Origin: Candidatus Methanophagales archaeon
Lineage (GTDB): Archaea > Halobacteriota > Syntropharchaeia > Alkanophagales > Methanospirareceae
DNA: 64,000 nt
Assembly: GCA_030602585.1 (NCBI GenBank)
Contig: JAUVZJ010000004.1
Span: 279 to 64,278 of the forward strand
Direction of reading: 5' to 3'
In this document: positions 1 to 64,000 of the stretch, piece by piece
Position numbering within the stretch: the first letter of the stretch is position 1
Layout of the letters: every line of letters starts with the position of its first letter
Notes under the pieces: generated by a model
Told to the model about the DNA's origin: nothing
The model's database searches: none
What the model saw: the letters and a program-made list of their open reading frames with translations, nothing else
Position numbers and translations under genes: made by a program

Positions 1-1193
1 CTACTTTTGAAGATGCTTTGAACATCGGTAGAGCGCTATCGCTATCAGAATCGAATAATAAGAAGAAGGCGGAAGCCATAAAAATGGCAGATGCAAAGTC
101 GAGTAATGACTATTTTAAATTAAAGCCGAAAATAAACCCCGAAGATGTCGGCATTGAAGAGAAGAAGAGCATGGTTAAAGAAGCGTATAAAGCGGCAAAG
201 AAACACTCCACGCTTATAAAAAGCATTTCTATCTTGTATTTAGATGGTTACGAGGAGAAGATATATGCAAATTCCAATGGAAGTTATATTGTAATGGAAA
301 CGCCGGCAGTTTTTATGCGTGTGCGTGCAGTAGCGAGAAAGGGGAACGTCTTGCAAGAAGGTGTAGAGAGTATAGGCGCAGTGGCAGGTTTTGAAGTCAT
401 AGAAGAAGAAAATCCTGAGAACGTAGGCGTAAAAGCTGCGGATAAAGCTGTGAGGCTGCTTGACGCTGAACTGCCGCCTGCTGGTGAACTGCCTGTGATA
501 ATGGACAACAAGCTTACGGGGGTTTTCATGCACGAAGCGCTTGGGCATTCCGCAGAAGCCGATCACGTTTTATACGGTGAATCAATACTAAAAGGGAAAT
601 TGGGGGAGGAGATAGCATACGAAGGTTTAACTGTTGCTGACGACCCGACCATCGAGAACTCGCATGGATATTATAGATATGACGATGAAGGAGCGAGGTC
701 AAAACGAACAGAGATAATAAAAAACGGCGTTTTAGTTTCTTTTTTGCATACGAGGGAAACCGCAGGCAGGTTAGATGCGATGCCAACCTCGAATGCGCGC
801 GCTACGGATTATTCTGAAGTTCCTCTGGTCAGGATGAGCAACACGGTTATTGAAGAAGGGAGCTGGAATTTTGAGGATATGCGGGAAGATATACGGTTTG
901 GAATCTATGCCAGAGGTATGCGTGGAGGGCAGGTGGATACAGTAAGGGGCGAATTTCAGTTCAGCGCAGAAGAGGCATTCCTGATAGAAAAAGGCGCTTT
1001 TTCAAAAAGGCTAAAAAACGTTTCCCTCTCCGGTAGGACTCTGGACGTATTGAAAAACATAGATGCCATAGGGAATGATAAAAAGCGAGGCACAATAGGT
1101 TTTTGCGGTAAAGATGGTCAAGAGGTCCCTGTTTCGGAATACGCTCCGCATGTCCGCGTGAAGAGTATATTGGTCGGTGGGGCTTCTTCTTAG
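1..1193 (+). CDS. TldD/PmbA family metalloprotease-like protein, C-terminal part (5' end outside window)
   Basis: Frame is open to position 1; motifs GHSAEADHV and a long Gly-rich C-terminus are typical of TldD/PmbA (peptidase U62) proteins. Confidence 0.6.
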   Translation, partial: TFEDALNIGRALSLSESNNKKKAEAIKMADAKSSNDYFKLKPKINPEDVGIEEKKSMVKEAYKAAKKHSTLIKSISILYLDGYEEKIYANSNGSYIVMETPAVFMRVRAVARKGNVLQEGVESIGAVAGFEVIEEENPENVGVKAADKAVRLLDAELPPAGELPVIMDNKLTGVFMHEALGHSAEADHVLYGESILKGKLGEEIAYEGLTVADDPTIENSHGYYRYDDEGARSKRTEIIKNGVLVSFLHTRETAGRLDAMPTSNARATDYSEVPLVRMSNTVIEEGSWNFEDMREDIRFGIYARGMRGGQVDTVRGEFQFSAEEAFLIEKGAFSKRLKNVSLSGRTLDVLKNIDAIGNDKKRGTIGFCGKDGQEVPVSEYAPHVRVKSILVGGASS

Positions 1194-1270
1194 GCTACTC
1201 TTTTTACATTTACAAAACTCTTTCTTTCTAAACATCAATTTATGAAATTGTTTGAAAGGTTAGAAAAGGA

Positions 1271-1729
1271 ATGAATCAAAGTGAAGAGAAGGAAAAGCCA
1301 GAAAGAATACCCTGGGACGAATACTGGATGAATATCGTAAACGACGTGGCGAAGCGTTCAACTTGTTTGCGAAGGCAAATAGGTGCATTAGTGGTTAAAA
1401 ATAACGCGATAATATCTACGGGCTATAACGGCGCACCGCGCGGATTCCCGCATTGTCTCGATGTCGGATGCCGGCGAGATAAATTGAATATAGCATCGGG
1501 TGAAAGACACGAGGAGTGCGTTGGCGTACATGCAGAACAAAATGCGCTCTTACAGGCGGGTAGAGACGCAAACAGCGCTACGCTATACGCAAACGCATTC
1601 CCGTGCAAGATATGTGCTAAATTAATAATAAACGCAGGGATAAAGAATGTAGTGATGTCAGGGGAATACAGCGATAAAGAAGGATTGGAATATTTGAAGA
1701 TGGCGGGCATAGAGCTCGTTTATCTTTGA
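1271..1729 (+). CDS. dCMP / cytidine deaminase zinc-binding family protein
   Basis: HAEQNA...PCKICAKLI zinc-binding deaminase signature (H-x-E and PC-x2-C); 152 aa. Confidence 0.7.
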   Translation: MNQSEEKEKPERIPWDEYWMNIVNDVAKRSTCLRRQIGALVVKNNAIISTGYNGAPRGFPHCLDVGCRRDKLNIASGERHEECVGVHAEQNALLQAGRDANSATLYANAFPCKICAKLIINAGIKNVVMSGEYSDKEGLEYLKMAGIELVYL

Positions 1730-1746
1730 GCTTTGTTTAGCTCCTT

Positions 1747-2703
1747 TTATAACCACAAAACAATAAAAAGATAGCTGACGTACACAGCAGCCAGCACACA
1801 CGCCTCTTTTTTACCCAGACTTTTTCTGAATATAATTACGCCTAAGAAGACGAAGACAGATAATAACAGATAGAAAGCGGATAGCCCTATACTTCCATGA
1901 ATAGGAGTTACAGCTACGAAACTGAAAGGCAATCCTATCCCAGCTAAAATATCGAAAATATTGCTCCCAACTGCGTTAGAAACCGCTAAACTCCCCATTC
2001 CCTTTAGTGCTGCTTGCACGGATACGAAAAGGTCTGGAATCGAAGTCGCTATCGCTATAATAATCAAGCTAAAAAGCGATTCAGATAAACCTAAAGAATT
2101 CGTAATATAAATTGTTGATTTCACCATTATATAAGCACTCAAAGCTATACCGACAATTCCTATGCCCGTATAAAAAACCGCTTCCTTTGTTGTAACATAC
2201 TTGAACTCCTCTTTTGGAACGAACTTCCCGTTAATCGCATCCCGGAAAAGCCAGATGAAATAGACAACGTAAAGCAAGAACCAGGTTAGCGCCTCCCAGC
2301 GTGTCAAAACACCGTCCATAATCGTCACTATCGTCACTATCACGGCGAAGAGGTAGTATGCACCATCCCTTTTGAGCACTTTATCATCGAGAACGCATTT
2401 CCTCACCCATACAGAAAAAGCAATTAATAACGTGATATTAAAGATTGCCGAGCCCACAATCGTCCCTATACCAATATCTGGATGCCCTTCCACAACAGAG
2501 AAAACGGATGCACCCATTTCCGGCGCACTGCTTACAATTGCCGCCACCGAAGCACCCACAACTGATTCAGGCACGTTGAATCGTTTAGCAAGAGAGCCTA
2601 AACCGCTCACAAAAAGGCCCGTTAGATAAAAGAACGCTATAAAACAGCCTATCAGAGCAAGAAAGGCAACCCCTAACCCCAACCCGTAGTTCAATCTCTT
2701 CAC
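1747..2703 (-). CDS. Na+/Ca2+ exchanger (CaCA family, YrbG-like) membrane protein
   Basis: Two alpha-repeat motifs (GASVAAIVSSAPEMG; GSNIFDILAGIGLP); polytopic membrane protein of 318 aa. Confidence 0.7.
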   Translation of the reverse strand: MKRLNYGLGLGVAFLALIGCFIAFFYLTGLFVSGLGSLAKRFNVPESVVGASVAAIVSSAPEMGASVFSVVEGHPDIGIGTIVGSAIFNITLLIAFSVWVRKCVLDDKVLKRDGAYYLFAVIVTIVTIMDGVLTRWEALTWFLLYVVYFIWLFRDAINGKFVPKEEFKYVTTKEAVFYTGIGIVGIALSAYIMVKSTIYITNSLGLSESLFSLIIIAIATSIPDLFVSVQAALKGMGSLAVSNAVGSNIFDILAGIGLPFSFVAVTPIHGSIGLSAFYLLLSVFVFLGVIIFRKSLGKKEACVLAAVYVSYLFIVLWL

Positions 2704-3080
2704 CTCTCACTTCTCTTTTTTAGCTTATTTTTGGAACAAAGACAGACCTTGAGAAAAACAAACCAAAAAATTCTTCTGTGGACAAAATCTGGTCGACACC
2801 TGTTTTTTTGAGTGCTTGAATTACTTTTGGAATCCTTTCGAAGCCATTTCTGGTACATCGCCACGATCCTTAGCGAGAGTACAGCGCCTATAAGAAGGGC
2901 TAAGGGGAGCATTATTTTTGTATATCCGGGGGCAATTGTATCCGGCAGGAGAAGGCAAATAAGAGAGGGGATAAGCATGAGAGAAACTACGGCTTTTAAA
3001 AACAACCTCGGGTTCATGTTTTTAAGTATAAAAGAGATATTATATAAAAGGAATAGCAGTACTGAAATTTCAAAAGGCAT
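2700..3080 (-). CDS. small hydrophobic membrane protein (hypothetical)
   Basis: ORF 2700..3131 with internal Met at MPFEISVLLFLLY; two hydrophobic helices; 4-nt overlap with the exchanger gene; no recognisable family. Confidence 0.25.
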   Translation of the reverse strand: MPFEISVLLFLLYNISFILKNMNPRLFLKAVVSLMLIPSLICLLLPDTIAPGYTKIMLPLALLIGAVLSLRIVAMYQKWLRKDSKSNSSTQKNRCRPDFVHRRIFWFVFLKVCLCSKNKLKKRSER

Positions 3081-3107
3081 TTTAATTGAACTCAGCGCAG
3101 GAGAAGT

Positions 3108-3509
3108 ATGAACAAAAATAGGGCAATGCAAAAGAGGGATTACGAAACCTACACGGAGTTAGAGAGTGTAATTCAAGAAATGGACGGTCTTGTAGATGCC
3201 ATTATCGTTGAAGGCATCCATGACAAAGAAGCGTTAGAAGAGATGGGTATCACGAAGGAAATAGTGACGTGTTCTTCAAGGTCTTATAGCGATTTCGTTG
3301 ATTATCTGAGGAGCAGGCATAGGAAGGTTGCTATACTGACCGACTATGACAGAGCCGGTAAGAAATTTAACAAAAAATTGATAGCAAGGCTGGAGCATGA
3401 GGGTGTAAAGGTGGAGAGGAGGTATAGGGAGAAAATAGGCAGGGTATTAGGACTCAGGGGGATGAAGTGCATAGAATCAGTGAACTCACTCATGAAGAGG
3501 ATTTTTTGA
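3108..3509 (+). CDS. UPF0292-type small Toprim domain protein
   Basis: IVEGIHDKEAL...AILTDYDRAGKKF; Toprim acidic motifs (E...DxD); 133 aa, as in archaeal UPF0292 proteins. Confidence 0.6.
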   Translation: MNKNRAMQKRDYETYTELESVIQEMDGLVDAIIVEGIHDKEALEEMGITKEIVTCSSRSYSDFVDYLRSRHRKVAILTDYDRAGKKFNKKLIARLEHEGVKVERRYREKIGRVLGLRGMKCIESVNSLMKRIF

Positions 3510-3511
3510 CA

Positions 3512-4231
3512 TTAACGCCGAGAATAAATTTTGTTCATTATGCTTCTTAGCTCCGCCACGCTAAATTGACCGGGTGCTACTTCTTCTCCTTCTACGGACC
3601 CGTAAGTCAATACAGACCCGTATAGTGGTGCAATTACTCGCAGATGCTTTCCTACTGGTCCCATTCCAATAGTGGCTAACAACTTACCTTCACTTGATAT
3701 ATTATATGTCAGGTCGAGTAAAAGCAAAGTATCGCTTAGCGTCCCCGGCGTCACTGCAATCTTTGCAATGCTTCCGCCTTCTTCATACATACCCGCAATA
3801 ATTTCCAATATATCAGAACGGCCTGGCATACCTTTGAAATCATGGAAAGAGAAAATAACGGGAATATGAAGACTTTTTGCCTTTTCCATTATCGCAGTTT
3901 TCACCTCTTCGGCAGAAAAAAATTCGATGTCCACGGCGTTTACCCTGACAGTTTCGAGAATGCCGCTCAACATACCTATCCTTTCTTCTTCAGTGCCTGC
4001 GAACGAGCCACCCTCCTCTTTTTTCCTGTTCGTCACTATTACAGGCATTTTTAGCCTCGCAACGAATTCCTTCAGCCGTTCTATGCTTCTTTCTTCCTCC
4101 TCCAGAAGGTCTATTCTCAACTCTATTACATCCGCGCCACTTTCCTTCGCATCACGAATGGACAACCTTCTCATTACGCCGACTATAACAGGTGCTCCCC
4201 CTGATAATTCTACTTCGCCTATTTTTTCCAC
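3512..4231 (-). CDS. aroD: 3-dehydroquinate dehydratase type I
   Basis: GAPVIVGVM...ADVIELRIDLL and C-terminal AroD-like layout; 239 aa. Confidence 0.7.
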   Translation of the reverse strand: MEKIGEVELSGGAPVIVGVMRRLSIRDAKESGADVIELRIDLLEEEERSIERLKEFVARLKMPVIVTNRKKEEGGSFAGTEEERIGMLSGILETVRVNAVDIEFFSAEEVKTAIMEKAKSLHIPVIFSFHDFKGMPGRSDILEIIAGMYEEGGSIAKIAVTPGTLSDTLLLLDLTYNISSEGKLLATIGMGPVGKHLRVIAPLYGSVLTYGSVEGEEVAPGQFSVAELRSIMNKIYSRR

Positions 4232-4320
4232 TTTTGCCTCCCTGAAAATTGTATTTTATAGAATAAGGGCAAAGATTTTATAAAGTAATTTATACTGTTC
4301 TATAAACCGGATTACAAAAT

Positions 4321-4392
4321 GCCGGGGTGTGGTAGAGGCTATCCCTAGGGACTGTGGATCCCTAGACCTGGGTTCGAATCCCAGCCCCGGCC
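4321..4392 (+). tRNA. tRNA-His (anticodon GTG)
   Basis: Hand-folded cloverleaf: acceptor GCCGGGG/CCCCGGC; anticodon stem AGGGA/TCCCT with loop CTGTGGA; T-loop TTCGAAT; discriminator C. Position -1 is T, so G-1 is not encoded. Confidence 0.75.
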
Positions 4393-4481
4393 TTTATTTA
4401 ACATGTGATAGAAGTTCCCAAAAGGTCCTGCAATAGAGGAAAAAGAGAGTTTTTTGATGGCCTACTTAAGAACTCAACGAA

Positions 4482-5072
4482 TCATTCCAAAAGCAGCAGC
4501 CCGAAAAAGGTTATCTTTTCATAAGGCGACGTTAGCACTTCCACTTCATATCCCGCATTCCTGACCGTCTTGAAAACGTCTATCCCTGATGCTTCCATCC
4601 CGGGTCTCACTTTGTGCTGATGTTTACAAAATCTCTTCGGGACCGAGTCTAAAACGATGCTTGACCTCTCTGGTATGCATTCATCGCAATACGCACAGCA
4701 AAGCCCGACCATTGCGAACGCTTTGTAATACCCGGCTAAAAATGCATCTCGCTCCATCTCAAACATCGTGTCATATAACTCTTTGATGGCATCCCAGAGG
4801 AAATGGTGTGTATGCGATGGCTGGACTTCTGGGTTCGGTTTAGCGTCAAATCTCGCGAGTACCGCCTTCTCATAACACTTTATCAGTTTCCTCGTCTCTT
4901 CCAGCGGTGGAACATAGGGCGGGCAGTTCAGATGCTTGCCATACGCTTTACACCCATACCTGCATTTCCACCTTACCCAATCGGCAACCTCAATCTTATC
5001 GGTGGAAATGAGTTTAAAATCCGAATGTATATCTGCCAATTCCTCTAACAGCGTATCTAAATCCTTTTTCAT
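4482..5072 (-). CDS. DUF2284-like predicted metal-binding protein
   Basis: Likely start is MKKDL at 5072; upstream in-frame sequence is low-complexity. Cys pattern CRYGCKAYGKHLNCPPYVPP...CCAYCDEC matches DUF2284-type proteins. Confidence 0.5.
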   Translation of the reverse strand: MKKDLDTLLEELADIHSDFKLISTDKIEVADWVRWKCRYGCKAYGKHLNCPPYVPPLEETRKLIKCYEKAVLARFDAKPNPEVQPSHTHHFLWDAIKELYDTMFEMERDAFLAGYYKAFAMVGLCCAYCDECIPERSSIVLDSVPKRFCKHQHKVRPGMEASGIDVFKTVRNAGYEVEVLTSPYEKITFFGLLLLE

Positions 5073-5194
5073 CTTTACTCCTTTATTTTTTAAATATAAA
5101 ATGTAAATATGAACATAGCAATAAATAATAAGAAAAGTCGCAGAGACGAAAAACTGGAAGAAGAGGGTTTGAAAAAGGTATAAGGAGGGGTAAT

Positions 5195-6217
5195 ATGTGG
5201 GTTGAAGAAATTCGTGAAGAACTGAGAGGAACATTAGACGCCAAAGAGGGAGCATGTGGCATTTGCCATGACGTTCTTGAGAAAATCTGCGATAAAGGCG
5301 GGAAAGCCGTCTCTTATGAACGACCTGAGGGTGTTTTAGCCAGGATTTACGATAACGAAGGCAACGTTGTATCCGAAGACTTTGATATAGTGAGTGCACC
5401 TGCCATTCTGAGAGCAGAGCTGAACGCAGGGTTTATACCAAATCCGCTCGATTCGGAACTCCAAAAAACCGTTCCTTCGGGAGATGATATAAGGCGGGTT
5501 AGTAGTGTTTACGGATATGGGCGTGTGATAACACCTGCAAGTATCGTACTCAAGGAGGTAACTGAAAAAGGCGGACGGACGGTTATCAAGCGTGAAGGAA
5601 TAGGGATTGTAGCAAGTGCTTATGAGGGAAACGGAGAAAAGATATTTGAATCTTCTGCTTCTTTTTGTCCTGTTTGTGCGGTATTAATAGGAGCTACGAG
5701 AGAGCCCGAAATCGCAGAACGGGTTAAGAACACAATGCAGGGTAAACCGAATACGGGAAAAGAAAAATATGAAGCAGGTGTTGAGAATCACTACGAGATG
5801 AAGAATGGTAAAGCATTTGTAACAATAAAACAAGGAGAGAAAATACTTGCCGACAACGTATTAGCTTGCTGTATGGTCTATGGGATGGTAAAGGCAGAGA
5901 TAGTTGCGGGTTTTACACTTGCGGAATCAGCCAGGCAATTCAAGGCTTATTGCAATATATGTCCACTCAAGCATTGCTGGCTCGGGAAAACAACTGCTGC
6001 TCTGGGAAATATTATGTTAGAGCGGCTATCTGAGCTGGGTGTGGAGGTAGAGGTCACAAAGGATGGATATATCACGGCAAGAATACCCGGAAATGGCGTT
6101 ATAGAAGGCAGAGGCAATTTATGTACCTTAAGTGCACTAACGGATATGCTGCTCAGGGGCGATGCATCTAAAATACTAAAGCCAAGAAGGGGCTCTGCTC
6201 CTGAGCATGAACTATGA
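5195..6217 (+). CDS. conserved hypothetical Cys-rich protein
   Basis: 340-aa ORF with motifs CGICHD, CPVCAV and CNICPLKHC; no family recognised by eye; divergent from the DUF2284 gene. Confidence 0.45.
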   Translation: MWVEEIREELRGTLDAKEGACGICHDVLEKICDKGGKAVSYERPEGVLARIYDNEGNVVSEDFDIVSAPAILRAELNAGFIPNPLDSELQKTVPSGDDIRRVSSVYGYGRVITPASIVLKEVTEKGGRTVIKREGIGIVASAYEGNGEKIFESSASFCPVCAVLIGATREPEIAERVKNTMQGKPNTGKEKYEAGVENHYEMKNGKAFVTIKQGEKILADNVLACCMVYGMVKAEIVAGFTLAESARQFKAYCNICPLKHCWLGKTTAALGNIMLERLSELGVEVEVTKDGYITARIPGNGVIEGRGNLCTLSALTDMLLRGDASKILKPRRGSAPEHEL

Positions 6218-6263
6218 ATTGCCTGAAATGCACGAGATGATAGGATAGTGTCAATTCCGTTGT

Positions 6264-6494
6264 TTAGAAAATATCCACTTCCGTTACGCAATTAGGACAT
6301 ACTATCTTCCTTTTCACTGCTTCTCCTGTTATCCCCGGAGTCGTTATGCCTTTTACACGGTGTGCGGGATGCGTATCCTCTATCGTTATTTCTACCGAGC
6401 AGGTTTTACAAAGTGGAACGTCACAGATACTGCACCCCTCTGTTGCCTCTCTTTCTTTACATATACCACAAATCTCCGGCATTTTCTCTTTCAC
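6264..6494 (-). CDS. small 4x Cys-pair zinc-binding protein (hypothetical)
   Basis: 76 aa with CGIC...CSIC...C..C...CPNC; sits in an otherwise empty intergenic gap. Confidence 0.35.
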   Translation of the reverse strand: MKEKMPEICGICKEREATEGCSICDVPLCKTCSVEITIEDTHPAHRVKGITTPGITGEAVKRKIVCPNCVTEVDIF

Positions 6495-6591
6495 CCGTGG
6501 TTCCCAAATATTTCGGTCAACTCAACAGGGTATCAACATGATACTATGATTAGATATAACTATACAATAAACATTAAATAAAAATACCAAG

Positions 6592-7665
6592 ATGCAGATG
6601 CGAGTACCTGTGCGTTCTTCCTTACGGGAGATAGAAGAATACAAAGCTGGGAAATTAGTAAAAGGGGCGATAAAGCTGAGCTCGAATGAAAACCCGTTAG
6701 GACCAAGTCCCGAAGTGATACGGGAAATAGTCGAGAGCATAGAAGAAGGTAAATTGAACCTGAGTTTGTATCCCTGGGAAAGGAATGAGGAAGAGCTCAG
6801 GGATGAGATTTTAAGTTATGTTGGCGCAGGTATGGGAAACATCGTTATAGGTGCGGGCATAGACGGTGTTTTGGATACGCTTGTCAGGATTTTTATCGAG
6901 AACGGCGATGAAGCGCTGATACCCGTACCCACGTTTTCTCTTTACGAGTCGCTGGTAAAAATAGCCGGGGGCATACCAGAGTACGTAAAAAGGAGAGCTG
7001 ACTTCAGCATAGCAGCAAAAGACCTGCTTCCGACGTGCAGCGAAAAAACGAAAATGGTTTTCATTTCATCGCCAAACAGTCCAACCGGGAATTGCATATC
7101 CGAGGCTGACGTGCGTGCGATAATAGAATCCATGCCAAAGGCAATGGTGGTCATAGACGAGGCGTATGTGGAATTTGCGGATTCGTCGTTGGTGAACCTT
7201 GTGAGGGAATATGAAAACGTGCTTGTATTGAGAACCTTTTCAAAGGCTTTTGGTCTTGCCGGACTGAGGGTAGGATATGCGATAATACCGGAATGGCTCG
7301 CAAGTCATTATAAGAAGACTTCAATACCCTTCTCCGTTAATAGCGTTGCTCTAACCGCGGCGATGGCAGCATTGCGAGATAAAGAGCATTTACGCAGAAG
7401 CGTAGAGTTAGTGAAACGTGAAAGACCGTTTCTCGAGGAGAATTTGCAGCGGTTATTCAAAGTGTATCCCTCGAAGGCTAATTTTCTGCTCGTGGACGTT
7501 TCTCCACGGAAAGCGTATGAGGTGTATGATGCGCTGATGAAGAGCGGGATAATAGTGAGAGATTGTTCTTCGTTTAGAGGTGCTGGAGATTCGTTTATCC
7601 GGATTAGTGTAGGGACAAGAGAGCAGAATGAGAAGGTTGTGGACACTTTGAAAAGTTTTTGCTAA
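6592..7665 (+). CDS. hisC: histidinol-phosphate aminotransferase
   Basis: KLSSNENPLGPSP motif and class-II aminotransferase architecture; 357 aa. Confidence 0.85.
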   Translation: MQMRVPVRSSLREIEEYKAGKLVKGAIKLSSNENPLGPSPEVIREIVESIEEGKLNLSLYPWERNEEELRDEILSYVGAGMGNIVIGAGIDGVLDTLVRIFIENGDEALIPVPTFSLYESLVKIAGGIPEYVKRRADFSIAAKDLLPTCSEKTKMVFISSPNSPTGNCISEADVRAIIESMPKAMVVIDEAYVEFADSSLVNLVREYENVLVLRTFSKAFGLAGLRVGYAIIPEWLASHYKKTSIPFSVNSVALTAAMAALRDKEHLRRSVELVKRERPFLEENLQRLFKVYPSKANFLLVDVSPRKAYEVYDALMKSGIIVRDCSSFRGAGDSFIRISVGTREQNEKVVDTLKSFC

Positions 7666-7801
7666 CCCATACCCATTATCAAAGGAAGCGCAACCACAGT
7701 TCCAAATAAAAAATTTTTGACTTATCTTGTTTTTGTATTATCCTTTAAATACTCATAAATTTACATTTTAGTAAAAAGTAAATGATGGTGGTGATGATGA
7801 G

Positions 7802-8314
7802 ATGAGCGAAGTTATGCGAGAAGTGTTAGATTCATTAGCGAAAATGGGGAAGCAATGGGACTTAGGGGAATCAGTGGGACGTGTCTGGGGCTTCTTACTG
7901 TTCAAGTCCTGTCCCGTAACGCAGAAGGAGATAGAAGAAGGCACGGGCTACAGCAGGGGATTGATTAGCCGAAGTTTGAAGGAATTAAAAAGGGGACCCA
8001 TGATTGAAGTAAAGAGAGAGGGAAGAGAAATCCGTTATTCTGTTAATACCTCTTTAACAGAGAGTTTTAATGAACTGTTGAAGCGTTTTCTCGCTGAGAA
8101 CATCGAACCGATGATTGAATTGCTATCCACGAGTCAGGATAAAATCGACGATGCAAAAGTGAGGGATACTTTTCTCGCACTCTTACACGAATACAAGAAA
8201 TTAAACCTCGCTGTTCTCCTGTTCTCCAGAATAATGAACGATATAAATACGATGCCCGTAGGGGTAGAGAACATTGAAGAAGTGGCAAAGAACATTTCGA
8301 TGAAGATAAGATAA
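7802..8314 (+). CDS. winged-helix transcriptional regulator (GbsR/MarR-like)
   Basis: N-terminal wHTH (VTQKEIEEGTGYSRGLISRSLKEL); lies upstream of the surface-protein/MMPL locus; paralogue at 52806..53246. Confidence 0.5.
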   Translation: MSEVMREVLDSLAKMGKQWDLGESVGRVWGFLLFKSCPVTQKEIEEGTGYSRGLISRSLKELKRGPMIEVKREGREIRYSVNTSLTESFNELLKRFLAENIEPMIELLSTSQDKIDDAKVRDTFLALLHEYKKLNLAVLLFSRIMNDINTMPVGVENIEEVAKNISMKIR

Positions 8315-8337
8315 TGATATAAAGGAGGTGATAAGAA

Positions 8338-9639
8338 ATGAGTAAAAATGGTAAAGGAAGAAAGTTGGTTTCGCTATGCGTTCTCGGCATGGTGCTTTTT
8401 ATGCTGTTTTTGCTTGTGCCGTTTACGTCAGTGGTTCCGGTAGATGCGATTTTCTCTTCTGTTACTATAACGGATGTAACGCCTACGGAGTTGCATCCCG
8501 GAGATACAAGAGAGGTGACGGTGACGGTGAAAAACAATGGCGGCAGGGACGCAAGAGATATTAATTTGGCGTTTCAAGGCACAGAAAACGTATCGCTCAT
8601 AGGACCAACTGTTGTGCACATAAATACGCTAAATTCGTGGTGCTGGAAGGAATTGGAAATCACAGTGCACGTGAAAGAAGAAGCGACTAATGGTGTTTAT
8701 TCTATCCCAGTGACCTGTTCGTGGAGGGAATACTATTTTAACTCTACACTGAGCCGTTATGTGGCTACTGAGATAACAGGACAGCAATTAGGTATTTCTT
8801 TCAACGTAATAGGAAAGGGAGTGATAAATATAGGTGATGTAAGCACTGACCCTACGGACATAAGACCTGGAGATGAGGACGTTGAAATAAGAGTAGATAT
8901 AGAGAATAGTGGCGAAGCAGCGGCGAAGGATGTAGAAGCAAAATTACTTTGCAATGATAAATTCAAACCTTCATGGTCTGGAACGGACCGTTCATACATG
9001 GGCAGGTTGAATTCTGGCGATTCGAAAGAGGCGATATTCCACATTGACATCGCTGAGGGCATAGAAGCAAATACATACGGCATTCCGCTGCGGATAAGAT
9101 ATAAAGATACGAAGGGCGAAGAATACGAGGTAATGCGGGAGATAAACATATTGGTGGAGCCGAAACCGGAATTTGAAGTCGTTTCTTTTCGCACTGAGCC
9201 CGCGGACATAAGCGCTGGCGATTACGTTACATTATATGTGCGAATAAAGAATGTGGGGTCAGAAGAGGCGGAATCTATTAGCGTAAGGTCAACGGGAGAA
9301 GCGGAAGTGCCTTTTGATTTCGATGTGAAAAGCGATTACGTAGGCAATTTGAAACCGGATGCAGAATGGACTGCGGTTCTAAGATTCGATGTGGATACGG
9401 ATGCCTCGCTAAAAACATACCAGCAGGGTTTGGAGATAAGATGTATCGGAGACCGCGAGTTAGGCGATTATAATGTGTATCTTTTCGATATGATGATTCC
9501 GATAAGCGTGTCATCAAGCAGCACAGGAGGTATTTCGGTTCCCGGATTTGAGGCGTTATTCTCACTCCTCGCACTTATTTTCGGTTTTGCCATTATCGGG
9601 CAGCGGAGGACTAAAAAAGCGCACGACAAGAAAGGATAG
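8338..9639 (+). CDS. cell-surface protein with CARDB/NEW3-like beta-sandwich repeats and PGF-CTERM sorting signal
   Basis: N-terminal signal/TM; repeated Ig-like segments (DIRPGDEDVEI...; ADISAGDYVTLYVRIKN); C-terminus SVPGFEALFSLLALIFGFAIIGQRRTKK matches the PGF-CTERM archaeosortase signal. Confidence 0.65.
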   Translation: MSKNGKGRKLVSLCVLGMVLFMLFLLVPFTSVVPVDAIFSSVTITDVTPTELHPGDTREVTVTVKNNGGRDARDINLAFQGTENVSLIGPTVVHINTLNSWCWKELEITVHVKEEATNGVYSIPVTCSWREYYFNSTLSRYVATEITGQQLGISFNVIGKGVINIGDVSTDPTDIRPGDEDVEIRVDIENSGEAAAKDVEAKLLCNDKFKPSWSGTDRSYMGRLNSGDSKEAIFHIDIAEGIEANTYGIPLRIRYKDTKGEEYEVMREINILVEPKPEFEVVSFRTEPADISAGDYVTLYVRIKNVGSEEAESISVRSTGEAEVPFDFDVKSDYVGNLKPDAEWTAVLRFDVDTDASLKTYQQGLEIRCIGDRELGDYNVYLFDMMIPISVSSSSTGGISVPGFEALFSLLALIFGFAIIGQRRTKKAHDKKG

Positions 9640-9645
9640 AACGGA

Positions 9646-10794
9646 ATGGGGCTAAAAGAAAAGATAAGTATAGAAAGGGCATTAGAACGGTTGGCTTCTT
9701 TCCAATACCTGCATTATAAGAAGATAATCGTAGCGGCACTGATTTTAACGGTGTTTTTAGGCTATGGTGCAACCGAACTGCAATTTCAAGGTGATATAGC
9801 GAAGGAGATGCCGCAGGATTTGCCTGTTTTCGTTTTACAAGATAAAATAGCGAGTAAGTTCAAGGGAGCAGAGACAATGATTATAGCCGTTTGTTTGAAC
9901 GAAGAAACGGGTGCGAAAAACATACCACGGGATATAAGAGACCCAAGGGTAATAGCATCAGTGGTTGAATTGCACGAACGGCTTGAAGCGGAATCAGCAA
10001 TTGAAAGTGTTCAGTCGGTGGCTCCCCTTTTTTCGCAAAGTGTCCCCGAAGATATAGAAGGTGTGAAGAGAGTTTTAGATTCTGTTCCTGGTGCAGAGCG
10101 TCTTTTCAACCGTGATTTTAGCATTATGCTGGTCTATACTTCCACTACGGCTGGATTGAGTGAAGAGAAGGTGGAAGAAGTAGCAAATATAATACAAAAG
10201 GACGTTGATTCAATTACAAAGCCCGCAGGTGTGGAATATAAAATAACGGGTATGGCGCCGATGATAATTGAGTTATTAAAGTTGATGCGTGAGGATATGG
10301 TATTCACTACACTTTTGGCGGCGGTTATCATATTCGTGTTTTTGGCAGTGCTGGAGCGCTCGTTCACAAAAGGTTTTCTCGTTTTCCTTCCGCTGATTTT
10401 CGCAATTACATGGACTTTCGGAACAATGGGATTTCTCGAAATACCGGTATCCATTAGCACGGTTATGGTGGGTGCGGTCATTATCGGCTTAGGTGTCGAA
10501 TATGGGATATTCATGGTATCGCGGTATTATGAAGAACGAGAGAGATATGCCCCGGTAGAATCGTTAAAAATTGCGGTCTCTAATATAGGAGCATCAACAT
10601 TTGGCTCCGCAGCAACGACAACTGCAGCATTCTTTGCTTTAACGCTTTCCGTAATGCCAATGATTCAGCACTTAGGGCAGACGCTTGCTTTAGGTATAAT
10701 CTTCTGCTGGCTCGCCGCCGCGGTAGTAAATCCCTGTTTTATCGTGTTTGAGGAGCAATTGCAGGGAAAGCGGAGATTAAAAAATGCGGGATAA
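9646..10794 (+). CDS. MMPL/RND-superfamily exporter, N-terminal half (COG1033-like)
   Basis: One N-terminal TM, a soluble loop, then a five-TM bundle (FVFLAVLERSFTKGFLVFLPL...); typical half of an MMPL transporter. Confidence 0.6.
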   Translation: MGLKEKISIERALERLASFQYLHYKKIIVAALILTVFLGYGATELQFQGDIAKEMPQDLPVFVLQDKIASKFKGAETMIIAVCLNEETGAKNIPRDIRDPRVIASVVELHERLEAESAIESVQSVAPLFSQSVPEDIEGVKRVLDSVPGAERLFNRDFSIMLVYTSTTAGLSEEKVEEVANIIQKDVDSITKPAGVEYKITGMAPMIIELLKLMREDMVFTTLLAAVIIFVFLAVLERSFTKGFLVFLPLIFAITWTFGTMGFLEIPVSISTVMVGAVIIGLGVEYGIFMVSRYYEERERYAPVESLKIAVSNIGASTFGSAATTTAAFFALTLSVMPMIQHLGQTLALGIIFCWLAAAVVNPCFIVFEEQLQGKRRLKNAG

Positions 10795-11950
10795 GCGGAG
10801 GGAATTGGGAAAAGTACCTTTGGAGAAGTATGCGAAGTTCGTATCGCATCACGCTCTCATTGTTTTGGCTATATTTCTTATTTTCACCATTTTCATGGGT
10901 TATCAAGCCTCTTCGATGGAAACAGTGGGGACATCGCAGAAGGCATGGCTTCCAGAGGATATAGAAGTGATAAAGACGTTTAATCTAATAGCAGACCAAT
11001 TTGCGGGTAGCTTTGCTACTTCAACGATTGCAGTGCAAACAGAGCCAAGATATGCAAAATCCGATGAGATACGCGATGTCCGCGACCCGGAGGTGTTAAG
11101 ATACGTTGATTTGCTTTCTGAACGAGCAAAGCTTATTTATGGTGTAGTGAGTGTAAAAAGTGCTGCGGATGTTGTAAAAGAAGCGAATGGCGGTAGAATA
11201 CCGGGTTCTTTGCGTAGCGTGAAGTCACTGTTGGAGCATAACGAACTGGCAGAGCAGGCGATACGCAATTACATCAGCGATGATTATACGATGACTGTGG
11301 TGAGGTTGAACATATTGGAGGATGCGGATGAAGAGGAGGTGGTTGAAGAACTGAGAGAGGTGATAAATATAAAGAAACCGAGTGGTGTATCGGTAGAAAT
11401 TAGCGGCGACCCGATGATACATGTAGCGATGCAAGAGCTCGCAGAGGAAACGATGCAGCGGACCTCTTTCGTCAGCTTCGCTTTAATCATTCTCATTCTC
11501 ATAATCGTATTTGCCTCGATTAAATATGGGCTTATTCCGCTGTTAACGATTGTTTTTGGTATTATATGGGCGATTGGCACGCTTGTTTTGGCTGACTTCG
11601 AAATAACGCCACAGACATCGGGTGTGATGGCGATGATAATGGGCATTGGGATAGATTTTGGCATTCAGGTAACGAAGAGGTTTAGATATGAACTGAGAAC
11701 GCAAAAACGTGAGGATGCAATGGTGAACACGCTCAGCAGCGTGTTCTATCCGATGAGCATAACGACGTTAGCGGCAGTGATTGGATTTAAATGCCTTTCA
11801 CTCGGTAAACTGCCAGTAATGGCAGATATGGGAACGATGATGGCGACAGGTGTGGTGTTTTGTATGGTTGCAGCACTGACAGTGGTGCCGGCGATTCTGG
11901 TGTTGTTCGAGAGGGGGAAAACGTTATATGAAATAAAAAGTAATTCTTAG
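10784..11950 (+). CDS. MMPL/RND-superfamily exporter, C-terminal half
   Basis: Same half-architecture as the upstream gene; 11-nt overlap in a different frame; has its own ATG. Confidence 0.6.
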   Translation: MRDKRRELGKVPLEKYAKFVSHHALIVLAIFLIFTIFMGYQASSMETVGTSQKAWLPEDIEVIKTFNLIADQFAGSFATSTIAVQTEPRYAKSDEIRDVRDPEVLRYVDLLSERAKLIYGVVSVKSAADVVKEANGGRIPGSLRSVKSLLEHNELAEQAIRNYISDDYTMTVVRLNILEDADEEEVVEELREVINIKKPSGVSVEISGDPMIHVAMQELAEETMQRTSFVSFALIILILIIVFASIKYGLIPLLTIVFGIIWAIGTLVLADFEITPQTSGVMAMIMGIGIDFGIQVTKRFRYELRTQKREDAMVNTLSSVFYPMSITTLAAVIGFKCLSLGKLPVMADMGTMMATGVVFCMVAALTVVPAILVLFERGKTLYEIKSNS

Positions 11951-11951
11951 G

Positions 11952-13673
11952 TTAGATTCCAATCAATATCAATCTCATGATTATTCCAACCGTCAAAGAA
12001 ACGGTAATCATCAATCCAGCCGCTTTTAGCATATCGCGGATGCCCAACTCGCGGAGCAAAACAATGAAAGAAGCAATGCAAGGGAAATAAGTGGTTAATA
12101 TTATGCAAGCAATCGTCAATTGTTGCGGACTCATACCCAATGGCAGTAACATGCCAATCGCTATATCCTTCCTGAGGAAGCCCATGATCAATGCGACAAT
12201 CGCTCCTTCTGGCAAACCAAGCAAAGTCGTGAGAACAGGCGAGAATACAGTTGAAAGAACGCTGATTACTCCTGATACATACAGCAGGTTCACGATAAAA
12301 ACGCCTAATATGACGAATGGAACCGCTTCAGCGAGAAATCCATACGCCTTTGTCCACGTCTTTTTTAGTAAAGTTGACGGGTCGGGTTTACGATATGGCG
12401 GGACTTCCAATAATAATTCCGGACTCTCTCCTCTGACGATTTTTTTCAAGAATAAGCCTATAATAATATAGAGCACGAATAATGTGGAATAGACGATGAA
12501 TATCCATTTCACGCCATATCTACCCAAAATTCCAAATATCATTGCAGACTGCGCCATACAGGGAACTGTTATCGCCATGAGCGTTGCAGCCATGAACCGC
12601 TGCTTTTCCGTCTCCAGTACACGAGTTGCTAACGTACCTGGAACGTTGCAACCAAAGCCCAATATCGTTGGCACAATCGCCGAGCCGTGCAATCCCAATT
12701 TGTGCAAGCCTGTATCCACGAGAACGGCGAGTCTTGGTAAATATCCTACGTCTTCGAGCAGACTGAGCATGAAATAAAATGTGATTACAAATGGCAGAAC
12801 CATGCTGAATGGGACGTATAATCCAGTCGTTAGGAGACCTAAAGATTGCGTGAACTCCAATGATTCAATAGTGGATTTTCCTATTAATATATCGTGCAGC
12901 AGCCCATCAGGCGAGAATGAATTTACAACGCCTACTATCCACGGTCCGTAGTAATTATAGAAAATTGGGTCCATTAGATATTCAATTATCAAATTCCCTA
13001 TCCCGATTATGAACAGAAACGTTAGGAGTATCACGAGTATCGCAATGGGAATGCCGGTTACTGGCTTCACGGTGGTATCTGCTATACGTTCCCAGATTGT
13101 GTGATGCCGGTGATGCACTACTTGAACTTCACTAACGATTTCACCTACTTTCAGCCACCTTTCTTCTTCAGACATCGGCTCGATGGCTTTGGATTGCCTG
13201 GCATCACGCAGTTTAGATGTGAGTTCCTTTATTCCCTCTCCTGTTATCGCACAGGTTGGAACAATCGGCACGTCGAGCAACTTTTCCAATTTATCCACGT
13301 CTATATCAATGCCAACGTGCTTTGTCTCGTCCCACAGGTTTAAAGCGACGATAGTGGGCTTCTTCCTACCTAAAATTTCCAGCGTCAAGTAAAGATTCCG
13401 TTCCAGATGCGTTGCATCTATGACGTCTATTACTATATCCCCTTCTTGAAGCATGGTTTGAGCCACTTCCTCGGCTTTTGAAGTAGGTTCTAAGGAATAC
13501 GTGCCTGGTACGTCAATTAACTCGAACTTCTTTCCTCCAATAGCGGTAGTACCCTTTGTAAAGTCAACAGTCGTCCCGGGATAATTAGATGAAATCACGC
13601 TCACACCCGTCAAACGCGAAAAAACGACGCTCTTACCGACGTTTGGACAACCCATAAGTGATATTTTCTTCAT
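11952..13673 (-). CDS. feoB: ferrous iron transport protein B
   Basis: N-terminal G-domain MKKISLMGCPNVGKS plus large polytopic membrane domain; start chosen at MKKISL, giving an ATGA overlap with feoA. Confidence 0.85.
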   Translation of the reverse strand: MKKISLMGCPNVGKSVVFSRLTGVSVISSNYPGTTVDFTKGTTAIGGKKFELIDVPGTYSLEPTSKAEEVAQTMLQEGDIVIDVIDATHLERNLYLTLEILGRKKPTIVALNLWDETKHVGIDIDVDKLEKLLDVPIVPTCAITGEGIKELTSKLRDARQSKAIEPMSEEERWLKVGEIVSEVQVVHHRHHTIWERIADTTVKPVTGIPIAILVILLTFLFIIGIGNLIIEYLMDPIFYNYYGPWIVGVVNSFSPDGLLHDILIGKSTIESLEFTQSLGLLTTGLYVPFSMVLPFVITFYFMLSLLEDVGYLPRLAVLVDTGLHKLGLHGSAIVPTILGFGCNVPGTLATRVLETEKQRFMAATLMAITVPCMAQSAMIFGILGRYGVKWIFIVYSTLFVLYIIIGLFLKKIVRGESPELLLEVPPYRKPDPSTLLKKTWTKAYGFLAEAVPFVILGVFIVNLLYVSGVISVLSTVFSPVLTTLLGLPEGAIVALIMGFLRKDIAIGMLLPLGMSPQQLTIACIILTTYFPCIASFIVLLRELGIRDMLKAAGLMITVSLTVGIIMRLILIGI

Positions 13674-13939
13674 ATTTTCTGGATTAAAATATGCCTTGCT
13701 ATACCCCACCCAATTGCTATCTGCGTTCCTTCAACGTTTATGACGACAGGACCCCTCGCAGGTTGTGTCGCGATTATTTCGACAGTTTTCCCTTCCATGA
13801 GTCCCATCGTTCTGAAGTGGCGTTGCCCCCTGATACCGTGTCCCAAAGCAACGATTTTCGCCTTTTCACCAGGGAACAGTGTGGTGAGAGGAACCACTTT
13901 TCCATCCGGGTTCACATCACGCAACTGATTCCCCATCAT
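13670..13939 (-). CDS. feoA: FeoA family iron transport protein
   Basis: Small SH3-like FeoA domain (LTTLFPGEKAKIVAL...GLMEGKTVEII); sits immediately upstream of feoB. Confidence 0.7.
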   Translation of the reverse strand: MMGNQLRDVNPDGKVVPLTTLFPGEKAKIVALGHGIRGQRHFRTMGLMEGKTVEIIATQPARGPVVINVEGTQIAIGWGIARHILIQKI

Positions 13940-13983
13940 TTTTCATCTTTTACCCTCTATCATCCTCTATCTCTACTTTAAAG

Positions 13984-14052
13984 TTAGGGATACAAAAAAC
14001 CTACCCTAAAAAGATTCGGTTTTGTTAAAAAAACCTAAAAAGATTCGGTTTT
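13984..14052. promoter_or_regulatory. feoA promoter region with TTAGGG-N14-CCCTAA palindrome and two 19-nt direct repeats (CCTAAAAAGATTCGGTTTT)
   Basis: Inverted repeat at 13984-14009; direct repeats at 14005-14023 and 14034-14052 between the dtxR stop and feoA start; resembles iron-box half sites. Confidence 0.4.
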
Positions 14053-14073
14053 CGCTTAAGAACCGATGCACTT

Positions 14074-14526
14074 TTACTTCTCGCTGCTCTCTTCGCGGGG
14101 ATGCTCTCTCGCCTTACAGAACGTTTCGAAGTGCTCCAGCCATTGTGGATAATCCGGTGCGGACTTCACGAAATGCACAAAATTTTTTAACTGCTCTATT
14201 GTTTCAGGCTCCAATTCGTGCTCGATTATGCATGCATCTTTATTCGCTATTTCCTCTGGCACTTTTATTATTTCCAGGAACGTGCTTATAGTATCATGCC
14301 GCTCTTTTACAACTCGCGCTATATCCCGCCCTTTCGGTGTTAATGTCATGCCATCGTATTTTCGATATTCAATGAGAGTCATGTCGCTCAGCCGCCTTAC
14401 CATCTCCACCACGCTTGAGGGCTTAACGCTTAAAGCAGATGCTATATCCTTCACCCTCGTATATCCCTTCTTTTCCGCAATGTTCAGAATCGCTTCGAGA
14501 TAGTCTTCCGCTTTTCTACTTAGCAT
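14074..14526 (-). CDS. DtxR/MntR family metal-dependent transcriptional repressor
   Basis: N-terminal HTH (YLEAILNIAEKKGYTRVKDIASALSVKPSSVVEMVRRL) and metal-binding/dimerisation region; adjacent to feoAB. Confidence 0.8.
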   Translation of the reverse strand: MLSRKAEDYLEAILNIAEKKGYTRVKDIASALSVKPSSVVEMVRRLSDMTLIEYRKYDGMTLTPKGRDIARVVKERHDTISTFLEIIKVPEEIANKDACIIEHELEPETIEQLKNFVHFVKSAPDYPQWLEHFETFCKAREHPREESSEK

Positions 14527-14538
14527 ACCACAACATTA

Positions 14539-14557
14539 TTAGGGTAGCCTATATTTA
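14539..14557. promoter_or_regulatory. candidate DtxR-type operator (TTAGGGTAGCCTATATTTA) overlapping the dtxR TATA region
   Basis: 14 of 19 matches to the iron-box consensus TTAGGTTAGCCTAACCTAA; 13 nt upstream of the dtxR ATG. Confidence 0.4.
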
Positions 14558-14732
14558 AAGTTTTTGTTTTTTTTTACTTCAAACTTCAATATCCGTACTT
14601 ATTTACCGCGGAGCCCACAGAGAACACAGAGACTCAAAAAATCATTTATCTCATCTCAGCGCTCTCCGTGATCTCGGCGGTACAAATACCAATATCCTTA
14701 TATACAAGAATTAAAAATGTTGAGCCACGTAG

Positions 14733-15809
14733 ATGATGGAAAAAACAATATTTTTCGACCTCGAAGGACCTTTATCACCGCAAGATAATGCCTACGAGGT
14801 GACGAAGCTAATAGGAAAAGAAGGCACTTTTATTTTTGAAGTTATAAGCAGATATGACGATATTATATCGTTTGATGGACGTGAAGGCTACGAGCCCGGG
14901 GATACCCTCGCCTTAATCGTGCCTTTTTTTTTGCTACATGGCATAACCAAAGAGGATATAAAGAAGGTATCAGAGCGTGCAAAGATAGTAGAAGGTGCAG
15001 AATACTTATTCGAGCGGTTACAGGCTGAAAATTGGGACATTTACATCATATCTACAAGTTACGAGCAGCATGCTTACAATGTAGGTCGCAAACTGGGAAT
15101 CCCGGAGAACAAAATTATATGCACGGAGTTAGATTTAGAAAGAAGCGATTTACAAGAAGACATCTTTCCTTTAATAAAAAAGGCTCAAGAAGACATAATC
15201 AAGCTTTATTCGCACATTGACAACACGGAACTCATAGTGAATCGCTTGGACGAGTTCTTCTTCCATCAACTGCCCTCTTTGGGCTATGATATTTTTACGA
15301 CGAGGGTAATAGGCGGCGAAAGAAAAGCAGAAGCAGTACGGGCGATAGCAAAAGAAAAGAGAATAGATTTACGCGAGGTCATCGCTGTTGGCGACAGCAT
15401 TACTGATTATAAGATGCTGAAAGAGGTTGTAACACATGGTGGAATCGCGGTTGTTTTCAATGGTAACGAATATGCGGTTCCTTATGCCAATGTAGGACTT
15501 GCATCCGTTGATATAAGGTTTCTTCACATATTATGCGAGGCTCTTGTGCGAGGCGGGAAAGGAGCAGTGATGGACGTGGTGACGGAATGGGAAGAGAACA
15601 GGGTGGGGTTTGAAAAGAATCCTGCGGATATTTCAGATAACTGTATTACCGGCGATATAAAGGATTTTATGATGGAACAGAAACGAAAAGAGCCTTTTCC
15701 TTATTTTCATAATCTTGAGCACGCAGGCGAAAGAAGAAAAGAAGAGATAATTGAAATACATAAGCGGTTTAGGATGCAGGTGAGAGAAGAAGCGGGTAAA
15801 CTGGGGTAA
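14733..15809 (+). CDS. HAD-superfamily (PSPase-like) hydrolase-like protein
   Basis: Motif I-like FFDLEGPLS and motif IV-like AVGDSITDYKML; 358 aa; the nucleophile motif is atypical (DxE). Confidence 0.4.
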   Translation: MMEKTIFFDLEGPLSPQDNAYEVTKLIGKEGTFIFEVISRYDDIISFDGREGYEPGDTLALIVPFFLLHGITKEDIKKVSERAKIVEGAEYLFERLQAENWDIYIISTSYEQHAYNVGRKLGIPENKIICTELDLERSDLQEDIFPLIKKAQEDIIKLYSHIDNTELIVNRLDEFFFHQLPSLGYDIFTTRVIGGERKAEAVRAIAKEKRIDLREVIAVGDSITDYKMLKEVVTHGGIAVVFNGNEYAVPYANVGLASVDIRFLHILCEALVRGGKGAVMDVVTEWEENRVGFEKNPADISDNCITGDIKDFMMEQKRKEPFPYFHNLEHAGERRKEEIIEIHKRFRMQVREEAGKLG

Positions 15810-15832
15810 GGTAAAATCGCATGATGTTACAC
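15761..15832. repeat. 72-nt direct repeat copy A (3' end of the HAD-like gene)
   Basis: About 92% identical to 16392..16463. Confidence 0.8.
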
Positions 15833-16391
15833 TCTCACGGCTTATTTCATATTCGCTTAATCGCTTTTTCAGGTGAGGGGATGGGTAAAATACGGTAAAG
15901 ATAATTGTTACACATATACTCTGTTAAATCCTTCACGGCTTTAATCTAATAACATGATTTTCTATCCCCATCCTCCTTTACCTTTATACTTTGAAAGACA
16001 GTAAAACAGTAACATTTTTAAAAACATCGAAAAGTTTAAATAGTGATTATAATATTATAATAATTAACAAAAACGACGGGTGGTAGGGCAAATGCCTTTC
16101 AGCGGGTAAGTCCCGCCTACCACTCGGCAACTAAATGAGCTTATTTTTCTTTATTCTCTCAATCTCTTCTGATAAAGTGATATAGTTGTCCGGTATTCTT
16201 CTCATAAAAATTCTTTTAACTTCATATAATCAATTCTAAATCCAAGGTTTTCTGCGGATTTATTTAAATTTGCACCGTCAATGAACATCATGGCTTTTTC
16301 TTCCATATTTTTTACGTAAGACGAGGGATATTTATAAAACTATCGAGATTAAAATTTCAGCGTATCTTGGATACAGGCTATAAAATAAATT

Positions 16392-16463
16392 TAAGCGGTT
16401 TAGGATGCAGGTGAGGGAAGATGCGGGTACGCTGGGGTAAGATAAAATCGCATGATGTTACAC
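16392..16463. repeat. 72-nt direct repeat copy B (orphan duplicate of the gene 3' end)
   Basis: Encodes the same last ~16 codons plus a stop, with 6 substitutions; follows a 560-bp AT-rich non-coding spacer. Confidence 0.8.
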
Positions 16464-16549
16464 CCTGGCTTGCTCAAAAATTAAGTCTCTAAAAGGATAG
16501 CTTTATATAAATTTTTTTATTTTTTATTTAATGTTCACTTCATGTAAAC

Positions 16550-17566
16550 ATGTTAAAGAAAGCAATAATGAATAGAAAGAGCGTGCCTATATTTGGAATC
16601 GCTTTAGTGCTTCTCTTCAGTTGGATAGTATTAGCAACCTCAACCGCCATATCCGCTTCTTCAGATTCCGATGTAGAAATATACGCCTTTGACCAGAACC
16701 CGACGGGAAGCGATGAAGGAAATGAATGGCTCAGGCTTTACAATCCTTCCAGTGAATTCCTGGATATTGGAAAATGGATTTTAGAAAACGGAGATGGAGA
16801 AAAAGAAACAATAGCTGAAGGCACTACCCTTTATCCCTTCGGTTGGTATGACCATCCCTCCCCGCCTTATCAATGGTTAGACAATGAAGATGAATTTATA
16901 ATCTTAAAGGATTCAAAAGGTAAAGAAGTGTATAGGACGCCGGTATTAAGTGATACAAGAGACGATAACAGTTATTGGGTGCTTGAGGATTCAAAATGGG
17001 TTTTTGAGGTGGAAGAAGAATTTGGAAAGCCTACACCAATGCACCTCTACACACCAAAGCCACTAAACACATCAAAGTTTGGTGAATCCGGCATCGTGAC
17101 AGAGGTGGTGGATGGCAATACCATAGAGGTGGAAGGGGTAGGAAGGATAAGATTAGCAGATGTAAACGCACCTGGGATAGATACCGAAAGAGGTAAAGAA
17201 GCGAAAGAATATGTGAATGAGCTTTGTTTCGGAAAGAAGGTTTATCTTGACATTGATGACTTTTACATCCTTGTTGCAGTGGTTTATATTCCTTATAACG
17301 AAACTCATCTGGTAAATCTTAACCAGTTGCTTTTGAAAGAAGAATATGCAGAAGCGATAAATTATCCAAACGAGTTTAATCCTGATATTTGGCTAAGAAC
17401 CCCCTTGGAATATATCGCTTTAATGCCTACGCCTTTACCTTCACCTTTACCTACCTTAACGCCTACACCTACACCAATTCCAACACCTGGCTTTGAGTTT
17501 GAGTCTTTGTTCGCTATAATTGGTATATTGGCTGCAATATCAATATATTTGATTAGGCGAAAGTGA
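16550..17566 (+). CDS. secreted lamin-tail-domain / staphylococcal-nuclease-like (SNase) protein with PGF-CTERM anchor
   Basis: Signal peptide; LTD-like segment (EIYAFDQNPTGSDEGNEWLRLYNPS); thermonuclease-like segment (GIVTEVVDGNTIEVEGVGRIRLADVNAPG...); Pro/Thr linker; terminal PGFEFESLFAIIGILAAISIYLIRRK. Confidence 0.65.
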   Translation: MLKKAIMNRKSVPIFGIALVLLFSWIVLATSTAISASSDSDVEIYAFDQNPTGSDEGNEWLRLYNPSSEFLDIGKWILENGDGEKETIAEGTTLYPFGWYDHPSPPYQWLDNEDEFIILKDSKGKEVYRTPVLSDTRDDNSYWVLEDSKWVFEVEEEFGKPTPMHLYTPKPLNTSKFGESGIVTEVVDGNTIEVEGVGRIRLADVNAPGIDTERGKEAKEYVNELCFGKKVYLDIDDFYILVAVVYIPYNETHLVNLNQLLLKEEYAEAINYPNEFNPDIWLRTPLEYIALMPTPLPSPLPTLTPTPTPIPTPGFEFESLFAIIGILAAISIYLIRRK

Positions 17567-17594
17567 TAGAAATATCAGAAAGCGGAAAGACCTC

Positions 17595-18677
17595 CTATCT
17601 CCTCGAAATCTCCGTTACTTCGCTAATCCCCAACAGGTTCATAATCTCAGAAAGAAGATTATGTTTGAAAGTCGAGTATGCAGCCTCATTCGGCACTGCT
17701 ATCGCCAGCTTCCGGTCTGATAACCCTGGATACGCATCCCCAAACACAATATCTATTTTCCCTATCCATTTCGGTATCTCCTCAAGTATAAAGATTGCTG
17801 AAAAATCAGTTCTCCATTCTCTTACTTCATACCGCGACAAGCTATCAGTAATCACTATGTAAAGTGAATCTCTTTCTAAAATCACATTGCCCGTAACAAA
17901 CATGAAGGCATCATCTATTTCGAACCCGCTGAAATATCCTACCGTATCCGCTACTTTTTCACTTTCTGGTATGCTGAGAGTATCAGCAAGTCCTTCTTCT
18001 CGCCCTTCAAACTTCATTTTCCTCTTCGCATTCTCTACAAGTTCTACTATCGCCTTTTCAAGCGTTTCCATCACCGGCATCTCCATGAGTTTATTCGTTT
18101 TCCACGCTCTCAACCTTTCCTTCGCATCATTTATTTCAGCCTCACTCTGGTATAACCTCAAGAATTCATTTCCACGTCTGTTACCATACACGCACAACTT
18201 CTCATTGATAAATTTCTCTTCCAATGACTGAAAGACCTCCGGTGAAAATATTTCTGACATCTCATTTTTTATAATCTCATATTGCGAGAACCTGCCAAGT
18301 CCACGGTTACCTATTTTCAAGAGTAATTCAATCATTTTTAGCGCCGCTTTATCCCCTTCTTTCGCTGCGGTCTCAATGCATTCCGACAAATTCCCTGGCT
18401 GAGGTGAACATCCACCTGCAATATCATTGAAAACCTCTTCATAACCCGAAAGGCAAAGATATTCGTTATAAGCACCTATTTTTATAACCCCTCTCTTTCT
18501 AAGCTGATTTAACAAACCCTTGCAGTCCTTTTCGCCTGTTATCGCATTGAAGTTTTTCACAAGCGTTTCCTCTGTTGTATAACCTTTCAATAGATGAAAC
18601 AGCCCCAGTAGTGTCTTCATATCCTCATCTGTCTCTGCCAAACTTAAAATTGTGTTTCTATATTCTTCAGGAAACAT
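17595..18677 (-). CDS. hypothetical protein
   Basis: 360-aa ORF with normal codon usage and no recognisable motifs. Confidence 0.4.
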   Translation of the reverse strand: MFPEEYRNTILSLAETDEDMKTLLGLFHLLKGYTTEETLVKNFNAITGEKDCKGLLNQLRKRGVIKIGAYNEYLCLSGYEEVFNDIAGGCSPQPGNLSECIETAAKEGDKAALKMIELLLKIGNRGLGRFSQYEIIKNEMSEIFSPEVFQSLEEKFINEKLCVYGNRRGNEFLRLYQSEAEINDAKERLRAWKTNKLMEMPVMETLEKAIVELVENAKRKMKFEGREEGLADTLSIPESEKVADTVGYFSGFEIDDAFMFVTGNVILERDSLYIVITDSLSRYEVREWRTDFSAIFILEEIPKWIGKIDIVFGDAYPGLSDRKLAIAVPNEAAYSTFKHNLLSEIMNLLGISEVTEISRR

Positions 18678-18703
18678 TTTTTCGCAATCTCCTCATGCTT
18701 TTT

Positions 18704-19735
18704 TTATCCTTCACTTCCGTTTTCACCCAATAATCTGTCCACGAGCCATTCGGCATCGAATTTCTCTAAATCGTCATAGCCCTGACCGGTTCCTAAGAAC
18801 AAAATAGGTTTAGAGGTAGAATGAGCGATGGAAATAGCCGCTCCGCCTTTCGCATCCACATCCACCTTTGTCAGCATAGAGGCATCTATTCCTATGACTT
18901 CGTTAAATTTCTTCGCCCGTTCCACTGCATCGTTACCGGCAACCGCTTCATCCACGAATATCACCAGGTCTGGCTTTGTCACACGACATATCTTCTTCAA
19001 CTGTTCCATAAGATTTATGGAAGTGTGCATTCTTCCTGCGGTATCTGCCAGAATCACCTCTTTTCTATTCGCCCTCGCGTATTTCATCGCATCATATACA
19101 ACCGCGGCGGGGTCTGCACCATATTCATGCTTAATCACTTTAATTCCTAAATTAGATGCATGCAGCTCTATCTGTTCCGTTGCCCCTGCGCGGTAAGTAT
19201 CCGCAGATGCAATCACCACCGAATAACCCGTTCCAAGCAAGTTCTTCGCTACTTTTGCAATACTCGTGGTCTTACCAGTGCCATTCACGCCTACAAAAAC
19301 GATGTTTACCGGCTTCTCGCTCTTAGCCACGAACTCCTCAAAATCCAGTTCTGCATCCGCGGAAAAAACATTCAACAACGCATCTCTTATCGCTCCTTTT
19401 ACCAATCCCTCTGTATTCACACCCCATTTCTTCCTCTTACCTACTAATTCTTTCTTCACACTTGATATAATATCCTCAGCCACCGACAACGCAACGTCGC
19501 TCTCCAATAACGCTATCTCCAGCTCCTCCAGCGGTTTTTCCAAATCTTTATCATCTAAAATCGTCTCGCCCTCCAATATCGCCTTGCCCTTCTCCTTTAT
19601 CTTCTCCCCTATTCCCTTTGTCGCCTTTTCTTCCTCTCTTCCTTCCTCTACCTCTTCTTCCTTACCCTTCTCCTTTATTGTCTCCACGACGGTTTCTCGA
19701 AATTCGCTGAGCTTCTTCCTTACCCGGTCAAACAT
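18704..19735 (-). CDS. ftsY: signal recognition particle receptor FtsY
   Basis: SRP54-type GTPase NG domain (VGVNGTGKTTSIAKVA...DTAGR...TKVD) with acidic N-terminal region. Confidence 0.85.
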   Translation of the reverse strand: MFDRVRKKLSEFRETVVETIKEKGKEEEVEEGREEEKATKGIGEKIKEKGKAILEGETILDDKDLEKPLEELEIALLESDVALSVAEDIISSVKKELVGKRKKWGVNTEGLVKGAIRDALLNVFSADAELDFEEFVAKSEKPVNIVFVGVNGTGKTTSIAKVAKNLLGTGYSVVIASADTYRAGATEQIELHASNLGIKVIKHEYGADPAAVVYDAMKYARANRKEVILADTAGRMHTSINLMEQLKKICRVTKPDLVIFVDEAVAGNDAVERAKKFNEVIGIDASMLTKVDVDAKGGAAISIAHSTSKPILFLGTGQGYDDLEKFDAEWLVDRLLGENGSEG

Positions 19736-19786
19736 TTTCGCTTCTTCTTTTTCCTTACCCTTTTCTCTTTATATTTCCGCTTTAGT

Positions 19787-20269
19787 TCAGATTTGACTTT
19801 GCCTTCCACTCGCGGATGCGAGCTCTTGCAATCTTGCCTGTAATTTCTGCGCCTCTTGCTCCATCTTTTGCAATACTCCGGTCATTTCACGCTGTGAATT
19901 CTCTAACTCACCCCTCTTTTCAGTAAGATACTCAATCGAAGAATCCGGGTCTTTTTCCGCGCTTACTCCCCCACCTATTCTGACTATTACTTTATCAGTA
20001 TTGCTGAGAGTAACGTAAACAGACGAGTTAGCACCTACTGGCACTATCAGCTCGTCCCCTGCTTTCAACTTCTTCAACTGTTTTATCGTCTCTATCGCCT
20101 TCTCATGCTCGCCTATCGCCTGTCTGACAAACATCAATTCTTGAGACGCCGTCTCCGCCTGCGCCTGGTATTGTCGCAATTGTAAAAGCAGCGATTGCAC
20201 TTCTGCTTGCTGCGCGCTCTCTCGCTCGGTTATCCCTATCTCTCTCTCCTCCATTTTTATCGCCTTCAA
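19787..20269 (-). CDS. pfdA: prefoldin alpha subunit
   Basis: Coiled coil / beta-hairpin (LIVPVGANSSVYVTL...VIVRIGGGVSAE) / coiled coil; canonical archaeal neighbour of ftsY. Confidence 0.75.
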   Translation of the reverse strand: MKAIKMEEREIGITERESAQQAEVQSLLLQLRQYQAQAETASQELMFVRQAIGEHEKAIETIKQLKKLKAGDELIVPVGANSSVYVTLSNTDKVIVRIGGGVSAEKDPDSSIEYLTEKRGELENSQREMTGVLQKMEQEAQKLQARLQELASASGRQSQI

Positions 20270-20305
20270 GATTTAATATTCTTTTACCCTTATAAATTAA
20301 AAAAA

Positions 20306-20710
20306 ATGAAAATAAAAGGCAGGAGTATCTCAAAGGGAGTGGCTACCGGAAAAGCATTGATTTCAAAGCAAGAAATTTCATTCCTCGGTGCAGTAAACCC
20401 TGTCACTGGCATCATCGTAGATAAATCTCTTGACATCTATGGAGAATGCATAACGAATCGCATTTTGATATTTCCCGGTGGAAAAGGCTCAACTGTTGGC
20501 TCTTATGTAATATACCAGCTTAAAAAGCATGGGAAAAGCCCGTATGCCATGATCAATCGCCGTGCAGATACAATAGTGGCAGTGGGTGCGATTATAGCGG
20601 AGATACCCGCGGTTGACTCGCTTGAGATTGATCCGGTTGATGGTGAGCTGATAGAGGATGGAGAGGAGGTGCTTGTGAATGGAACCGAGGGCTACATTGA
20701 ATTACAGTGA
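20306..20710 (+). CDS. UPF0107/DUF126 protein (aconitase-X swivel domain; candidate phosphomevalonate dehydratase small subunit)
   Basis: Start at MKIKGR; motifs GKALISKQEISFLGAVNPVTGII...FPGGKGSTVGSYVIY match the DUF126 family. Confidence 0.55.
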   Translation: MKIKGRSISKGVATGKALISKQEISFLGAVNPVTGIIVDKSLDIYGECITNRILIFPGGKGSTVGSYVIYQLKKHGKSPYAMINRRADTIVAVGAIIAEIPAVDSLEIDPVDGELIEDGEEVLVNGTEGYIELQ

Positions 20711-21671
20711 AGAAAAAGAAAATGAAACGAGGAAAACGTTGGAAAGGCAGGGATACCACTTCGTAGGAGCGAAGAAGCACAGTGCGGTGAAAACCTGTTT
20801 ATGGTTAAGGAAATCTCTTAGAGGAGAGGGAAATTGCTATAAGGGCAAATTTTACGGCATCCGCGCGCATCGGTGCATCCAGATGACGCCTTCTATTTTC
20901 TGTAATCAGCGATGTGTCCATTGCTGGCGCCCTCTTGAGGCATTTAACATGGGAACAGAAGAGAAGCATGTCGTTTGGGATTCGCCTGACGAGATAGTGG
21001 AAGAGAGTATAAAAGAGCAAAAGAGGCTTATTTCCGGGTTTAAAGGCTCTGACAAAACCAGCATGGATGCATTTGCAGAGGCTGAAGTTCCAAAACACGC
21101 CGCTATTTCGCTCATAGGCGAGCCTACACTGTATCCGTATTTAAAGGAGCTTGTTCAGGAATTCCATTCGCATGGCATGACCACTTTTGTGGTGACGAAC
21201 GGCACGAATCCTGATGTGCTGCGAGAAATACGCCCTTCTCAGTTGTATTTATCATTGAATGCACCGGACGAAGCCATTTACAAAAAAGTTTCACACGCCA
21301 ATCACTGGTCTCGTATAAAAGAATCGCTGGAAGTGCTGAAAAGGCAGAAAGGGAGAACGAGAACAGTCGTAAGAATCACCTGTGTAGAAGGACTGAATAT
21401 GGTGAATCCAGAAGGCTATGCCGAATTGTTAGAAATAGCAAATCCCGATTTTGTCGAGGTGAAGGCATATATGCACATCGGGTATTCGAGAAAACGGTTG
21501 AGTAGAGATGCTATGCCCACGCATTCACGAGTAAAAGAATTTGCAAGCGAAATTGCGGATTTTTTAGCATCTGCATCTAACTATGACTATAAGATAGTAG
21601 ATGAATCGGAGATAAGCCGGGTGGTTCTTATTTCATCAACAAGCTTGGAGATGTCGAGGCGAAAGATTTAA
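20679..21671 (+). CDS. taw1: tRNA wybutosine-pathway radical SAM enzyme Taw1 (4-demethylwyosine synthase)
   Basis: HSAVKTCLW...CNQRCVHC (Cx3Cx2C) and TYW1-like length; overlaps the preceding gene by ~30 nt, so the start is uncertain. Confidence 0.7.
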   Translation: MEPRATLNYSEEKENETRKTLERQGYHFVGAKKHSAVKTCLWLRKSLRGEGNCYKGKFYGIRAHRCIQMTPSIFCNQRCVHCWRPLEAFNMGTEEKHVVWDSPDEIVEESIKEQKRLISGFKGSDKTSMDAFAEAEVPKHAAISLIGEPTLYPYLKELVQEFHSHGMTTFVVTNGTNPDVLREIRPSQLYLSLNAPDEAIYKKVSHANHWSRIKESLEVLKRQKGRTRTVVRITCVEGLNMVNPEGYAELLEIANPDFVEVKAYMHIGYSRKRLSRDAMPTHSRVKEFASEIADFLASASNYDYKIVDESEISRVVLISSTSLEMSRRKI

Positions 21672-21732
21672 GGTTTATAACCGCTGTGCTTTGCCGCCTC
21701 CAAATTAAAAAAGATTGCCCAATCCAACAGCT

Positions 21733-23388
21733 CTATTTGATTGTCCTTAATTCCACCTCACACTCCGAGCAGAACCGCTCATCCGCTTGCACTTCCTTAC
21801 CACAGTTTGGGCATTTCCTCGCCGAAGTAATTTCTGACCGCTGAACAGCACTGTCCTCAATATTAACACTTGTTGCACTTTCACCATGTCCACCAAAACT
21901 CGTTCTCTGCACAACCGAATCAATAATATTAATCACCTGCTTGCTCTCGATAATTCCAATCTCCTTTGCCGATTGAACCGACCCCACAAGATGTCGTATG
22001 CTGTTTCCAATCTCGTTTAAGAACCCGTGCAGACCGTAAGGCTTATCCGAATATGCGCGGAGTGCGACTTGAGTAAAGTTATTATAAGGCTGAATGACCG
22101 CAGTGAGCAGATAATACGCCTTTTCTCCTATTGATTCACCTGCAAGGTTAACTATTTTTGCGGAGTCAATTTCATGTTCGCTGATAACATAAAGCCGATG
22201 CGCACATGCTTCTTTGACAAATTCTGTAATTTCATTGACGCTGATTCCACTGAACGATAAACCTTCCTGAATATGTTCGCATGTATTTGCGAGTTCTGCG
22301 AATTCGCCTTCTCGCATCGCTTTTTCCTTGAGGAATGGGCAAACGCAATGCACCTCTTTCGGTCGCATCTGCACCGCTTGCTTTTCTCCTGTGTGGTCTT
22401 TGTAGGTTATGGTTGCATCTATTTTTTCGTTGTGGATGCAGCCAAGCGGTGTAAGTATGTATTCCGCAGTTCGCTCTCCATGAGGGTCAATGTTGGCGAG
22501 ACTTTGAACCACATTGTCGTTAAAGGAGAAGAGTGTTTTTGGATAGGCGAGTATGGTTTCTACATCCATTATCGCAGAGTCGGTGTTGTTGATGATGCGG
22601 ATACCGAATCGGAGGTCGTTGTTTTGTAATACTTCGTAGCCTCGTTTTATCTCTACCTTTGCCAGCGTAACTTCTTCCGTAGGGATGGATGTGGAAGGAC
22701 CTGTTCTGGCGGTGACCGTTCCAATTTCTATGGACTTGTTATAGGTTTCGTCTTCCAAGTCCTCGAATGACAATTTAAAAGTTCCAATGTTTATCTGCCC
22801 TGCAACAGATGGATTGAGTTTAAACGGCACCTCTCTATCAGAACCGGGATCAATTTTTTCTATTTTAACTTCGTTTTTACTGATGCAATCAATTTCAACT
22901 GGATGTAGCACAGAAATTACAATATTTTTTGCTACAACCATTCCTGTATTCCGTAATTTCAGCGAGACCACATTATCCTCGCCCACCTGTAAGAATGCAG
23001 GCACTGATGGCTCTGCTATCAGCTCAGGTTCTGGTGGATACACAACAAACTCCTCACGTAGTGATTTTGAGTAATTAGCGCAGGTTACTTCAACAGATAC
23101 ACTTTGTTTTCCTGCTTTGAGTGCTTTGATTGGAATATCAAGTTCTGTGGATGACTGCTTTGGAATTGTGTTTATCGTTGGCTCCGTGAGTATTTCGATG
23201 CCGTCTGATGCCGTTACAGCGATTGAAATTGGGTCTGCGTTTGCGTAGCCGTAGCCTGTGTTTTTTACATGTAGCGTTAATTCGCCAGATTCGAGTGCAT
23301 TCAGGGTCGGGATGGTCATGAAAAGCGTGAGGTTTGGAGCTCCTTTGCGATGGCTGGTTATTACTTTATGGGCTATGCCTATGAACAT
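21733..23388 (-). CDS. surface/secreted multi-domain protein with beta-sandwich repeats and C-terminal zinc ribbon
   Basis: 551 aa; repeated Ig-like segments; C-terminal CPNCGKEVQADERFCSECEVEL zinc ribbon; the upstream in-frame extension encodes a TM helix but has no canonical start. Confidence 0.5.
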   Translation of the reverse strand: MFIGIAHKVITSHRKGAPNLTLFMTIPTLNALESGELTLHVKNTGYGYANADPISIAVTASDGIEILTEPTINTIPKQSSTELDIPIKALKAGKQSVSVEVTCANYSKSLREEFVVYPPEPELIAEPSVPAFLQVGEDNVVSLKLRNTGMVVAKNIVISVLHPVEIDCISKNEVKIEKIDPGSDREVPFKLNPSVAGQINIGTFKLSFEDLEDETYNKSIEIGTVTARTGPSTSIPTEEVTLAKVEIKRGYEVLQNNDLRFGIRIINNTDSAIMDVETILAYPKTLFSFNDNVVQSLANIDPHGERTAEYILTPLGCIHNEKIDATITYKDHTGEKQAVQMRPKEVHCVCPFLKEKAMREGEFAELANTCEHIQEGLSFSGISVNEITEFVKEACAHRLYVISEHEIDSAKIVNLAGESIGEKAYYLLTAVIQPYNNFTQVALRAYSDKPYGLHGFLNEIGNSIRHLVGSVQSAKEIGIIESKQVINIIDSVVQRTSFGGHGESATSVNIEDSAVQRSEITSARKCPNCGKEVQADERFCSECEVELRTIK

Positions 23389-23453
23389 TAGGAGTCCTAG
23401 GAGTATGCCAGCTCCGTAGAGTATTAGTTGCTTTGTTTTTGCCTTTTCGGCAC

Positions 23454-24527
23454 TTATTCTTGCGTTTTCAGCACTTGTTTTTGCCTGGTTTGCGAATTGA
23501 CCGCCTCTTGATACTGTTTGTTTTCAAGTGCTGTTTTTGCCTGGTTCAAGAGATTTTGAGCCTCTGCTGTATCTGCTCCGATTTTGTTTGCAGAGGCGAT
23601 TTCGGATTGTGCTTTCGAAATTGCATTCGTGATTGTAGATAGTAGTTCAATCTTTGATTTAGTAGCGAACGCATACACACAATAATCCGGCGAGCAAACA
23701 TACACCACACCGTCTGCCACCGCAGGTGACCTGACAGGTGACCTGACAGTGCCACCCGTTTTGTATTTCCATTTCTCTGCACCACTATCGGCATCTAACG
23801 CATACATATAATCATAACCCGAGCCAACAACTACACCGCCTGCTACCACTGGTGACGAACTGACCCAATCATCCTTTTTGTATTTCCACTTCTCTTTACC
23901 ACTATCGGCATCTAACGCATACACATAATCACCCGAGCCAACATACACCACACCGTCTGCTACCGCTGGTGACGAACTGAACCAGCCACCCGTTTTGTAT
24001 TTCCATTTCTCTGCACCACTATCGGCATCTAACGCATACACATAACTATCAGCCGAGCCAACATACACCACTCCGTCTGCTACCGCTGGTGACGAATGAA
24101 CAGAATCACCCGTTTCGTATTTCCATTTCTCTTCCCCACTATCGGCATCTAACGCATACACATAATCATCATACGAGCCGACATACACCACTCCGTCTGC
24201 TACCGCAGGTGACGAACTGACACCATCACCAGGTTTGAATTTCCACAATAGTTCCAGCGGCGGTTCAGCTTCACCATCTGCTTGTCCGGTATGTGCGGGG
24301 TCGTGGCGGAACATGGGCCAGTCGGTTGATGTGAGTGTTTTAATTGATGTGGGGGTTGGTGCTGTTAATACAAGGGTTGTTTCGACCTCTTTCTGATACT
24401 GCCCGCCATCCAGTTCCGCAGATGCTGGCATTGTCACTAACGACAGCAATCCAACAACAACCAGTACTACAATAACTATCCCTATTTTTCCTTGTTCGTT
24501 CTTAATTTTTATTTCCATTTTCCTCAT
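23454..24527 (-). CDS. PQQ-repeat beta-propeller protein with N-terminal membrane anchor
   Basis: Six or more repeats of AVADGVVYVGSxDxYVYALDADSGxEKWKYKTG; N-terminal TM; C-terminal coiled coil. Confidence 0.7.
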   Translation of the reverse strand: MRKMEIKIKNEQGKIGIVIVVLVVVGLLSLVTMPASAELDGGQYQKEVETTLVLTAPTPTSIKTLTSTDWPMFRHDPAHTGQADGEAEPPLELLWKFKPGDGVSSSPAVADGVVYVGSYDDYVYALDADSGEEKWKYETGDSVHSSPAVADGVVYVGSADSYVYALDADSGAEKWKYKTGGWFSSSPAVADGVVYVGSGDYVYALDADSGKEKWKYKKDDWVSSSPVVAGGVVVGSGYDYMYALDADSGAEKWKYKTGGTVRSPVRSPAVADGVVYVCSPDYCVYAFATKSKIELLSTITNAISKAQSEIASANKIGADTAEAQNLLNQAKTALENKQYQEAVNSQTRQKQVLKTQE

Positions 24528-24831
24528 GTGAAAATCTATTTCCCTATTTTTAAAGGGACAAACTGATGATAAAAAGTTTAGTATTGTTTCAATTATTATT
24601 ACAAATATAAGCTAAAAAATTTAAAATATTCGAAATTTAATTTCGGAATTGTGATAACTTTATATAGCAGATAGTTCATACCTTAAGTAAAAGATGTGCA
24701 GGCTAATGGATGAGGCGTAAAAAGAATGAATAGGGAAATTTTTGGAGATAAGTGTTTCATACAGAGAGATGTATACAAACCAAGTTTGGATATACAACGT
24801 TATATGAAATTGCCAGTTGGTGGAATGAGAA

Positions 24832-25875
24832 ATGGATATTGAAAGAGCCGTAGAGAAGTATCTAGTTGCGATTAGAAGCGATATTTTCGCAGAATATGAA
24901 AAAGAATTTGCTCAGAAAATTACTTCTGCACTGGCGAAAGGATATCTTCAAAATTCACATGAAACACCTTTGGTTCAAATTGTAGAAGATGTAGTTAACA
25001 ACGTTGATAACTTAAATAGGAAAGATCACTTTGAGTTATCAACAAGATCCATTTTCATTCATGGAAACAAATCACAAGTCAAGTTTGATTGTTACGGACA
25101 GAGCGTGCCATCAATAGAGTTGGGCGACTTAATATTCATTATCTCAGTTGTTTTTGATAATAAGAAATATTTTGAGAAATTCACAATCAATCAATTTAAA
25201 AGGGATAAAAGAAACACCAAAAGCATATCTTGGAGTATAGGCAATAGAAAACAACTTTATTTGTTATCACGATTTCCAACATTCCGAGGAGTGAAAGGTC
25301 TTATCCCAAAGAAGGATTTTAATTTACCGAATTATTCGGGCTGTTTAGGTTCTTATGGATTACTTTACAATCCAGGAGACTTTGCCTTTGTTAGCGCTAC
25401 TGGATTAGATTCCTTTATCGGTCATAAGAAGACTCTGAAAAAGAAAGAGCTCTATCATTTGACTGAAAAGTACCTGTTTCCCTATTTTCCCTATTTTTAT
25501 CCCGATATAGATGAGTTACTTTCTTTGTCATCCGAATTCAAGAGGTATTTGTCATGGAATCTTTTTGGCAATTATCATCGTGCATATAACGTATTTGATT
25601 TTGCACATAAATACCTGAGAGTAGGCATTGGTGAACCTATATTTATGAAAATAGGAATATATAACTCACTAGCCAAAAACTTTCTTCATGAGTTGTTCTC
25701 GGCAGTAAAAATCAAAGCAAGAAGAGAGCGGGATATATTAAAGTTCATAGACGGGTTTTTTAGATATGATTATGCAAGCAGTGAAGGAGAAGGTAGTTTT
25801 AGAGGAAATATAGAATTTGATTTTGAGGGAGGGGGAATAGGGATAATTCATACAATAATAAATCTAGGTGAGTAA
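24832..25875 (+). CDS. island ORF 1: hypothetical protein with PD-(D/E)xK-like nuclease core motif
   Basis: AT-rich 347-aa ORF; segment ELGDLIFIISVVFDNKK fits the hhhD...hhh(D/E)xK pattern; no other recognisable features. Confidence 0.4.
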   Translation: MDIERAVEKYLVAIRSDIFAEYEKEFAQKITSALAKGYLQNSHETPLVQIVEDVVNNVDNLNRKDHFELSTRSIFIHGNKSQVKFDCYGQSVPSIELGDLIFIISVVFDNKKYFEKFTINQFKRDKRNTKSISWSIGNRKQLYLLSRFPTFRGVKGLIPKKDFNLPNYSGCLGSYGLLYNPGDFAFVSATGLDSFIGHKKTLKKKELYHLTEKYLFPYFPYFYPDIDELLSLSSEFKRYLSWNLFGNYHRAYNVFDFAHKYLRVGIGEPIFMKIGIYNSLAKNFLHELFSAVKIKARRERDILKFIDGFFRYDYASSEGEGSFRGNIEFDFEGGGIGIIHTIINLGE

Positions 25876-26025
25876 TGATGGTGACTTTATATAACAAAAT
25901 ATATCTGGCTTTGCGCCTTCGGCACTCCGCCAAAATTTGCTCCGCTATCACTTCACAAACTTCAGATACGCTAGGAACGTTTAGCGAGATTGGGTTAAAC
26001 TTACCAGTAAGAAAGGAGGTTTTAG

Positions 26026-26460
26026 ATGGCAGTAATTAGTGCAACTCTAGATTGGGACGGTGTATGGGTGATAAAGGAGGATGAGATACCTTCTAATATC
26101 CCCGATGAAGAAGGGATTTATATGGTCCACAGTGGAAAACGCTCTGACGAACCCAACAAATGGGTCCCATCATCCTATGAATTGCTGTACATTGGAGAAG
26201 CTGAAGAAGTCCGCTCTAGAATTGCCGGGCACGAAAAGTGGTCATGTTGGAAGCGGAATTGTAAAAACCACATACTTTTGAAAGTGGCCAGATGTAGATT
26301 CGGAACTACAAAAAGGCAAAAGGTTGAGTGTTGCTTGATATACAAGACTAAGCCAACCTGCAATGATGAATGCAAAGACGATTTCCCTCATAAGAATGAC
26401 ACAATCCAGATAACAAATACAGGTATGATATCGCCTTTGAAAGATAACTATACTTGCTAA
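26026..26460 (+). CDS. island ORF 2: GIY-YIG-like nuclease domain protein with Cys-rich tail
   Basis: GIYMV (aa 30-34), LLYIGEA (53-59), VRSRIAGHE (Arg/His/Glu); C-terminal Cys cluster; RBS AGGAGG upstream. Confidence 0.45.
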   Translation: MAVISATLDWDGVWVIKEDEIPSNIPDEEGIYMVHSGKRSDEPNKWVPSSYELLYIGEAEEVRSRIAGHEKWSCWKRNCKNHILLKVARCRFGTTKRQKVECCLIYKTKPTCNDECKDDFPHKNDTIQITNTGMISPLKDNYTC

Positions 26461-26534
26461 GTTGGGGCTAGCAACTTAGCCTAACAGCGTGTATCTAGCT
26501 CAGCTACGCTTCGCCAACATTTAGGATAGATGCT

Positions 26535-27188
26535 ATGGATGAAAATCCGAGAAAATACATTGTAAGTATAAGTATCTCCTCGGTAAATTATACATACAAA
26601 AAATCCGAGGAACTAATGTTTCTAACCCAAAGGTTCCCAGAGCAATCAAATACTTTAGCTGCATGTGCAGTTGTTCTTTTTGCAGCAACTTTGGATCAAG
26701 GCACTTTAACTGTCTTAAAAACACTGATTAACCAATATGCGGCCACTAACTTGATAGATACTGACAGTGTTCCTTTTAGTCGTGTAGTAAAGGAATCATT
26801 AAAGAACCGTATTATGAAACTTCCAAGTATAGTAACAGAAGCAAAGTACTGTCTCAGATCAGATATAAAAGAAGTTGAACATTTATACGCTATAGTAACC
26901 ACTAGGAACAATCTCGTTCACATTCAAGATGATATCCGTTTAATCTATAACCCAGAAGTTAAATATGTTGAAGAAAAGGGGGTGTTTCAAACAGTTATCA
27001 AACACCCGAACCCGTGGAAAGATGTTACTTTGAACAAAGTCAAGCAGTATTACCAATCTTTTAGGACTTATTACAACCAAGTGTTATTTCCTTCATATGA
27101 AATACCCGATTCCAAATTGTTACAAAAGAATAATAAAGAAGAAAAAAATACATACTATCAGATATACTTGAATGCCCTATCAGGGTAA
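26535..27188 (+). CDS. island ORF 3: hypothetical protein with HEPN-like R-N-x3-H motif
   Basis: TTRNNLVH at aa 123-129 matches the Rx4-6H HEPN catalytic motif with a polar residue after Arg. Confidence 0.35.
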   Translation: MDENPRKYIVSISISSVNYTYKKSEELMFLTQRFPEQSNTLAACAVVLFAATLDQGTLTVLKTLINQYAATNLIDTDSVPFSRVVKESLKNRIMKLPSIVTEAKYCLRSDIKEVEHLYAIVTTRNNLVHIQDDIRLIYNPEVKYVEEKGVFQTVIKHPNPWKDVTLNKVKQYYQSFRTYYNQVLFPSYEIPDSKLLQKNNKEEKNTYYQIYLNALSG

Positions 27189-27231
27189 TGTTGACCCATC
27201 CTAGTTTTTAGACAAAATAATACGCGGCACA

Positions 27232-27591
27232 ATGTCGTATAACTACACATTTGAGGCTCCACTCGGATTTGAGCCCAATGTTAATCTACACGAGAAGCTA
27301 TCACGGTGCCACGGCTTAAAAGAATACAAGAAGCTATGGAAAGAAGAACTAACACGTAAAGATCAAACTATTCCTTTACTCACCGAGATAGTAGAAAATT
27401 GGAATGAGTTCACTGATGCTTTTAATCTACGGCATACACTTATTCACGGACGGGGGACTTGCTCAAGGAATATGGCAGAAAAGCCTGTCGAAGAAATGCT
27501 TTTGGCAACTGATGCTCTGTATGATTTTGCGCGGTCTCGTGGAAAAAACCTTAATGACCGACTTCCTGTTCGCAGGAAAAAAGCGAATTAG
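27232..27591 (+). CDS. island ORF 4: hypothetical protein with HEPN-like R-H-x3-H motif
   Basis: FNLRHTLIHG at aa 64-73; 119 aa; 43 nt downstream of ORF 3. Confidence 0.35.
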   Translation: MSYNYTFEAPLGFEPNVNLHEKLSRCHGLKEYKKLWKEELTRKDQTIPLLTEIVENWNEFTDAFNLRHTLIHGRGTCSRNMAEKPVEEMLLATDALYDFARSRGKNLNDRLPVRRKKAN

Positions 27592-27690
27592 CAAAGACAA
27601 ATAGGCCGGCGCTATCTCTCTTAACATGTGAAAAATAGCCTAAACATATAACTTAATATAGATAAAAAAGAATAAAATAAGCAACTAAAA

Positions 27691-27882
27691 ATGGAAAGCA
27701 GAATAATATTTGATACCAAAAGGCTCATTAAAGAATTAGGTATATCTCAGGAAGAATACAAAGAATTAGAAAAAACCGTTAAAAAAGAATTCCCACAGGA
27801 TGAAATGATGTTTCAGTTACATCTTTTGCGGGCATTAAAATCTATAAGCCATAAGAAAGCTAAGGAAAGAGGAACGTTTTAG
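27691..27882 (+). CDS. small protein, putative antitoxin partner of the downstream PIN protein
   Basis: 63 aa, helical and charged; ends 2 nt before the PIN gene. Confidence 0.35.
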   Translation: MESRIIFDTKRLIKELGISQEEYKELEKTVKKEFPQDEMMFQLHLLRALKSISHKKAKERGTF

Positions 27883-27884
27883 CG

Positions 27885-28340
27885 ATGGTGCGCAGAATTA
27901 TAAAGGTTTATCTGGATACATCGGTGATCAGCGCTTTATTTGACGAAAGAAACGCAGAACGAAAAAACCACACAGAGGAGTTTTGGAGAGAACTTAGAGA
28001 TTATGAGGTTTATGTCTCTACGCTGGTAAATGAGGAACTCGATGCGGCATCTGATGAAATAAGGGCGGAAATGATTGATAAAAATAGAGGGTTTAAAATC
28101 TTAGAAATCACTGATGAGGTGGAACGACTTGCTGAAGAATATCTAAGCAAAGGAATTTTCCCGGAGCGATATAAAGACGATGCTATACATGTTGCTGTGG
28201 CTGTGGCAAATAATATAGATTTCCTCATCAGTTGGAATTTTAGACATTTAGTTAAAGTTAAAACTCGTAGAATGGTTAATTTAATAAATGAGATATTGGG
28301 CTATCCACACATAGAAATCATAGCCCCACCTGAACTCTGA
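27885..28340 (+). CDS. PIN domain (VapC-like) ribonuclease
   Basis: N-terminal VYLDTSVISALFD and DAIHVAVAVANNIDFLISWN acidic PIN motifs; 151 aa. Confidence 0.6.
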   Translation: MVRRIIKVYLDTSVISALFDERNAERKNHTEEFWRELRDYEVYVSTLVNEELDAASDEIRAEMIDKNRGFKILEITDEVERLAEEYLSKGIFPERYKDDAIHVAVAVANNIDFLISWNFRHLVKVKTRRMVNLINEILGYPHIEIIAPPEL

Positions 28341-28535
28341 ACTTTCTCTTCTTTCGCTATCTCTTCTAAATTTCTTTTAATTTTGATGAATCCACGTGTT
28401 TCATTTTCTCTTTCTCAGAAGATATGCTACCGCCAATAGTCCTGCGATTGCATCCCTAAACTTGTATCTTGTATCCTGTATCCTGCATCATGAATCCCTG
28501 CTTCATTTTCTTGCTACCTCTGCACAACCGCCCCT

Positions 28536-28805
28536 TTATCCCAATTCCGCCCCACAATACGGACAGAATTTCGCATCCGCTTGCACTTCCTTACCACAGT
28601 TTGAACATATCCCTACCGAGCCAATTTCTGTCCGTTGAACGACACTGTCCTCAACATTAACACTTGCTGCACCCGTTCCACCAAAACTCGTTCTCTGCAC
28701 AACCGAATCAATAATATTGATAACCTGCTTGCTCTCGATAATCCCAACTTCCTTTGCCGACTGGACTGAACCCACGAGATGCCGTATGCTATTTGTTGTC
28801 AACAT
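28536..28805 (-). CDS. small zinc-ribbon protein; diverged duplicate of the 3' end of the gene at 21733..23388
   Basis: 89 aa; about 85-90% nucleotide identity to 21757-22020; CSNCGKEVQADAKFCPYCG zinc ribbon; overlaps the DUF368 gene by 17 nt; may be a pseudogene fragment. Confidence 0.4.
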   Translation of the reverse strand: MLTTNSIRHLVGSVQSAKEVGIIESKQVINIIDSVVQRTSFGGTGAASVNVEDSVVQRTEIGSVGICSNCGKEVQADAKFCPYCGAELG

Positions 28806-29637
28806 TTAACCGCCGATTACTTACATATTCCAGAATAAAAATAATGGAAAAACCAAGCATAGCGGAAATCAAAACAGGCAAAATCGAATCCATTGCGCTC
28901 ACGATGTTCTGATAGGGAAGCCGTAATGCACCTAACATCAAACCAATAAGAAAAGATAGGATAATGGTTTCATGCTTTTTCAGTGCGTAATCTAAAACTC
29001 TGGAGAAACATAAAATACCGATTAAAGCGCCGAAACAAAAGGTGAACATTTCTAAGAACCGCAAATTCTTCAGTACAAAGAGCATATATTCATACTGGTT
29101 CAGGAAAAGCAATATGAACGCGCCAGAGATACCCGGCAGTATCATTGCACATATTGCCACGGTGCCGGAAATAAAAAGGACGGGCAAGGAATGCCCAATT
29201 TGCAGTGCACCAAATCCTACGAATAAAAAGGCAAATATAAATCCAATGAATGAAAACGAAATATTTTTGACGGACATGCCGTCTCCTCTTTTGTAGAGTA
29301 AAACCGCTGACGCAAGGATTAAACCAAAGAAGAACGCATAAGTGAGCGCAGTTAAATATATTATCTTGGACATAAGTAAAAACGCCAAACCAATACCGGA
29401 AATTAGCGGGATGAATAATTTAAAATCTATTTCGCTGATATTTTTCTTTGCTTCATCAAAATCGCCTTTAAGAAAATAAGTAACAAATTTAAAATCTATT
29501 TTACTTATCGAATGAACCAACCTTTCATAAATGCCTGTAATCAGTGCAATTGTTCCGCCAGAAATACCCGGTATTATATCTGCTACACCCATGAATAGCC
29601 CTTTCAAAAATATAATCAGCGTTTTCATTGATTTCAT
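28789..29637 (-). CDS. DUF368 family membrane protein (putative undecaprenyl/polyprenyl-phosphate transporter family)
   Basis: N-terminal GVADIIPGISGGTIALITGIYERL hallmark and internal repeat (PGISGAFILLFL). Confidence 0.7.
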   Translation of the reverse strand: MKSMKTLIIFLKGLFMGVADIIPGISGGTIALITGIYERLVHSISKIDFKFVTYFLKGDFDEAKKNISEIDFKLFIPLISGIGLAFLLMSKIIYLTALTYAFFFGLILASAVLLYKRGDGMSVKNISFSFIGFIFAFLFVGFGALQIGHSLPVLFISGTVAICAMILPGISGAFILLFLNQYEYMLFVLKNLRFLEMFTFCFGALIGILCFSRVLDYALKKHETIILSFLIGLMLGALRLPYQNIVSAMDSILPVLISAMLGFSIIFILEYVSNRRLNVDNK

Positions 29638-29690
29638 AATATTCTACCAAAGCATATTTCTGGTGATAATGGATGTGTAAAAAGCGAGGT

Positions 29691-30044
29691 TTACGTTTTT
29701 TTGTGCTTACGCTTTTGCTTCGTTTTCCCAAATAAAGAAGGTAAATGAATTGCGTAAGAACCATCCTCCTTTAACCCCAATACTATCCCCTTCCGCTCTA
29801 ACAACGCATCCAGATTGAGCTCGTATACGCCGGGACTCAGAATCCTCAGGCTTTCTATCTTCTCCCCCTCTAAAGGCACCTTTTCTTCTATTTTTATCCT
29901 CTCCACCAAATCCACTGCGCTTATGTCTATATCTTCTTCTCCCTTTATATAAAGAAAAAGATTCCCTCCGCACTCCGAACAGCCCCCCAACATCTCTTCC
30001 GTTATCTTTTCAAATCTCTTCCCACATTTCAAACACTTGTGCAT
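29691..30044 (-). CDS. Zn-ribbon protein (DUF2072-like)
   Basis: N-terminal CLKCGKRF...GGCSECGG zinc ribbon; part of the conserved archaeal GTPase-DUF2073-ZnR triad. Confidence 0.55.
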   Translation of the reverse strand: MHKCLKCGKRFEKITEEMLGGCSECGGNLFLYIKGEEDIDISAVDLVERIKIEEKVPLEGEKIESLRILSPGVYELNLDALLERKGIVLGLKEDGSYAIHLPSLFGKTKQKRKHKKT

Positions 30045-30051
30045 TTTTAGT

Positions 30052-30384
30052 CTATATAGCAGAAATGACTGCGCTTATTAAGTCCCTTTCCTTCTTTATC
30101 GTGCGCATCGTCTTCGCAGGTCCTATCACTGTCAGCCTCGTCTGCCTTCTTATATTTAAAAAACTCTTCTTAGACGGATATCCACTCATCTCTATTCCAG
30201 GAAAATCCTCGTTTACCTCCGTCATTGTGAGCTCTATCAGTTTCATCTGCTCCTCCGACGTCAGACCGCCCTCCAACACCACTATATTACCCGACTTCAC
30301 ACCGTCCAACACAAATCTTAGCTTCTCCATCGAGGTCATCGAATTTATTTTATCTTCTGAGATCAGGTCCATCTTTATTTCCAT
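30052..30384 (-). CDS. DUF2073-like protein
   Basis: 110-aa protein between the Zn-ribbon and GTPase genes, as in the conserved archaeal operon. Confidence 0.45.
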   Translation of the reverse strand: MEIKMDLISEDKINSMTSMEKLRFVLDGVKSGNIVVLEGGLTSEEQMKLIELTMTEVNEDFPGIEMSGYPSKKSFLNIRRQTRLTVIGPAKTMRTIKKERDLISAVISAI

Positions 30385-30425
30385 CGTTTAATTTCTCACC
30401 CTCCTGTTTCTTTTACTTTCATCAC

Positions 30426-31154
30426 TCATCGGAATCTCCTCGCTATTTCCTCATACAACCCCTCCATATTCTCCCCTTTCAATGCTGATATGGGTATGAC
30501 GGTGTGCTGAGGGAAAGCATTCATTATCCTTTGTGGAAATGCATCCACGAGGTCAATTTTATTTGCGGCGATAATAATCGGGATACCTCTTGCTTCCATG
30601 TTCCCGATGATGATTATGTTAGTTTGCGTATATGGGTCCTCGGTAGAATCCATAAGGAGCACAACGCCGTCAATGTCGTCGAGCCATTTTATTGCCTCTA
30701 TAACACCTTCTGTCGCCTCCTTCGCCCTCTTTTTCGCCTCTTCCTCTTCTAAACCGTAAGCCATGAACTCGTGAAAATCTATTTTCGTCGCTAATCCCGG
30801 AGTGTCAACCACATCCAGCTTCAATTTTGCTTTTCCTCTTCTTGACTTTGACGTTGGGGTTGGGTTGGGGTTGGAGTTGGGAGTTGGGTTCTGCACTGGC
30901 ACTGATTTCAAATCTATGAGTATTCCGCTTTTCATGACTGCTCTTCTCGTCTCGTGTGGTACCTCAGTGGCTACCCCCATATCTTCGTTCTCATCCACAA
31001 AAGTATGGACTATTCTATTCGCCAAAGTAGTTTTACCCGCATTCGGCGGTCCGTAGATGCCGATTTTTGCCGTTGCCTTCCTGAAAAACAAAGCCCTTAT
31101 TAGATATGGTAAAATGCCCTTCATCCTTTTCCTCGACTTCATATCTTCTTCCAT
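30426..31154 (-). CDS. small GTP-binding protein (Ras/Era-like)
   Basis: G1 GPPNAGKTT, G3 DTPG, G4 NKID; contains a Pro/Asn/Thr-rich low-complexity insert encoded by GTTGGG repeats. Confidence 0.7.
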   Translation of the reverse strand: MEEDMKSRKRMKGILPYLIRALFFRKATAKIGIYGPPNAGKTTLANRIVHTFVDENEDMGVATEVPHETRRAVMKSGILIDLKSVPVQNPTPNSNPNPTPTSKSRRGKAKLKLDVVDTPGLATKIDFHEFMAYGLEEEEAKKRAKEATEGVIEAIKWLDDIDGVVLLMDSTEDPYTQTNIIIIGNMEARGIPIIIAANKIDLVDAFPQRIMNAFPQHTVIPISALKGENMEGLYEEIARRFR

Positions 31155-31306
31155 CCTTCTTCTATATATAAAAACTTTTCGCTCGAATATGCGCTCAAAC
31201 TTAATATTACACTATGCCCTTCTTTTTCATAGTGCCTATATTAAACTTAAATATTCCGCAAGGGCATAGGGCAAAAGCATGAGCATGAGTAAAAGGCAAA
31301 GGAGGG

Positions 31307-31630
31307 ATGTCAGTCGAAGAGGAGGAAAAATTGTATAAACCAGAAGGAACCGAAGAAGTAATACGTGTGCGTATTCCACAAAAAGAGAAGAGGGAAGTGT
31401 TAGCGATAGTACAGAAGATGTTAGGAGGTAGAAGAGCAACAGTGCAGTGCGTTGATGGAATAGAAAGAATGGCTCGAATCCCTGGCAGGTTAAAGCGGAG
31501 ACAATGGATAAACGTTGGAGACGTAGTAATAATAGTTCCCTGGGACTTCCAGGATGAAAAGGCTGAACTCATCCACAAATATAAAAGACCGCAGGTAGAA
31601 TGGTTGAGAAAGAAGGGTTATTTGAAGTAG
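31307..31630 (+). CDS. eif1a: translation initiation factor 1A
   Basis: S1-like OB fold segments ([38 protein letters not shown]). Confidence 0.85.
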
Positions 31631-32439
31631 AGAGATGGCTAAAGAAGGAAGAAAAGCAACTACCTAAAGGCAAATGGAGAAAAAAAGATTATCGTGATAG
31701 GAAAACAGAGCAATACGTCTTCGACATCCCCACTCTGGAAACGCTATACAAATTCTCAAAAAAGGGACTAATAAAAGCGTTAGGCGGTCCCATAAGCAGG
31801 GGTAAGGAAGCTGTTATATTTCATGCGATAGGGGCTGGGGAAGAGGAATTGGCGATAAAGATGTATAAAATAAGCACCTCAAACTTCAATGCCATGCTTG
31901 ACTACATTATTGGCGACCCGAGGTTTGAAAATATAAAGAGAGACCACAGAAGCATCATTTTTGCGTGGGCTCGTAAGGAGCTAAAGAATCTCAAAAGGGC
32001 TTTTGACGCCGGAATCCAGGTGCCCAAGCCGATTGCATGCGATAAAAACGTGCTGATAATGGAGTTTATAGGAAAGGAAGGAATAGCAGCACCAAGATTG
32101 AGAGACATTCCCGCAGACATTCTCAAATGTGATTTTGAACTTGAAGAACTATTCTCCCGCATCATTTCCTATATAAACGTCATGTATGAGAAGGGGACGA
32201 TGGTGCATGCAGACCTCAGCGAGTTCAATATCTTGATGAAGGGGTATGTAGAACGAGAATTTGAAGGTGCAGAAATAGAAATAGAGCCGGTAATAATAGA
32301 TATGGGGCAATCCCTGCTTCTGGACCATCCTAATGCTGATGCGTTTCTCCGGAGGGACGTGAGAAATATAGTTATATTCTTTAACAAACTCGGTTTAGAT
32401 TGTTCCGAAGATGAAATAATGCGGATGATAAAGGATTAA
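31600..32439 (+). CDS. rio1: RIO-type serine/threonine protein kinase (Rio1)
   Basis: [12 protein letters not shown]...VMEFIG...[10 protein letters not shown]...DMGQS RIO kinase motifs; conserved neighbour of eIF1A; start uncertain because of the 31-nt overlap. Confidence 0.8.
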
Positions 32440-32442
32440 AAG

Positions 32443-33003
32443 ATGATAACACAACACATTAAGATTCCTCAGGATAGAATAGGCGTGCTAATCGGTCATA
32501 ATGGAATCGTAAAAGAAGACATAGAGAGAAAATCGGAGAGCAGGATAATAATAGATAGTAATGAAGGGGAAGTGCATATAGAAGGCATAGAAGGCGGGGA
32601 CCCCATAAAGGCGCTCAGAGTTGCAGAGGTGATAAAAGCAATAGGTAGAGGTTTTTCGCCCGAAAATGCTTTTACATTACTTGATGACGATTTTCTCCTC
32701 TTCGAGGTCATTTCCCTCTCTCATCTCTCTCCAAAGACGCTAAAAAGGGTTAAAGGGCGTGTGATAGGTAAAAATGGAAGAACGAGAAGGGCAATAGAGG
32801 ACATAGCAGACGTTAAAATCTCCGTCTATGGGAAGACCATAAGCTTGATTGGATATTCGCATCCGATAAGAACAGCGCATGAAGCAATGGAGATGTTAAT
32901 AAATGGCGCACCACACAGCGCTGTTTACTCCTTCTTAGAGCGGAGAAGGCGAGAAGAGGAAGAAGAGAAGAAATGGAAAATAGAAGGAGAAGAAACTGAA
33001 TGA
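32443..33003 (+). CDS. KH-domain RNA-binding protein (Dim2/Pno1-like)
   Basis: Two KH modules (IGVLIGHNGIVKEDIE; VIGKNGRTRRAIED); conserved eIF1A-Rio1-KH cluster. Confidence 0.7.
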   Translation: MITQHIKIPQDRIGVLIGHNGIVKEDIERKSESRIIIDSNEGEVHIEGIEGGDPIKALRVAEVIKAIGRGFSPENAFTLLDDDFLLFEVISLSHLSPKTLKRVKGRVIGKNGRTRRAIEDIADVKISVYGKTISLIGYSHPIRTAHEAMEMLINGAPHSAVYSFLERRRREEEEEKKWKIEGEETE

Positions 33004-33665
33004 AGCTTATGCCTGAACGAGAAGAGGAAAGGGGATATGAGGAAGAGAGAAAGAGAATGGTTGAACATCTCAGGAGACATGGTGTCAGTGAAGAGGTGTT
33101 AGAAGCGATGATGCACATCGAGAGGCACCTTTTTGTCACGCCTGATCTTAGCGATCAGGCATACGCGGATTATCCGTTGCCCATCGGAGAGGGTCAAACG
33201 ATAAGCGCACCACACATGGTTGCGATGATGTGCGATTATCTGGAGTTGAAGAAAGAAGAGAAAGTGCTTGAAGTTGGCGCTGGCTCAGGATACCATGCCG
33301 CAGTCATTGCTGAGATAATAGGCGAAGAAGGGCAGGTATATTCCGTAGAAAGGATACCGTGGCTGGTTGAATTTTCGAGTGAGAACCTGAAGCGTGCAGG
33401 GTATAAGAACGTGGCGGTGACACTCGGTGATGGAACCCTTGGACTGCCTGACCATGCGCCATACGACAAAATAAGTGTGACCTGTGCTGCGCCTGATGTG
33501 CCTCCTCCGTTACTTGAGCAGTTGAAAACCGGTGGAAAAATGGTTATACCCATCGGGAGATACGTGCAAGAGTTGTATCTGGTGGAGAAGAAAGACAGGA
33601 TAGAGAAGGAGCGAAAATGCGATGTGCTTTTCGTGCCTCTGGTGGGAAGATATGGATTCCATTAA
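33000..33665 (+). CDS. pcm: protein-L-isoaspartate O-methyltransferase
   Basis: GEGQTISAPHMVAMM...LEVGAGSGYHAAV SAM-binding motifs. Confidence 0.85.
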   Translation: MKLMPEREEERGYEEERKRMVEHLRRHGVSEEVLEAMMHIERHLFVTPDLSDQAYADYPLPIGEGQTISAPHMVAMMCDYLELKKEEKVLEVGAGSGYHAAVIAEIIGEEGQVYSVERIPWLVEFSSENLKRAGYKNVAVTLGDGTLGLPDHAPYDKISVTCAAPDVPPPLLEQLKTGGKMVIPIGRYVQELYLVEKKDRIEKERKCDVLFVPLVGRYGFH

Positions 33666-33685
33666 TGTTATATTTTTCAAAAGAT

Positions 33686-34126
33686 ATGAGTAAGTATATG
33701 ATATCGCCGGCAAGCGGAAGGGTAATAAGGATAGAAGAAGAAAGCAGAACTATTACTATATTCATGCATCTCCATAATGTGCACATCACTGCCGCGCCAT
33801 TAGACGGCGTAGTGAAAAAAATAACAGCGGAAAAAGGATTTTTTAAGCCCGCTTTCCTACGCAGTAGTGATTTCAACATGAAAAACACAATAGAACTTAG
33901 CACAGAATATGGGGATATAAAAATAGTGCAAATAGCGGGCTTTTTTACAAGGAAAATAAAGTGCGAGGTGAAAGAAGGGCAGGAAGTAAGGAAAAGCGAA
34001 AGGATGGGTAAGATTTGTTTCGGCTCTCGTGTGGACGTGAGCATTCCCGAAGGTTTTGAGATACTGATGAAACCCGGGGACAAGGTGAAGTGCAGGAAAA
34101 CGACTATTGCGTCACTTGAAAAATGA
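33686..34126 (+). CDS. archaeal-type phosphatidylserine decarboxylase-related protein
   Basis: Start at MSKYM; FMHLHNVHITAAPLDG and FGSRVDV (candidate pyruvoyl-forming G-S site), as in small PSD-family proteins. Confidence 0.55.
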   Translation: MSKYMISPASGRVIRIEEESRTITIFMHLHNVHITAAPLDGVVKKITAEKGFFKPAFLRSSDFNMKNTIELSTEYGDIKIVQIAGFFTRKIKCEVKEGQEVRKSERMGKICFGSRVDVSIPEGFEILMKPGDKVKCRKTTIASLEK

Positions 34127-34348
34127 AAATTGCAAACCGCAAAAGTCAAATTCGACAGATAGCGATTCAATTTGCACTCTGCATTTTGCAATTATAGGAC
34201 TTTAATATCTGGACTATCTCATCACCCATACATATAATAATTTCGTTCACTTATAAAATTTTATAAGATATTTTGAACTTTTTTATCACTGTCCGAAAAC
34301 TTTTTAAGGACAATTGGAAATTGTATTAACGAAAATTAGGTGATAAAA

Positions 34349-34510
34349 ATGGATGCGACAAAAATGACAAAAGTGTTAAAGGAGTTGATGAAACTGCTTC
34401 AGGATGTGCCTGAAGAAGAGTATGAAAAAGTCAGATGTGAAATGGAAGAGATAAAAGAGAAGTTAGGGTCGTGGTATATGGCGGATTATCCACTTTATCA
34501 GGGCTCGTAA
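34349..34510 (+). CDS. small ORF (53 aa) with RBS, hypothetical
   Basis: ATG preceded by AGGTGA; helical charged peptide; the only ORF in a 450-bp gap; not in the supplied track because it is under 60 aa. Confidence 0.2.
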   Translation: MDATKMTKVLKELMKLLQDVPEEEYEKVRCEMEEIKEKLGSWYMADYPLYQGS

Positions 34511-34574
34511 TCATAAATAAGTAGCTCCTCGAAAATTCTGTCTTGAAAAATCCAATCCTAATTTTAAAATGTCT

Positions 34575-35429
34575 TTAGATGGTTACAAACATAACAATTC
34601 GCAATAAAACGAAGATGAAATCGCCGTAGAAAGCAGCGGTGAAGAAACCAGCAGTGAGATACACGATAAAAGGGAGCTCTGGTGTAATCCAAACCTCTTT
34701 AACCCTTTTCTTTCGCTCCAATTCTTCAAGACGACTTAATGTTTCTTCTGTTGGTTCTATGCCCCCCCATACATACTTCTTCTTTTCAGACTCATCTTCT
34801 ATTTCATGCTCATGCATCAATTTAAAGTTCTTTTTTCTCCTCAGCTCTGAAATTTCGACCTTCCAGCCAAGGAACATAAGCGGTGAAAAATTTTTCCTGA
34901 GTGAATTATAGAGGAAAAGATAAATAGGCGATAAAAGAGCGAAAAGCAAACTATTCGTAAGCATACTGAGCACAAAGATGTCCAGCGGCGGAACACCCAT
35001 CACGGGTAGGTGGAGGTGAAGTGCAGAAAATAAAGGGAAGTTCGGGAAGAGCAAAGAGAGTGAAATAATCGCTTTTACGTCTGCACCGCCGAAATTGAGA
35101 ATGTAGAGCAGAGAGGCGAATATAGCGCCCACAATCAGTGATTTAAACAGCTGAAAGAGGGACAAAGAACCCATGAAGAGCTCTACACTTGCAAGAAAAA
35201 CGCCAGAAACAGCCATCACGAGCCACACGACATTCGAGACCTCTCTTGTCCTCACATCGGAGTAACTCCCGTATATCAGCAGGCAAGAGCCTATGCAGAG
35301 ACGTAAAATCCCCTTGTAATTGTTTAGCTGTAAAATCCCAAATTCTAAATCCGAAATACTAAACAATATCAAATACCAAAATCCAAATGACAAAAACTTG
35401 GGATTTAGTATTTTCCAAAAGCTATACAT
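34575..35429 (-). CDS. A24-family prepilin/preflagellin-type aspartic peptidase
   Basis: Polytopic membrane protein with SYSDVRTREVSN and GGADVKAI catalytic Asp motifs; long charged C-terminal extension. Confidence 0.55.
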   Translation of the reverse strand: MYSFWKILNPKFLSFGFWYLILFSISDLEFGILQLNNYKGILRLCIGSCLLIYGSYSDVRTREVSNVVWLVMAVSGVFLASVELFMGSLSLFQLFKSLIVGAIFASLLYILNFGGADVKAIISLSLLFPNFPLFSALHLHLPVMGVPPLDIFVLSMLTNSLLFALLSPIYLFLYNSLRKNFSPLMFLGWKVEISELRRKKNFKLMHEHEIEDESEKKKYVWGGIEPTEETLSRLEELERKKRVKEVWITPELPFIVYLTAGFFTAAFYGDFIFVLLRIVMFVTI

Positions 35430-35441
35430 AATACAACTCCA

Positions 35442-36593
35442 TTATTGCGTCACCGAATGCTCCCACCATTCCATAATGTATTCCGGTAGCCTGAACCCCC
35501 TTTGATGAAGTCTTTCCACCAGATGTAGTGGCAAAGGGCTGAGTGCAAACGTCGCACGCTCATAGAACGTCGTAGGCGGGGATTCTATTATGCGACTATC
35601 TAGCTCCCTCGATAAGGTAGATTCATTACCAACGATAGAATAAACGTAACCGCCTGCTTTCTTTTGCTCTCTACACCATCCTAAAACCGGCTCTGTCTCT
35701 CCAGACCACGAGATTAAAAATAAAATATCGCCTGCTCGTGGTCTCGGCGCAAAGGGTCCGGATAAGTAAACTTCGTCGCCAATAGCTCTTTTAACGTGCT
35801 GCAGTCTTATTGCAGACATCTTTGCCGCATTCCTCGCAGGACCCAACCCGCCCATTGTTATCCGGCTTCTCGTCTCCAGCTTGTCAATGATGTGTTTGTA
35901 ACTATCAGAACTGACGAAGCTATCCATAAATTCACCTATAACATTTGATTCCGCCTCTATTTTTTTGAATACCGCCTTATAATCCTTCTTCTCGTTTATT
36001 GCCTCTTTTGTTTTCTGAAATAGCAGCAAAGAACCTAATTCGTAAACATCGTTCATTATGCCGTGTTTGAGAAATGCATCAGTGGTATTAGGTTTTCTTT
36101 CCCTTCCTTTCAGTTCGACCACGTTACCATATTCTTTCTCCCTTATCTTTCCTATCGAGGAATTTGAGTTAGAGACAACCACATCAATGGTAAATTTATC
36201 GCTTTTTTCTCGTTCGATATAATCAGAAAGTTGCTTAACAACTATTTTGGGTGTTGAGGTCTCACCACTTCCGGAATTGACGAGCAGTGCTATCCTATCA
36301 TACTTTTTCTCCAGCACAGGCGCTGCCTCCACTATGTCTCTGCCAGGGAAATCTATGTCAACCATTGTTCGCACCTCGTTGTCCATTTGCCCCATCCCTA
36401 TGTACAATGCGCTTTGCGACCTCCCTTCCCCAACGAGAATGATACAATCAGCGGAGTTGAGGTCATCGAAAAAAACCTTAAACTCACTCTTCTTGACGTT
36501 ACGAACATTTTTTATTACGCCATTGATATATCCGACTTCTCTACTGACTTTATTCGGTGCCATACGCCATAAGAAGAAAAACTTTACCACCAA
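35442..36593 (-). CDS. double-SIS-domain sugar-phosphate isomerase family protein
   Basis: Two SIS-like Rossmann segments (DCIILVGEGRSQ; ILFLISWSGETEP). Confidence 0.45.
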   Translation of the reverse strand: MVVKFFFLWRMAPNKVSREVGYINGVIKNVRNVKKSEFKVFFDDLNSADCIILVGEGRSQSALYIGMGQMDNEVRTMVDIDFPGRDIVEAAPVLEKKYDRIALLVNSGSGETSTPKIVVKQLSDYIEREKSDKFTIDVVVSNSNSSIGKIREKEYGNVVELKGRERKPNTTDAFLKHGIMNDVYELGSLLLFQKTKEAINEKKDYKAVFKKIEAESNVIGEFMDSFVSSDSYKHIIDKLETRSRITMGGLGPARNAAKMSAIRLQHVKRAIGDEVYLSGPFAPRPRAGDILFLISWSGETEPVLGWCREQKKAGGYVYSIVGNESTLSRELDSRIIESPPTTFYERATFALSPLPLHLVERLHQRGFRLPEYIMEWWEHSVTQ

Positions 36594-36732
36594 CCTTTCT
36601 TTGGAAAAGAAAGCTTGACCAAAGAAAAAGTGTTCTTCTTTATCTTCTATTTCACCTCCACTTTATATCAAAACAAATAAGAATTTACCTTTAGTTATAA
36701 AACTTTTCGATTCTTTTCTTAAGAAAAAGTGT

Positions 36733-38190
36733 TCAATATGCCCTTGCAACATACACTCTTTTCCCTTCTTTCGAGCAAATTACGCATCCCCCTTCGCCTT
36801 TTTCTCGCTCTTCATCCTCATCCTCATATACCGCTTCACCTAACACATTTACTCCAAGGCGTTCTTCTACTTCCTTCCCACATCTTTCGCTTTCACACAA
36901 GAATAAAGAAACAATGCCCTTTCTTCTCAGCCCTTCCATCGCCCCTTCGCTTTTATGGATGTTAGCGAAAAAAGATTCTTTTGCTCGCTCATAAATACAA
37001 TCGTTAATTTCCTTTAGTGTTCTCTCCACTTCGGGCACGACATCGCAAAGTGGAACTTGCATCCTTTTGAAGTCATTTCTTCTTACGAATTCACATCTAT
37101 TGTTCCTCAAATCCCTGGGTCCTATCTCTATCCTCAAAGGCACTCCTTTCATCTCCCACCGGTAATACTTCGCACCCGGTCTTTCATCCGAGTTATCCAA
37201 AAATGCTCTTATGCCTGCTTTTTTCAATTCCTCACAAACGACAAAGCAAGCTTTTTCCACTTCTGCACTTTTTCCCTCGCTTGAAAATACAATAGGCACA
37301 ATAACAACCTGTATGGGTGCGACCTCAGGAGGCAGCACCAGACCATGATCGTCTCCATGAACGGAGATCACGGCGGCAACGCATCTTTCCGAAATGCCAT
37401 AGCAAGTCTGATTTACGAACTTCACGGCGCCATCTTTATCCTCATATACTATATCAAAAGTTCTCGCAAAGCTCTCGCCAAGCAAATGAATAGTAGCAAT
37501 TTGCATTGCCCTTCCGTCGGGCATGAGCGCATCAAAGGCAGTGGAATACTCCGCCCCCGGAAATTTGTCCCAGTCAGGTCTTCTCGTAATTACATAAGGG
37601 ATGGCAAGCTGGTCAAAGAAATTTTTGTATAAAGCCACCGCCTTTTTTATTTGCGCCTCGGCATCCGCCCGGCTTGCGTGTGCAGTATGCGCTTCCTTAA
37701 AGGAGGTTATCTCACGCAGTCGAATAAGCGGTCTTGTATGCTTTGTTTCATATCTGAAAGTGTTCACTATCTGGTATATTCGGAGCGGCAAGTCGCGATG
37801 CGACCTTATCCAGACTTTAAACACCGGATATATCGCAGTCTCTGAGGTAGGACGGAGTGCGAGAGGAATATCTAATTCCGTGCTTCCGCCTTTTGTCACC
37901 CAGAACACCTCATCTTCAAACCCTTTTACGTGTTCCTTCTCCATCATTAACTCCTTTTCCGGTATCAACATGGGAAATAGCACCTCTTCATGCTCTTTAT
38001 CCAATAGAGAACGCAAAATGCCGTAGATCAGGTTCCGTAATTTATATCCGTAAGGATACCATACATATACCCCTTTCACCGGATACCTGATGTCCAGTAT
38101 CTCTGCGCGCTTCAGTATCTCGTTATACCATTCACTGAAGTTGTTTTCCTTTTGCAATATGGTCTTTGTTTCAGTTTTGTGTTGCATCAT
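36733..38190 (-). CDS. proS: prolyl-tRNA synthetase, archaeal/eukaryotic type
   Basis: Class II aaRS motifs, anticodon-binding domain and C-terminal Zn-binding domain; 485 aa. Confidence 0.85.
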   Translation of the reverse strand: MMQHKTETKTILQKENNFSEWYNEILKRAEILDIRYPVKGVYVWYPYGYKLRNLIYGILRSLLDKEHEEVLFPMLIPEKELMMEKEHVKGFEDEVFWVTKGGSTELDIPLALRPTSETAIYPVFKVWIRSHRDLPLRIYQIVNTFRYETKHTRPLIRLREITSFKEAHTAHASRADAEAQIKKAVALYKNFFDQLAIPYVITRRPDWDKFPGAEYSTAFDALMPDGRAMQIATIHLLGESFARTFDIVYEDKDGAVKFVNQTCYGISERCVAAVISVHGDDHGLVLPPEVAPIQVVIVPIVFSSEGKSAEVEKACFVVCEELKKAGIRAFLDNSDERPGAKYYRWEMKGVPLRIEIGPRDLRNNRCEFVRRNDFKRMQVPLCDVVPEVERTLKEINDCIYERAKESFFANIHKSEGAMEGLRRKGIVSLFLCESERCGKEVEERLGVNVLGEAVYEDEDEEREKGEGGCVICSKEGKRVYVARAY

Positions 38191-38196
38191 TGTGAA

Positions 38197-38268
38197 AGCC
38201 GCTGGTGGGATTTGAACCCACGACCTGCTGATTACGAATCAGCCGCTCTACCTCTAAGCCACAGCGGC
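38197..38268 (-). tRNA. tRNA-Thr (anticodon CGT)
   Basis: Reverse complement folds as acceptor GCCGCTG/CAGCGGC; anticodon stem GCTGA/TCAGC with loop TTCGTAA; T-loop TTCAAAT. Confidence 0.75.
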
Positions 38269-38369
38269 ATTTGAAATAATTTTTGATGAGTCCATGACGA
38301 CAATATTTACCATGACAACGATATTTAAATACAACATTTAAATACTAATAAAAAAATTAAGATAGCACA

Positions 38370-38591
38370 ATGAAAAAAGAAGAGCTAGTACACTTACACA
38401 TGCTATTGGCTCAGTTGAAGAAATATTGTGAAGAAAGTGGTATAGGCTGTGATTTCGAGAAGTACAAAGAGCTGGACATCTCGCCTTTCCAGGTACACCG
38501 AAGTAAAGAAGAGCATAAGCAGGCTATTTTTGTTCTTGGGACCGAACTTGCGTCGCTGACAGCGAAGAATAATTTCTTGGAGAGTAAATAG
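38370..38591 (+). CDS. UPF0058-like small protein
   Basis: 73 aa with HLHMLLAQLKKYCE...SPFQVHRSKEEHKQAIFVLG, similar to archaeal UPF0058 proteins. Confidence 0.45.
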   Translation: MKKEELVHLHMLLAQLKKYCEESGIGCDFEKYKELDISPFQVHRSKEEHKQAIFVLGTELASLTAKNNFLESK

Positions 38592-38785
38592 GCAATTTCT
38601 ACGTCGTAGAGCACGTTTCTCCGGCGAATATGAAGGCGCCTTTCTCCTTAATATCAGTTAGCTTGCGTTGCTTTATGGAGGTAGCAAAAGGCTTTATCGC
38701 TGACATACCTCGTGTTAATATTAATAAAAGTAATACCACTTCACCTTATTCACTCATATTCTGCATTTTGCAATTACGTTGAATA

Positions 38786-39508
38786 TTACGGCGAGAAGCG
38801 TGAATGATATGCTTCTATTATATCTTTCCCTTCGATGAAAATGATGTTTCGTTCTGATGCGAAAGCCTTTGCATTAGCCTTGGAAAGAGCAGTGCCGGAT
38901 TCGTTATCCAACATCTCGCATATTACCATTGCAGGGGATATACCCGCAAGCAACGCTAATGCCACGGAGAGCTCTGTCTGCCCTCTTCTTTCGTCGAGCA
39001 ACCCATCCGCAGCCCTTAATATTGAAACGTGCCCGGGGGTTCGGAATTCCATGTAAAAATCGAAAGATTTGTCATTTCCGTTTAATACTCTCTCCACCGC
39101 TTCGCCTATCTTCTTTATCGTCAATGCCCTGTCTCTATCCGTTATGCCTGTGAATGTATCACGATGATTCACCCAGAGAGAGAAGGAAGAACGTTTATCA
39201 TACATAAGGTCGCCCTTTTCCTCCACTATTCTTCTTAGAGGAGAGAGGTTATCATTCACGTTTCTCAAAATATCACTCATGAGTGGAAGCCCGAGTTTTT
39301 CTGCCGCAACAGGATGAATAGCAACGCATATAAGCCCGCCTGCCTCATTTCTAAAATGCGCGACTGTTTTGGGTGTCACAAAAGAAGCAGGCATTACAAG
39401 GTCAGTCTCGCCTTCTCTATCCTCTGCATCGTATATTAACACGATTTTTTCCTTTTTCACGCATTCTATACCCCGTTTTACCGACTCGGGAATGTTAACG
39501 TTGTTCAT
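38786..39508 (-). CDS. ribB: 3,4-dihydroxy-2-butanone 4-phosphate synthase
   Basis: DAEDREGETDLV and other RibB signatures; 240 aa. Confidence 0.85.
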   Translation of the reverse strand: MNNVNIPESVKRGIECVKKEKIVLIYDAEDREGETDLVMPASFVTPKTVAHFRNEAGGLICVAIHPVAAEKLGLPLMSDILRNVNDNLSPLRRIVEEKGDLMYDKRSSFSLWVNHRDTFTGITDRDRALTIKKIGEAVERVLNGNDKSFDFYMEFRTPGHVSILRAADGLLDERRGQTELSVALALLAGISPAMVICEMLDNESGTALSKANAKAFASERNIIFIEGKDIIEAYHSRFSP

Positions 39509-39515
39509 CTTTTGT

Positions 39516-40196
39516 TCATATCACCACCCTTGTTCTTATCTCATCTCCGTCCTCCAGTTTAAGTTCGCATCGCAGATAAACCGGTGAAATTATCTCCAGA
39601 ACATCTTCGGGATAATGTGTGCGTTCGGGAATGATAACGGCGCTTTTAATTCCCTCAGCACTGTCGCACAATATCTTACAAGGGAAGCACTTGCCACCGC
39701 CAAAGGTCCTTTTTTCTGATTCAAAACCTTCTATTTCTATTCCTTTCCGCCCATCCAGCTTCTTCCGTGTTGCTATACTTTGCGATTCCAGGTTGAGATT
39801 TAAGGTGCCGGGAAAAGGAGTAAAACCTAATTTAGCCTCGAATTGCTTTCTATATCCCTCAAGCGTCGTATAATATTCCCCCTCTCCCAGACCTGTAATC
39901 AAGCGTCCTGTGATCTCAACCTCGATACTCGGTATGGTAAAAAATATCCTCTGGTATTCATAACATTCTTTCTTTAATTGCTCTATCCCTTTTTTTGTCA
40001 GTATTATCCACTGTCCATCCGCTATTATTCTTCTATGCACGAAACCTTCTCTTTCAAGCTCCTGGAGTCGCCTCGCTGCGGTTTGTATGCTTGATTTAAT
40101 CGTTTCCGCGAAATGACCAGAAGACAACTTAACAGGCTGCTCTATCGCACCTAACAAAGCGAGCTTCCTTAACGAAAATATCACGTCCCCGCTCAT
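39516..40196 (-). CDS. ribK: CTP-dependent riboflavin kinase with N-terminal HTH domain
   Basis: C-terminal archaeal RibK motifs (GLGEGEYYTTLEGY...PFPGTLNLNL); N-terminal wHTH. Confidence 0.8.
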   Translation of the reverse strand: MSGDVIFSLRKLALLGAIEQPVKLSSGHFAETIKSSIQTAARRLQELEREGFVHRRIIADGQWIILTKKGIEQLKKECYEYQRIFFTIPSIEVEITGRLITGLGEGEYYTTLEGYRKQFEAKLGFTPFPGTLNLNLESQSIATRKKLDGRKGIEIEGFESEKRTFGGGKCFPCKILCDSAEGIKSAVIIPERTHYPEDVLEIISPVYLRCELKLEDGDEIRTRVVI

Positions 40197-40275
40197 CTTT
40201 ATCTTTCACCCTTATCATATCAATTTTGAGATATATCTCATAAATAGGAAAGGGATATATAAAAAGGTTAGTCTT

Positions 40276-41079
40276 TTACTTCCTTTTTAAACTCAAGCCT
40301 GCGAGTAGCCCGAAAAAAAGACCTGATAAATGTGCCGTATGCGCGATTCCGTCTGGTGAACCCATTATAAGCGGAAAAACATCATAGTAGATGGGGAAAA
40401 GAAGAGCTACCATCCACATCTCCACTGGTATTAAAAAGAAGAGATATACCCTCATCCTTGGCATAAGCACCGCGAGGGCTGTAAATATCCCATATAGCGC
40501 CCCACTTGCACCCACTGCCGGGTTAACGGAAGTCAAGCACCAGCCAATCCCCGCAACAATTCCTGAGAGGAAAAAGATGAGTAGAAATTTTGGACTCCCT
40601 ATCTTTCTCTCCAGCACAGGGGCAAAGAAGATAAAGAGGAGCATATTGAAGAGGAAGTGCGTGAAGCTCCCGTGAAGGAAGATATGTGTTATCAATGTCC
40701 AGGGTCTTTCTTCTATGAGCTGCGGATTCAACCACATTAGCTTTTCATACAAGTTGGGTATTCCACTCGTAATCAGACCGCCTGGAATGAGTAATTGCAA
40801 AACGAAAGAGATGGTGATAAGAAATAAAAATAAGAACGAATAGTTACCGGAGAAGATACCAAAGGGGTTTGTATATCCTTTTTTACGTTGAGGTTCTTCG
40901 GGTTCCGCTTCTAAGGGAATAGGAGATATTTTGCCTTCTTCGAGTTCTCTCCTATATTCTTCAAGTCCAACGCACCAGTGCATTTCTGGCGGGAGATGCT
41001 CCTTGCAAAGGTTATCGCCGCAATACTTGCATTTATACAATGCCTGTTTGCCGCAGACCGTACATCGTGCGCGTGCCAT
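40276..41079 (-). CDS. rhomboid-family intramembrane serine protease with N-terminal zinc finger
   Basis: N-terminal CTVCGKQ...CKYCGDNLCKEH...C; rhomboid catalytic GASGALYG and FLHGSFTH. Confidence 0.7.
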   Translation of the reverse strand: MARARCTVCGKQALYKCKYCGDNLCKEHLPPEMHWCVGLEEYRRELEEGKISPIPLEAEPEEPQRKKGYTNPFGIFSGNYSFLFLFLITISFVLQLLIPGGLITSGIPNLYEKLMWLNPQLIEERPWTLITHIFLHGSFTHFLFNMLLFIFFAPVLERKIGSPKFLLIFFLSGIVAGIGWCLTSVNPAVGASGALYGIFTALAVLMPRMRVYLFFLIPVEMWMVALLFPIYYDVFPLIMGSPDGIAHTAHLSGLFFGLLAGLSLKRK

Positions 41080-41163
41080 GTATTTGAAAGGTGATGTTTT
41101 ATATTTAAAAGTTGCGGGAAAAAGGAAAGGAACAAGGTCAAAGATAGATTAACGAAAGCGTTG

Positions 41164-42414
41164 TTACGCAACAACCTCACCTACCAAATAAGTGCTCTTC
41201 GCCTCTTTTACACGCACCGTATAAGTGTAAGTGGCACCAAGTGGCAACTCCTTTTTTATTACTATCGTCCTATACGAAGTGTCCCTGGCTATTACACCCC
41301 CTTTCTTACCCTTTCCCGTTACTAAAACAGGAAGTTCCTTTCCTTCCAATTCTCTGTTCTTTGCGAAAGCAAGCGTGTGATAAACGGCGGAGAAAATTCT
41401 CGACCTCCTTTTCTTCTCCCGCTCCAGCAAATCCTTTAGCTTTGATGCTTCCGTCCCGGGTCTTGGAGAGAACCTCGTTATGTTCACTTTTTCTGGCTTT
41501 ATTTCCTCCAGCAGGTTCAAAGAGGAAAAGAAATCCGCATCTGTCTCTGTTGGAAATCCTACGATAAAATCCGTGCATATCGTGCTATATTCGAATCGCT
41601 TCCTTATGCTTTTTACTATCTCAACGAAATCAGCAGCTTTGTAATTCCTTCTCATATCACCGAGCACCTTATCAGAGCCAGATTGCACCGGCACGTGAAA
41701 GAATTTGAATATTTTTTCGGAATCGAATGCTTCAAGGAGTTCGTCCAGGATGTGAATAACCGTAAATGGGTTCAACATACCCACTCTTATTCTAAAATCG
41801 CCTTCCACGGATGTTACCATTTCTAACAACTCTGGAAGCTTTATATCGAAGCTGTCCCAGCCGTATGCACTGCAGTCCTGCGAAGTAATCCGTATCTCCC
41901 TCGCACCTCGTTCCACCGCACTTTTAACTGCTTCGCATATCTTTTCAGGCTCGTAGCTTCTCAACTCGCCCCTCGCTCGCTTCACGATACAATAAGAACA
42001 TTTTCCTACGCAACCCATTGCTATCGGAATTATACCAACCACACCATCAAAATCAAGCTTCTGTTCCCCCCTATAACCATTGCAAATATCCATTGGTGTC
42101 ACCATAGCCACCTCTTCGCCTAAAATGCTTTTTACCAGGTCCGGCTGTGCGGCAGGCATACAACCCGCAACAACCACTTCTTTACCTTTTTCCTTCAATT
42201 CCTTCAGTCTCTTTATCACATTTAATTCCGTTCTCTTCGCTACGGTGCATGTATTCACGATAACGACATCGGCTTCGCTTTCTTCTACTATCTCATGACC
42301 CGCATTTCTTAGAATCGCTCGCATCTTCATCTCGTCACCAACGTTCGCGGTGCAACCGAAAGTTTCGAGGTGAACCCTTTTTGCAGTTCCTTGAAATAAT
42401 GTGTTCAGGTTCAT
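41164..42414 (-). CDS. MiaB/MtaB-like radical SAM tRNA methylthiotransferase with TRAM domain
   Basis: UPF0004 N-domain cysteines; CVGKCSYC radical SAM motif; C-terminal TRAM. Confidence 0.75.
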   Translation of the reverse strand: MNLNTLFQGTAKRVHLETFGCTANVGDEMKMRAILRNAGHEIVEESEADVVIVNTCTVAKRTELNVIKRLKELKEKGKEVVVAGCMPAAQPDLVKSILGEEVAMVTPMDICNGYRGEQKLDFDGVVGIIPIAMGCVGKCSYCIVKRARGELRSYEPEKICEAVKSAVERGAREIRITSQDCSAYGWDSFDIKLPELLEMVTSVEGDFRIRVGMLNPFTVIHILDELLEAFDSEKIFKFFHVPVQSGSDKVLGDMRRNYKAADFVEIVKSIRKRFEYSTICTDFIVGFPTETDADFFSSLNLLEEIKPEKVNITRFSPRPGTEASKLKDLLEREKKRRSRIFSAVYHTLAFAKNRELEGKELPVLVTGKGKKGGVIARDTSYRTIVIKKELPLGATYTYTVRVKEAKSTYLVGEVVA

Positions 42415-42494
42415 TTTTGATAATCACACCTTATTACTAAATTGGACAATACCTTTTATTACTTTCAGAGCATAATGCTAACCATAGCAATGAA

Positions 42495-44993
42495 ATGAAT
42501 GAAAACGAGCGTGAGGAGGAGCGAGAAGGAGAAGGAGAAGAACAAGAACGTGAGCGTGTAATAGAAGTCAGCGTTGAAGACGAGATGAAGAGCTCGTATA
42601 TAGACTATGCGATGAGCGTGATTGTAGGAAGAGCTCTTCCTGACGCACGTGATGGTCTGAAACCGGTGCATCGCCGTATATTATACGGAATGCATGAGCT
42701 TGGCGTCGCACATGATAGACCACATAAGAAATCAGCACGGATAGTGGGAGATGTTCTGGGGAAATACCATCCTCATGGTGACGTCGCGGTCTATGAAACA
42801 ATGGTGAGAATGGCGCAGGAGTTCTCTTACAGATACCCTTTAGTAGATGGTCAGGGTAATTTCGGCAGTATAGACGGAGATTCCGCCGCGGCGATGCGAT
42901 ATACCGAAGCGAGGCTCTCAAAAATAGCAGAGGAGCTGCTGGTTGACCTCGATAAAGACACCGTCGCATGGAGTCCTAATTTTGATAACACACTAAAGGA
43001 ACCACAGATTTTACCCGCGAAGCTCCCTAACCTGTTGATAAACGGCTCTTCCGGTATTGCCGTTGGTATGGCTACTAATATGCCTCCGCATAATTTAGCA
43101 GAAGTGGTGGATGGCATAATAAAAGTGATAGACGAGCCAGAGGTAAGCATAGGCGAGTTGATGCAAATAATAAAAGCTCCTGATTTTCCCACTGGCGGCA
43201 TCATTTCTGGCTACGGGGGCATAACACAGGCGTATGAGACGGGCAGGGGCAGCATAAAGCTAAGAGCAAAGGTAGATATAGAAAGGACGGCTAAAAAAGA
43301 GAGAATAATCATAAATGAGATACCCTATCAGGTAAACAAAAGCAAACTGGTAGAGGAGATAGCGGAATTCGTAAAAAAATACAAGGTGGACAACATCACC
43401 GGGTTACGCGACGAATCAGACCGCAAAGGAATGCGGATTGTAATAGAATTGAAAGCAGGGGCTAATGCTCCTATCATTTTAAACAATCTCTATAAACGCA
43501 CACAATTGGAAAACACGTTTGGTGTAATCAATCTCGCTCTGGTAGATGGCGAACCACGCGTATTAACGCTAAAGGAGCTAATCGAGTGCTACATAAAGCA
43601 CAGGAAAGAAGTGACGATTAAAAGGCTGCAATACGAATTAGAGCGTGCAGAGAAGAGAAGGCACATATTGGAGGGTCTAATCATCGCAATATCGCATATA
43701 GATGAGGTGATAACGGTAATAAAAGCATCAAGCGATAGCAAAACTGCTAAATCTGCTTTAATCGAGCAATTTGAGCTGAGCGAGGAGCAAGCGAAAGAGA
43801 TATTGGATATGCGGCTCTCGCGATTGAGTGCCCTGGAGCGTGACAAGATAGAAACCGAACGGGCAGAACTTGAGGTTAAAATAAACTGGTTAAGAGAGGT
43901 ATTGGCATCCGAAACACGAATATTTGGCATCATAAAAGAAGAACTGATAGGGCTGAAGGATAAGTATGGCGATGCGAGAAGGACCGAGGTAGAGGAGGTG
44001 GTGACGACGTTAAGCGATAGTGATTTTATAGAAGAGGAAGAAGTAATCCTCTTTTTTACGCAGCGTGATTACGTGAAGCGATTATCTGCGAGTAATTTCA
44101 GGATGCAACTGAGAGGAGGGAAGGGGATATCCGTTATAGACAGGAAAGAAGGCGATGTTATCTCTTATTTCATACGCGCGTCCACACGGGAACGCCTAAT
44201 TCTCTTTACTGAATATGGCAAGGCATATCAGGTGAAGACCTACGTAATCCCGCCAACAAGCCGGCATGCGAAAGGAAAACCTCTGGTGAACCTTCCAGGG
44301 GTGGGCTCAGCAATAGAGGAGGAGGAAAAGTTCGCTGCTGCCCTTGCCATACCTGAAGAGGTGGATGGTGCAATAGAAAACGCCTATATCGTTTTCGCTA
44401 CCAAACGAGGCGTGGTGAAGAGAAGCGCACTCGCTAAGCTGAAGGCTATACGCGTCACGGGTATCGTCGCCGTTAGGGTTGACCAAAGGAAGAACGATGT
44501 GCTAACCGACGTGGCGTTGATAAAGGGCGGAGCGCAGACAGGTATTATTTTAAGCTCGAAGAACGGAAAGGCGATACTCTTCCAGGAAGAGGAATTGCGG
44601 GAGATGGGTAGATATGCATCTGGCGTACGGGGGATGAGATTGGATAAGGATGACGAGATAGCAAGTATAGAGGCTGTTGACTTGAGTTTGGATGCTTCAA
44701 GACTCGTTACGCTAACAGAGAACGGTTATGGAAAAAGAACGAAACTGGATGCTTACAGAGAGACACACCGGGGTGGCAAAGGCGTGATTAGCATTCGAAC
44801 CACTGAAAGAAACGGTAAAGTGGTGTGTATCAAGCAAGTAAAGAACGATGATGAGTTGGTGATCGCTACGTCTGACAATATGGTGACCAAAATTGAGGTA
44901 CGAAACATTTCCGTTCAGGGTAGAAACACGCAGGGTGTGCGGTTGATGAATGTGAGAGCTGGTGAGCGGATAGTAGCGGTGGACGTGGTGTGA
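42495..44993 (+). CDS. gyrA: DNA gyrase subunit A
   Basis: [12 protein letters not shown], active-site Tyr region ([10 protein letters not shown]), YHPHGD, and C-terminal beta-pinwheel repeats; 832 aa. Confidence 0.9.
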
Positions 44994-44996
44994 AAA

Positions 44997-46130
44997 TTAA
45001 ATCATTTTTTGTTTCAACGTTTTTCTTTTTATTCGCTCGATAAACCCCCTCTGCTCTGCTATCTCTTTTGCTTTCCCGGTTACTATTACTTCTGCTTCTT
45101 TTAATCCCTCCATCGTTTTACAGCCGGTTAAGAACATAGCAACCTTTAATTCCTCGCCCATTTCCTTTATTTTCGCTATTACTTTATCCGTGCTTCCTTT
45201 TCCACCATTGTCTTCCATTGCGGGTTTCAGGAAAGGCAAAGCGGCACTACACAGGTCTGCACCTAAAGCCATGCTTTTCGCAACGTCAATGCCAGTTCTT
45301 ATTCCGCCAGTAGCGATTACGGGAATAGGAAAAGGAAGCGCACTGCACTCCACTATGCTTTCCACCGTAGTAATGCCCCAGTCCCACCCAAAAAGGTGTC
45401 CCAAATGTTCACCCAATTCATCGCCTTCTGCTTTCGCACGGTATATCTCTGCTACTGCTAAACTCGTTCCACCCAAACCGCCAACGTCTATCGCCGATAC
45501 GCCTGCCTCGTGTAACTTCTTCGCCACTGCATAACTAATCCCTGCACCCGTTTCCTTTACAATCACCGGCTTTTTTATCGCATCGCATACCTCTTTTATC
45601 GCATCAAGGCAACCTCTTGCATCTACGTTGCCTTCTGGCTGAATGGCTTCCTGTAAAAAGTTGAGGTGTATCGCAACTGCATCTGCATCTATCATCTCTA
45701 TAACTCGCTCAACACCCTCTATCCCGTATTCCTTCAACTGTGGAGCGCCTAAGTTCGCATAGATAAACGAATCAGGCGCAACGTCACGAACCACACGGAA
45801 AGAGTCCTCCTGCTCGGTGCCTTCCAGTGCCGCTCTCTGAGAGCCCACGCCCATACCCACGCCAACCGTTTCAGCCGCTTCTGCAAGAACTTCATTTATT
45901 CTTTTCGTCTCGGGATGCCCGCCGGTAATCGAAGCAATCATTATGGGATAATTAAACGAAAAGCCTAAAAACTCCGTATTCAAATCAATCCCTTCTTTAT
46001 CTATTTCCGGTAACGCAACATGAACAAGCTTAACGTCTGCAAAGCAATTCGCATCTACTTCCACTTCCTTTTCCGCACAGATCCGGAGCTGCTCTATCTT
46101 CCTTCTCGATGTATTTCCCATCGTTCTCAC
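44997..46130 (-). CDS. fni: isopentenyl-diphosphate delta-isomerase type 2 (FMN-dependent)
   Basis: TIM-barrel FMN oxidoreductase with IDI-2 motifs (PIMIASITGG; GGLGGTS). Confidence 0.8.
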   Translation of the reverse strand: MRTMGNTSRRKIEQLRICAEKEVEVDANCFADVKLVHVALPEIDKEGIDLNTEFLGFSFNYPIMIASITGGHPETKRINEVLAEAAETVGVGMGVGSQRAALEGTEQEDSFRVVRDVAPDSFIYANLGAPQLKEYGIEGVERVIEMIDADAVAIHLNFLQEAIQPEGNVDARGCLDAIKEVCDAIKKPVIVKETGAGISYAVAKKLHEAGVSAIDVGGLGGTSLAVAEIYRAKAEGDELGEHLGHLFGWDWGITTVESIVECSALPFPIPVIATGGIRTGIDVAKSMALGADLCSAALPFLKPAMEDNGGKGSTDKVIAKIKEMGEELKVAMFLTGCKTMEGLKEAEVIVTGKAKEIAEQRGFIERIKRKTLKQKMI

Positions 46131-46180
46131 CCTTCTAATAACATTCCATATCGGCTGTTCATTTTATTTATCCTCTGCGT

Positions 46181-46945
46181 TTAAAAGCTTTTTAGCTCTT
46201 TCAAAACATCCTCAAACGTGCTTTTCTCCGCAACCAAATCCGCTTTTAGCCCTTCTTCTGCTATGCTTTTCGCAGTCAAATCCCCTATCGCAACAATCTT
46301 CGCATTCCCAAAGACATCCTCTCGCATATCCAATTCTTTTGCAAGCTCCAGAAAGATTTTGAAAGTCAATGAACTCGTGAATATGACATAATCCGGCTTA
46401 TACTTCACAAAACCCTCAAAAGGTTCTTTACATTCCGTCAAATCCTTCTTCTTCACCTCGTATATCGCTATATCCATCACAAAAGCTCTTTTGCTCTCCA
46501 AAAACTCTATAATCCCCTTGCCACCCTCTGAACTTCTGAGGAATGCAATCCGCCTATCTTTTACTCCAAACGCATCAAACAGATTCTTTAGACCCTCGGT
46601 GCTATACTCCACAGGCATTAAATTTACCTTCAAGCCCTCTTTCTCAAGTTCCTCTTTCGTTGCAGGTCCGATAGCGCATAGTTCCACATCGGCATCCGAA
46701 ATTTTCTTATTCAAATCGAATTTACCTTCGCAGATGCCAAACATTTTTTTAACACCGTTCGCACTGGTGAAAACTACTATGTCCACGCCTTCTTCAAAAA
46801 CTGCTTCTATCTCCTTTAATGCCTCTTTCCTCGCCACAAGTTCAAACACCGGAAAGCCGAAAAAATCAAAGCCGTGTCTCTCCGCTATTTCCCTTGTGTG
46901 GTGAAGCACATTTTCAGGTCGAAAAGCAGCTATCTTCTTTCTCAT
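46181..46945 (-). CDS. hemD: uroporphyrinogen-III synthase
   Basis: HEM4 motifs (VVFTSANGV; AIGPATKE); adjacent to cobA. Confidence 0.7.
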   Translation of the reverse strand: MRKKIAAFRPENVLHHTREIAERHGFDFFGFPVFELVARKEALKEIEAVFEEGVDIVVFTSANGVKKMFGICEGKFDLNKKISDADVELCAIGPATKEELEKEGLKVNLMPVEYSTEGLKNLFDAFGVKDRRIAFLRSSEGGKGIIEFLESKRAFVMDIAIYEVKKKDLTECKEPFEGFVKYKPDYVIFTSSLTFKIFLELAKELDMREDVFGNAKIVAIGDLTAKSIAEEGLKADLVAEKSTFEDVLKELKSF

Positions 46946-46978
46946 TTTGGATACCTCTTAAAACTTTAAAAACAAATT

Positions 46979-47710
46979 TCACATCAACTTCTCCCTTATA
47001 TTAACCACATCGCCAACCACAATCACCGCAGGCGGCTTCACTTTTTCTTTCGCTGCCACTTCCACTATGTTCCCAAGCGTTCCAACTACAATCCCCGCAG
47101 CTGCGGTAAATCCTTTTCCAATAACCGCAACAGGTGTTTCTGCACGCATTCCATGCTTCAAAAATTTGTCAACGTTCTTAGCGAGGTTTCCTACACCCAT
47201 CAATATGACGAGCGTGCCTTTCAAATTCGCAATCGCTTCCCAGTCAATGCTTTCACTTTCTTCCTTTTCTTCCATCTCATGCCCAGTGATCATAGTAACA
47301 GAAGAAGAAACACCGCGATATGTAAGCGGAATGTAAAAAGAAGCAGGAACTGCAATTGCTGACGTTATTCCCGGCACTACTTCAAAATCAACGCCTCTTT
47401 CCTTGAGAAACACTGCTTCTTCTCCTCCTCTACCGAAAATATAAGGGTCTCCACCTTTCAACCGCACAACCTTCTCGTATTTTCCCGACAGTTCCACCAT
47501 GAGCGCGTTTATCGCATCCTGTGAAAATTTGTGCTCCTCCGCTGTTTTTCCAATGTCAATAACCTTTTTACCCTCTGGAATCTGCTGCGTCACGCCTAAA
47601 ACTAAATTATCAACCAATATCACGTCTGCTTCTTTTATGAGCCTGTACGCCTTCAAACTCAACAGTTCCGGGTCTCCCGGTCCGGCACCAACAAGATATA
47701 CTTTCCCCAT
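46979..47710 (-). CDS. cobA: uroporphyrinogen-III C-methyltransferase (SUMT)
   Basis: GKVYLVGAGPGDPELLSLKA and TP-methylase fold. Confidence 0.85.
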   Translation of the reverse strand: MGKVYLVGAGPGDPELLSLKAYRLIKEADVILVDNLVLGVTQQIPEGKKVIDIGKTAEEHKFSQDAINALMVELSGKYEKVVRLKGGDPYIFGRGGEEAVFLKERGVDFEVVPGITSAIAVPASFYIPLTYRGVSSSVTMITGHEMEEKEESESIDWEAIANLKGTLVILMGVGNLAKNVDKFLKHGMRAETPVAVIGKGFTAAAGIVVGTLGNIVEVAAKEKVKPPAVIVVGDVVNIREKLM

Positions 47711-47919
47711 TTTATTTTGATAATACTAAAATAAAGTTATAAATAAAACACTCGTTCTCTAATAGCAGGAATTTGTTTTGTCTTCCTATTTACTCGTGAT
47801 TTACATAGCGAGGTTGGGAGGGTTGATAAGTCAAACCTTTTAGAAAAAGGTTTAATCCAAAAAGTCTTTTGGTGGGAAGGTTGATAAGGAGGGTTTGGCT
47901 CATTATTGGGTCTGCCCAC

Positions 47920-48894
47920 TTATTGGTTCAATTCCTCAAAAACCAATACCGCAGTAATCAAATCCTCGAAAGCAACGCCAGTTGATTTGAAGAATGTTAT
48001 ATCCTCTTCGCTCGTCCTGCCCTTTGCTTTACCGAGCAATACATCACCCAGAGGAATCAAATCCTCCCTTTCTACTATTCCTTTCTCTAATCCTCGATAT
48101 ATCTCACCCGAATGCATACACTGCGATAGCATATCAACGAATATCCTGGACTTTTTCAGCACTTCCGGGTCGAATTCTATCTTCGTTTTCGAATCCGCAC
48201 CAACGCCATTAAGATGCGTACCGGGACTTATCAGTTCAGAGTAAATGAAAGGTTCCGTGGCTGTGGTTACCGTTGTAACTATGTCAGAATCCACAGCGTC
48301 TTCCAGACCGACAACAGTTATATCAACACCAAATTCGGTTTCATATTTCTCTTTAAAATCTATCGCTTGTTGTTCTGTGATATTAAACGCCTTTATTCTA
48401 TCAATAGAAGGTCTTACCGTCAGTACTGCCTTAGCCTGGTAAGGGGCTTGCTTTCCCGTGCCTATAATACCGAGCGTTTCGCAATCTCTCCTCGATAACG
48501 CTTCGGTAGCAACACCCGTAGCAGCACCGGTTCTATACGCAGTCATCTCCTCCGCCTGCATTATCGCAATTAATTGCTGCGTTTCGGCATCCCTGAGCAA
48601 ATATTCACCCAATACCGTAGGCAAACCGAGTTTTTTATTCTCAGGCGCAGCAGAAACAATCTTAACGCCGCAATAATTGGAATTGTAGTTCGGCAGATAC
48701 GCCGGCATACATCTCATGTCAGATACTTCTGTATCAACGAACACCTTTTCAGGCACTACAATGTGCCCTGAAGAGCATTGCTCGAACCCTCTTTTCATCT
48801 CGGAAATGAAAACCTTCCAGCCTATGCCCTCTATCGTTTCTTTTAGCTCTTCATCTGTTATAAGAAAAGCATCCAAGTCTTTTATTTTTTTCAT
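47920..48894 (-). CDS. ornithine cyclodeaminase / mu-crystallin family protein (possibly alanine dehydrogenase)
   Basis: OCD/mu-crystallin Rossmann motif (IIGTGKQA) and overall similarity. Confidence 0.65.
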   Translation of the reverse strand: MKKIKDLDAFLITDEELKETIEGIGWKVFISEMKRGFEQCSSGHIVVPEKVFVDTEVSDMRCMPAYLPNYNSNYCGVKIVSAAPENKKLGLPTVLGEYLLRDAETQQLIAIMQAEEMTAYRTGAATGVATEALSRRDCETLGIIGTGKQAPYQAKAVLTVRPSIDRIKAFNITEQQAIDFKEKYETEFGVDITVVGLEDAVDSDIVTTVTTATEPFIYSELISPGTHLNGVGADSKTKIEFDPEVLKKSRIFVDMLSQCMHSGEIYRGLEKGIVEREDLIPLGDVLLGKAKGRTSEEDITFFKSTGVAFEDLITAVLVFEELNQ

Positions 48895-48974
48895 TGTGTT
48901 TAATTTGTTTGGTTAAATTCAGTAAAAAAATGCTTTCTTAAAAATTACCGCGCATCTACGAGGATATTTCGAAG

Positions 48975-50198
48975 TTAGAGTTCGGATTTTACATGTTTTA
49001 ACTTCAGCAGTGTATCACCGAATTCCGAAGGAATGATCCCGGTAGCACCCATCGTCTTCGGATGAAGGTCAATCTCAAGCACCGCATGGTCATGCCCCAG
49101 CCATTTCAACGGCTCGATTGTTCTCGGACCGTTAGTAACCGAAAATATCTCCATTTTTATACCATACTTCTCCAAAGGCACTGCATGTGGAATACCCAAT
49201 AAAACAGCAAAATCGTAATCCCCATTTACATCCCCGGGGTTATAAAAGTCTCGGATTAAAGCAGCCGCTTTCTCGCCTGCAACCGGATACTCATCCAACC
49301 CGCCGATTACATGGTCTATTTCGATACCATCGGTGGCTAATTCGTCCAGAATTTTCTCCGAATAGCCCCGAATCTTTTTCAAGCCTACTTCTATATCAAG
49401 ATTAGCGATATTGACGATTTGCGAAGGCGCGGCGATTTTATTCAGAGCCCTTAAAATGTCTGCAAACATAAAAACCGTCTCTTTCTTCGCATTTAAAACG
49501 CATATTCCCCTTTTACCCTTACCAATAAGCTCAAGCAGCCTGTTTGCAACGTCTATTTTAGAATCCCCTTTAGACGGCGGTATATAACTTTTGCATGCTG
49601 CTCCAACTTCTTTCTCTAACGTCGTTGCCACTTCAAGCATTCTCTTCTGCCGCTCAAACTCCTCACCGCTAATTATACCTGATTTATAAGCCGATTCCAA
49701 AGTCAGGATAACGCCCACAGTGTTGTCCCGGTATCCAGCATGCACGTTCACCGATATCACCTTGCATCTCGCGCCTACTCCACTGTCCTCTACCGCTTGA
49801 TATATGTCTTCGCCTATTATCATACTCGAACAGGTGCCTATCACACCCATCAACTCCGGATGAAACATCTCTTCTGCTTTTCTCAGCACCCGCACGAGAG
49901 ATTCATGCCCGCCGAACACAAAATTGCTTTCGTTCATCGCAGAGGTTAAGACATGCATCCCGTCTTCTTCAAGCAGCCGGCTGTGTTTGAAACTACATCC
50001 CGCGGGACCATGCATAACTGCAACTTCTACATCCAGATCGCGGAGCGTATAAAGTGCGGCTACTATCGCATTCGGTCTCGGATGCAGTATCATTTCTATC
50101 TCCATTTCCTCGCTCATACTCTTGTCATCCTCCTTTTTATCCTCTTTTCGTGAAAAAGGTTCTGCTAATAAAAAAGTTTTTATTATATAAAGTCCCAC
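48975..50198 (-). CDS. cfbD: nitrogenase NifD/K-like oxidoreductase, probable Ni-sirohydrochlorin a,c-diamide reductive cyclase component CfbD
   Basis: Nitrogenase component-1 fold; clustered with the Mur-ligase-like cfbE and hemD/cobA; the N-terminal ~26 codons of the ORF are probably not translated. Confidence 0.6.
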
Positions 50199-50215
50199 TT
50201 ATATTCGGTGGGAAT

Positions 50216-50449
50216 ATGGAAGCAAAAATAGATGCAAAAGGCAGGGTTCTGATCCCTCAACCGGTTAGGGAAAAATTGCAAATCAAAGAAGGAATGCTCT
50301 TTTCAATTGAAGAAAAAGCGGATGTGATCCTACTAAGACCAAAAAGGGAGAAAAAGAGAAAAATAGAAGATTTTTTTGGTCTAAAAGTGGAAAGAACGGG
50401 GAGACCTGAATGGGCAACACCAAAAGAGATAAAGAGTATCTGGGAGTAG
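50216..50449 (+). CDS. vapB: AbrB/SpoVT-domain antitoxin (VapB-like)
   Basis: MEAKIDAKGRVLIPQPVREKLQIKEG swapped-hairpin motif. Confidence 0.65.
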   Translation: MEAKIDAKGRVLIPQPVREKLQIKEGMLFSIEEKADVILLRPKREKKRKIEDFFGLKVERTGRPEWATPKEIKSIWE

Positions 50450-50859
50450 ATACAAATGTATTGGTGGCTTTCCTGGATAAAGAACATCCAGATAACCCGA
50501 AGACAAAAATATTGGCGAAACACCGAAGTTATAATGCAGTAAATCCAACTATTATCCACGAAGCCTACCACACGTTGGTTTATAAGCAAAAATGGAGGCG
50601 TGAGGATGCTAAAAATACACTGAGCGATTACATAGATTTGGACACAATACTATTCCTGGATCAAACAAAGAAAATAACGAAATTAGGATTAGCAATAGGG
50701 GCAAAATACGGATTAGGAGGTAGAGATTCTTTGATATTAGCGAACTTTATTTCAAATTCTATAAAAGGGATGGTGACCTTTGACGGGGAGATATTGAACG
50801 TTAAGGAACTCCTGATAGCAGAGAAAAGATTAGAAATAAAACTGCCTATGGATTTGTAG
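50410..50859 (+). CDS. vapC: PIN domain toxin (VapC-like)
   Basis: LGVDTNVLVAFLD and downstream acidic residues; overlaps vapB. Confidence 0.7.
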   Translation: MGNTKRDKEYLGVDTNVLVAFLDKEHPDNPKTKILAKHRSYNAVNPTIIHEAYHTLVYKQKWRREDAKNTLSDYIDLDTILFLDQTKKITKLGLAIGAKYGLGGRDSLILANFISNSIKGMVTFDGEILNVKELLIAEKRLEIKLPMDL

Positions 50860-50928
50860 GTATTAAAATAAATCAGTAGGAGGAATGAGGATAAAGTTTT
50901 CGAATATTTGTTTTCATTGCATAACCAT

Positions 50929-52272
50929 TCACCTCCACGTCTTCACATTAGATATAATCACAAAACCTTCTTCCGAATCGTTGATGGCTTTTTCCAATGC
51001 CGCATCCAGACCAGTAGAAAAAAACACGTTCTCACCTACTATTTTACCCTGAAATTCCTCGCCTACGATTATTATCTCAACGAAATCCGATGCTCTATTC
51101 TCAACCACTCTTTTCAGTTCTTCCACACTCACACACTCACACACGTATTGTGATTCCTCTCCAACAATCAGAATCATCTTTTCTGAAATCCGCCTCGCAT
51201 CTTCGGTTATCTCATCGAGGAACTTCAATTTCGTGCCTGAATTGGAATTGTCAATTAAAAACCGCCCTTTTATCTTCTCAACTTTCATCCTGCCTTTTAC
51301 CGCGGAAATATCTTCCGTATTGACCTCCGCAGGTGGGATGCCAAGGCTCAAAACGGTGCAAAAAGCCGCCTCCAGGGATTTCCTGTAATATTCCGTGCCG
51401 ATATAAGAATTAAAAGGTCTGAACGCCATTTCGCCACTTATAAAATCACCGTTTATGGTTCTTAGCCTGTTAAAAGTGACTTTGTTTCCACCTCCATATA
51501 GCCACAGGTTTTTATCTTCATCACCATAAGTATTTCCGCCAACGTTTACATCGGATAAACCCGGATGGATCACGATACTTTTGTCCCTGTCTTCGTAGTT
51601 CTTTATTGATGCTTTTTTTACCGCAGATGCTTCTTTTGTGCCTCCTGCAATTCTATAATCCTCTTTCAGGCTTGTTATCACTCCTACATCGCCTATTCCC
51701 GTTAAACCGAGCGAGATTTCAAATACCGCTATATCCGGCTTCAAATTCTTTTCGCTCGCTATGTTCATCACTTTCAACACACTCGCAGGCGTGCCGCTTA
51801 GCCTGGGAAATCGTATCTCTTCTCCTGCCGATTTGAACCTTGTGGAAGAACTGGTATGCGAAAGAACTTTTTTGTTTTTTAGTAGCTGACATATCAGCTC
51901 GCAGACCGCGGTTTTCCCAACCGTCCCTGTTACTTCAATCACATTTATATCAGCGAACAGGTTTTTTATGGCTGCAATCTCTTTCACCGCTTCGTGATGG
52001 CTCATAAAAGGTATGTTATTCTTTAAAGCCTGTTTTACAATTTCAAAGTTCGGATTCAGATGAACCGGTGCGATAACCAAATCGCAATCCAAATCGTTAA
52101 AAAAGGTTTGTTGCGAAGCATGCGCAGCGTTTTTGGTCAAACTTTTTTTAAAAGTTTGATATGGATTAAATATCTCCGCTTCTTTTCCAAGTTCTTTCAA
52201 CACTTCTGCAATAACTTCTGCCCCGTGAATCGGGTCTAAAACTAATATTCTGGATGATTCCTTTATATTCAT
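50929..52272 (-). CDS. cfbE: Mur-ligase-family protein, probable coenzyme F430 synthetase CfbE
   Basis: Mur ligase ATP-binding motif (VTGTVGKTAV) and domain layout; adjacent to cfbD. Confidence 0.6.
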   Translation of the reverse strand: MNIKESSRILVLDPIHGAEVIAEVLKELGKEAEIFNPYQTFKKSLTKNAAHASQQTFFNDLDCDLVIAPVHLNPNFEIVKQALKNNIPFMSHHEAVKEIAAIKNLFADINVIEVTGTVGKTAVCELICQLLKNKKVLSHTSSSTRFKSAGEEIRFPRLSGTPASVLKVMNIASEKNLKPDIAVFEISLGLTGIGDVGVITSLKEDYRIAGGTKEASAVKKASIKNYEDRDKSIVIHPGLSDVNVGGNTYGDEDKNLWLYGGGNKVTFNRLRTINGDFISGEMAFRPFNSYIGTEYYRKSLEAAFCTVLSLGIPPAEVNTEDISAVKGRMKVEKIKGRFLIDNSNSGTKLKFLDEITEDARRISEKMILIVGEESQYVCECVSVEELKRVVENRASDFVEIIIVGEEFQGKIVGENVFFSTGLDAALEKAINDSEEGFVIISNVKTWR

Positions 52273-52697
52273 TCTTTATTATTCTCTAAGACCTCTTTGA
52301 CGGCTCCAAAAAACCCTTTTACGACTCCCCTCACCACTTCCACCGCCTTATCACCCGCTTCTTTTGCGGAGTCCAGAGCTGCTTCTGCGGCATGTTCCGC
52401 AAGGTCAGCGGCTTTGACACCAGCCTGCTTCGTCCCCTCAATTATGCCCTCGGCAGCACCTTTGGTGACCTCAACGGCCTCCACTTTTGCCTTCCGTGCA
52501 CCTTCGATCGCACCTTTCATTGCATCTTTAGCCACAGATTCCACTCTCTCCCGTGTAATTTCGGCTTCCTCCAATGCCTTCTTAACGGCATCCCTGGCAA
52601 TCTCACCTATCTTTTCCTTTATGTCTTCTCCTTTTTCAATCGCTTTCACCACGGCTTCTCTAACAGTTCTTATTACTTCGCTCTCTTTTTCTTCCAT
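52269..52697 (-). CDS. Ala/Glu/Lys-rich helical repeat protein (hypothetical)
   Basis: Start at MEEKESE; low-complexity amphipathic repeats; ATGA overlap with cfbE. Confidence 0.35.
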   Translation of the reverse strand: MEEKESEVIRTVREAVVKAIEKGEDIKEKIGEIARDAVKKALEEAEITRERVESVAKDAMKGAIEGARKAKVEAVEVTKGAAEGIIEGTKQAGVKAADLAEHAAEAALDSAKEAGDKAVEVVRGVVKGFFGAVKEVLENNKE

Positions 52698-52805
52698 GAT
52701 TTTTACCTCCTTTATCCTTAATGGCCATAAGGAAGTGAATGAGAAAAACTTTTCTGGAAAAAGCAAACATACCTATTTATATTAAATATGATATTTATAA
52801 TAATT

Positions 52806-53246
52806 ATGATAGATTCAAAAGCAAAATCCGCTGGGTATGAAAACCCCGTGGAGCGTGCGGTCAGGCGAGTGAAAGTGATGATGATGAACTGGGGCTTCGG
52901 AGAAGGCTGCAGCTTCATCTATGCCGTGCTTATCACATCCCGTGAGCCGCTATCCGCAGAAGAAATAGGCAAAAAAACTAACTACGCCTATTCTTCGACC
53001 ATAAATTATCTTAATACGCTCATACGGATGGGTTTAGTGGAGCGTGTCAGAAGCATCAGAAAGAACCTGTACGTGGCAAACGTGAACTTCGTGGAGATGA
53101 TAAAAGCAGAACGGGAGAAGGTTAAGGCTTATCTCAACCTGCTTGGCGCTGACCTCGATGGAATAAAAGACCTCGAACATCTCAGGGAGAAAGTTGAACG
53201 TGCAATCGCCTATCTAAGAAGAGTTGAAAGCGCAGCGGATAAGTAG
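52806..53246 (+). CDS. winged-helix transcriptional regulator (paralogue of 7802..8314)
   Basis: Same wHTH family; lies upstream of a radical SAM gene. Confidence 0.45.
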   Translation: MIDSKAKSAGYENPVERAVRRVKVMMMNWGFGEGCSFIYAVLITSREPLSAEEIGKKTNYAYSSTINYLNTLIRMGLVERVRSIRKNLYVANVNFVEMIKAEREKVKAYLNLLGADLDGIKDLEHLREKVERAIAYLRRVESAADK

Positions 53247-53257
53247 GAAGAATAAAG

Positions 53258-54856
53258 ATGAATAAAAATGGAATATTATCCAAAAAAACGGACGGAAGTC
53301 CTAAAATCGTGCTTACTGCGGATGAGACGATGATGAGCAGGTATCGTTGGGGGATATTTGTAGGGTTCTCTACCTGCATGCCACAGGGTATTATCCCGGA
53401 TTGGTTTTATTTCAAAATCTTCTCACCGTCGGTACCGAGGAAAAACGGCAGAGCTTTGTATGCCGACTTCGGACTCCGAATTGTGGAGGCTTCTTTAGCA
53501 GAAGTGTTCGGCGAGGACGAAGTCGCGGTTGTTCACCCGCAGGATTTGGAGCTTGTGGCTGGTAGCGGGACGGAAATAATAGGAATTAGTGGACATGATT
53601 TCTTAGGCATCAATCCACCGTCTTCGGAGTTCGTTGATATGCTCGACATCGGACCGCCTTACAACCGTGTGAAATTCTTTGAATTGATGAAGAAGCCGAT
53701 AATGAAGGAGAAAATAGTTGTGGCAGGTGGTAAAGCCGCATGGCAGTTAGAGGATGAGACGATTATGGACAAACTGAATATTGATTATGTCCACCTTGGC
53801 GAGGGTGAAATTACCGTTCCTGAATTGTTTAAAGCTATACTTGAGGGTGAGAAACTGCCGAGGATAATAAAAGGAATAGAGCCAGACGTAGAAGAGATAC
53901 CAAACATCCGAGGTGCCACAATCCACGGTTTGGTCGAGATAGGCAGGGGCTGTGGAAGAGGCTGCTCTTTCTGCACCCCGGGCATGCAGAGGCTCCGCTT
54001 TAAATCCGTTGAGCATATTGTAAGGGATGTGAAGATAAATATAGAAGCGGGGCAGAGGGCAATCTCTCTTCATTCCGAGGATGTCCTGCGTTACGGTGCG
54101 AAAGGGATAGCGACAGATGATGCGCGTGTACTGAACCTGTTCAGGCGTGTTGCCGCCGTAGAAGGAATTGAGGGTGTTGGAGCGAGTCATGTAGCCCTCG
54201 CTACTGTCTATCATAATCCCGGTCTCGTTAATGAAGTTTCCGAAACATGCTACTCCATGTTCAATCAGGATTGGACGGGTGCGCAAACAGGGATAGAGAC
54301 CGGAAGTGCAAGACTGATTGCGAAGCACATGCGTGGTAAAGCGTTGCCATCATCCGCAGAGAAGTGGCAGGAGATAGTCACACAGGCTTTCGGTATCCTC
54401 GATGATAATAACTGGTTCAACGCAGCAACAATGATAAACGGTCTTCCGGGTGAAACTGCGGATGATGTAATCGAAAGCATAGAACTGGTAGAGGATTTGA
54501 AAGGGACTTCTTCTCTTATCGTGCCAATGAACTTCGTGTCAATGCGTGATTCCGCTTTAGATAGCAATGGGTCTTTTACCATGAAGAAGATGACACCGGA
54601 GCACTGGCAGCTCATGGGTGAATGCATAGACCATAATCTGAATGTCATGCCTGAACTCCTAAGAATATACAAGAACACCAAAGGGGAGTTCACTAAAAGC
54701 TGGTTACTTTGCGTTACGGCAACACGTATAGCTAATGCGCTGAAGAAATATGTGAACAGGATGAAGAGGGGTGAGCCGCCAACAGAACGTAGAGAAGTGA
54801 GCAAATGGCTCAATCCCGATATACCAGACCTGAAAATCACAAATCCAAAAGACTGA
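53258..54856 (+). CDS. radical SAM protein with N-terminal B12-binding-like domain
   Basis: CGRGCSFC Cx3Cx2C motif; preceding Rossmann-like domain; 532 aa. Confidence 0.6.
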   Translation: MNKNGILSKKTDGSPKIVLTADETMMSRYRWGIFVGFSTCMPQGIIPDWFYFKIFSPSVPRKNGRALYADFGLRIVEASLAEVFGEDEVAVVHPQDLELVAGSGTEIIGISGHDFLGINPPSSEFVDMLDIGPPYNRVKFFELMKKPIMKEKIVVAGGKAAWQLEDETIMDKLNIDYVHLGEGEITVPELFKAILEGEKLPRIIKGIEPDVEEIPNIRGATIHGLVEIGRGCGRGCSFCTPGMQRLRFKSVEHIVRDVKINIEAGQRAISLHSEDVLRYGAKGIATDDARVLNLFRRVAAVEGIEGVGASHVALATVYHNPGLVNEVSETCYSMFNQDWTGAQTGIETGSARLIAKHMRGKALPSSAEKWQEIVTQAFGILDDNNWFNAATMINGLPGETADDVIESIELVEDLKGTSSLIVPMNFVSMRDSALDSNGSFTMKKMTPEHWQLMGECIDHNLNVMPELLRIYKNTKGEFTKSWLLCVTATRIANALKKYVNRMKRGEPPTERREVSKWLNPDIPDLKITNPKD

Positions 54857-54918
54857 AATTCAAATAAAAACCATTTACTTTTATATACCCCTCAATTAAT
54901 ATATCTCTTCGATACGAT

Positions 54919-55281
54919 ATGAACAAAGAAAAAAAAGAGGTGAAAGAGATGGATATAAAGAAGAAATACGGGTTTGCATTTACGCTTTGTTTGCTCTTGC
55001 TTCTTGCGGGAGTGGGTGTTGCGTCTGCGCAAGAAGAAGCAGCAGAAACAGCGGGAGGAGCCACGGATAGCGGATGGATAGCAATAGCGGCGGGTATTGC
55101 AATGGCGGGAGCGGCACTTGGTGCAGGTATTGGAGTAGCAGCTACTGGAACCGCAGCTGCTGGAGCTACTGCGGAGAAGCCCGAAGTGTTTGGTCGTGTT
55201 CTGATTTTCGTGGCTCTTGCAGAAGCGATTGCTATATACGGGCTTTTGATTGCGTTCATGCTCTGGACGAAGATAGAATAG
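54919..55281 (+). CDS. A/V-type ATP synthase proteolipid (c/K subunit)-like protein with N-terminal extension
   Basis: [46 protein letters not shown] hairpin with conserved carboxylate; about 50-aa N-terminal extension with a signal-like helix; no other ATPase genes nearby. Confidence 0.55.
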
Positions 55282-55325
55282 CGCATAACACTCAGCTCAA
55301 TGCAAAATGTAGAGTAGAATGTAAA

Positions 55326-55547
55326 ATGCAAAATAGGAATATTTTTTTTCACGCCCTTCCATACGCTATTCTTATTTCCGCTCTCACCGTCCTCGGTTTA
55401 TTCGGCGGTTTTGAACTCGGTAAAGGATCAGGAGGTAGTATAGCGGGCTTCGCCTTCTCTTTCTTTTTCGCCTTTCTCGGCTTCTTCCTCGGATTGCTTA
55501 TTTCTTACCACCTCGTGAAGGAGAAGTATCCGATGAAAGATTTGTAA
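55326..55547 (+). CDS. small two-TM membrane protein (hypothetical)
   Basis: 73-aa ORF from MQNRN with two hydrophobic helices, immediately downstream of the c-subunit-like gene. Confidence 0.3.
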   Translation: MQNRNIFFHALPYAILISALTVLGLFGGFELGKGSGGSIAGFAFSFFFAFLGFFLGLLISYHLVKEKYPMKDL

Positions 55548-55562
55548 AAAGTTTGTGACACC

Positions 55563-56996
55563 TCATGAATTTTTCGCCTTCTGCTCGCCTATTATTCTAT
55601 CAAGAATGGCTATGAATTTCTCCTCAGACCCCTCGGGAATGGACGCCCCCGATGCAACAGGATGTCCACCGCCAAAACCTCCTACTTCTTTCGACGCTTT
55701 CTCCATTACCTTTGCAAGGTCTATTCCCTCGCCTTCTCCCTCCGATGCTGATAGCAGTTTCTTATTACACCTCGCAGATATTCTCGTTTCCGCCTTTACT
55801 CCTTCCTCTACTCCGTTTTTCTTGTTTAACACGATTACAGGCTTATCAGTGTATAGATATTCCGCCACTATTCCAGCTAAAACGCCAGTTATACCTTTCT
55901 CATGCACGTAAAAATAGAAAATATTTGGTAGCTCTTTTATAATACCCTCTCCGCTTTCTATTCTATTCAACTCAGAAACAAGTTTGCTTTGAAACTTTAC
56001 GTATAGCGAATTTGCTTCTTCTATCATTCGCTCCTCCCGCAGGCACAGTCCTATTCCAATCCCCGCTTTTCCAAACCGACCACAAGCATCCACCATTCTC
56101 ATAAAGTCTATCCCATTCCTCACCACCTCAGAATTTAAAATATACGTGGTTCCAACCAGAGCGTCCTCACTGATGCCTGTTTTAGATTCTCTTAATAGTG
56201 ATACCAAAGCAGTAGTCAACCGCCTTTCCTCTTCCTCCTCTAAATCGCTTACCTTCTTATCGCCTTCTATACCTACCTTATTCAGAAAAGCATCCACCCA
56301 CTCCACCTTACCCACGAGCGGAATATATGGGTCAGTAGAGAGAAGAATCAAATCCCGAATTTTTCCATCGCCGAACTTCAACCCCTTTTTAACAGAAATA
56401 ACACCTTCTTTTATTGCATCATCCAAAATCATTTTGTTTATTCCGCTATTCAGCTCCAGTTTATCGCCTAATGTCCCAGCTACCGCAAGTCCGGCGAGGT
56501 CTATGTTATCCTTATCGTCACCTGACATGTACCTTGCCACGAGATAAGAGATACCGGCAGCGCAAATCTCACCGCCTATTTCACTTTCCATCTCTCGCTC
56601 CCCTTTCCCTTTCACGCTTTTCACGCTTTTCACGCTAAGGCAACAAGGATTTATGAGCACCAAAGAGGATGCCTGAGATGTCGGAGCTGATGTCAAAGGC
56701 TCATGATGGTCTATGATTATCACATCCTTCTCTTTGAGATACTCCAATATCAAATCTACTTGCGCAGTGCCCATGTCGCAAAATATAATAAGATCCTCAT
56801 TTAACCCTTGAATAAAAGGGCGCTCCAGTTTGTTTACGATACTCGTATGGAACTGCATCCCTCTTCGAAGCAAGGCGTTACAGATAATCCCCGCAGCGGT
56901 TATCCCATCTGCGTCGTAATGCGAGATTACCCTTGCGTATTCGTGTTCTTTTATTATCTCCGCTGCCTTTTCCGCGCTCTTTTGCAATGCCCTCAT
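55563..56996 (-). CDS. DHH-family RecJ-like exonuclease (archaeal GAN/Cdc45-like)
   Basis: DHH motifs (SHYDADGITAAGI; IIDHHEP) and DHHA1 C-terminal domain. Confidence 0.75.
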   Translation of the reverse strand: MRALQKSAEKAAEIIKEHEYARVISHYDADGITAAGIICNALLRRGMQFHTSIVNKLERPFIQGLNEDLIIFCDMGTAQVDLILEYLKEKDVIIIDHHEPLTSAPTSQASSLVLINPCCLSVKSVKSVKGKGEREMESEIGGEICAAGISYLVARYMSGDDKDNIDLAGLAVAGTLGDKLELNSGINKMILDDAIKEGVISVKKGLKFGDGKIRDLILLSTDPYIPLVGKVEWVDAFLNKVGIEGDKKVSDLEEEEERRLTTALVSLLRESKTGISEDALVGTTYILNSEVVRNGIDFMRMVDACGRFGKAGIGIGLCLREERMIEEANSLYVKFQSKLVSELNRIESGEGIIKELPNIFYFYVHEKGITGVLAGIVAEYLYTDKPVIVLNKKNGVEEGVKAETRISARCNKKLLSASEGEGEGIDLAKVMEKASKEVGGFGGGHPVASGASIPEGSEEKFIAILDRIIGEQKAKNS

Positions 56997-57098
56997 GTCA
57001 TCATAATAAATGCTAAACGTATCAAGTAATATCGCTAAAGCATTGCCAAAAGAAAAAGTTTTCTTTAATAAACTCCTTTTTAAATAAAAATTTTGGCA

Positions 57099-57216
57099 GG
57101 GCGTGTGGCCTAGTTAGGACATGGCGGCAGCCTCCTAACAAACTTTTAAAAAAGTTTGATTAAAATGCAAAATGGGAGAAAGCTGCAAATCACGGGTTCA
57201 AATCCCGTCACGCCCG
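57099..57216 (+). tRNA. tRNA-Arg (anticodon CCT) with ~43-nt anticodon-loop intron
   Basis: Acceptor GGGCGTG/CACGCCC; T-arm ACGGG-TTCAAAT-CCCGT; anticodon stem GCAGC/GCTGC separated by loop CTCCTAA plus a 43-nt insert containing the hairpin AAACTTTTAAAAAAGTTT; TATA-like TTTAAATA upstream. Confidence 0.65.
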
Positions 57217-57477
57217 TACTTGTGCACGTATCTTTTCGCTGTCCACTACTATAACGTCCTTTATTGCTTTAACCGCATCAAACGGTATAATGATATAATC
57301 GTCCTCCTTTCTGAACCCGCTTGTGTTAAGTTCCGCAGCAGGTTTAACCACGAGTCCTGTCAACATACCCGTCCCTGCATCTGCTACTATGTTCTGATAT
57401 ACTCCCACTTCGCTACCCTCTGAGTCCACAACCTTTTTATCATCCAACTTCTGTGCTGATATTTTTTCCATTTTCAA
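57208..57477 (-). CDS. PRC-barrel domain protein
   Basis: 89 aa; GMLTGLVVKPAAE...YIIIPFDAV PRC-barrel signature. Confidence 0.55.
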   Translation of the reverse strand: MKMEKISAQKLDDKKVVDSEGSEVGVYQNIVADAGTGMLTGLVVKPAAELNTSGFRKEDDYIIIPFDAVKAIKDVIVVDSEKIRAQVRA

Positions 57478-57507
57478 TCTCCTCCCTTTTTACACTTTCA
57501 ATTTTTT

Positions 57508-58347
57508 TCATTTTTCTTCCTCACTTCGCAATTTGTCACGTAGCTTTAAAAAATGTTTGTTTCGTATTCTCACAAAAAAAGCAGGCTCGCCTCTCGTAAT
57601 ACTAATCCTGTCCTCTTTCCCTATCTCCCTGTAAAACTGCCCATCTATGACCAACTCGGCATCTTTCACCCCAAAGAGGTTTAAACTTATCGCCCTGTTT
57701 ATATCTACGACTGTGGGTCTTGTAGAAAGTTTGTAAGGCGCAATTGGCACTATTATGGTTGCATCCACCTTTGAGTCAACTATGGGTCCGCCAGCACTCA
57801 TCGAGTACGCAGTGCTTCCTGTGGGAGTTGCAAAAATAACGCCGTCTGCTCTTAACCGCTCTAACTCCTCACCATCCACAAATATGGCGAAATGTAGCAT
57901 TTTCCCAGGCTTAGATGTTATTACCACCGCTTCATTCATCGCATAAGGCACCCTTCCCATTTTACCTTTTACTTCCACCGAAAGCCTTTCCCTGCACTCA
58001 ACTTCAAACCCCTCTAATATCCCCGTGAGTGTAGAAACGGCATTTTCTGGCTGCACTTCCGCTAAAAAGCCTATCGCCCCCATATTTATCCCTAACACCG
58101 GTATGGGGCTTTTTAAAGAATGAAGTGCCCTTAAAATTGTACCGTCACCTCCGACGCAGATCAGAAAATCCACGTCCATCTCTTCTATTTTCATACCCGG
58201 CTTTTTGAGCTTATAAGCCGTCTCTTCGTCCAGTATAACCTCACATCTTTTATCTATACACTCAATCAGCCTCTTTAATACTGATACATCCCCATCCTCG
58301 CCCCTGCATACTATCCCAATGCGTTTCGGCTGAATTAAGTTGTTCAT
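57508..58347 (-). CDS. nadK: NAD kinase
   Basis: GDGTILRA and NE/D short motif; 279 aa. Confidence 0.85.
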   Translation of the reverse strand: MNNLIQPKRIGIVCRGEDGDVSVLKRLIECIDKRCEVILDEETAYKLKKPGMKIEEMDVDFLICVGGDGTILRALHSLKSPIPVLGINMGAIGFLAEVQPENAVSTLTGILEGFEVECRERLSVEVKGKMGRVPYAMNEAVVITSKPGKMLHFAIFVDGEELERLRADGVIFATPTGSTAYSMSAGGPIVDSKVDATIIVPIAPYKLSTRPTVVDINRAISLNLFGVKDAELVIDGQFYREIGKEDRISITRGEPAFFVRIRNKHFLKLRDKLRSEEEK

Positions 58348-58730
58348 TCCACCTCACAAAGCCGGGATATCGCCTCTGCTAAATCACCTTTTGTTTCGGT
58401 TAAAGTAGCTTTCGCTTCTGCTTCGCTGCACCCTGCCTTTTCCATTACTATTTCCACATCTTCTGGCGAAATACTCACCACAGGCTCAGCCCCAGGCTCA
58501 GATTCCGACTTAGAGCGTTTTACTGGCGTGCCAGTTATTTGATACATCTTCGAACCCGGTGCATCCATAACCGTAACGACGGCATCCTCAAAAACGAGCT
58601 CGGCATCCGCAGTTTTTATCACCACTTCCTCCACATCGCTTAGCTCTTCTACGCTTATGCCCATTTGTTTCATCATCAGGTTTAATTTCTTGGGACTCAA
58701 GCCCATTCCTTTTCTAAATCCACCTCGCAT
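58344..58730 (-). CDS. nac: nascent polypeptide-associated complex protein (NAC alpha homologue with UBA domain)
   Basis: NAC domain (MKQMGISVEEL...VIKTADAELVFEDAVVTVM) and C-terminal UBA-like segment. Confidence 0.75.
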   Translation of the reverse strand: MRGGFRKGMGLSPKKLNLMMKQMGISVEELSDVEEVVIKTADAELVFEDAVVTVMDAPGSKMYQITGTPVKRSKSESEPGAEPVVSISPEDVEIVMEKAGCSEAEAKATLTETKGDLAEAISRLCEVE

Positions 58731-58856
58731 TTTTCTTTACAACCCTGCCTTTTTATTTTTAATAAAAATATCGTTAATATAAAATAAAGAATAAAGCAGG
58801 TCACGCTTATTTACATTTATTGTTCGCTCCGAAAAAGTGACCATAACGAGAGAAAA

Positions 58857-58929
58857 GGGCCCGTGGTCTAGTTGGAATGATGTCGCCTTTACGAGGCGAA
58901 GGTCATGCGTTCGAATCGCATCGGGCCCA
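58857..58929 (+). tRNA. tRNA-Val (anticodon TAC)
   Basis: Acceptor GGGCCCG/CGGGCCC; anticodon stem TCGCC/GGCGA with loop TTTACGA; T-loop TTCGAAT. Confidence 0.75.
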
Positions 58930-59079
58930 TCCATTTACAATTCGACAAAAACCACGAGATTACACAAGATAGCCACAAGAAAATTAGCCAACACTTTTTC
59001 TTTAGAAAAAAGTTTTATCAAAAAAAATCGCAGAAAAAAAAGCGTTTATGGAGAAGAAAAAAGAATGAGGCGTGAGGAA

Positions 59080-59913
59080 TCACGCACTCGGCTTCTCCAT
59101 TAACTTCTTCTTCTTCATTATCGCTCCTGTTCTGGAATGAGGCGTACGAGCTAAGCTGTCAGTTTGCTTTTCCATTTCTCTCGCTTCGAAAGCAAGCTTT
59201 GCCGCTTCTCTTAATAGTTCATGCGCGGCTGCCACCATTGGCACATAGTCTTCAGGGTTCTTCATTACGAAACAGCCCTTCGAATCCATATCCGCTACGC
59301 GCTCCACCATGTTATAAGCCGCAATAGCCTTTGCCTTCGCATACGGATTTGAAAAGTTCGCCCTTTCTACCGCCTTCTCCGCAGTTGCTATTATCTGAGG
59401 TAATTTTACTTCTCCACCTTTCTTTATCGCTTCTATAACGGCGTCAATTTCCTCTTGCATCAATCTTGCTACTCCTGTTATGGACAGAACAGCGAGAACG
59501 TCGGCATTAAACAGACTCATCTCCACGGGGTCTAAAAACTCTCGCCTCGCGCCTATCATCGGGTCACCCGGTATTATAATGTATCCAAACCCTTCTTCCT
59601 TTAACTTATCCACCGCTTTCTTTGCAGGTCCGTCGGAGATAACGATGCAGGGCTTGCCCTTCTCCTTTACCATCTCACGTGCGCGCTTAGGACCAGGAAG
59701 AGCAGCGTTTGGACTGATTATCACCACCACATCCGGGTCCCATTCCATCAAGCGAGAAGTGTCTGCCGCATTTTCTGGCGTCATCTTCGCTCCTGTCCCC
59801 AACACACGAACGTCTATATCCTCTCTGTCTGCTCTCTCGTCAAGCAACAAATCCACTATTCTTGATGCCCCTATGTTTCCCAATTTTACAAATCCAACTT
59901 TTACCACTTGCAT
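59080..59913 (-). CDS. mtd: F420-dependent methylenetetrahydromethanopterin dehydrogenase
   Basis: MQVVKVGFVKLGNIGASRIVDLLLDERADREDIDVRVLGTGAKM is the canonical Mtd N-terminus; 277 aa. Confidence 0.85.
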   Translation of the reverse strand: MQVVKVGFVKLGNIGASRIVDLLLDERADREDIDVRVLGTGAKMTPENAADTSRLMEWDPDVVVIISPNAALPGPKRAREMVKEKGKPCIVISDGPAKKAVDKLKEEGFGYIIIPGDPMIGARREFLDPVEMSLFNADVLAVLSITGVARLMQEEIDAVIEAIKKGGEVKLPQIIATAEKAVERANFSNPYAKAKAIAAYNMVERVADMDSKGCFVMKNPEDYVPMVAAAHELLREAAKLAFEAREMEKQTDSLARTPHSRTGAIMKKKKLMEKPSA

Positions 59914-60012
59914 GTCCGATCACGCTTTATGGTTATGCGCAGAGAAGTATAAAAAAGATAGACATTTCTATTAATATCGGATTAACTCAAATATAACCGA
60001 TACCGATATATA

Positions 60013-60975
60013 ATGGTTTCATTATATCGTTTAACTGAGAAAATGCACAATACCGATACTTTAATCCGAAGTGATTTGCTCGGAAGAATCCAGCGGAAGA
60101 AAGAACGATTAGATACACATAGACCGCTTCCTGAGAGTGCGGCGAGAAAACTTAGAGATGAGTTAAGATTACTGCATACTTATCACTCAAATGCTATTGA
60201 AGGCAATACGCTGACACTTCAAGAAACCAAACTCGTGCTTGAAGAAGGAATGACAATTGGCGGGAAATCGGTAAGAGAACACCTGGAAGCAACCAACCTC
60301 GCCGAGGCTTACGACTTGATAGAAGCAATAGCAAAGGAGGAAAGAGAAATAGAGCATGCAACCATACAGCAAATCCATGAAGTCGTAACCAGAGGCATAG
60401 ATGTTGATGCAGGGAAATACCGTGTTCAAAATGTGAGGATAACCGGGGCAAACAAAACGCCTCCTGACTTCTCAAATGTATATCACCTGATAGATGATTT
60501 GATTGCATTTTTAAAGGACAAAGACAGGAAGGAGCATCCAATAAAAACCGCTGCATTCTTGCATCATAAGCTGGTAGAAATTCATCCGTTCACCGATGGC
60601 AATGGAAGAGTGGCACGCCTTCTCACCAACCTGTATCTTATGAAAAGAGGCTATCCGCCTGTTGTTCTAAGGAAAGAAGACCGGGGGAAATACTATCGTT
60701 TTCTAAGCCTTGCAGATGGAGGAAATCTCGAGCCTTTTGCGAATTTCATTGCTAAATACATAGACGAATCGCTGACACACTATTTGGCGATATTTGGTGG
60801 CATGGACGAGCTGATTTCTCTCGCAGAGTTGGCAAAGGTAAAAGAGTGCCCATACTCACAGGAATATCTCAGTTTGAGAGCGAGACAGGGATTGTTAGAT
60901 GCAGTTAAAATCGGAAGAAAATGGTTCTCAACCAGACGAGCATTGGAGGATTATATCAGGGAACATGTGAAATAA
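60013..60975 (+). CDS. Fic/DOC family protein with C-terminal winged-helix domain
   Basis: Fic motif HPFTDGNGRVARLL. Confidence 0.8.
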   Translation: MVSLYRLTEKMHNTDTLIRSDLLGRIQRKKERLDTHRPLPESAARKLRDELRLLHTYHSNAIEGNTLTLQETKLVLEEGMTIGGKSVREHLEATNLAEAYDLIEAIAKEEREIEHATIQQIHEVVTRGIDVDAGKYRVQNVRITGANKTPPDFSNVYHLIDDLIAFLKDKDRKEHPIKTAAFLHHKLVEIHPFTDGNGRVARLLTNLYLMKRGYPPVVLRKEDRGKYYRFLSLADGGNLEPFANFIAKYIDESLTHYLAIFGGMDELISLAELAKVKECPYSQEYLSLRARQGLLDAVKIGRKWFSTRRALEDYIREHVK

Positions 60976-60980
60976 AAAAA

Positions 60981-61301
60981 TTAAACATTCTTAAGTATCA
61001 ATAATACCCTTGTTGCATCGTTTGGGTCAATATCAGAGTAAGCATAGCTAATAATCTCGTCAGAAATCCGGTCAAAATCTTCCTTGGCTTCTATCTTTAT
61101 CTTAATCACTGTGTATCTCCACGAGTCATCTTCAGCGTCACTTTCTTCTTTTATATCATCAACTGAAAACGGGATTGCGAGTTTTGTAAGCATCTGTGAA
61201 GCTTTTGAAAAGATTTTTGCGACTATCCCCTCATAGATTATCTCGTATTCATTTTGTTTTGATGTTTTCATATTCCCAAGTAAATCTTTGATCCCTTCCA
61301 T
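60981..61301 (-). CDS. hypothetical small acidic protein
   Basis: 106-aa ORF convergent with the Fic gene; no recognisable motifs. Confidence 0.3.
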   Translation of the reverse strand: MEGIKDLLGNMKTSKQNEYEIIYEGIVAKIFSKASQMLTKLAIPFSVDDIKEESDAEDDSWRYTVIKIKIEAKEDFDRISDEIISYAYSDIDPNDATRVLLILKNV

Positions 61302-61434
61302 TTTACCTACGCTTTCACACCTATCTATTATTTATGCTATTATATAAAACGTATAATCTGATAAATGTACCCTTTTCTCTCATCCTGTAACCAAGTTTCT
61401 TTATCGTCGCATGTAATTAGCTTAGGATTAAAAA

Positions 61435-62649
61435 ATGGAAGAGCAAGAACTCATAGATAAAATCGTTAAGGGTGAAGTGAAGTTTCACGAGGTGGAAAAG
61501 CATGTAGATGCAAGGAAGGCGACTGAGTTGAGAAGGCGGGCTTTGGAAGTTCTGACGGAAACACAGTTACACAATCTAAGTGTTTTTTCCATAGATGTAG
61601 AAAGAGCGATGAAAGCGAACACAGAAAATTTTATCGGCGTTGCACAGGTTCCAATGGGCGTTGCGGGACCTGTTCAGGTGAAAGGTGACTCCGCTAACGG
61701 ATTGTATCATATTCCTCTTGCAACGACCGAAGGCGCTCTTGTTGCATCGGTAAACCGGGGATGCACTGTGATAAATAAATCAGGAGGAGCAATTTCTTTC
61801 GTTACACAGGATGGAATGGCGAGAGCACCGGTTTTAAAGGCACGGAATGCCAGTCATGCAAGAGAATCATTGAACTTTATAAATCGCAGCAAGGATAAAC
61901 TAAAGGAAATAGCGGAATCTACATCGAGATTTTTAAAATTAGAAGGAATACAAACATGGATTGTGGGTCGGAATGTGTTTGTGAGATTCGTTTATAAAAC
62001 CGGCGATGCAATGGGCATGAATATGGCTACTATTGCCACTGACGAGGTTATCAAGTTTTTAGAATCCGAATCAGGGCTAAAGCACGTCGCACTTAGCGGG
62101 AACGTATGCGCGGATAAGAAATCGTCCGCATTGAACCTTATCATGGGTAGAGGAAAAACGGTGATTTCTGAGGTTGTTTTGACTCGTGACGTGATAGAAG
62201 AGGTGCTGAAGACTTCACCAGAGGCAATGGCTGACATCGTCTATCGGAAATGCTTAATAGGCAGTGCCCTGGCAGCATCTTATGGGTTCAATGCTCAGTT
62301 CGCTAATGTCATCGCTGCTATATTCATTGCAACGGGTCAAGATGCCGCTCATGTGGTTGAAGGCTCGCAAGGTTTCACTACCGCAGAACTTACCGAGGAG
62401 GGCGATCTTATCTTCTCTGTTACAATTCCTTCGTTACAGGTGGGCACCGTAGGTGGTGGAACTGCATTGGGCACACAAAGAGAAGCACTGGAGATAATCG
62501 GTGTTTATGGCGCTGGCGAGCCCCCAGGCTCAAATGCCACAAAATTCGCAGAGATTGTTGGTGCTGCCGTGCTCGCAGGTGAAGTATCGCTAATAGGTGC
62601 TTTAGGCGCAGGGCATCTGGCAGAAGCGCATGTGAGGTTGAATCGGTGA
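61435..62649 (+). CDS. hmgA: 3-hydroxy-3-methylglutaryl-CoA reductase (class I)
   Basis: HMGR catalytic-domain motifs (ENFIGVAQVPMGVAGP; DAMGMNM; GTVGGGT). Confidence 0.9.
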   Translation: MEEQELIDKIVKGEVKFHEVEKHVDARKATELRRRALEVLTETQLHNLSVFSIDVERAMKANTENFIGVAQVPMGVAGPVQVKGDSANGLYHIPLATTEGALVASVNRGCTVINKSGGAISFVTQDGMARAPVLKARNASHARESLNFINRSKDKLKEIAESTSRFLKLEGIQTWIVGRNVFVRFVYKTGDAMGMNMATIATDEVIKFLESESGLKHVALSGNVCADKKSSALNLIMGRGKTVISEVVLTRDVIEEVLKTSPEAMADIVYRKCLIGSALAASYGFNAQFANVIAAIFIATGQDAAHVVEGSQGFTTAELTEEGDLIFSVTIPSLQVGTVGGGTALGTQREALEIIGVYGAGEPPGSNATKFAEIVGAAVLAGEVSLIGALGAGHLAEAHVRLNR

Positions 62650-62709
62650 TTAAACCCTTTTCTTTTAGAAAAAGAAAAGCGTTTACGGAAAAGAAAAGTT
62701 CTATAAGGT

Positions 62710-64000
62710 TTAATGTGTGAAATACGCTACTACTTCTTTTTCCACAACCGAATCAATCCTGACGAACCCGTATCGTTCGAACTGAACCACATTCCCGAGT
62801 TCCGTAGCAATCAAAGGCTCGCCTATGCCTTCATCTATCCCATCAGGTCTTTTTACCGTGACTTTTATCCCGTCTGCGGGAGCCCATTGGATAACAGGCA
62901 TGTCTGTTGTTGGTTTTGTATCTATATCTATAACCCTTGCCACCAATGGCTTAATGCTCTCTATCTCCACAGTGCAAAGATATTTCAGTCTTATTTTCTG
63001 CCCTTCCTTCATTTTAGCGAAATCGTCACCACTAATGTAAACCGTATCGCCGGTTCTTATCTCACGGTAATCCTCACGTGAAGGATGCTTCAATGCCTTA
63101 GCCACGAAAGAATTACCATCCTTTAGCCTCATTTCTTCTGGATTACGCACAAAAAAGTATCGCATTGCTGTCGCATCCACCATCTTCCTGTTCTCCGCAT
63201 ACAAATTCTTCATGCTTACCGCGATGTCAGTTTGCGTGATGCCAGTAGAGATAAAGAACTTACGAATCGCTTCTGGCTGAAAACCTCTTCTACGAAGTGC
63301 CTTTAGCGTTGGAAGTCTCGGGTCGTCCCAGCCTTCGTATTCACCGCGCTCTATCTTTTTTCTTAACTCGGAAGTGCTGAATTTACCGAACTCTTGCATT
63401 TTTATCTTCCCCCAGTGCATTGTTATCGGATACTTCCAGCCGAGATGCTCGTATAAAAACCGTTGCCGCTTTTCCGATTTCATCAGGTCTTTTCCCCTTA
63501 TTATATGCGTTATGCCGAGCAAGTGGTCTTCTATTGCAGATTCAAAGTCCAGAGTTGGCCATACCTCGTATTTTTCGCCAACCCGCGGATGCTCTTTTTT
63601 TAAAATTCTGAAGGCGACCCAATCGCGTAAAGCCGGGTCTTCACTTGCCATGTCCGTTTTTATCCTCAGCACAGCTTCTTTTTCTTCATAAACACCGCTC
63701 AACATCTTTTCCCAGCAGTCCTTATTTTCTTCAACATTCACCGTTCTATGGGGACATGGTTCTTTGTGGTCTTTATACTGTTTAAAAGTATCCGCAGGGC
63801 AAAAACAGACATACGCCGCACCCTTTTTTATCAGCTCCTCCGCATATTCGTAATACTTATCCACACGTTCCGATGCCACTTTTACTTCATCTGGTTCGGC
63901 ATCCAGCCAGGCGCAATCCTCAAGATACCAGTCATAAGCCTCTAACAGAGGTCTCTTCAATACCGGGTCTGTGTCATCAAACCTCAGAATGAATTTCCCA
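62710..64000 (-). CDS. gltX: glutamyl-tRNA synthetase, archaeal type (N-terminus beyond window end)
   Basis: Class I catalytic core remnants and anticodon-binding beta-barrel; the ORF continues past position 64000. Confidence 0.7.
   Translation of the reverse strand, partial: GKFILRFDDTDPVLKRPLLEAYDWYLEDCAWLDAEPDEVKVASERVDKYYEYAEELIKKGAAYVCFCPADTFKQYKDHKEPCPHRTVNVEENKDCWEKMLSGVYEEKEAVLRIKTDMASEDPALRDWVAFRILKKEHPRVGEKYEVWPTLDFESAIEDHLLGITHIIRGKDLMKSEKRQRFLYEHLGWKYPITMHWGKIKMQEFGKFSTSELRKKIERGEYEGWDDPRLPTLKALRRRGFQPEAIRKFFISTGITQTDIAVSMKNLYAENRKMVDATAMRYFFVRNPEEMRLKDGNSFVAKALKHPSREDYREIRTGDTVYISGDDFAKMKEGQKIRLKYLCTVEIESIKPLVARVIDIDTKPTTDMPVIQWAPADGIKVTVKRPDGIDEGIGEPLIATELGNVVQFERYGFVRIDSVVEKEVVAYFTH

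Follow-up and report, generated by a model that had tools for sequence, protein, structure and literature searches.

A nuclease pseudogene and a candidate structured RNA gene lie between duplicated 3′ ends of a hydrolase gene in an ANME-1 archaeon

How does the 3′ end of a protein-coding gene come to be repeated, stop codon included, a few hundred nucleotides downstream of the gene itself? This question is raised by a locus in a 64,000-nt stretch of a Candidatus Methanophagales contig (hereafter the window), in which the end of a HAD hydrolase gene recurs beyond an AT-rich gap. The original prediction was that an integrative element had targeted the gene end, duplicated it as an attachment site and then been lost. 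The uncultured ANME-1 archaea play a key role in the anaerobic oxidation of methane; apart from viruses, their mobile DNA is poorly known. The features of the locus are listed in Table 1.

Table 1. Features at the HAD 3′ end and its right flank (positions in the window)
Feature	Position	Strand	Basis and remarks
EhaR-like HAD-IB hydrolase gene, 358 aa	14733..15809	+	ORF and translation; Pfam HAD/Hydrolase; NCBIfam TIGR01488
Repeat copy 1	15761..15835	+	Functional HAD 3′ end (16 codons and stop, 26 nt of 3′ flank); aligned to orthologous 3′ ends
ANME-1 intergenic repeat motif GAAAAAGCGAT..AAGCGAATATGAAATAAGCCGTGAGAG	15830..15881	-	nhmmer profile, E=3e-10; abuts inner edge of copy 1
Predicted archaeal sRNA promoter, BRE-like CGAAAAG and TATA box TTTAAATA	16028..16042	+	Conserved sequence and spacing; function inferred
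Candidate structured sRNA gene, ~80 nt	16064..16150	+	MFE, covariance model, covariation, strand asymmetry
NYN (LabA-like, PF01936) nuclease pseudogene	16131..16306	-	Translation; tblastn with the intact 170-aa L001 gene; alignment
Repeat copy 2	16392..16466	+	Orphan HAD 3′ end; frame and stop kept, without start
Secreted LTD and SNase-like protein gene with PGF-CTERM-like anchor; right-hand neighbour	16550..17566	+	Pfam LTD, SNase, PGF-CTERM

A repeat search delimited two direct repeats of 75 nt, identical at 69 positions (92%), with a start-to-start spacing of 631 nt. The duplication had been described as 72 nt, about 16 codons plus stop recurring 630 nt downstream with 6 substitutions; it is real, with 6 substitutions as described, and the repeat search made it only 3 nt longer. 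Both copies contain the final 16 codons of the HAD gene with its stop codon, plus 26 nt of 3′ flank; the gene product scores 54 bits against TIGR01488 (cut-off 45). Copy 1 is the true 3′ end of this ORF and includes its last 49 nt. The left boundary of the repeat is sharp and falls within HAD codon 343, and on the right, similarity extends past the repeats through GGCTT (15839-15843 / 16467-16471) when a 3-nt indel is allowed. The longest identical runs inside the repeats are 24 and 21 nt. Many ANME-1 orthologues share the ~15 nt immediately 3′ of the stop codon (AAAATCGC.TG), which identifies the duplicated sequence as native to HAD. The pair is not a chance similarity, since the BLAST E-value for copy 2 is 2.4e-26 and the whole 64 kb contain only five direct-repeat families of at least 40 nt. 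Nor is it an assembly artefact, because the same structure recurs in independent assemblies (the window, Logan contig L036, NCBI MAG L001 and ENA contig L110). A third, degenerate copy in the left arm (~15889-15945) was considered and rejected: its Smith-Waterman score was 29, compared with a shuffle mean of 24.7 ± 3.3, and 64 of 500 shuffles scored as high.

The gap between the HAD gene and its right-hand neighbour measures 740 nt, as described, and is AT-rich (GC 0.29-0.37 versus 0.38-0.46 in the flanks). It was also said to be non-coding and to lack ORFs; it does lack long ORFs, but it holds a nuclease pseudogene and an RNA gene. The pseudogene retains the N-terminal 34 and C-terminal 24 codons of an NYN gene; alignment with L001 shows that a 337-nt deletion at 16204/16205 has fused them out of frame. 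In that MAG the same repeats surround an intact NYN gene (170 aa), whose product matches PF01936 over its full length (E=8e-25, 88.5 bits; cut-off 24.2), and the window remnant scores only 14.2 bits, as expected of a pseudogene. Residues D10, D92, D117 and D119 are invariant across the subfamily. In PADLOC, NYN appears only among generic candidate components of defence. The NYN gene on the minus strand and the RNA gene on the plus strand are convergent, the segment that they occupy (hereafter the cassette) is ~0.97 kb when intact and 0.63 kb in the window, and copy 2 sits between the divergent promoters of NYN and the LTD gene.

We found the RNA gene, which is previously undescribed, to specify a Y-shaped core (16077-16126) composed of a 10-bp basal stem and two hairpins, with a predicted fold of -28.6 kcal/mol (z -3.2). 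A covariance model, R1, scores 112.9 bits at the window sRNA and has a match next to every NYN homologue with 51% identity or more, one of them in Bathyarchaeia. In the alignment, 96.9% of cells are paired and 10 of 18 base pairs covary, a result reached by none of 500 shuffles; covariation occurs in all helices, around a three-way junction with conserved unpaired bases. The predicted TATA box TTTAAATA lies 21 nt upstream of a conserved TTAACAAAAACGACG, and the predicted BRE/TATA sequence and its spacing are conserved in the window, L037, L038, L039, L043 and L046, which suggests that the candidate sRNA is transcribed. The T-rich 3′ end of the sRNA gene is antisense to the last NYN codons, and the predicted transcript ends would place the two RNAs in a cis 3′ overlap. 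A search of Rfam 15 covariance models over the sRNA gave no match at the gathering threshold or at E<=10. We consider it likely that the sRNA family is real and absent from Rfam. Two readings of the RNA were rejected: a tRNA-like molecule (ARAGORN found no tRNA, and no tRNA or Rfam model matched) and trans-pairing with the NYN start region, for which RNAduplex gave z values from -1.3 to +1.6 at inconsistent sites in eight lineages.

Alternatively, the conserved hairpin might be only a bidirectional terminator or a 3′-UTR structure of the NYN mRNA, and the repeat a reused regulatory or terminator element. The structure does start directly after the NYN stop codon in every homologue, and a conserved T5 run (CGTCGTTTTTGTT) follows it on the NYN-sense strand. 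However, the substitutions favour the plus strand, with 14 G.U cells on the anti-NYN strand versus 3 on the NYN-sense strand (A.C cells), and it is the anti-NYN strand that conserves the BRE/TATA elements at a fixed spacing. Archaeal termination in general needs only oligo-T, and covariation in every helix together with conserved unpaired junction bases goes far beyond its needs. The RNA is also kept intact where NYN is degraded, in both the window and L109. Regarding the repeat, a copy present in all relatives around unrelated spacers, which the original prediction named as a sign of regulatory duplication, was not observed; because the repeat is absent outside two lineages, it is no general regulatory element. 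These observations leave the terminator reading very unlikely.

We compared the cassette with that of L001 to see how its interior and flanks had diverged. The interior (15812-16400) differs from L001 at only 4 of 589 positions (99.3% identity), whereas the flanks differ by ~5.3%. Over 14.4 kb, the median is 30 differences per 589-nt window, and no such window outside the cassette shows 8 or fewer. The tract of near-identity begins 2 nt past the HAD stop codon, and the coding part of copy 1, which differs at 5 of 51 positions, does not share it. As judged from these alignments, the interior has a history separate from that of its flanks, and the comparison indicates that the small cassette has been exchanged horizontally between ANME-1 lineages.

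The repeats themselves behave differently from the interior, in that orthologous copies are as diverged as the background (5/75 for one, 6/75 and an indel for the other), and divergence between paralogous copies is similar to that between orthologous ones. Repeat position 10 is T in both window copies and A in both L001 copies and the outgroups, which points to gene conversion between the copies. The variant mosaic of the four copies fits no simple single-crossover scheme. Copy 2 of L001 is the closest to outgroup L117 (2/49 versus 5/49), a weak hint in the direction expected from an e14-type substitution; an attempt to sort a native from a foreign copy by means of outgroups was abandoned because the numbers are too small and gene conversion blurs them. 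The intergenic motif at the inner edge of copy 1 was likewise rejected as a cassette-specific recombination site. According to nhmmer, it occurs three times in L037, once in L038, and also in L025 and L015; since it lies far from any NYN in the latter two, it is a general ANME-1 intergenic repeat.

Orthologues of the HAD gene were found in 35 genomes with MntR-HAD synteny kept. The outgroup L117 and more than 20 other ANME-1 HAD loci have a single HAD end and no cassette, and the cassette with a second repeat copy is present only in the window/L036 and L001/L110. The ancestral downstream neighbours are a TPR-like gene followed by FBP aldolase/phosphatase, and copy 2 is followed by the LTD gene instead. 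Three contexts succeed the HAD stop codon within about 10% nucleotide divergence, namely TPR/FBPase in at least 11 lineages, DUF1616 in L117 and the cassette here, which marks the stop codon as a recurrent breakpoint. In none of the relatives compared, all with a single HAD end and other downstream genes, is HAD directly followed by LTD. Because copy 2 leads into LTD rather than TPR-like/FBPase, a true empty site sharing this right flank is missing among these loci, and a simple insertion that left the rest of the site unaltered cannot be demonstrated. An LTD-like gene is the divergent neighbour of NYN in L037 and L038 as well (tblastn); there NYN adjoins it directly, without copy 2, a hint that the adjacency of NYN and LTD predates the duplication.

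The NYN-sRNA core (~15987-16338) recurs in unrelated contexts in other archaea: its range covers ANME-1/Halobacteriota, Bathyarchaeia and unassigned metagenome contigs. In Bathyarchaeia (L039-42) it lies beside an IS4 transposase and R-M genes, in L102 beside an integrase SAM-domain (N-terminal) fragment (32.9 bits) and in L109 beside a DDE fragment. The unit conserved across all contexts is NYN and the RNA alone, and no duplicated gene ends were found around the other modules. Another repeat pair of the window (21749-22006 / 28543-28794) was rejected as an occupied/empty parallel, as L001 has a different gene there and the second copy is an isolated fragment.

If an integrative element created the repeats, traces of its recombinase, attachment site or relatives might persist. 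No recombinase domain was found in the cassette, within about 9 kb to its left or right, or in the ORFs from 6.6 to 29.6 kb, of which a few have no Pfam match, and the 150-nt and 53-nt arms of the cassette contain no integrase remnant. No attP-like copy of the HAD end was detected beside other modules (80 loci, 503 kb). The intact cassette had no BLAST match among phages and plasmids, and HAD-end patterns gave none on viral contigs. A viral origin was rejected, as a scan of viral contigs for the NYN protein was also empty and neither the RNA, the HAD end nor the cassette matched; six degenerate-pattern matches to the RNA core in the viral search all failed the covariance model. Transposition leaves target-site duplications of 2-15 bp, well short of the 75-nt repeat, and neither a transposase nor inverted-repeat arms at the cassette ends (15836.. 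/ ..16391) were seen. With respect to integrons, which combine an IntI integrase with arrays of promoter-less cassettes, each closed by an imperfect-palindrome attC, L037 carries three ~60-nt copies of the intergenic motif after successive small genes, and the motif is also single in L025 and L015; however, no IntI was seen and the NYN-sRNA module has its own predicted promoters. The integrative origin proposed for the duplication is thus only partly borne out: the repeats do bracket DNA with its own history, absent from L117 and the more than 20 other loci, but neither a recombinase, an attP, an occupied site with a provirus or plasmid and its integrase in relatives, nor a match to the cassette, RNA or HAD end in viral and plasmid databases was found.

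How, then, did the repeats arise? We give about an even chance to the reading that they mark the two junctions, left and right, where recombination inserted a small accessory cassette at the HAD 3′ end. Incoming DNA, probably circular, would have carried the module and a stretch of ~75-85 nt homologous to the HAD 3′ end. A single (Campbell-type) crossover between this stretch and the HAD end in the chromosome, catalysed either by an integrase or by homologous-recombination enzymes of the host, would leave one copy completing HAD and an orphan copy on the far side. The repeats may later have recombined together by gene conversion, letting the interior pass between ANME-1 lineages. In the window, the 337-nt deletion has destroyed the nuclease gene and left the RNA gene untouched. 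The predicted loss of the element does not hold, as the cargo is still present, intact in L001 and with NYN internally deleted in the window.

A duplication made in place, without integration, is a serious rival because the right flank is not the ancestral neighbour, although we rate it as clearly the less probable. Module and LTD would already have been neighbours, as their adjacency without copy 2 in L037 and L038 suggests, and a rearrangement at the HAD stop-codon hotspot, a lineage-specific synteny breakpoint, would have brought HAD alongside. A template switch during replication or repair (MMBIR/FoSTeS-like) would then have copied the 75-86-nt HAD end a second time, 556 nt downstream; alternatively, tandem duplication and deletion could have produced the second copy. 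The L001-like interior would stem from a later, ordinary homologous-recombination exchange. The 5-nt GGCTT microhomology at the right junction, the similar divergence of paralogous and orthologous repeats, and the fact that recombinase and attP were not found in the searches made all speak for such a duplication in place. This scheme requires at least three events, namely the rearrangement, a double template switch and an exchange tract ending inside both repeats, its left junction lacks microhomology, and it gives no reason why a module that is horizontally mobile elsewhere should lie between the duplicated segments. Less probable again, and on balance improbable, is that a full-size provirus or plasmid encoding an integrase entered the HAD 3′ end at an attB and later lost almost everything, leaving the att duplication, with NYN-sRNA as its last remnant. 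Direct repeats across a gene 3′ end are typical of such elements (PMC13626634), the two longest identical runs could act as a core, and the module elsewhere lies beside an integrase fragment (L102) and IS/R-M genes. Against this, both lineages have the same compact cassette with no further element genes, only NYN and the RNA are conserved across contexts, no viral, phage or plasmid relatives of NYN, the RNA or the HAD end were found, and the arms are free of integrase remnants.

The locus is a case of a sub-kilobase cassette passing between lineages where a gene 3′ end forms a recombination hotspot. Such a signature is usually taken for a prophage scar; as it occurs here without a recombinase, the locus informs the spread of small accessory modules in archaea. 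The cargo combines a structured RNA with strong covariation and one LabA-like NYN nuclease subfamily, to which it is strictly linked. We tentatively suggest, as a possibility still more doubtful than probable, that NYN and the convergent RNA are functionally coupled as an undescribed, horizontally mobile RNA-protein system of two components, whose role might lie in defence, in dedicated RNA processing or in a toxin-antitoxin-like function. If so, the RNA would be a new structured-RNA family that, like an antitoxin, persists once the nuclease is lost, and the cassette, lacking its own recombinase, would insert beside gene ends or into them.

Among known systems, a close parallel in architecture is prophage e14 at icd/icdC in E. 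coli, where direct imperfect repeats of a gene 3′ end are able to recombine (PMC13626634). As with e14 (and phage 21) in icd, one copy here keeps the ORF whole and the other is a promoter-less C-terminal fragment across the insert. However, e14 is a 15-kb element with its own integrase and excisionase, whereas the insert here is <1 kb and has no recombinase. The copy that completes the gene in e14 comes from the element and shares its history; the coding part of copy 1 here does not have the history of the interior, and the gene on the right is not the ancestral one. Archaeal elements of the SSV/pTN3 type insert in Campbell fashion, as proposed here, and produce direct att repeats, tens of nucleotides long, at the 3′ end of a gene. 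They differ in three traits that were not found here: tRNA genes as targets, a tyrosine recombinase, which in the SSV type is split upon integration, and perfect att cores. Direct repeats around an insert absent in relatives, as expected of attL and attR, are thus present, and an integrase and attP were not found.

The cargo resembles toxin-antitoxin modules with RNA antitoxins in being a compact mobile pair of a nuclease-fold protein and a small structured RNA, in that the RNA outlives the protein gene (window, L109), and in its neighbourhood rich in defence and mobile-element genes (L039). Type I toxins are small membrane peptides, and type I systems include convergent antisense RNAs overlapping the toxin 3′ end (txpA/RatA-like); the protein here is a 170-aa NYN rather than a membrane peptide, and no conserved pairing with the NYN 5′ region was seen. 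In type III (ToxIN) systems the antitoxin RNA consists of tandem repeats located upstream of the endoribonuclease toxin and co-directional with it; the RNA here is single-copy and convergent, and a repeat scan of 14000-18000 found no tandem array. The protein itself, by the full-length PF01936 match of the L001 product and the invariant acidic residues, resembles the LabA-like NYN / COG1432 group (PF01936; PDB 2qip). This group is very large and is annotated as 'function unknown', its biochemical function not being established (PMC5499597). The present subfamily differs in its associated RNA, none being described for the group, and such a dedicated RNA partner offers a testable handle on what LabA-like NYN nucleases bind or cleave.

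The window is DNA of an ANME-1 (Methanophagales) archaeon. A repeat search recovered one direct-repeat pair of 75 nt, spaced by 631 and identical at 69 of 75 positions (BLAST E=2.4e-26). The affected gene encodes a 358-aa HAD-IB/'EhaR'-like protein, whose nearest relatives (66-89% identity) are found in ANME-1/Methanophagales MAGs and whose remoter ones (43-57%) belong to Methanocellales and to a small number of other archaea; copy 1 comprises its final 16 codons and stop together with 26 nt of 3' flank. Because the ~15 leading flank bases (AAAATCGC.TG) are also present 3' of the stop in many ANME-1 HAD orthologues, the repeated unit is native HAD sequence. The left repeat edge is abrupt, and at the right edge a 3-nt indel is followed by similarity on through GGCTT. 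A Logan assembly (L036) contains a contig identical to that of the window. The original prediction of a duplicated gene end beside a 740-nt gap of low GC content was confirmed; its description of the spacer as non-coding and ORF-less was not, since an NYN pseudogene and a putative small-RNA gene lie inside.

The minus strand of the spacer translates to MEEKAMMFIDGANLNKSAENLGFRIDYMKLKEFL*, which resembles the N-terminus of NYN (LabA-like) nucleases and has a Pfam NYN score of only 14.2 bits. A second MAG (L001, JAFNKG010000004.1; HAD 89% identical) carries both repeats and a common spacer 337 bases longer than that of the window, and the minus strand of this spacer encodes an intact 170-aa protein with an end-to-end PF01936 match (E=8e-25), in which the acidic residues D10, D92, D117 and D119 are invariant within its subfamily. 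Because L001 encodes this longer, intact version, the window copy is, on comparison, a pseudogene with a 337-nt deletion and a shifted frame.

A Y-shaped hairpin (MFE -28.6 kcal/mol, z -3.2) adjoins the NYN stop codon on its 3' side, and such an element also follows the stop in NYN homologues from very different contexts. A covariance model built on five examples had matches adjoining all NYN homologues of at least 51% identity (L037, L038, L039-45 (Bathyarchaeia), L043, L046/L102, L106, L107, L108 and, twice, L109), and no match beside ~50 homologues of 41% identity or less or elsewhere in the window. In the alignment, 96.9% of cells were paired and 10/18 pairs showed double changes, figures favoured by fitting the alignment to the model's own structure; 0/500 shuffles reached these values, and slid-partner controls were only 37-53% paired. 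The raw sequence of L046, which was outside the model-building set, has compensatory changes in 3/3 helices. G.U cells numbered 14 on the strand opposite NYN, compared with three would-be G.U on the NYN-sense strand. In all lineages, the former strand carries a BRE/TATA sequence, CGAAAAG TTTAAATA, at a constant ~21-23 nt from a conserved 5' segment (TTAACAAAAAYGACG). T-runs come next, within the final NYN codons. We conclude that the spacer holds a putative ~80-nt small-RNA gene, convergent with NYN and predicted to be transcribed. No match was found in Rfam 15, even at E<=10, and a literature search yielded no account of this RNA. This undescribed NYN-associated structured RNA is what the analysis adds to the original prediction.

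Over 14.4 kb of alignable sequence, the window and L001 differed at a rate of 5.3%, with a median of 30 differences per 589-nt segment. The interval from just past HAD into copy 2 showed four differences plus the deletion, and no 589-nt segment free of overlap with it had eight or fewer. This near-identity starts 2 nt past the HAD stop and stops 9 nt inside copy 2; the repeats themselves diverged between the genomes at background level or above (copy 1, 5/75; copy 2, 6/75 and a 2-nt indel). At repeat position 10, T is found in both window copies and A in both L001 copies and the outgroups, a signature of gene conversion between copies. A further contig, L110, represents the same population as L001, and the independent lineages with the cassette thus number two. 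These comparisons show that the cassette has a history of its own, apart from its flanks. The C-terminal ~70 codons of HAD formed the stretch most divergent from L001 (86-90% nt), with a 6-nt indel, and directly adjoin the most conserved one, the cassette.

Elsewhere in the window, a second long direct-repeat pair (~255 nt, 81-88% identical, 6.8 kb apart) has as its first copy the 3' terminus of a CARDB/zinc-ribbon gene on the minus strand and as its second copy an isolated fragment. It sits within an ~8-kb segment that is missing from L001 and holds genes for a PQQ beta-propeller protein and a PIN-domain protein, along with several hypothetical genes; the site in L001 is taken by a small membrane-protein gene of Sm_multidrug_ex type. 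The propeller gene contains five tandem 117-120-nt repeats, which probably encode propeller blades. Another segment missing from L001 (4.3 kb) holds genes for a MarR-like HTH protein and a CARDB surface protein, along with two MMPL-family transporter halves. Rfam also detected a 118-nt tRNA gene missed by ARAGORN, which presumably contains an intron; intron-containing tRNA genes are typical of archaea.

The MntR-HAD gene order is kept throughout ANME-1. In at least 11 lineages, HAD is followed first by a TPR-like gene of ~140 aa and next by FBP aldolase/phosphatase, and the genes 3' of HAD in these lineages had no match to any window ORF. This order, seen downstream of HAD in L002-L026, is the ancestral one for ANME-1. 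L117, a close relative and an outgroup to the window and L001 (HAD 91% aa; FeoB-MntR-HAD 91-94% nt), has one HAD end. Its similarity to the window ceases exactly at the stop codon, and a third downstream context begins there, with convergent DUF1616 genes of which one overlaps the end of HAD. The stop codon of HAD is thus a recurrent breakpoint, a hotspot of gene-order change. The cassette and copy 2 were limited to the window and L001.

Across all contexts, the conserved DNA core of the module is confined to NYN and the RNA, each with its promoter. In L039-42 the module adjoins an IS4-type transposase and MmeI/Eco57I-type R-M genes. In L102, L046 and L103-L105 it directly adjoins a 126-aa ORF, next to the ftsZ-secE-nusG-rpl11 cluster, that consists solely of an N-terminal SAM-like domain of phage-integrase type (PF02899, 32.9 bits). 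In L109, two modules in inverted arrangement lie beside a DDE transposase fragment; the first has an intact RNA gene and an NYN reduced to a C-terminal remnant, the decay pattern of the window. The right-hand neighbour in the window encodes a secreted LTD + staphylococcal-nuclease-like protein bearing a PGF-/Heimdall-CTERM-like anchor, and genes of this kind lie next to NYN, divergent from it, in the window, L037 and L038, three lineages of ANME-1 type (in L038 the gene appears frame-shifted). Intergenic regions of ANME-1 genomes contain a recurrent purine-rich motif of ~60 nt (CCGAAAAAGCGATGAAGG..GAAGGGATATGAAATAAGCTTTGAGAA). L037 has it after each of three consecutive small genes, a cassette-array-like layout.

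Coordinates of features in the window and in compared contigs
Feature	Sequence	Position	Strand
HAD gene	window	14733-15809	
HAD C-terminal stretch	window	15600-15811	
6-nt indel	window	~15682	
Copy 1	window	15761-15835	
Copy 2	window	16392-16466	
Near-identity interval	window	15812-16400	
Module core	window	about 15987-16338	
BRE/TATA	window	16028-16042	opposite NYN
Putative RNA gene	window	about 16064-16150	plus
Y-shaped hairpin	window	16077-16126	
NYN pseudogene	window	16130-16306 (stretch translated)	minus
337-nt deletion	window	16204/16205	
LTD gene	window	16550-17566	
LTD-like gene	L037	1-417	
LTD-like gene	L038	1856-2392	
Purine-rich motif	window	15830-15881	minus
Purine-rich motif	L037	1177-1249, 1842-1912, 2702-2770	
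Purine-rich motif	L038	3107-3171	
Purine-rich motif	L025	4560-4625	
Purine-rich motif	L015	7530-7594	
Third downstream context	L117	4988-6284	
SAM-like-domain ORF	L102	3722-4102	minus
Inverted modules	L109	1116-1206, 1201-1449, 1503-2237, 2218-2305	+, -, +, -
Second repeat pair	window	21749-22006, 28543-28794	
~8-kb segment missing from L001	window	21668-29658	
4.3-kb segment missing from L001	window	7665-11936	
PQQ/beta-propeller gene	window	23454-24527	
Tandem repeats	window	23694-24287	
tRNA gene	window	57099-57216	

NYN proteins have a PIN-like, metal-dependent nuclease fold; no activity has been established for the COG1432/LabA group (PMC5499597). We suggest that NYN and the RNA may form an RNA-protein pair, the RNA restraining the nuclease or serving as its substrate, because the RNA co-occurs strictly with this NYN subfamily, the two genes are convergent and overlapping, the module neighbourhoods are of MGE/defence type, and the RNA outlasts nuclease decay. 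An antisense RNA blocking the NYN start site was not supported. The module falls outside the definitions of both type I and type III toxin-antitoxin systems.

With regard to the duplication, we favour, with moderate confidence, entry of the cassette by single-crossover (Campbell-type) insertion at the HAD 3' end, because such insertion would yield an A-B-A layout with a module absent from relatives. The crossover would have been made by an integrase or by host homologous recombination across ~75-85 nt; later, the repeats would have converted each other, and the interior would have been exchanged by way of them. However, this reading is weakened by the failure to find a recombinase in the cassette or from 6.6 to 29.6 kb of the window, an attP-like copy either next to other modules or among viral contigs, or any phage, plasmid or viral relative, and none of the other modules is flanked by a duplicated gene end. 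The original prediction of an att-like scar was partly supported: the repeats bracket DNA with a history apart from that of the flanks, and the cargo is still in place. Its strict version, in which a large element has since been lost, seems improbable, and a purely terminator or regulatory explanation appears more improbable still.

Insertion is also weakened by the gene order: copy 2 is followed by LTD, not by the ancestral neighbour, and in L037 and L038 NYN directly adjoins an LTD-like gene with copy 2 absent. Both observations support an alternative in which the module and LTD were neighbours beforehand, a rearrangement at the hotspot joined them to HAD, and a template switch re-copied the HAD end; the right junction, with its GGCTT microhomology, is also consistent with it. 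We regard this route as rather unlikely, and as the most plausible of the rivals to Campbell-type insertion. Prophage e14, inserted in icd and leaving icdC as an orphan, is the classic case of such insertion (PMC13626634). As in e14/icd/icdC, the layout here is A-B-A, where A is a gene 3' end and B a transferable module that relatives lack, and the architecture is a variant of this known arrangement, the duplication of a gene 3' end at an insertion junction.

Follow-up and report, generated by a model that had tools for sequence, protein, structure and literature searches.

It is known that dispersed direct repeats made up of paralogous gene segments, such as rRNA operons, IS copies, and Rhs elements, can recombine homologously and lose the DNA between them, and at Rhs/CDI loci orphan C-terminal modules accompany a polymorphic multi-domain gene family. 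Here we describe a pair of direct repeats (copies A and B) in a 64-kb stretch of archaeal DNA (the window) that shares features with both. As in the direct-repeat deletions, there are two direct copies, an apparent crossover in their longest identical block, a hybrid product, and loss of the intervening DNA. However, A and B differ from the typical repeats of this kind in their small size (258 bp) and limited identity (83%, with an identical core of 42 bp), one of them is apparently an orphan tail, and the event is supported by a single metagenome contig. As with the Rhs/CDI orphans, a multi-copy family has a full-length member and, close by and similarly oriented, a truncated copy of the family's conserved-plus-variable end, and the two can recombine into a hybrid. 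In contrast to the Rhs/CDI orphans, the family varies at its N-terminus and has its C-terminus in common, there is no toxin/immunity function, and recombination destroys the full-length gene instead of supplying it with a new end.

The gene that ends in copy A encodes a protein of 551 amino acids. Archaeal proteins that combine an adaptin appendage with a Zn-ribbon ('Meth_adaptin') were described by Makarova et al. 2024 (PMC11188069), with a representative from a Methanosarcinales genome, the example WP_013898571.1, and gene neighbourhoods that are ESCRT-type. The 551-aa protein is likened to them by fold and domain order: an AP2/COPI-appendage-like sandwich plus platform, a zinc ribbon at the C-terminus, and one additional domain at the N-terminus. 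As in the Meth_adaptin comparison, its relatives carry PQQ, HEAT, SPFH, or MIT domains or the JGI name 'ProX-type'. The neighbours of the 551-aa gene are TYW1, PQQ, a low-GC island, DUF368, oapC, oapB, and a GTPase; among the neighbours scanned, which make up part of the window, there are no Vps4, ESCRT-III, or SPFH genes.

A direct repeat of a gene end

Comparison of the window with itself (blastn) identified the 3' end of the 551-aa gene a second time, approximately 6.8 kb away and in the same orientation, with both copies coding on the minus strand (Table 1). The two are 82.9% identical across 258 nt (E = 9e-71), and their nucleotide alignment (MAFFT) contains a single 6-bp indel. The direct duplication of a gene 3' end proposed in an earlier note on this DNA is borne out by both comparisons, at approximately 83% nucleotide identity rather than the 85–90% given there. 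A repeat search splits the pair into one block of 125 nt (88%) and another of 130 nt (81%), with spacings of 6788 and 6794 bp. At the protein level 67 of 86 residues are identical (78%, E = 6e-42). With the exception of the PQQ blade repeats and one 75-bp pair, A and B form the sole long dispersed repeat in the window, and self-blastn found no further sequence of the family there.

The longest identical block is a core of 42 bp. We make no claim that gene conversion is its source, as by a rough hand estimate such a run is only marginally above chance given the protein constraint. The last ~10 codons of the second copy had been described as different. This is true of the very ends, where A has four extra codons (RTIK) and B ends in G, but most of the differences fall within the latter half of the zinc ribbon. 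The similarity runs out at the stop codons. A continuation upstream into the coding end of DUF368 was rejected, since ungapped identity past the first 9 nt is approximately 33% by eye, which is chance level.

Table 1. Positions in the window of the repeat copies, the genes around them, and the segment missing from contig L001.
Feature	Position	Strand	Remarks
TYW1-type radical SAM gene	20679..21671	+	convergent with the 551-aa gene; adjoins the hybrid copy in L001
551-aa gene	21733..23388	-	N-terminus poorly modelled; CARDB-like sandwich 121-228; appendage-like sandwich 246-355; alpha/beta platform 360-469; helix 484-496; disordered linker; zinc ribbon 523-545
Repeat copy A	21749..22006	-	last part of the 551-aa gene (codons 462-547), from the end of the platform helix through a conserved strand and helix and the linker to the zinc ribbon
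42-bp identical block, A side	21889..21930	-	L001 switches from B to A within the block
Segment absent from L001	21931..28718	.	6,788 bp: first 461 codons of the 551-aa gene, PQQ gene, low-GC island, 3' part of copy B
PQQ beta-propeller gene	23454..24527	-	N-terminal hydrophobic anchor; five tandem blade repeats in the DNA
Low-GC (30-38%) six-ORF island	24832..28340	+	347-aa ORF without assigned function, GIY-YIG-like, weak ApeA/HEPN-like, Rx4H-motif ORF, small ORF, PIN protein
89-aa ORF	28536..28805	-	gene in NCBI record; probable orphan 3' remnant of a paralogue
Repeat copy B	28543..28794	-	codons 5-88 of the 89-aa ORF
42-bp identical block, B side	28677..28718	-	
DUF368 / VCA0040-like membrane protein gene	28789..29637	-	stop codon at the first bases of copy B

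Copy B and the 89-aa ORF

Copy B sits at a synteny breakpoint. In relatives whose DUF368 gene is 87% identical at the nucleotide level, similarity to the window is limited to positions 29654-28817, a synteny block of a single gene, and SepRS follows 43 nt downstream with no copy of the tail. This agrees with the earlier suggestion that the repeats mark a past rearrangement. The C-terminus of the DUF368 protein (EYVSNRRL) resembles that of relative P0155, which indicates that this end of the gene is native. A DUF368 search of JGI metagenomes returned only relatives of at most 66% identity, with no synteny in common and no tail. No full-length paralogue was found beside DUF368, for want of a close enough relative.

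The 89-aa ORF that contains copy B starts with an ATG at 28805, within the last codons of DUF368, and overlaps that gene by 17 nt. DUF368 lies upstream on the same (minus) strand, and the overlap, which the earlier note had placed at the start of DUF368, is with its 3' end and stop codon. The ORF includes the stretch GTGAASVNVEDSVVQR, which differs from copy A, and an intact CxxC...CxxC with all four cysteines. Its zinc ribbon outscores that of copy A in Pfam (6e-11 for Zn_Ribbon_1 vs 1.7e-5), and it retains the usual family ending CG..LG*, as do the homologues P0004-P0006. Between A and B dN/dS is 0.24 overall, with dS about 0.47, and falls to 0.019 in the first 39 codons (11 synonymous vs 1 nonsynonymous, Fisher p = 1.6e-7). 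These values indicate that selection has acted on B at the protein level for the greater part of its history and may be acting still. In favour of a remnant, a tail-only remnant from a different lineage is near-neutral, with 9 nonsynonymous and 3 synonymous changes and a pN/pS of 0.82 vs 0.10 in the neighbouring gene.

The likeliest reading of copy B is that a paralogue left it as an orphan 3' remnant. The synteny break and the end of the similarity at the stop codons are in keeping with this. Its similarity to the 551-aa protein begins at residue 462, in the middle of a helix (residues 453-469, pLDDT about 92 in the AF2 model) and not at a domain boundary. An exhaustive phmmer search found no stand-alone family of ~90 aa among 1.84 billion representatives; matches to the whole query are almost all at the C-terminal end of proteins of 385-1203 aa. 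The other short homologues whose contigs were inspected (P0003, P0005, P0008, P0010, P0012, and P0016) are each either a fragment of a larger member or truncated where the contig ends, and none of the six lies beside DUF368. An exact look-up of the 89-aa protein returned no record, and its one close match is the hybrid of contig L001 (see below). The ORF is thus not widely conserved as a separate gene, which favours the second of the two possibilities raised in the earlier note, a stand-alone paralogue or a remnant. We infer that B is not a working gene but a remnant, and likewise that a truncation step produced it.

There is nevertheless a substantial, if smaller, probability that the 89-aa ORF encodes a working stand-alone protein consisting of helix, linker, and zinc ribbon, and that A and B belong to two functional paralogues. 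Such a protein might share a transcript with DUF368 and might interact with whatever partner the tails of full-length members bind. The ORF is intact and annotated in the NCBI record, the L001 hybrid also keeps it open, and the conserved cysteines, the canonical C-terminus, the strongest zinc-ribbon match in Pfam, and the excess of synonymous changes in the first 39 codons are all consistent with function. The helix is near-invariant and modelled with low confidence, as would be expected of an element that binds a partner. However, the beginning in the middle of a platform-domain helix speaks against an independent gene, as do the lack of an orthologue next to DUF368 in the nearest relatives inspected and the lack of a family of its size in the exhaustive search. 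Its start codon falls exactly at the DUF368 junction with no clear ribosome-binding site, and the selection signal could stem from the time that B spent within a full-length gene.

A contig with a hybrid tail

An independent metagenome contig, L001 (ENA ERZ6005983; 1,037 bp, coverage 11.5), carries in order DUF368, the left part of B, the 42-bp identical core, the right part of A, and TYW1. It is 99.7% identical to a virtual recombinant of the two copies, with 3 mismatches in 1,037 nt. After the core it follows A through the 6-bp indel, the A stop codon, and the A 3' flank into TYW1, and it extends unbroken for about 390 nt beyond the repeat on either side. The hybrid tail forms one 94-aa ORF between intact DUF368 and TYW1. 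A reading of L001 as a 98%-identical strain was rejected as an artefact of aligning the B-derived part to copy A.

The match to the virtual recombinant supports a deletion of 6,788 bp by homologous recombination, and the earlier note's proposal that the repeats could mediate deletion is thereby strengthened. On the strength of this single contig, a near-identical strain appears to have lost the segment by recombination between A and B, and we infer that the event was a deletion and not an insertion, and that L001 is not an assembly error.

Taken as a whole, the history that we cautiously favour is the following. Copies A and B would be the 3' ends of two paralogous genes, A belonging to the intact 551-aa gene. 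A rearrangement would have stripped the second paralogue of its first ~460 codons and set the remaining B against the end of DUF368, where the ATG in the last DUF368 codons would keep it open as the 89-aa ORF. Because they lie in direct orientation 6.8 kb apart and share the 42-bp identical block, A and B would be a substrate for RadA-type homologous recombination. In the near-identical strain this recombination would have cost the 551-aa gene its body and eliminated the PQQ gene along with the six-gene low-GC island, with the single hybrid tail ORF as its product.

We consider it unlikely, though worth weighing, that L001 is an assembly chimera formed via the shared 42-bp block, in which case the repeat would be only a potential substrate and there would be no natural deletion variant. 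L001 is one contig of limited length and coverage, and is so nearly identical to the window that the same two-copy population could have been in the sample. Furthermore, the Logan k=31 unitigs branch within the core (L020 and L021 end at 21918, 30 nt into the A side, and L019 ends at 28689, 30 nt into the B side), so the two arrangements are indistinguishable from the unitigs, and assemblers using a small k cannot resolve the core. However, the style of the contig name points to a SPAdes assembly. The largest k that SPAdes normally uses (its default) is 55, which exceeds the core of 42 bp, and k-mers across the join should therefore derive from reads. In addition, L001 runs past the repeat in both directions with no stop at the branch points that would be expected if both forms were present, it has three SNPs relative to the window, and other samples have no protein on record that is at least 90% identical to either the 551-aa protein or the PQQ protein.

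A deletion of this kind is ordinary genome plasticity and changes no current concept. It provides a checkable example of strain-level variation in gene content in an uncultured methane-cycle archaeon, in which a 6.8-kb block (an appendage-like adaptor, a PQQ propeller, and a toxin-antitoxin/nuclease island) may be lost through recombination of a gene with the leftover tail of its paralogue. It is also a warning for assembly and binning, as unitigs at k=31 break at the 42-bp identical core, where alternative joins can arise.

The bracketed segment

Low GC is confined to 24.5-28.4 kb of the segment (21.9-28.7 kb), and the 551-aa and PQQ genes are host-like in composition. The junction between the PQQ gene and the island is also found in contigs about 92.5% identical from other samples. 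Both results speak against the idea that the repeats bracket an inserted island. Searches of the segment ORFs with Pfam, NCBIfam, and PADLOC returned only PIN, PQQ, CARDB, zinc ribbon, and weak nuclease/HEPN-like matches; no integrase, recombinase, or transposase was found by them. There is no tRNA gene near the segment, the island has no match in PLSDB, and the 42-bp core has none in IMG/VR.

That the 6.8-kb segment is an integrated mobile element, with the repeats as attachment sites and a replacement 3' end of the target gene supplied by the element, is therefore very improbable: direct repeats do flank a segment that holds a low-GC island with toxin-antitoxin-like and nuclease-like genes and that is missing from a near-identical strain, but in addition to the results above the repeats are 17% diverged (dS about 0.47), far above the 0.3% between the two strains, they do not lie at the exact ends of the low-GC DNA, there is no gene body upstream of B to serve as target, and the position of the B-to-A switch, within the longest stretch of identity, is a sign of homologous and not of site-specific recombination.

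The 551-aa protein and its family

The earlier note called the 551-aa protein a surface protein. We saw no signal peptide or membrane segment in it, its modelled fold resembles an adaptin appendage, and it is probably not a surface protein. In the AF2 model pLDDT is at least 90 for most of residues 121-470 and 80-89 for the zinc ribbon. Foldseek matches the model to the AP2 alpha and beta2 appendages and a COPI chain (1e42_A, 1w80_A, 1pzd, and 9qpq_H) with E values of 1e-6 to 1e-8 over ~240 columns, at modest TM-scores of 0.31-0.44. Residues 524-546 match Zn_Ribbon_1 and DZR just under the Pfam cut-offs (24.9 vs 25 bits). No family in Pfam or NCBIfam covers the conserved module (residues 244-500), and a profile search of solved structures returned nothing relevant. 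A scan of genome contigs with the 551-aa protein gave, among the matches listed, unrelated zinc ribbons only.

Based on the model, the 551-aa protein is probably a member of an archaeal adaptin-appendage-like family that matches the 'Meth_adaptin' architecture, and its annotation would move to this family, which is linked to ESCRT-type sorting systems. The family is large and occurs in ANME-2, Methanoperedens, and Methanosarcinales-type archaea. Its general plan is a variable binding domain followed by the adaptin-appendage-like module, a conserved helix, and the zinc ribbon. We identified 379 homologues (E <= 1e-5) that have residues ~244-551 in common; their N-terminal or fused partners are TPR, HEAT, PQQ, WD40, FGE-sulfatase, TPM, SPFH, or MIT domains. 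The database hits describe a very large expansion with many different N-terminal domains.

It is a rather speculative thought that the tail is more than a leftover. The free 89-aa tail might compete with or regulate the partner of the family's tails or, more broadly, the tail might act as a recombination handle for swapping, deleting, and shuffling cargo-binding domains. Broken and tail-only copies lie at synteny breaks in several relatives and would fit a recombination handle, as anecdotes only. The helix of the family, QVINIIDSVVQRTSF, is nearly invariant among its members, is kept in copy B, and is modelled at a pLDDT of about 50.

A direct repeat between a long gene and a short ORF

The window contains a direct repeat, with one copy (copy A) in the 3' end of the gene encoding a 551-aa protein and the other (copy B) in an 89-aa ORF, both within minus-strand ORFs. 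A repeat search returned it as two adjoining blocks, whose spacings differ because of one 6-bp indel, and blastn of the window against itself gave one 258-nt match (82.9% identity, E = 9e-71), bearing out the repeat that an earlier note had seen by eye. Apart from tandem blade repeats in the PQQ gene and one 75-bp pair, this is the sole dispersed repeat in the 64 kb. The translated copies agree at 67 of 86 residues (E = 6e-42). The likeness ends one to four codons ahead of the respective stop codons, and the flanks past the stops are unrelated. The 89-aa ORF begins with an ATG 17 nt within the 3' end of a DUF368/VCA0040-like gene (28789-29637), so the overlap is with the end of that gene and not, as the earlier note had it, with its start. 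The DUF368 stop codon coincides with the first bases of A/B similarity.

The 75-bp direct repeat (15761-15835 and 16392-16466, 92% identical) is non-coding, with a HAD-like ORF to one side and an LTD/SNase ORF to the other, and has no Rfam match. Directly upstream of DUF368 (29691-31154) are oapC, oapB and a GTPase gene, which Pfam terms 'origin-associated proteins'. The cumulative GC skew, profiled over 18-32 kb, has its minimum near 31 kb.

Features of the repeat, the island and the 551-aa protein
Feature	Location	Orientation or strand	Remarks
Repeat block 1	21882-22006 vs 28670-28794	direct	88%, spacing 6788 bp; repeat search
Repeat block 2	21749-21878 vs 28543-28672	direct	81%, spacing 6794 bp; repeat search
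Copy A	residues 462-547 of 551-aa ORF, 21733-23388	minus	
Copy B	residues 5-88 of 89-aa ORF, 28536-28805	minus	
42-bp block identical in A and B	28677-28718 and 21889-21930		three-way alignment
PIN protein with small ORF ahead of it	island	plus	
GIY-YIG/UvrC-like ORF	island	plus	weak match
ApeA/HEPN-like ORF	island	plus	weak match
ORF with Rx4H motif	island	plus	
Beta-sandwich	residues 121-228 of 551-aa protein		AlphaFold2 model
Second sandwich	residues 246-355 of 551-aa protein		AlphaFold2 model
Alpha/beta platform	residues 360-469, closing with helix 453-469		AlphaFold2 model
Short strand and helix	helix 484-496 of 551-aa protein		AlphaFold2 model, low confidence
Disordered linker	between helix 484-496 and zinc ribbon		AlphaFold2 model
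Zinc ribbon	residues 523-545 of 551-aa protein		AlphaFold2 model

Origin of copy B

The earlier note had left open whether copy B is a small gene or the remnant of a disrupted paralogue. We lean towards a remnant, as the copy starts in mid-helix, adjoins a synteny breakpoint and belongs to no separate family of ~89-aa proteins that we could find. Its likeness to A begins at residue 462 of the 551-aa protein, within the last platform helix of the AlphaFold2 model. The similarity is restricted to coding sequence and stops at the natural gene end, which is the pattern of two paralogous genes and not of a duplicated DNA segment. The remainder of a second family gene was found nowhere in the 64-kb window by self-blastn. 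In genomes with a DUF368 gene 87% identical at the nucleotide level, the window is matched only at 29654-28817, with SepRS 43 nt downstream and XseA upstream of DUF368; synteny thus breaks at the DUF368/B joint. DUF368 itself ends in EYVSNRRL, similar to the C-terminus of relative P0155, and on this basis the joint can be put within the last five DUF368 codons. No tail copy is present at more distant DUF368 loci (65% identity).

That copy B is instead a working small gene is possible, though we hold it to be the less probable reading. The reading frame is unbroken and annotated as a gene in the NCBI record, it has all four cysteines and a better Pfam zinc-ribbon score than A, and its C-terminus is the one customary in the family (CG..LG*), that of A being the atypical CEVELRTIK*. 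By Nei-Gojobori counts, dN/dS between A and B is 0.24 overall; for the first 39 codons alone it falls to 0.019, with 11 synonymous changes against a single nonsynonymous one (Fisher p = 1.6e-7). These values, with a dS of ~0.47, show tails that diverged under protein-level selection after an old duplication. Selection on the present fragment is not implied, as the signal could date from a time when B still formed the 3' end of a complete paralogue. Wide conservation as a separate gene is not what database searches returned. Among 17 word-indexed matches to copy B, the sole close one is the hybrid on contig L001 described below; on the contigs examined, the other short matches are parts of larger members that have been interrupted by a frameshift or deletion or that run off a contig end, and none lies beside DUF368. 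An exhaustive phmmer search against 1.84 billion representatives gave whole-query matches that are almost all C-terminal in proteins of 385-1203 aa. Also in favour of a remnant, a tail-only copy of another lineage (contig L018 vs L035) has undergone 9 nonsynonymous and 3 synonymous changes (pN/pS 0.82), against a pN/pS of 0.10 for the adjoining beta-CASP gene.

Probable recombination between the copies

The note had also predicted that the repeats could mediate a deletion, and this is upheld by a matching contig. P0002, a 94-aa protein from ENA assembly ERZ6005983, has a B-like beginning and an A-like ending. It is encoded by L001 (NODE_6121, 1,037 bp, coverage 11.5), on which the final 130 codons of DUF368 are followed by the hybrid ORF and then, on the opposite strand, by the final 103 codons of TYW1. 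In a three-way alignment L001 tracks B to the base preceding a 42-bp block identical in both copies, and past it tracks A, including the 6-bp indel, the stop codon and the 3' flank of that copy. It differs from a virtual recombinant built from the window by 3 mismatches in 1,037 nt. These differences (at 180, 342 and 418; n=3) are all apparently amino-acid-changing, two in DUF368 and one in the tail ORF (V to I).

L001 is thus, on alignment, the product expected of homologous recombination between the direct repeats. Such an event would have removed 6,788 bp, comprising codons 1-461 of the 551-aa gene together with the PQQ gene and the low-GC island. The copies diverge by 17% and the two strains by 0.3%; the hybrid therefore arose from a genome already holding both copies. 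Taken as a deletion the event is simple; as an insertion it would require a circular intermediate with the reciprocal hybrid, of which we found no trace.

The main caveat is that L001 may be an assembly chimera, the recombinant joint being known from this contig alone. However, the 42-bp core is shorter than the usual top k of SPAdes (55), L001 continues for ~390 nt past the repeat at either side, and other samples have no recorded protein that reaches 90% identity to the 551-aa or the PQQ product. Logan k=31 unitigs (SRR14872670, SRR14872667) match the outer flanks at 99.9-100%, stopping 30 nt into each core; they confirm both outer joints and are informative for these, not for the inner joints.

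The low-GC island

GC content is 30-38% only at ~24.5-28.4 kb and 42-47% elsewhere, and the island holds six plus-strand ORFs. The repeats merely happen to enclose it, and we reject them as its attachment sites, since there is no integrase or transposase among its scanned ORFs, no tRNA gene near the segment, no PLSDB match to the island and no IMG/VR match to the 42-bp core, and since the PQQ/island joint recurs in two other samples at ~92.5% identity. The PQQ gene contains five tandem DNA repeats of 117-129 nt (23668-24287, about 80-83% identical), probably propeller blades, which would be a second substrate for internal recombination and are likely to break assemblies.

The family of the 551-aa protein

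There is nothing unusual in the locus itself, where a gene and what is probably the orphan tail of its paralogue serve as recombination substrate. Of more interest is the family, a set of adaptin-appendage-like proteins that is expanded in methane-cycle archaea; in outline it is already in the literature (PMC11188069). Pfam recognizes only a CARDB/TRAP-beta-like sandwich and the C-terminal zinc ribbon in the 551-aa protein, and inspection by eye shows neither a signal peptide nor a membrane segment. A database search gave 379 homologues at E <= 1e-5, covering ~half to four-fifths of the 551 aa among those listed and deriving, where named, from ANME-2, Methanogaster, Methanoperedens and Methanosarcinales. 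In a 47-sequence alignment the common part spans residues ~244-551, with identities of some 40-60%, and very diverse domains are fused to it (TPR, HEAT, PQQ, WD40 propellers, FGE-sulfatase, TPM, SPFH/Band 7, MIT).

The AlphaFold2 model, built with 47 homologous sequences as input, is confident at ~residues 121-470. Foldseek against the PDB aligned ~240 columns to the AP2 alpha and beta2 appendages and to COPI entries (9qpq_H; gamma-COP appendage 1pzd) with E of 1e-6 to 1e-8 and modest target-normalised TM-scores (0.31-0.44). Makarova et al. (PMC11188069) described archaeal 'Meth_adaptin' ESCRT-type neighbourhoods in which an appendage with Ig-like and TBP-like subdomains is joined to a Zn ribbon and to a further N-terminal domain; they modelled structures from a Methanosalsum zhilinae neighbourhood, and the partners named are SPFH-Zn-ribbon and ProX proteins. 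Compared by fold and description, the 551-aa protein has the same combination of appendage-like fold and Zn ribbon, and on these grounds we file it as a predicted appendage-like protein. However, no Vps4, ESCRT-III or SPFH genes occur among the genes scanned around it, in contrast to 'Meth_adaptin'.

Breakage near the conserved 3' end seems unusually frequent in this family. Several related archaeal contigs (L002-L004, L015/L016, L018/L035/L036, L033/L034) bear copies that are split, have internal deletions or consist of the tail alone, and between L018 and L035 synteny breaks inside the tail, at ~residue 438. Across the tail remnant and following spacer (L018 392-745 vs L035 5033-5392) pS is 0.06, compared with 0.33 in the neighbouring beta-CASP gene, which suggests a recent recombination tract or nucleotide-level constraint.

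Among the 47 sequences, Cys317, His319, Glu321 and Cys348 never vary and His347 hardly does (PLGCIHNE ... KEVHCVCPF). These residues could form a metal site within the appendage-like sandwich (residues 317-350).

Follow-up and report, generated by a model that had tools for sequence, protein, structure and literature searches.

What does the open reading frame at positions 24832–25875 encode, and on what kind of element is it carried? It lies on the + strand, as do the cassette, the codons and the attC-type sites described below, of a 64-kb stretch of DNA from a Methanophagales archaeon (hereafter the window). Its 347-aa product belongs to an unannotated family with members in archaea and bacteria. 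A short peptide within the product had been predicted to form the catalytic core of a PD-(D/E)xK nuclease, the fold of restriction endonucleases. We consider in turn the protein, the DNA that follows its stop codon, and the role that the two together suggest.

Protein family and candidate active site

The family comprises about 275 homologous clusters, every one unnamed. Its archaeal members come from Methanophagales, Bathyarchaeota, Thaumarchaeota, Thermococci and Thermoproteota, and its bacterial members from Planctomycetota, Nitrospinota, Paenibacillus, Thermoflavifilum and others. No homologues were found in IMG/VR viral contigs. The 347-aa protein has no match among PDB sequences or in Pfam, NCBIfam, PADLOC and PHROGs; what is new is a family absent from the latter four, which is best described as an unannotated restriction-endonuclease-like variant.

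Based on 205 full-length homologues sampled down to ~25% identity, E44, H77, E96, D99, Q121, K123, Q141, P149, G173 and G267 are invariant in 204–205 of the 205 sequences and E268 is nearly invariant. Q121-F-K123 is thus an invariant Q-x-K in the family, and an SGCLGS loop is also conserved. A Cys-His-Asp protease centred on C171 was considered and rejected, as C171 is substituted in several members. A mutual-information contact analysis was uninformative, being dominated by the gap-rich region 213–242. When the window copy is compared with that of a second Methanophagales MAG (L007), the core (aa 44–200) differs at 9% of positions and the C-terminal 57 residues at 33%, with an overall dN/dS of 0.85. 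This C-terminal divergence would fit either a fast-evolving specificity region or relaxation.

Two AlphaFold2 models were obtained, one of the full-length protein from a 40-sequence alignment (pLDDT 85, pTM 0.87) and one of the domain spanning aa 40–215 from 74 sequences (pLDDT 91.5). Strands were assigned by DSSP on both models, and pLDDT is 92–97 across residues 99–124. The order of elements is the same in both: helix 44–57, an insertion at 61–87 that contains three strands, strands 90–96, 100–108 and 111–124, then a short strand 133–135, helix 139–147 and strand 151–156. The invariant residues can be placed on this framework. E44 (codon 24961–24963) is at the N-terminus of helix 44–57, a region with pLDDT <50 (residues 42–44) in the full-length model, H77 (25060–25062) is at the end of strand 68–76 (FIHG), and Q141 (25252–25254) is on helix 139–147, after the strand that carries Q-x-K.

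The candidate catalytic beta-hairpin occupies aa 99–124 (25126–25203). D99 (25126–25128) starts strand 100–108, and Q121 (25192–25194) and K123 (25198–25200) are near the end of strand 111–124. The turn that joins the two strands is at residues 109–110, outside any strand; D99 is therefore predicted to lie opposite approximately residue 120–121, and this places Q121-x-K123 where the (D/E)xK of a PD-(D/E)xK enzyme should be. The motif is ~22 residues downstream of D99 and across the hairpin, with the adjacency read from the hairpin register.

The modeled protein shows an acid at the N-terminus of strand 2, a conserved (D/E/Q)-x-K on the adjacent strand 3 and, in the domain model, a conserved Glu on the first core helix, all features of PD-(D/E)xK enzymes. 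The Gln at the middle acidic position (D...QxK) is a feature of the Mrr-like subgroup. D99 with Q121-x-K123 is thus compatible with a 'PD-QxK' variant of the PD-(D/E)xK site, which is a documented Mrr-like subgroup (PMC11347163, PMC3874165). E115-K116 was evaluated as an alternative 'ExK' and is not preferred: the two residues are conserved in just 85% and 82% of sequences and are adjacent, so they point to opposite faces of the strand.

Searches for the fold gave support that is weak but consistent. The full-length model had no usable Foldseek match in PDB or BFVD, and the domain model had no match with E <1e-3. Among the 50 matches listed for the domain model, only chains of the Archaeoglobus fulgidus Holliday junction resolvase Hjc (2wcw, 2wcz) have a TM >0.5 (0.50–0.56, normalised by the target Hjc), and they also have the highest Foldseek probabilities of the 50, up to 0.89. 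Their E values (0.12–0.5) leave even the best Hjc match below significance.

At the sequence level, phmmer and hmmsearch profile searches of the PDB returned nothing and Mrr_cat (PF04471) gave no Pfam match. Pfam scans of the individual members, with E up to 10, returned scattered noise, including DUF2850 in 9 of 74 members (best E 0.005). Profile-profile comparison, suggested along with the original prediction, was negative: hhalign gave a probability of <1% against a profile of Hjc built from Thermococcales and three PDB fragments and 0.1% against an Mrr profile (members at least 70% identical). Both are weak negatives because the profiles are narrow. The absence of a sequence or profile link to PD-(D/E)xK enzymes lowers the claim. 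An undetectable sequence relationship is common within this superfamily, so the claim is not excluded.

From the predicted arrangement we infer the fold and the catalytic residues. The best-supported reading, to which we give about an even chance, is that the family is a PD-(D/E)xK-like putative nuclease with a site formed by D99, Q121, K123 and E44. If this assignment holds, a family of ~275 unannotated clusters joins the restriction-endonuclease superfamily, and E44, D99, Q121 and K123 are its concrete candidate active site.

The strongest competing explanation is that the protein is not a nuclease. The E/H/E/D/Q/K set would then have another chemical role or bind a ligand, the fold would be a novel alpha/beta one, and the likeness to nucleases would be convergent or spurious. 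In favor of this explanation are the lack of any significant fold or profile match to a nuclease, and an insertion (aa 61–87), an SGCLGS loop and a C-terminal helical region that have no Hjc counterpart. It also agrees with the observation that many integron cassettes, the type of element described below, encode unrelated small enzymes (PMC9668308). However, a Glu on the helix, an Asp at the strand start and QxK on the facing strand make up the exact PD-QxK signature, Hjc is alone in exceeding a TM of 0.5 among the matches listed, and the defence-gene neighborhood suits a nuclease. We regard the non-nuclease explanation as a real but minority possibility.

The attC site and the gene cassette

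Directly after the stop codon, approximately 110 nt of DNA are conserved across phyla. In the window this element (25876–25985) is recognized by a covariance model, R1, with 67.6 bits and E 6e-12, the match spanning 25876–26000. It can be read as an integron attC site with an R'' box ending in ..TATAAC (to 25895), an L'' box ATATCTG (25901–25907), a CCAAAAT box (25930–25936), an L' box CAGATAC (25963–25969) and an R' box G|TTTAGC (25979–25985). Such a 3' imperfect palindrome, with R''(..AAC), L'', L' and R'(GTT..) within 57–141 nt, is a feature of integron cassettes. Over 62 sites the AAC core is present in 52 and the GTT core in 49, canonical GCCTAAC / GTTAGGC variants included; the R'' box is mostly GTATAAC or ATATAAC, compared with the canonical RYYYAAC.

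RNAalifold predicted no structure from a MAFFT alignment of the element, and we therefore defined the structure manually and tested it through pair counts. Compensatory pairs occur in GTATCTG ... CAGATAC, GTGTTTGTG ... CACAAACAC, GTGTATGCG ... CGCATACAC and GCATATACG ... CGTATATGC, and an outer pairing, GGCGTATAAC ... GTTATACGCC, encloses the inner ones. Covariation in a 30-sequence alignment is 0.327, compared with 0.184 in shuffles (0 of 500 reach the observed value) and 0.05–0.09 in slid controls. For the 62 sites, in an alignment fitted to the model, it is 0.447 versus 0.197 in shuffles (again 0 of 500); 79% of cells are paired, and the L-box pairs of the inner helix changed on both sides in 10 out of 10 cases. 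The element has no match in Rfam. Folded alone, the window attC is no more stable than its shuffles; it is not thermodynamically distinctive, and its identification rests on comparative evidence.

With E up to 0.01, R1 finds 77 sites in 48 of 110 related loci, all on the strand of the gene. Arrays of 2–5 sites, spaced 221–4128 bp apart, are present in 18 loci and flank unrelated genes as well. A site of this type is found at the stop codon in just 35 of 83 distinct family loci; thus, the family is often, yet not always, carried in this type of cassette. The same attC type accompanies homologues in bacterial MAGs (Nitrospinota), in a Thermoflavifilum genome and in archaeal (Thermococci) MAGs. 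Judged by its R'', L'', L' and R' boxes and by the cassette arrays, the element after the stop codon is an integron-type attC.

The limits of the cassette were determined from pairs of genomes. The window and the L007 locus share 90.5% DNA identity that is limited to window positions 24783–25981, and their flanks are unrelated: the window has a PQQ-repeat protein there, L007 a cation ATPase. On the right, the homology ends (25981) at the R' core G25979|TTTAGC, with G|TT at 25979|25980, and the window cassette is therefore 24800–25979, a 1180-bp integron-type gene cassette. It consists of a 5' end (TTATATGAAATTGCC), a short leader that carries a GGTGG ribosome-binding site, the ORF, and the attC up to the G of the R' core. 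The 5' end GTTATATGAAATTGCC (24799–24814) is an imperfect reverse complement of GGTGACTTTATATAAC (25880–25895), a complementarity that is a requirement of a circular cassette intermediate.

Two further loci, L004 and L006, encode an identical protein between unrelated flanks and have exactly 1222 bp in common. The common block begins at G|TTATACGCC, 32 nt before the ATG. In L004 the block start follows a minimal attI-like GGCGTATAA-AAACGA-G site that adjoins a tyrosine recombinase, and in L006 it is preceded by another attC-like site. G|TT boundaries in differing contexts and same-orientation arrays in related loci are both features of integron cassettes. IntI/XerA-like tyrosine recombinases are located upstream in L004, L012, L026 (a Thermococci MAG), L030 and L089. 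That of L004 scores 236 bits on NF040815, 'tyrosine recombinase/integron integrase' (cut-off 220), and on TIGR02249 the recombinases of the related loci score 210–218 bits (L004, 214), under the cut-off of 265. Based on these sequence comparisons, the gene is carried by a small mobile cassette, which has passed between archaea and bacteria.

The array in the window is reduced. R1 identifies one full attC, and two degenerate sites can be read from the sequence. Immediately upstream of the cassette is a short attC-like palindrome (24745–24805) with L'' GTATACAAAC and L' GTTTGGATATAC, followed by AAC-G|TTATAT; as single-stranded DNA its folding has z = -2.63 and 2 of 200 shuffles fold as well, with a weak R1 score (8.5 bits, E 2.4). 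After the next ORF is a half site (26479–26520) that lacks its 3' half and has R'' GCCTAAC at 26479–26485 and L'' GCGTGTATCTAG at 26487–26498, with an R1 score that is not significant (5.6 bits, E 9.6). A tblastn search of the 64-kb window for an IntI-like gene gave no match with E <1. With no integrase in the window, the array is by its sequence a decayed, CALIN-like remnant with one intact cassette. Integrase-less cassette clusters are the commonest form of archaeal integron (PMC9668308).

Proposed role, rival readings and the flagged motif

The gene neighborhood was compared across 26 loci. Neighbor clustering found no conserved partner gene. The cognate methyltransferase that a type II restriction-modification system would encode beside its nuclease is not conserved, and a methyltransferase is nearby in L006 only. 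Neighbors are frequently defence genes. The immediate ones include SIR2-TPR, GmrSD, type I HsdR, an AAA_15 ATPase and SIR2, and tyrosine recombinases are also nearby. A PIN/VapC pair is present in the window island at 27691–28340. The window also carries TYW1, FlaK and Rio1 genes, which mark it as archaeal.

Given the lack of a conserved methyltransferase and the frequent defence neighbors, a single-gene defence nuclease is the most likely role. The ORF product would be a solitary, probably metal-dependent nuclease whose core resembles the PD-(D/E)xK fold. Its site may combine E44, from the first helix, with D99, which begins a hairpin strand, and with Q121-x-K123 on the facing strand, H77, E96 and Q141 being further invariant residues that probably lie near it. 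The gene belongs to no operon and travels in a 1.18-kb cassette (ORF plus attC) that IntI/Xer-type tyrosine recombinases probably move between arrays, a transfer that appears to cross the divide between archaea and bacteria. In the window, one such cassette is intact in an array that has decayed and lacks an integrase, and toxin-antitoxin-like genes lie beside it. We infer that the substrate is invading DNA and the role defence, either type IV-like or abortive. QxK is typical of modification-dependent enzymes, and by pure conjecture a dependence on modification might let a lone nuclease spare the DNA of its host.

Integron cassettes, including those of archaeal integrons, are rich in toxin-antitoxin and restriction functions (PMC9668308), and cassettes have been described as defence 'biobanks' (bioRxiv 10.1101/2024.07.02.601686). 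Taken as a whole, the explanation that this is a putative PD-QxK defence nuclease on a mobile integron cassette seems to us evenly poised between right and wrong. A more specific version is doubtful and is offered tentatively: an unrecognised family of single-gene PD-QxK nucleases that act as stand-alone anti-virus or anti-plasmid systems, are exchanged between archaea and bacteria on a cassette, and have their specificity set by the helices at aa 291–347. If a stand-alone PD-QxK system were confirmed, it would be among the first functional defence cassettes traced to archaeal integrons. The gene is in any case a clean example of an integron cassette common to archaea and bacteria. It supports the view that integrons carry defence-type cargo across domains, and it marks cassette arrays as a place to seek new archaeal defence genes.

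The protein could instead be the nuclease toxin of an addiction module that stabilises the array, with an antitoxin that has escaped recognition, rather than an anti-virus gene. Among the annotated cassettes of archaeal and bacterial integrons, toxin-antitoxin modules are the most frequent (PMC9668308), and the PIN/VapC pair of the window island is in keeping with this. Across the 26 loci, however, no small partner ORF is conserved beside the gene. The one overlapping candidate, a small ORF at 25875–26039 ('MMVTLYN...'), is the translated R'' box of the attC; its counterpart ends after 7–8 codons in L021 and L023, and L015 has no ATG. We consider the addiction-toxin explanation improbable.

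Less probable again is that the ~110-nt element is a structured RNA partner (guide, antitoxin or regulatory) and not a DNA recombination site. Its strong covariation, its start at the stop codon and the lack of an Rfam family would allow this, and the layout superficially resembles nuclease-plus-RNA modules. However, genes unrelated to this family are flanked by the element too, in arrays of one orientation, it contains the integron cores ..AAC and GTT.., inter-genome homology stops at G|TT, IntI/Xer-like recombinases are at array heads, and just 35 of the 83 family loci have the element at the stop. Neither the reading as a small overlapping ORF (MATAYN...) nor that as an RNA partner was kept in view of the arrays, of the AAC and GTT cores and of boundaries at G|TT, and the RNA-partner reading is very unlikely.

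The preferred reading of a PD-QxK nuclease differs in its residues from the original prediction, which had located the catalytic core in the peptide ELGDLIFIISVVFDNKK (aa 96–112). The peptide is present in the ORF at 25117–25167, with coordinates that had been shifted by 3 nt, and the residue numbers D99, D109 (25156–25158) and K111 (25162–25164) were correct. We defined a strict pattern, D-hhh-x(2-22)-hhh-[DE]-x-K, and a looser version that calls for two hydrophobics. Among the 45 ORFs in the window that reach 200 aa, the strict pattern is found in one, the 347-aa ORF, and it arises in 2.1% of sequences made by shuffling the product; the looser pattern is common, found in 7 of the 45 and in 12% of shuffles. 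The motif string is thus present and mildly unusual, and it is not decisive by itself.

Beyond the string, part of the prediction stands. The region and D99 as the first acid are compatible with all results, the upstream Glu proposed as the helix-1 acid has its counterpart in the invariant E44, and the expected placement of the catalytic residues on adjacent strands is seen in the models for D99, Q121 and K123, though not for D109 and K111. Within the peptide E96 and D99 are invariant, whereas at position 109 the 205 full-length homologues mostly have N (52%), K (17%) or G (8%), and at position 111 just 39% of them have K. The confident model places D99 at a hairpin strand; D109-N110 form the hairpin turn at the end opposite D99, and K111, with which the return strand begins, is separated from D99 by a nine-residue strand. 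D109 and K111 are therefore not members of the triad. A core made of D99 and D109-x-K111 is a local fit to the textbook D...(D/E)xK spacing, but with variable residues in a turn far from D99, and with Q121 and K123 invariant instead, it can be dismissed as highly improbable.

Comparison with known systems

The best structural match of the domain at aa 40–215 is the archaeal Holliday junction resolvase Hjc (2wcw, 2wcz, 1gef). According to the models, the two have in common an element order of alpha, three beta, alpha, beta, as well as a Glu on helix 1, an Asp that starts strand 2 and an xK on strand 3. Hjc, a minimal member of the PD-(D/E)xK enzymes, has an E...D...ExK site (E9, D33, E46 and K48 in Pyrococcus furiosus Hjc, checked against the sequence of 1gef), whereas the window protein has Gln before x-K. 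At 347 aa, compared with ~125 aa for Hjc, the window protein has a hairpin that is ~6 residues longer per strand, and it adds the three-strand insertion and a C-terminal region of ~130 aa. Sequence or profile similarity between the two is not detectable. Hjc is a core genome gene, whereas the window gene is on a mobile cassette.

The D ... Q-x-K site is shared with the Mrr-like PD-QxK nucleases (PMC11347163, PMC3874165), which include Mrr_cat (PF04471), the MspJI and BisI families and the N-terminal nuclease of type ISP enzymes; Escherichia coli Mrr reads GIDGVISLDKLGLEKVYVQAKRW (D...VQAKRW). Mrr-like enzymes function in the absence of a cognate methyltransferase, and many of them serve in defence on their own and depend on modification. 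The window protein differs from them in giving no Mrr_cat match, and no modified-base reader domain (winged helix, SRA) was detected in it.

The carrier of the gene can be compared with integron cassettes, archaeal integrons and CALINs (Ghaly et al. 2022, PMC9668308). The window differs from a typical integron in having one intact attC and no integrase in 64 kb. The single ORF followed by an R''-L''-L'-R' site is common to both, and the related loci share with integrons one-orientation arrays, the G|TT crossover, IntI/Xer-like recombinases at array heads, a distribution across domains, and cargo that is rich in toxin-antitoxin and restriction-type genes.

attC arrangements and a homologue location outside integrons

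Among the loci that carry homologues of the target ORF (the 347-aa putative PD-(D/E)xK-like nuclease gene at window 24832-25875, forward strand), L016 has four attC sites in the same orientation between 8009 and 13736. Here one 2956-bp inter-attC interval holds the target homologue (10001-11083) together with GmrSD, a gene for type IV restriction (8139-9866); it is possibly a two-gene defence cassette, or else an interval from which an intervening attC was lost. The arrangement is also present in L068 and L069. At L006, a second attC-like element (2022-2100) overlaps the first attC immediately on its 3' side and is without an R'' box of its own. This element, which reads GCTATGCGG...CCCAAAT...CTTCGCATAGC...GTTGTGCG, looks like a composite or recombined site; its counterpart in L004, which encodes the identical protein, is interrupted by a DDE transposase fragment.

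In two Bacillota, Paenibacillus sp. YN15 (L019) and a Tepidanaerobacteraceae MAG (L025), the homologue lies between the flagellin and FliD genes, and no attC of the type modeled by R1, the covariance model built for the sites of this family, was found at either homologue. The flagellin-FliD location is a distinct, non-integron context of the family.

Divergence of the target ORF and the reading frame across its stop codon

Between the two closest copies, that of the window and that of L007 (a Methanophagales MAG), dN/dS is 0.85 over the whole ORF. One third of the C-terminal 57 positions (aa 291-347) are changed, compared with 9% in the core (aa 44-200).

A 54-aa ORF on the same strand (window 25875-26039, beginning MMVTLYNKIY) overlaps the target stop codon. 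It is an attC artefact: the R'' box (ATGGCGACGGCGTATAAC), when translated, gives the M-[AV]-T-x-Y-N with which the ORF begins and which is conserved. The frame ends after 7-8 codons in L021 and L023, and its ATG is absent in L015.

Borders and gene content of the low-GC island

The target cassette is part of a low-GC island (~24.6-28.5 kb; GC 0.35-0.39 vs ~0.44) situated between direct repeats of 81-88% identity at window 21749-22006 and 28543-28794, spaced 6.8 kb apart. A zinc-ribbon/adhesin-like gene of 551 aa (21733-23388, reverse strand) has a second copy of its 3' end in an 89-aa remnant ORF (28536-28805, reverse strand), and the island seems to stand where a tandem paralogue once had its 5' portion. 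A 357-aa gene with BamB/AfsK-like matches (23454-24527, reverse strand) contains five tandem repeats of 117-120 nt (23694-24287) coding for PQQ/beta-propeller blades.

The island ORFs described below are on the forward strand. The next cassette-like ORF (144 aa, 26026-26460), which contains the stretch ...LYIGEAEEVRSRIAGH..., may encode a GIY-YIG-type nuclease. Its matches are weak (E 5e-4 to 1e-2) and are to the N-terminal part of UvrC, an endonuclease in PHROG and PDC-S14 in PADLOC. Two unannotated ORFs follow: 26535-27188 has a weak PADLOC match to Cas13-ApeA (HEPN-like; E 1.7e-3), and 27232-27591 begins with ATGTCGTATAAC, similar to an attC R'' box, and has a HEPN-like Rx4H motif in the form RHTLIH. 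At the island's end, a small ORF (27691-27882) directly upstream of a PIN-domain ORF (27885-28340; PF01850, E 8e-9) looks like the partner of the latter in a VapBC-type toxin-antitoxin pair, a typical stabiliser of cassette arrays.
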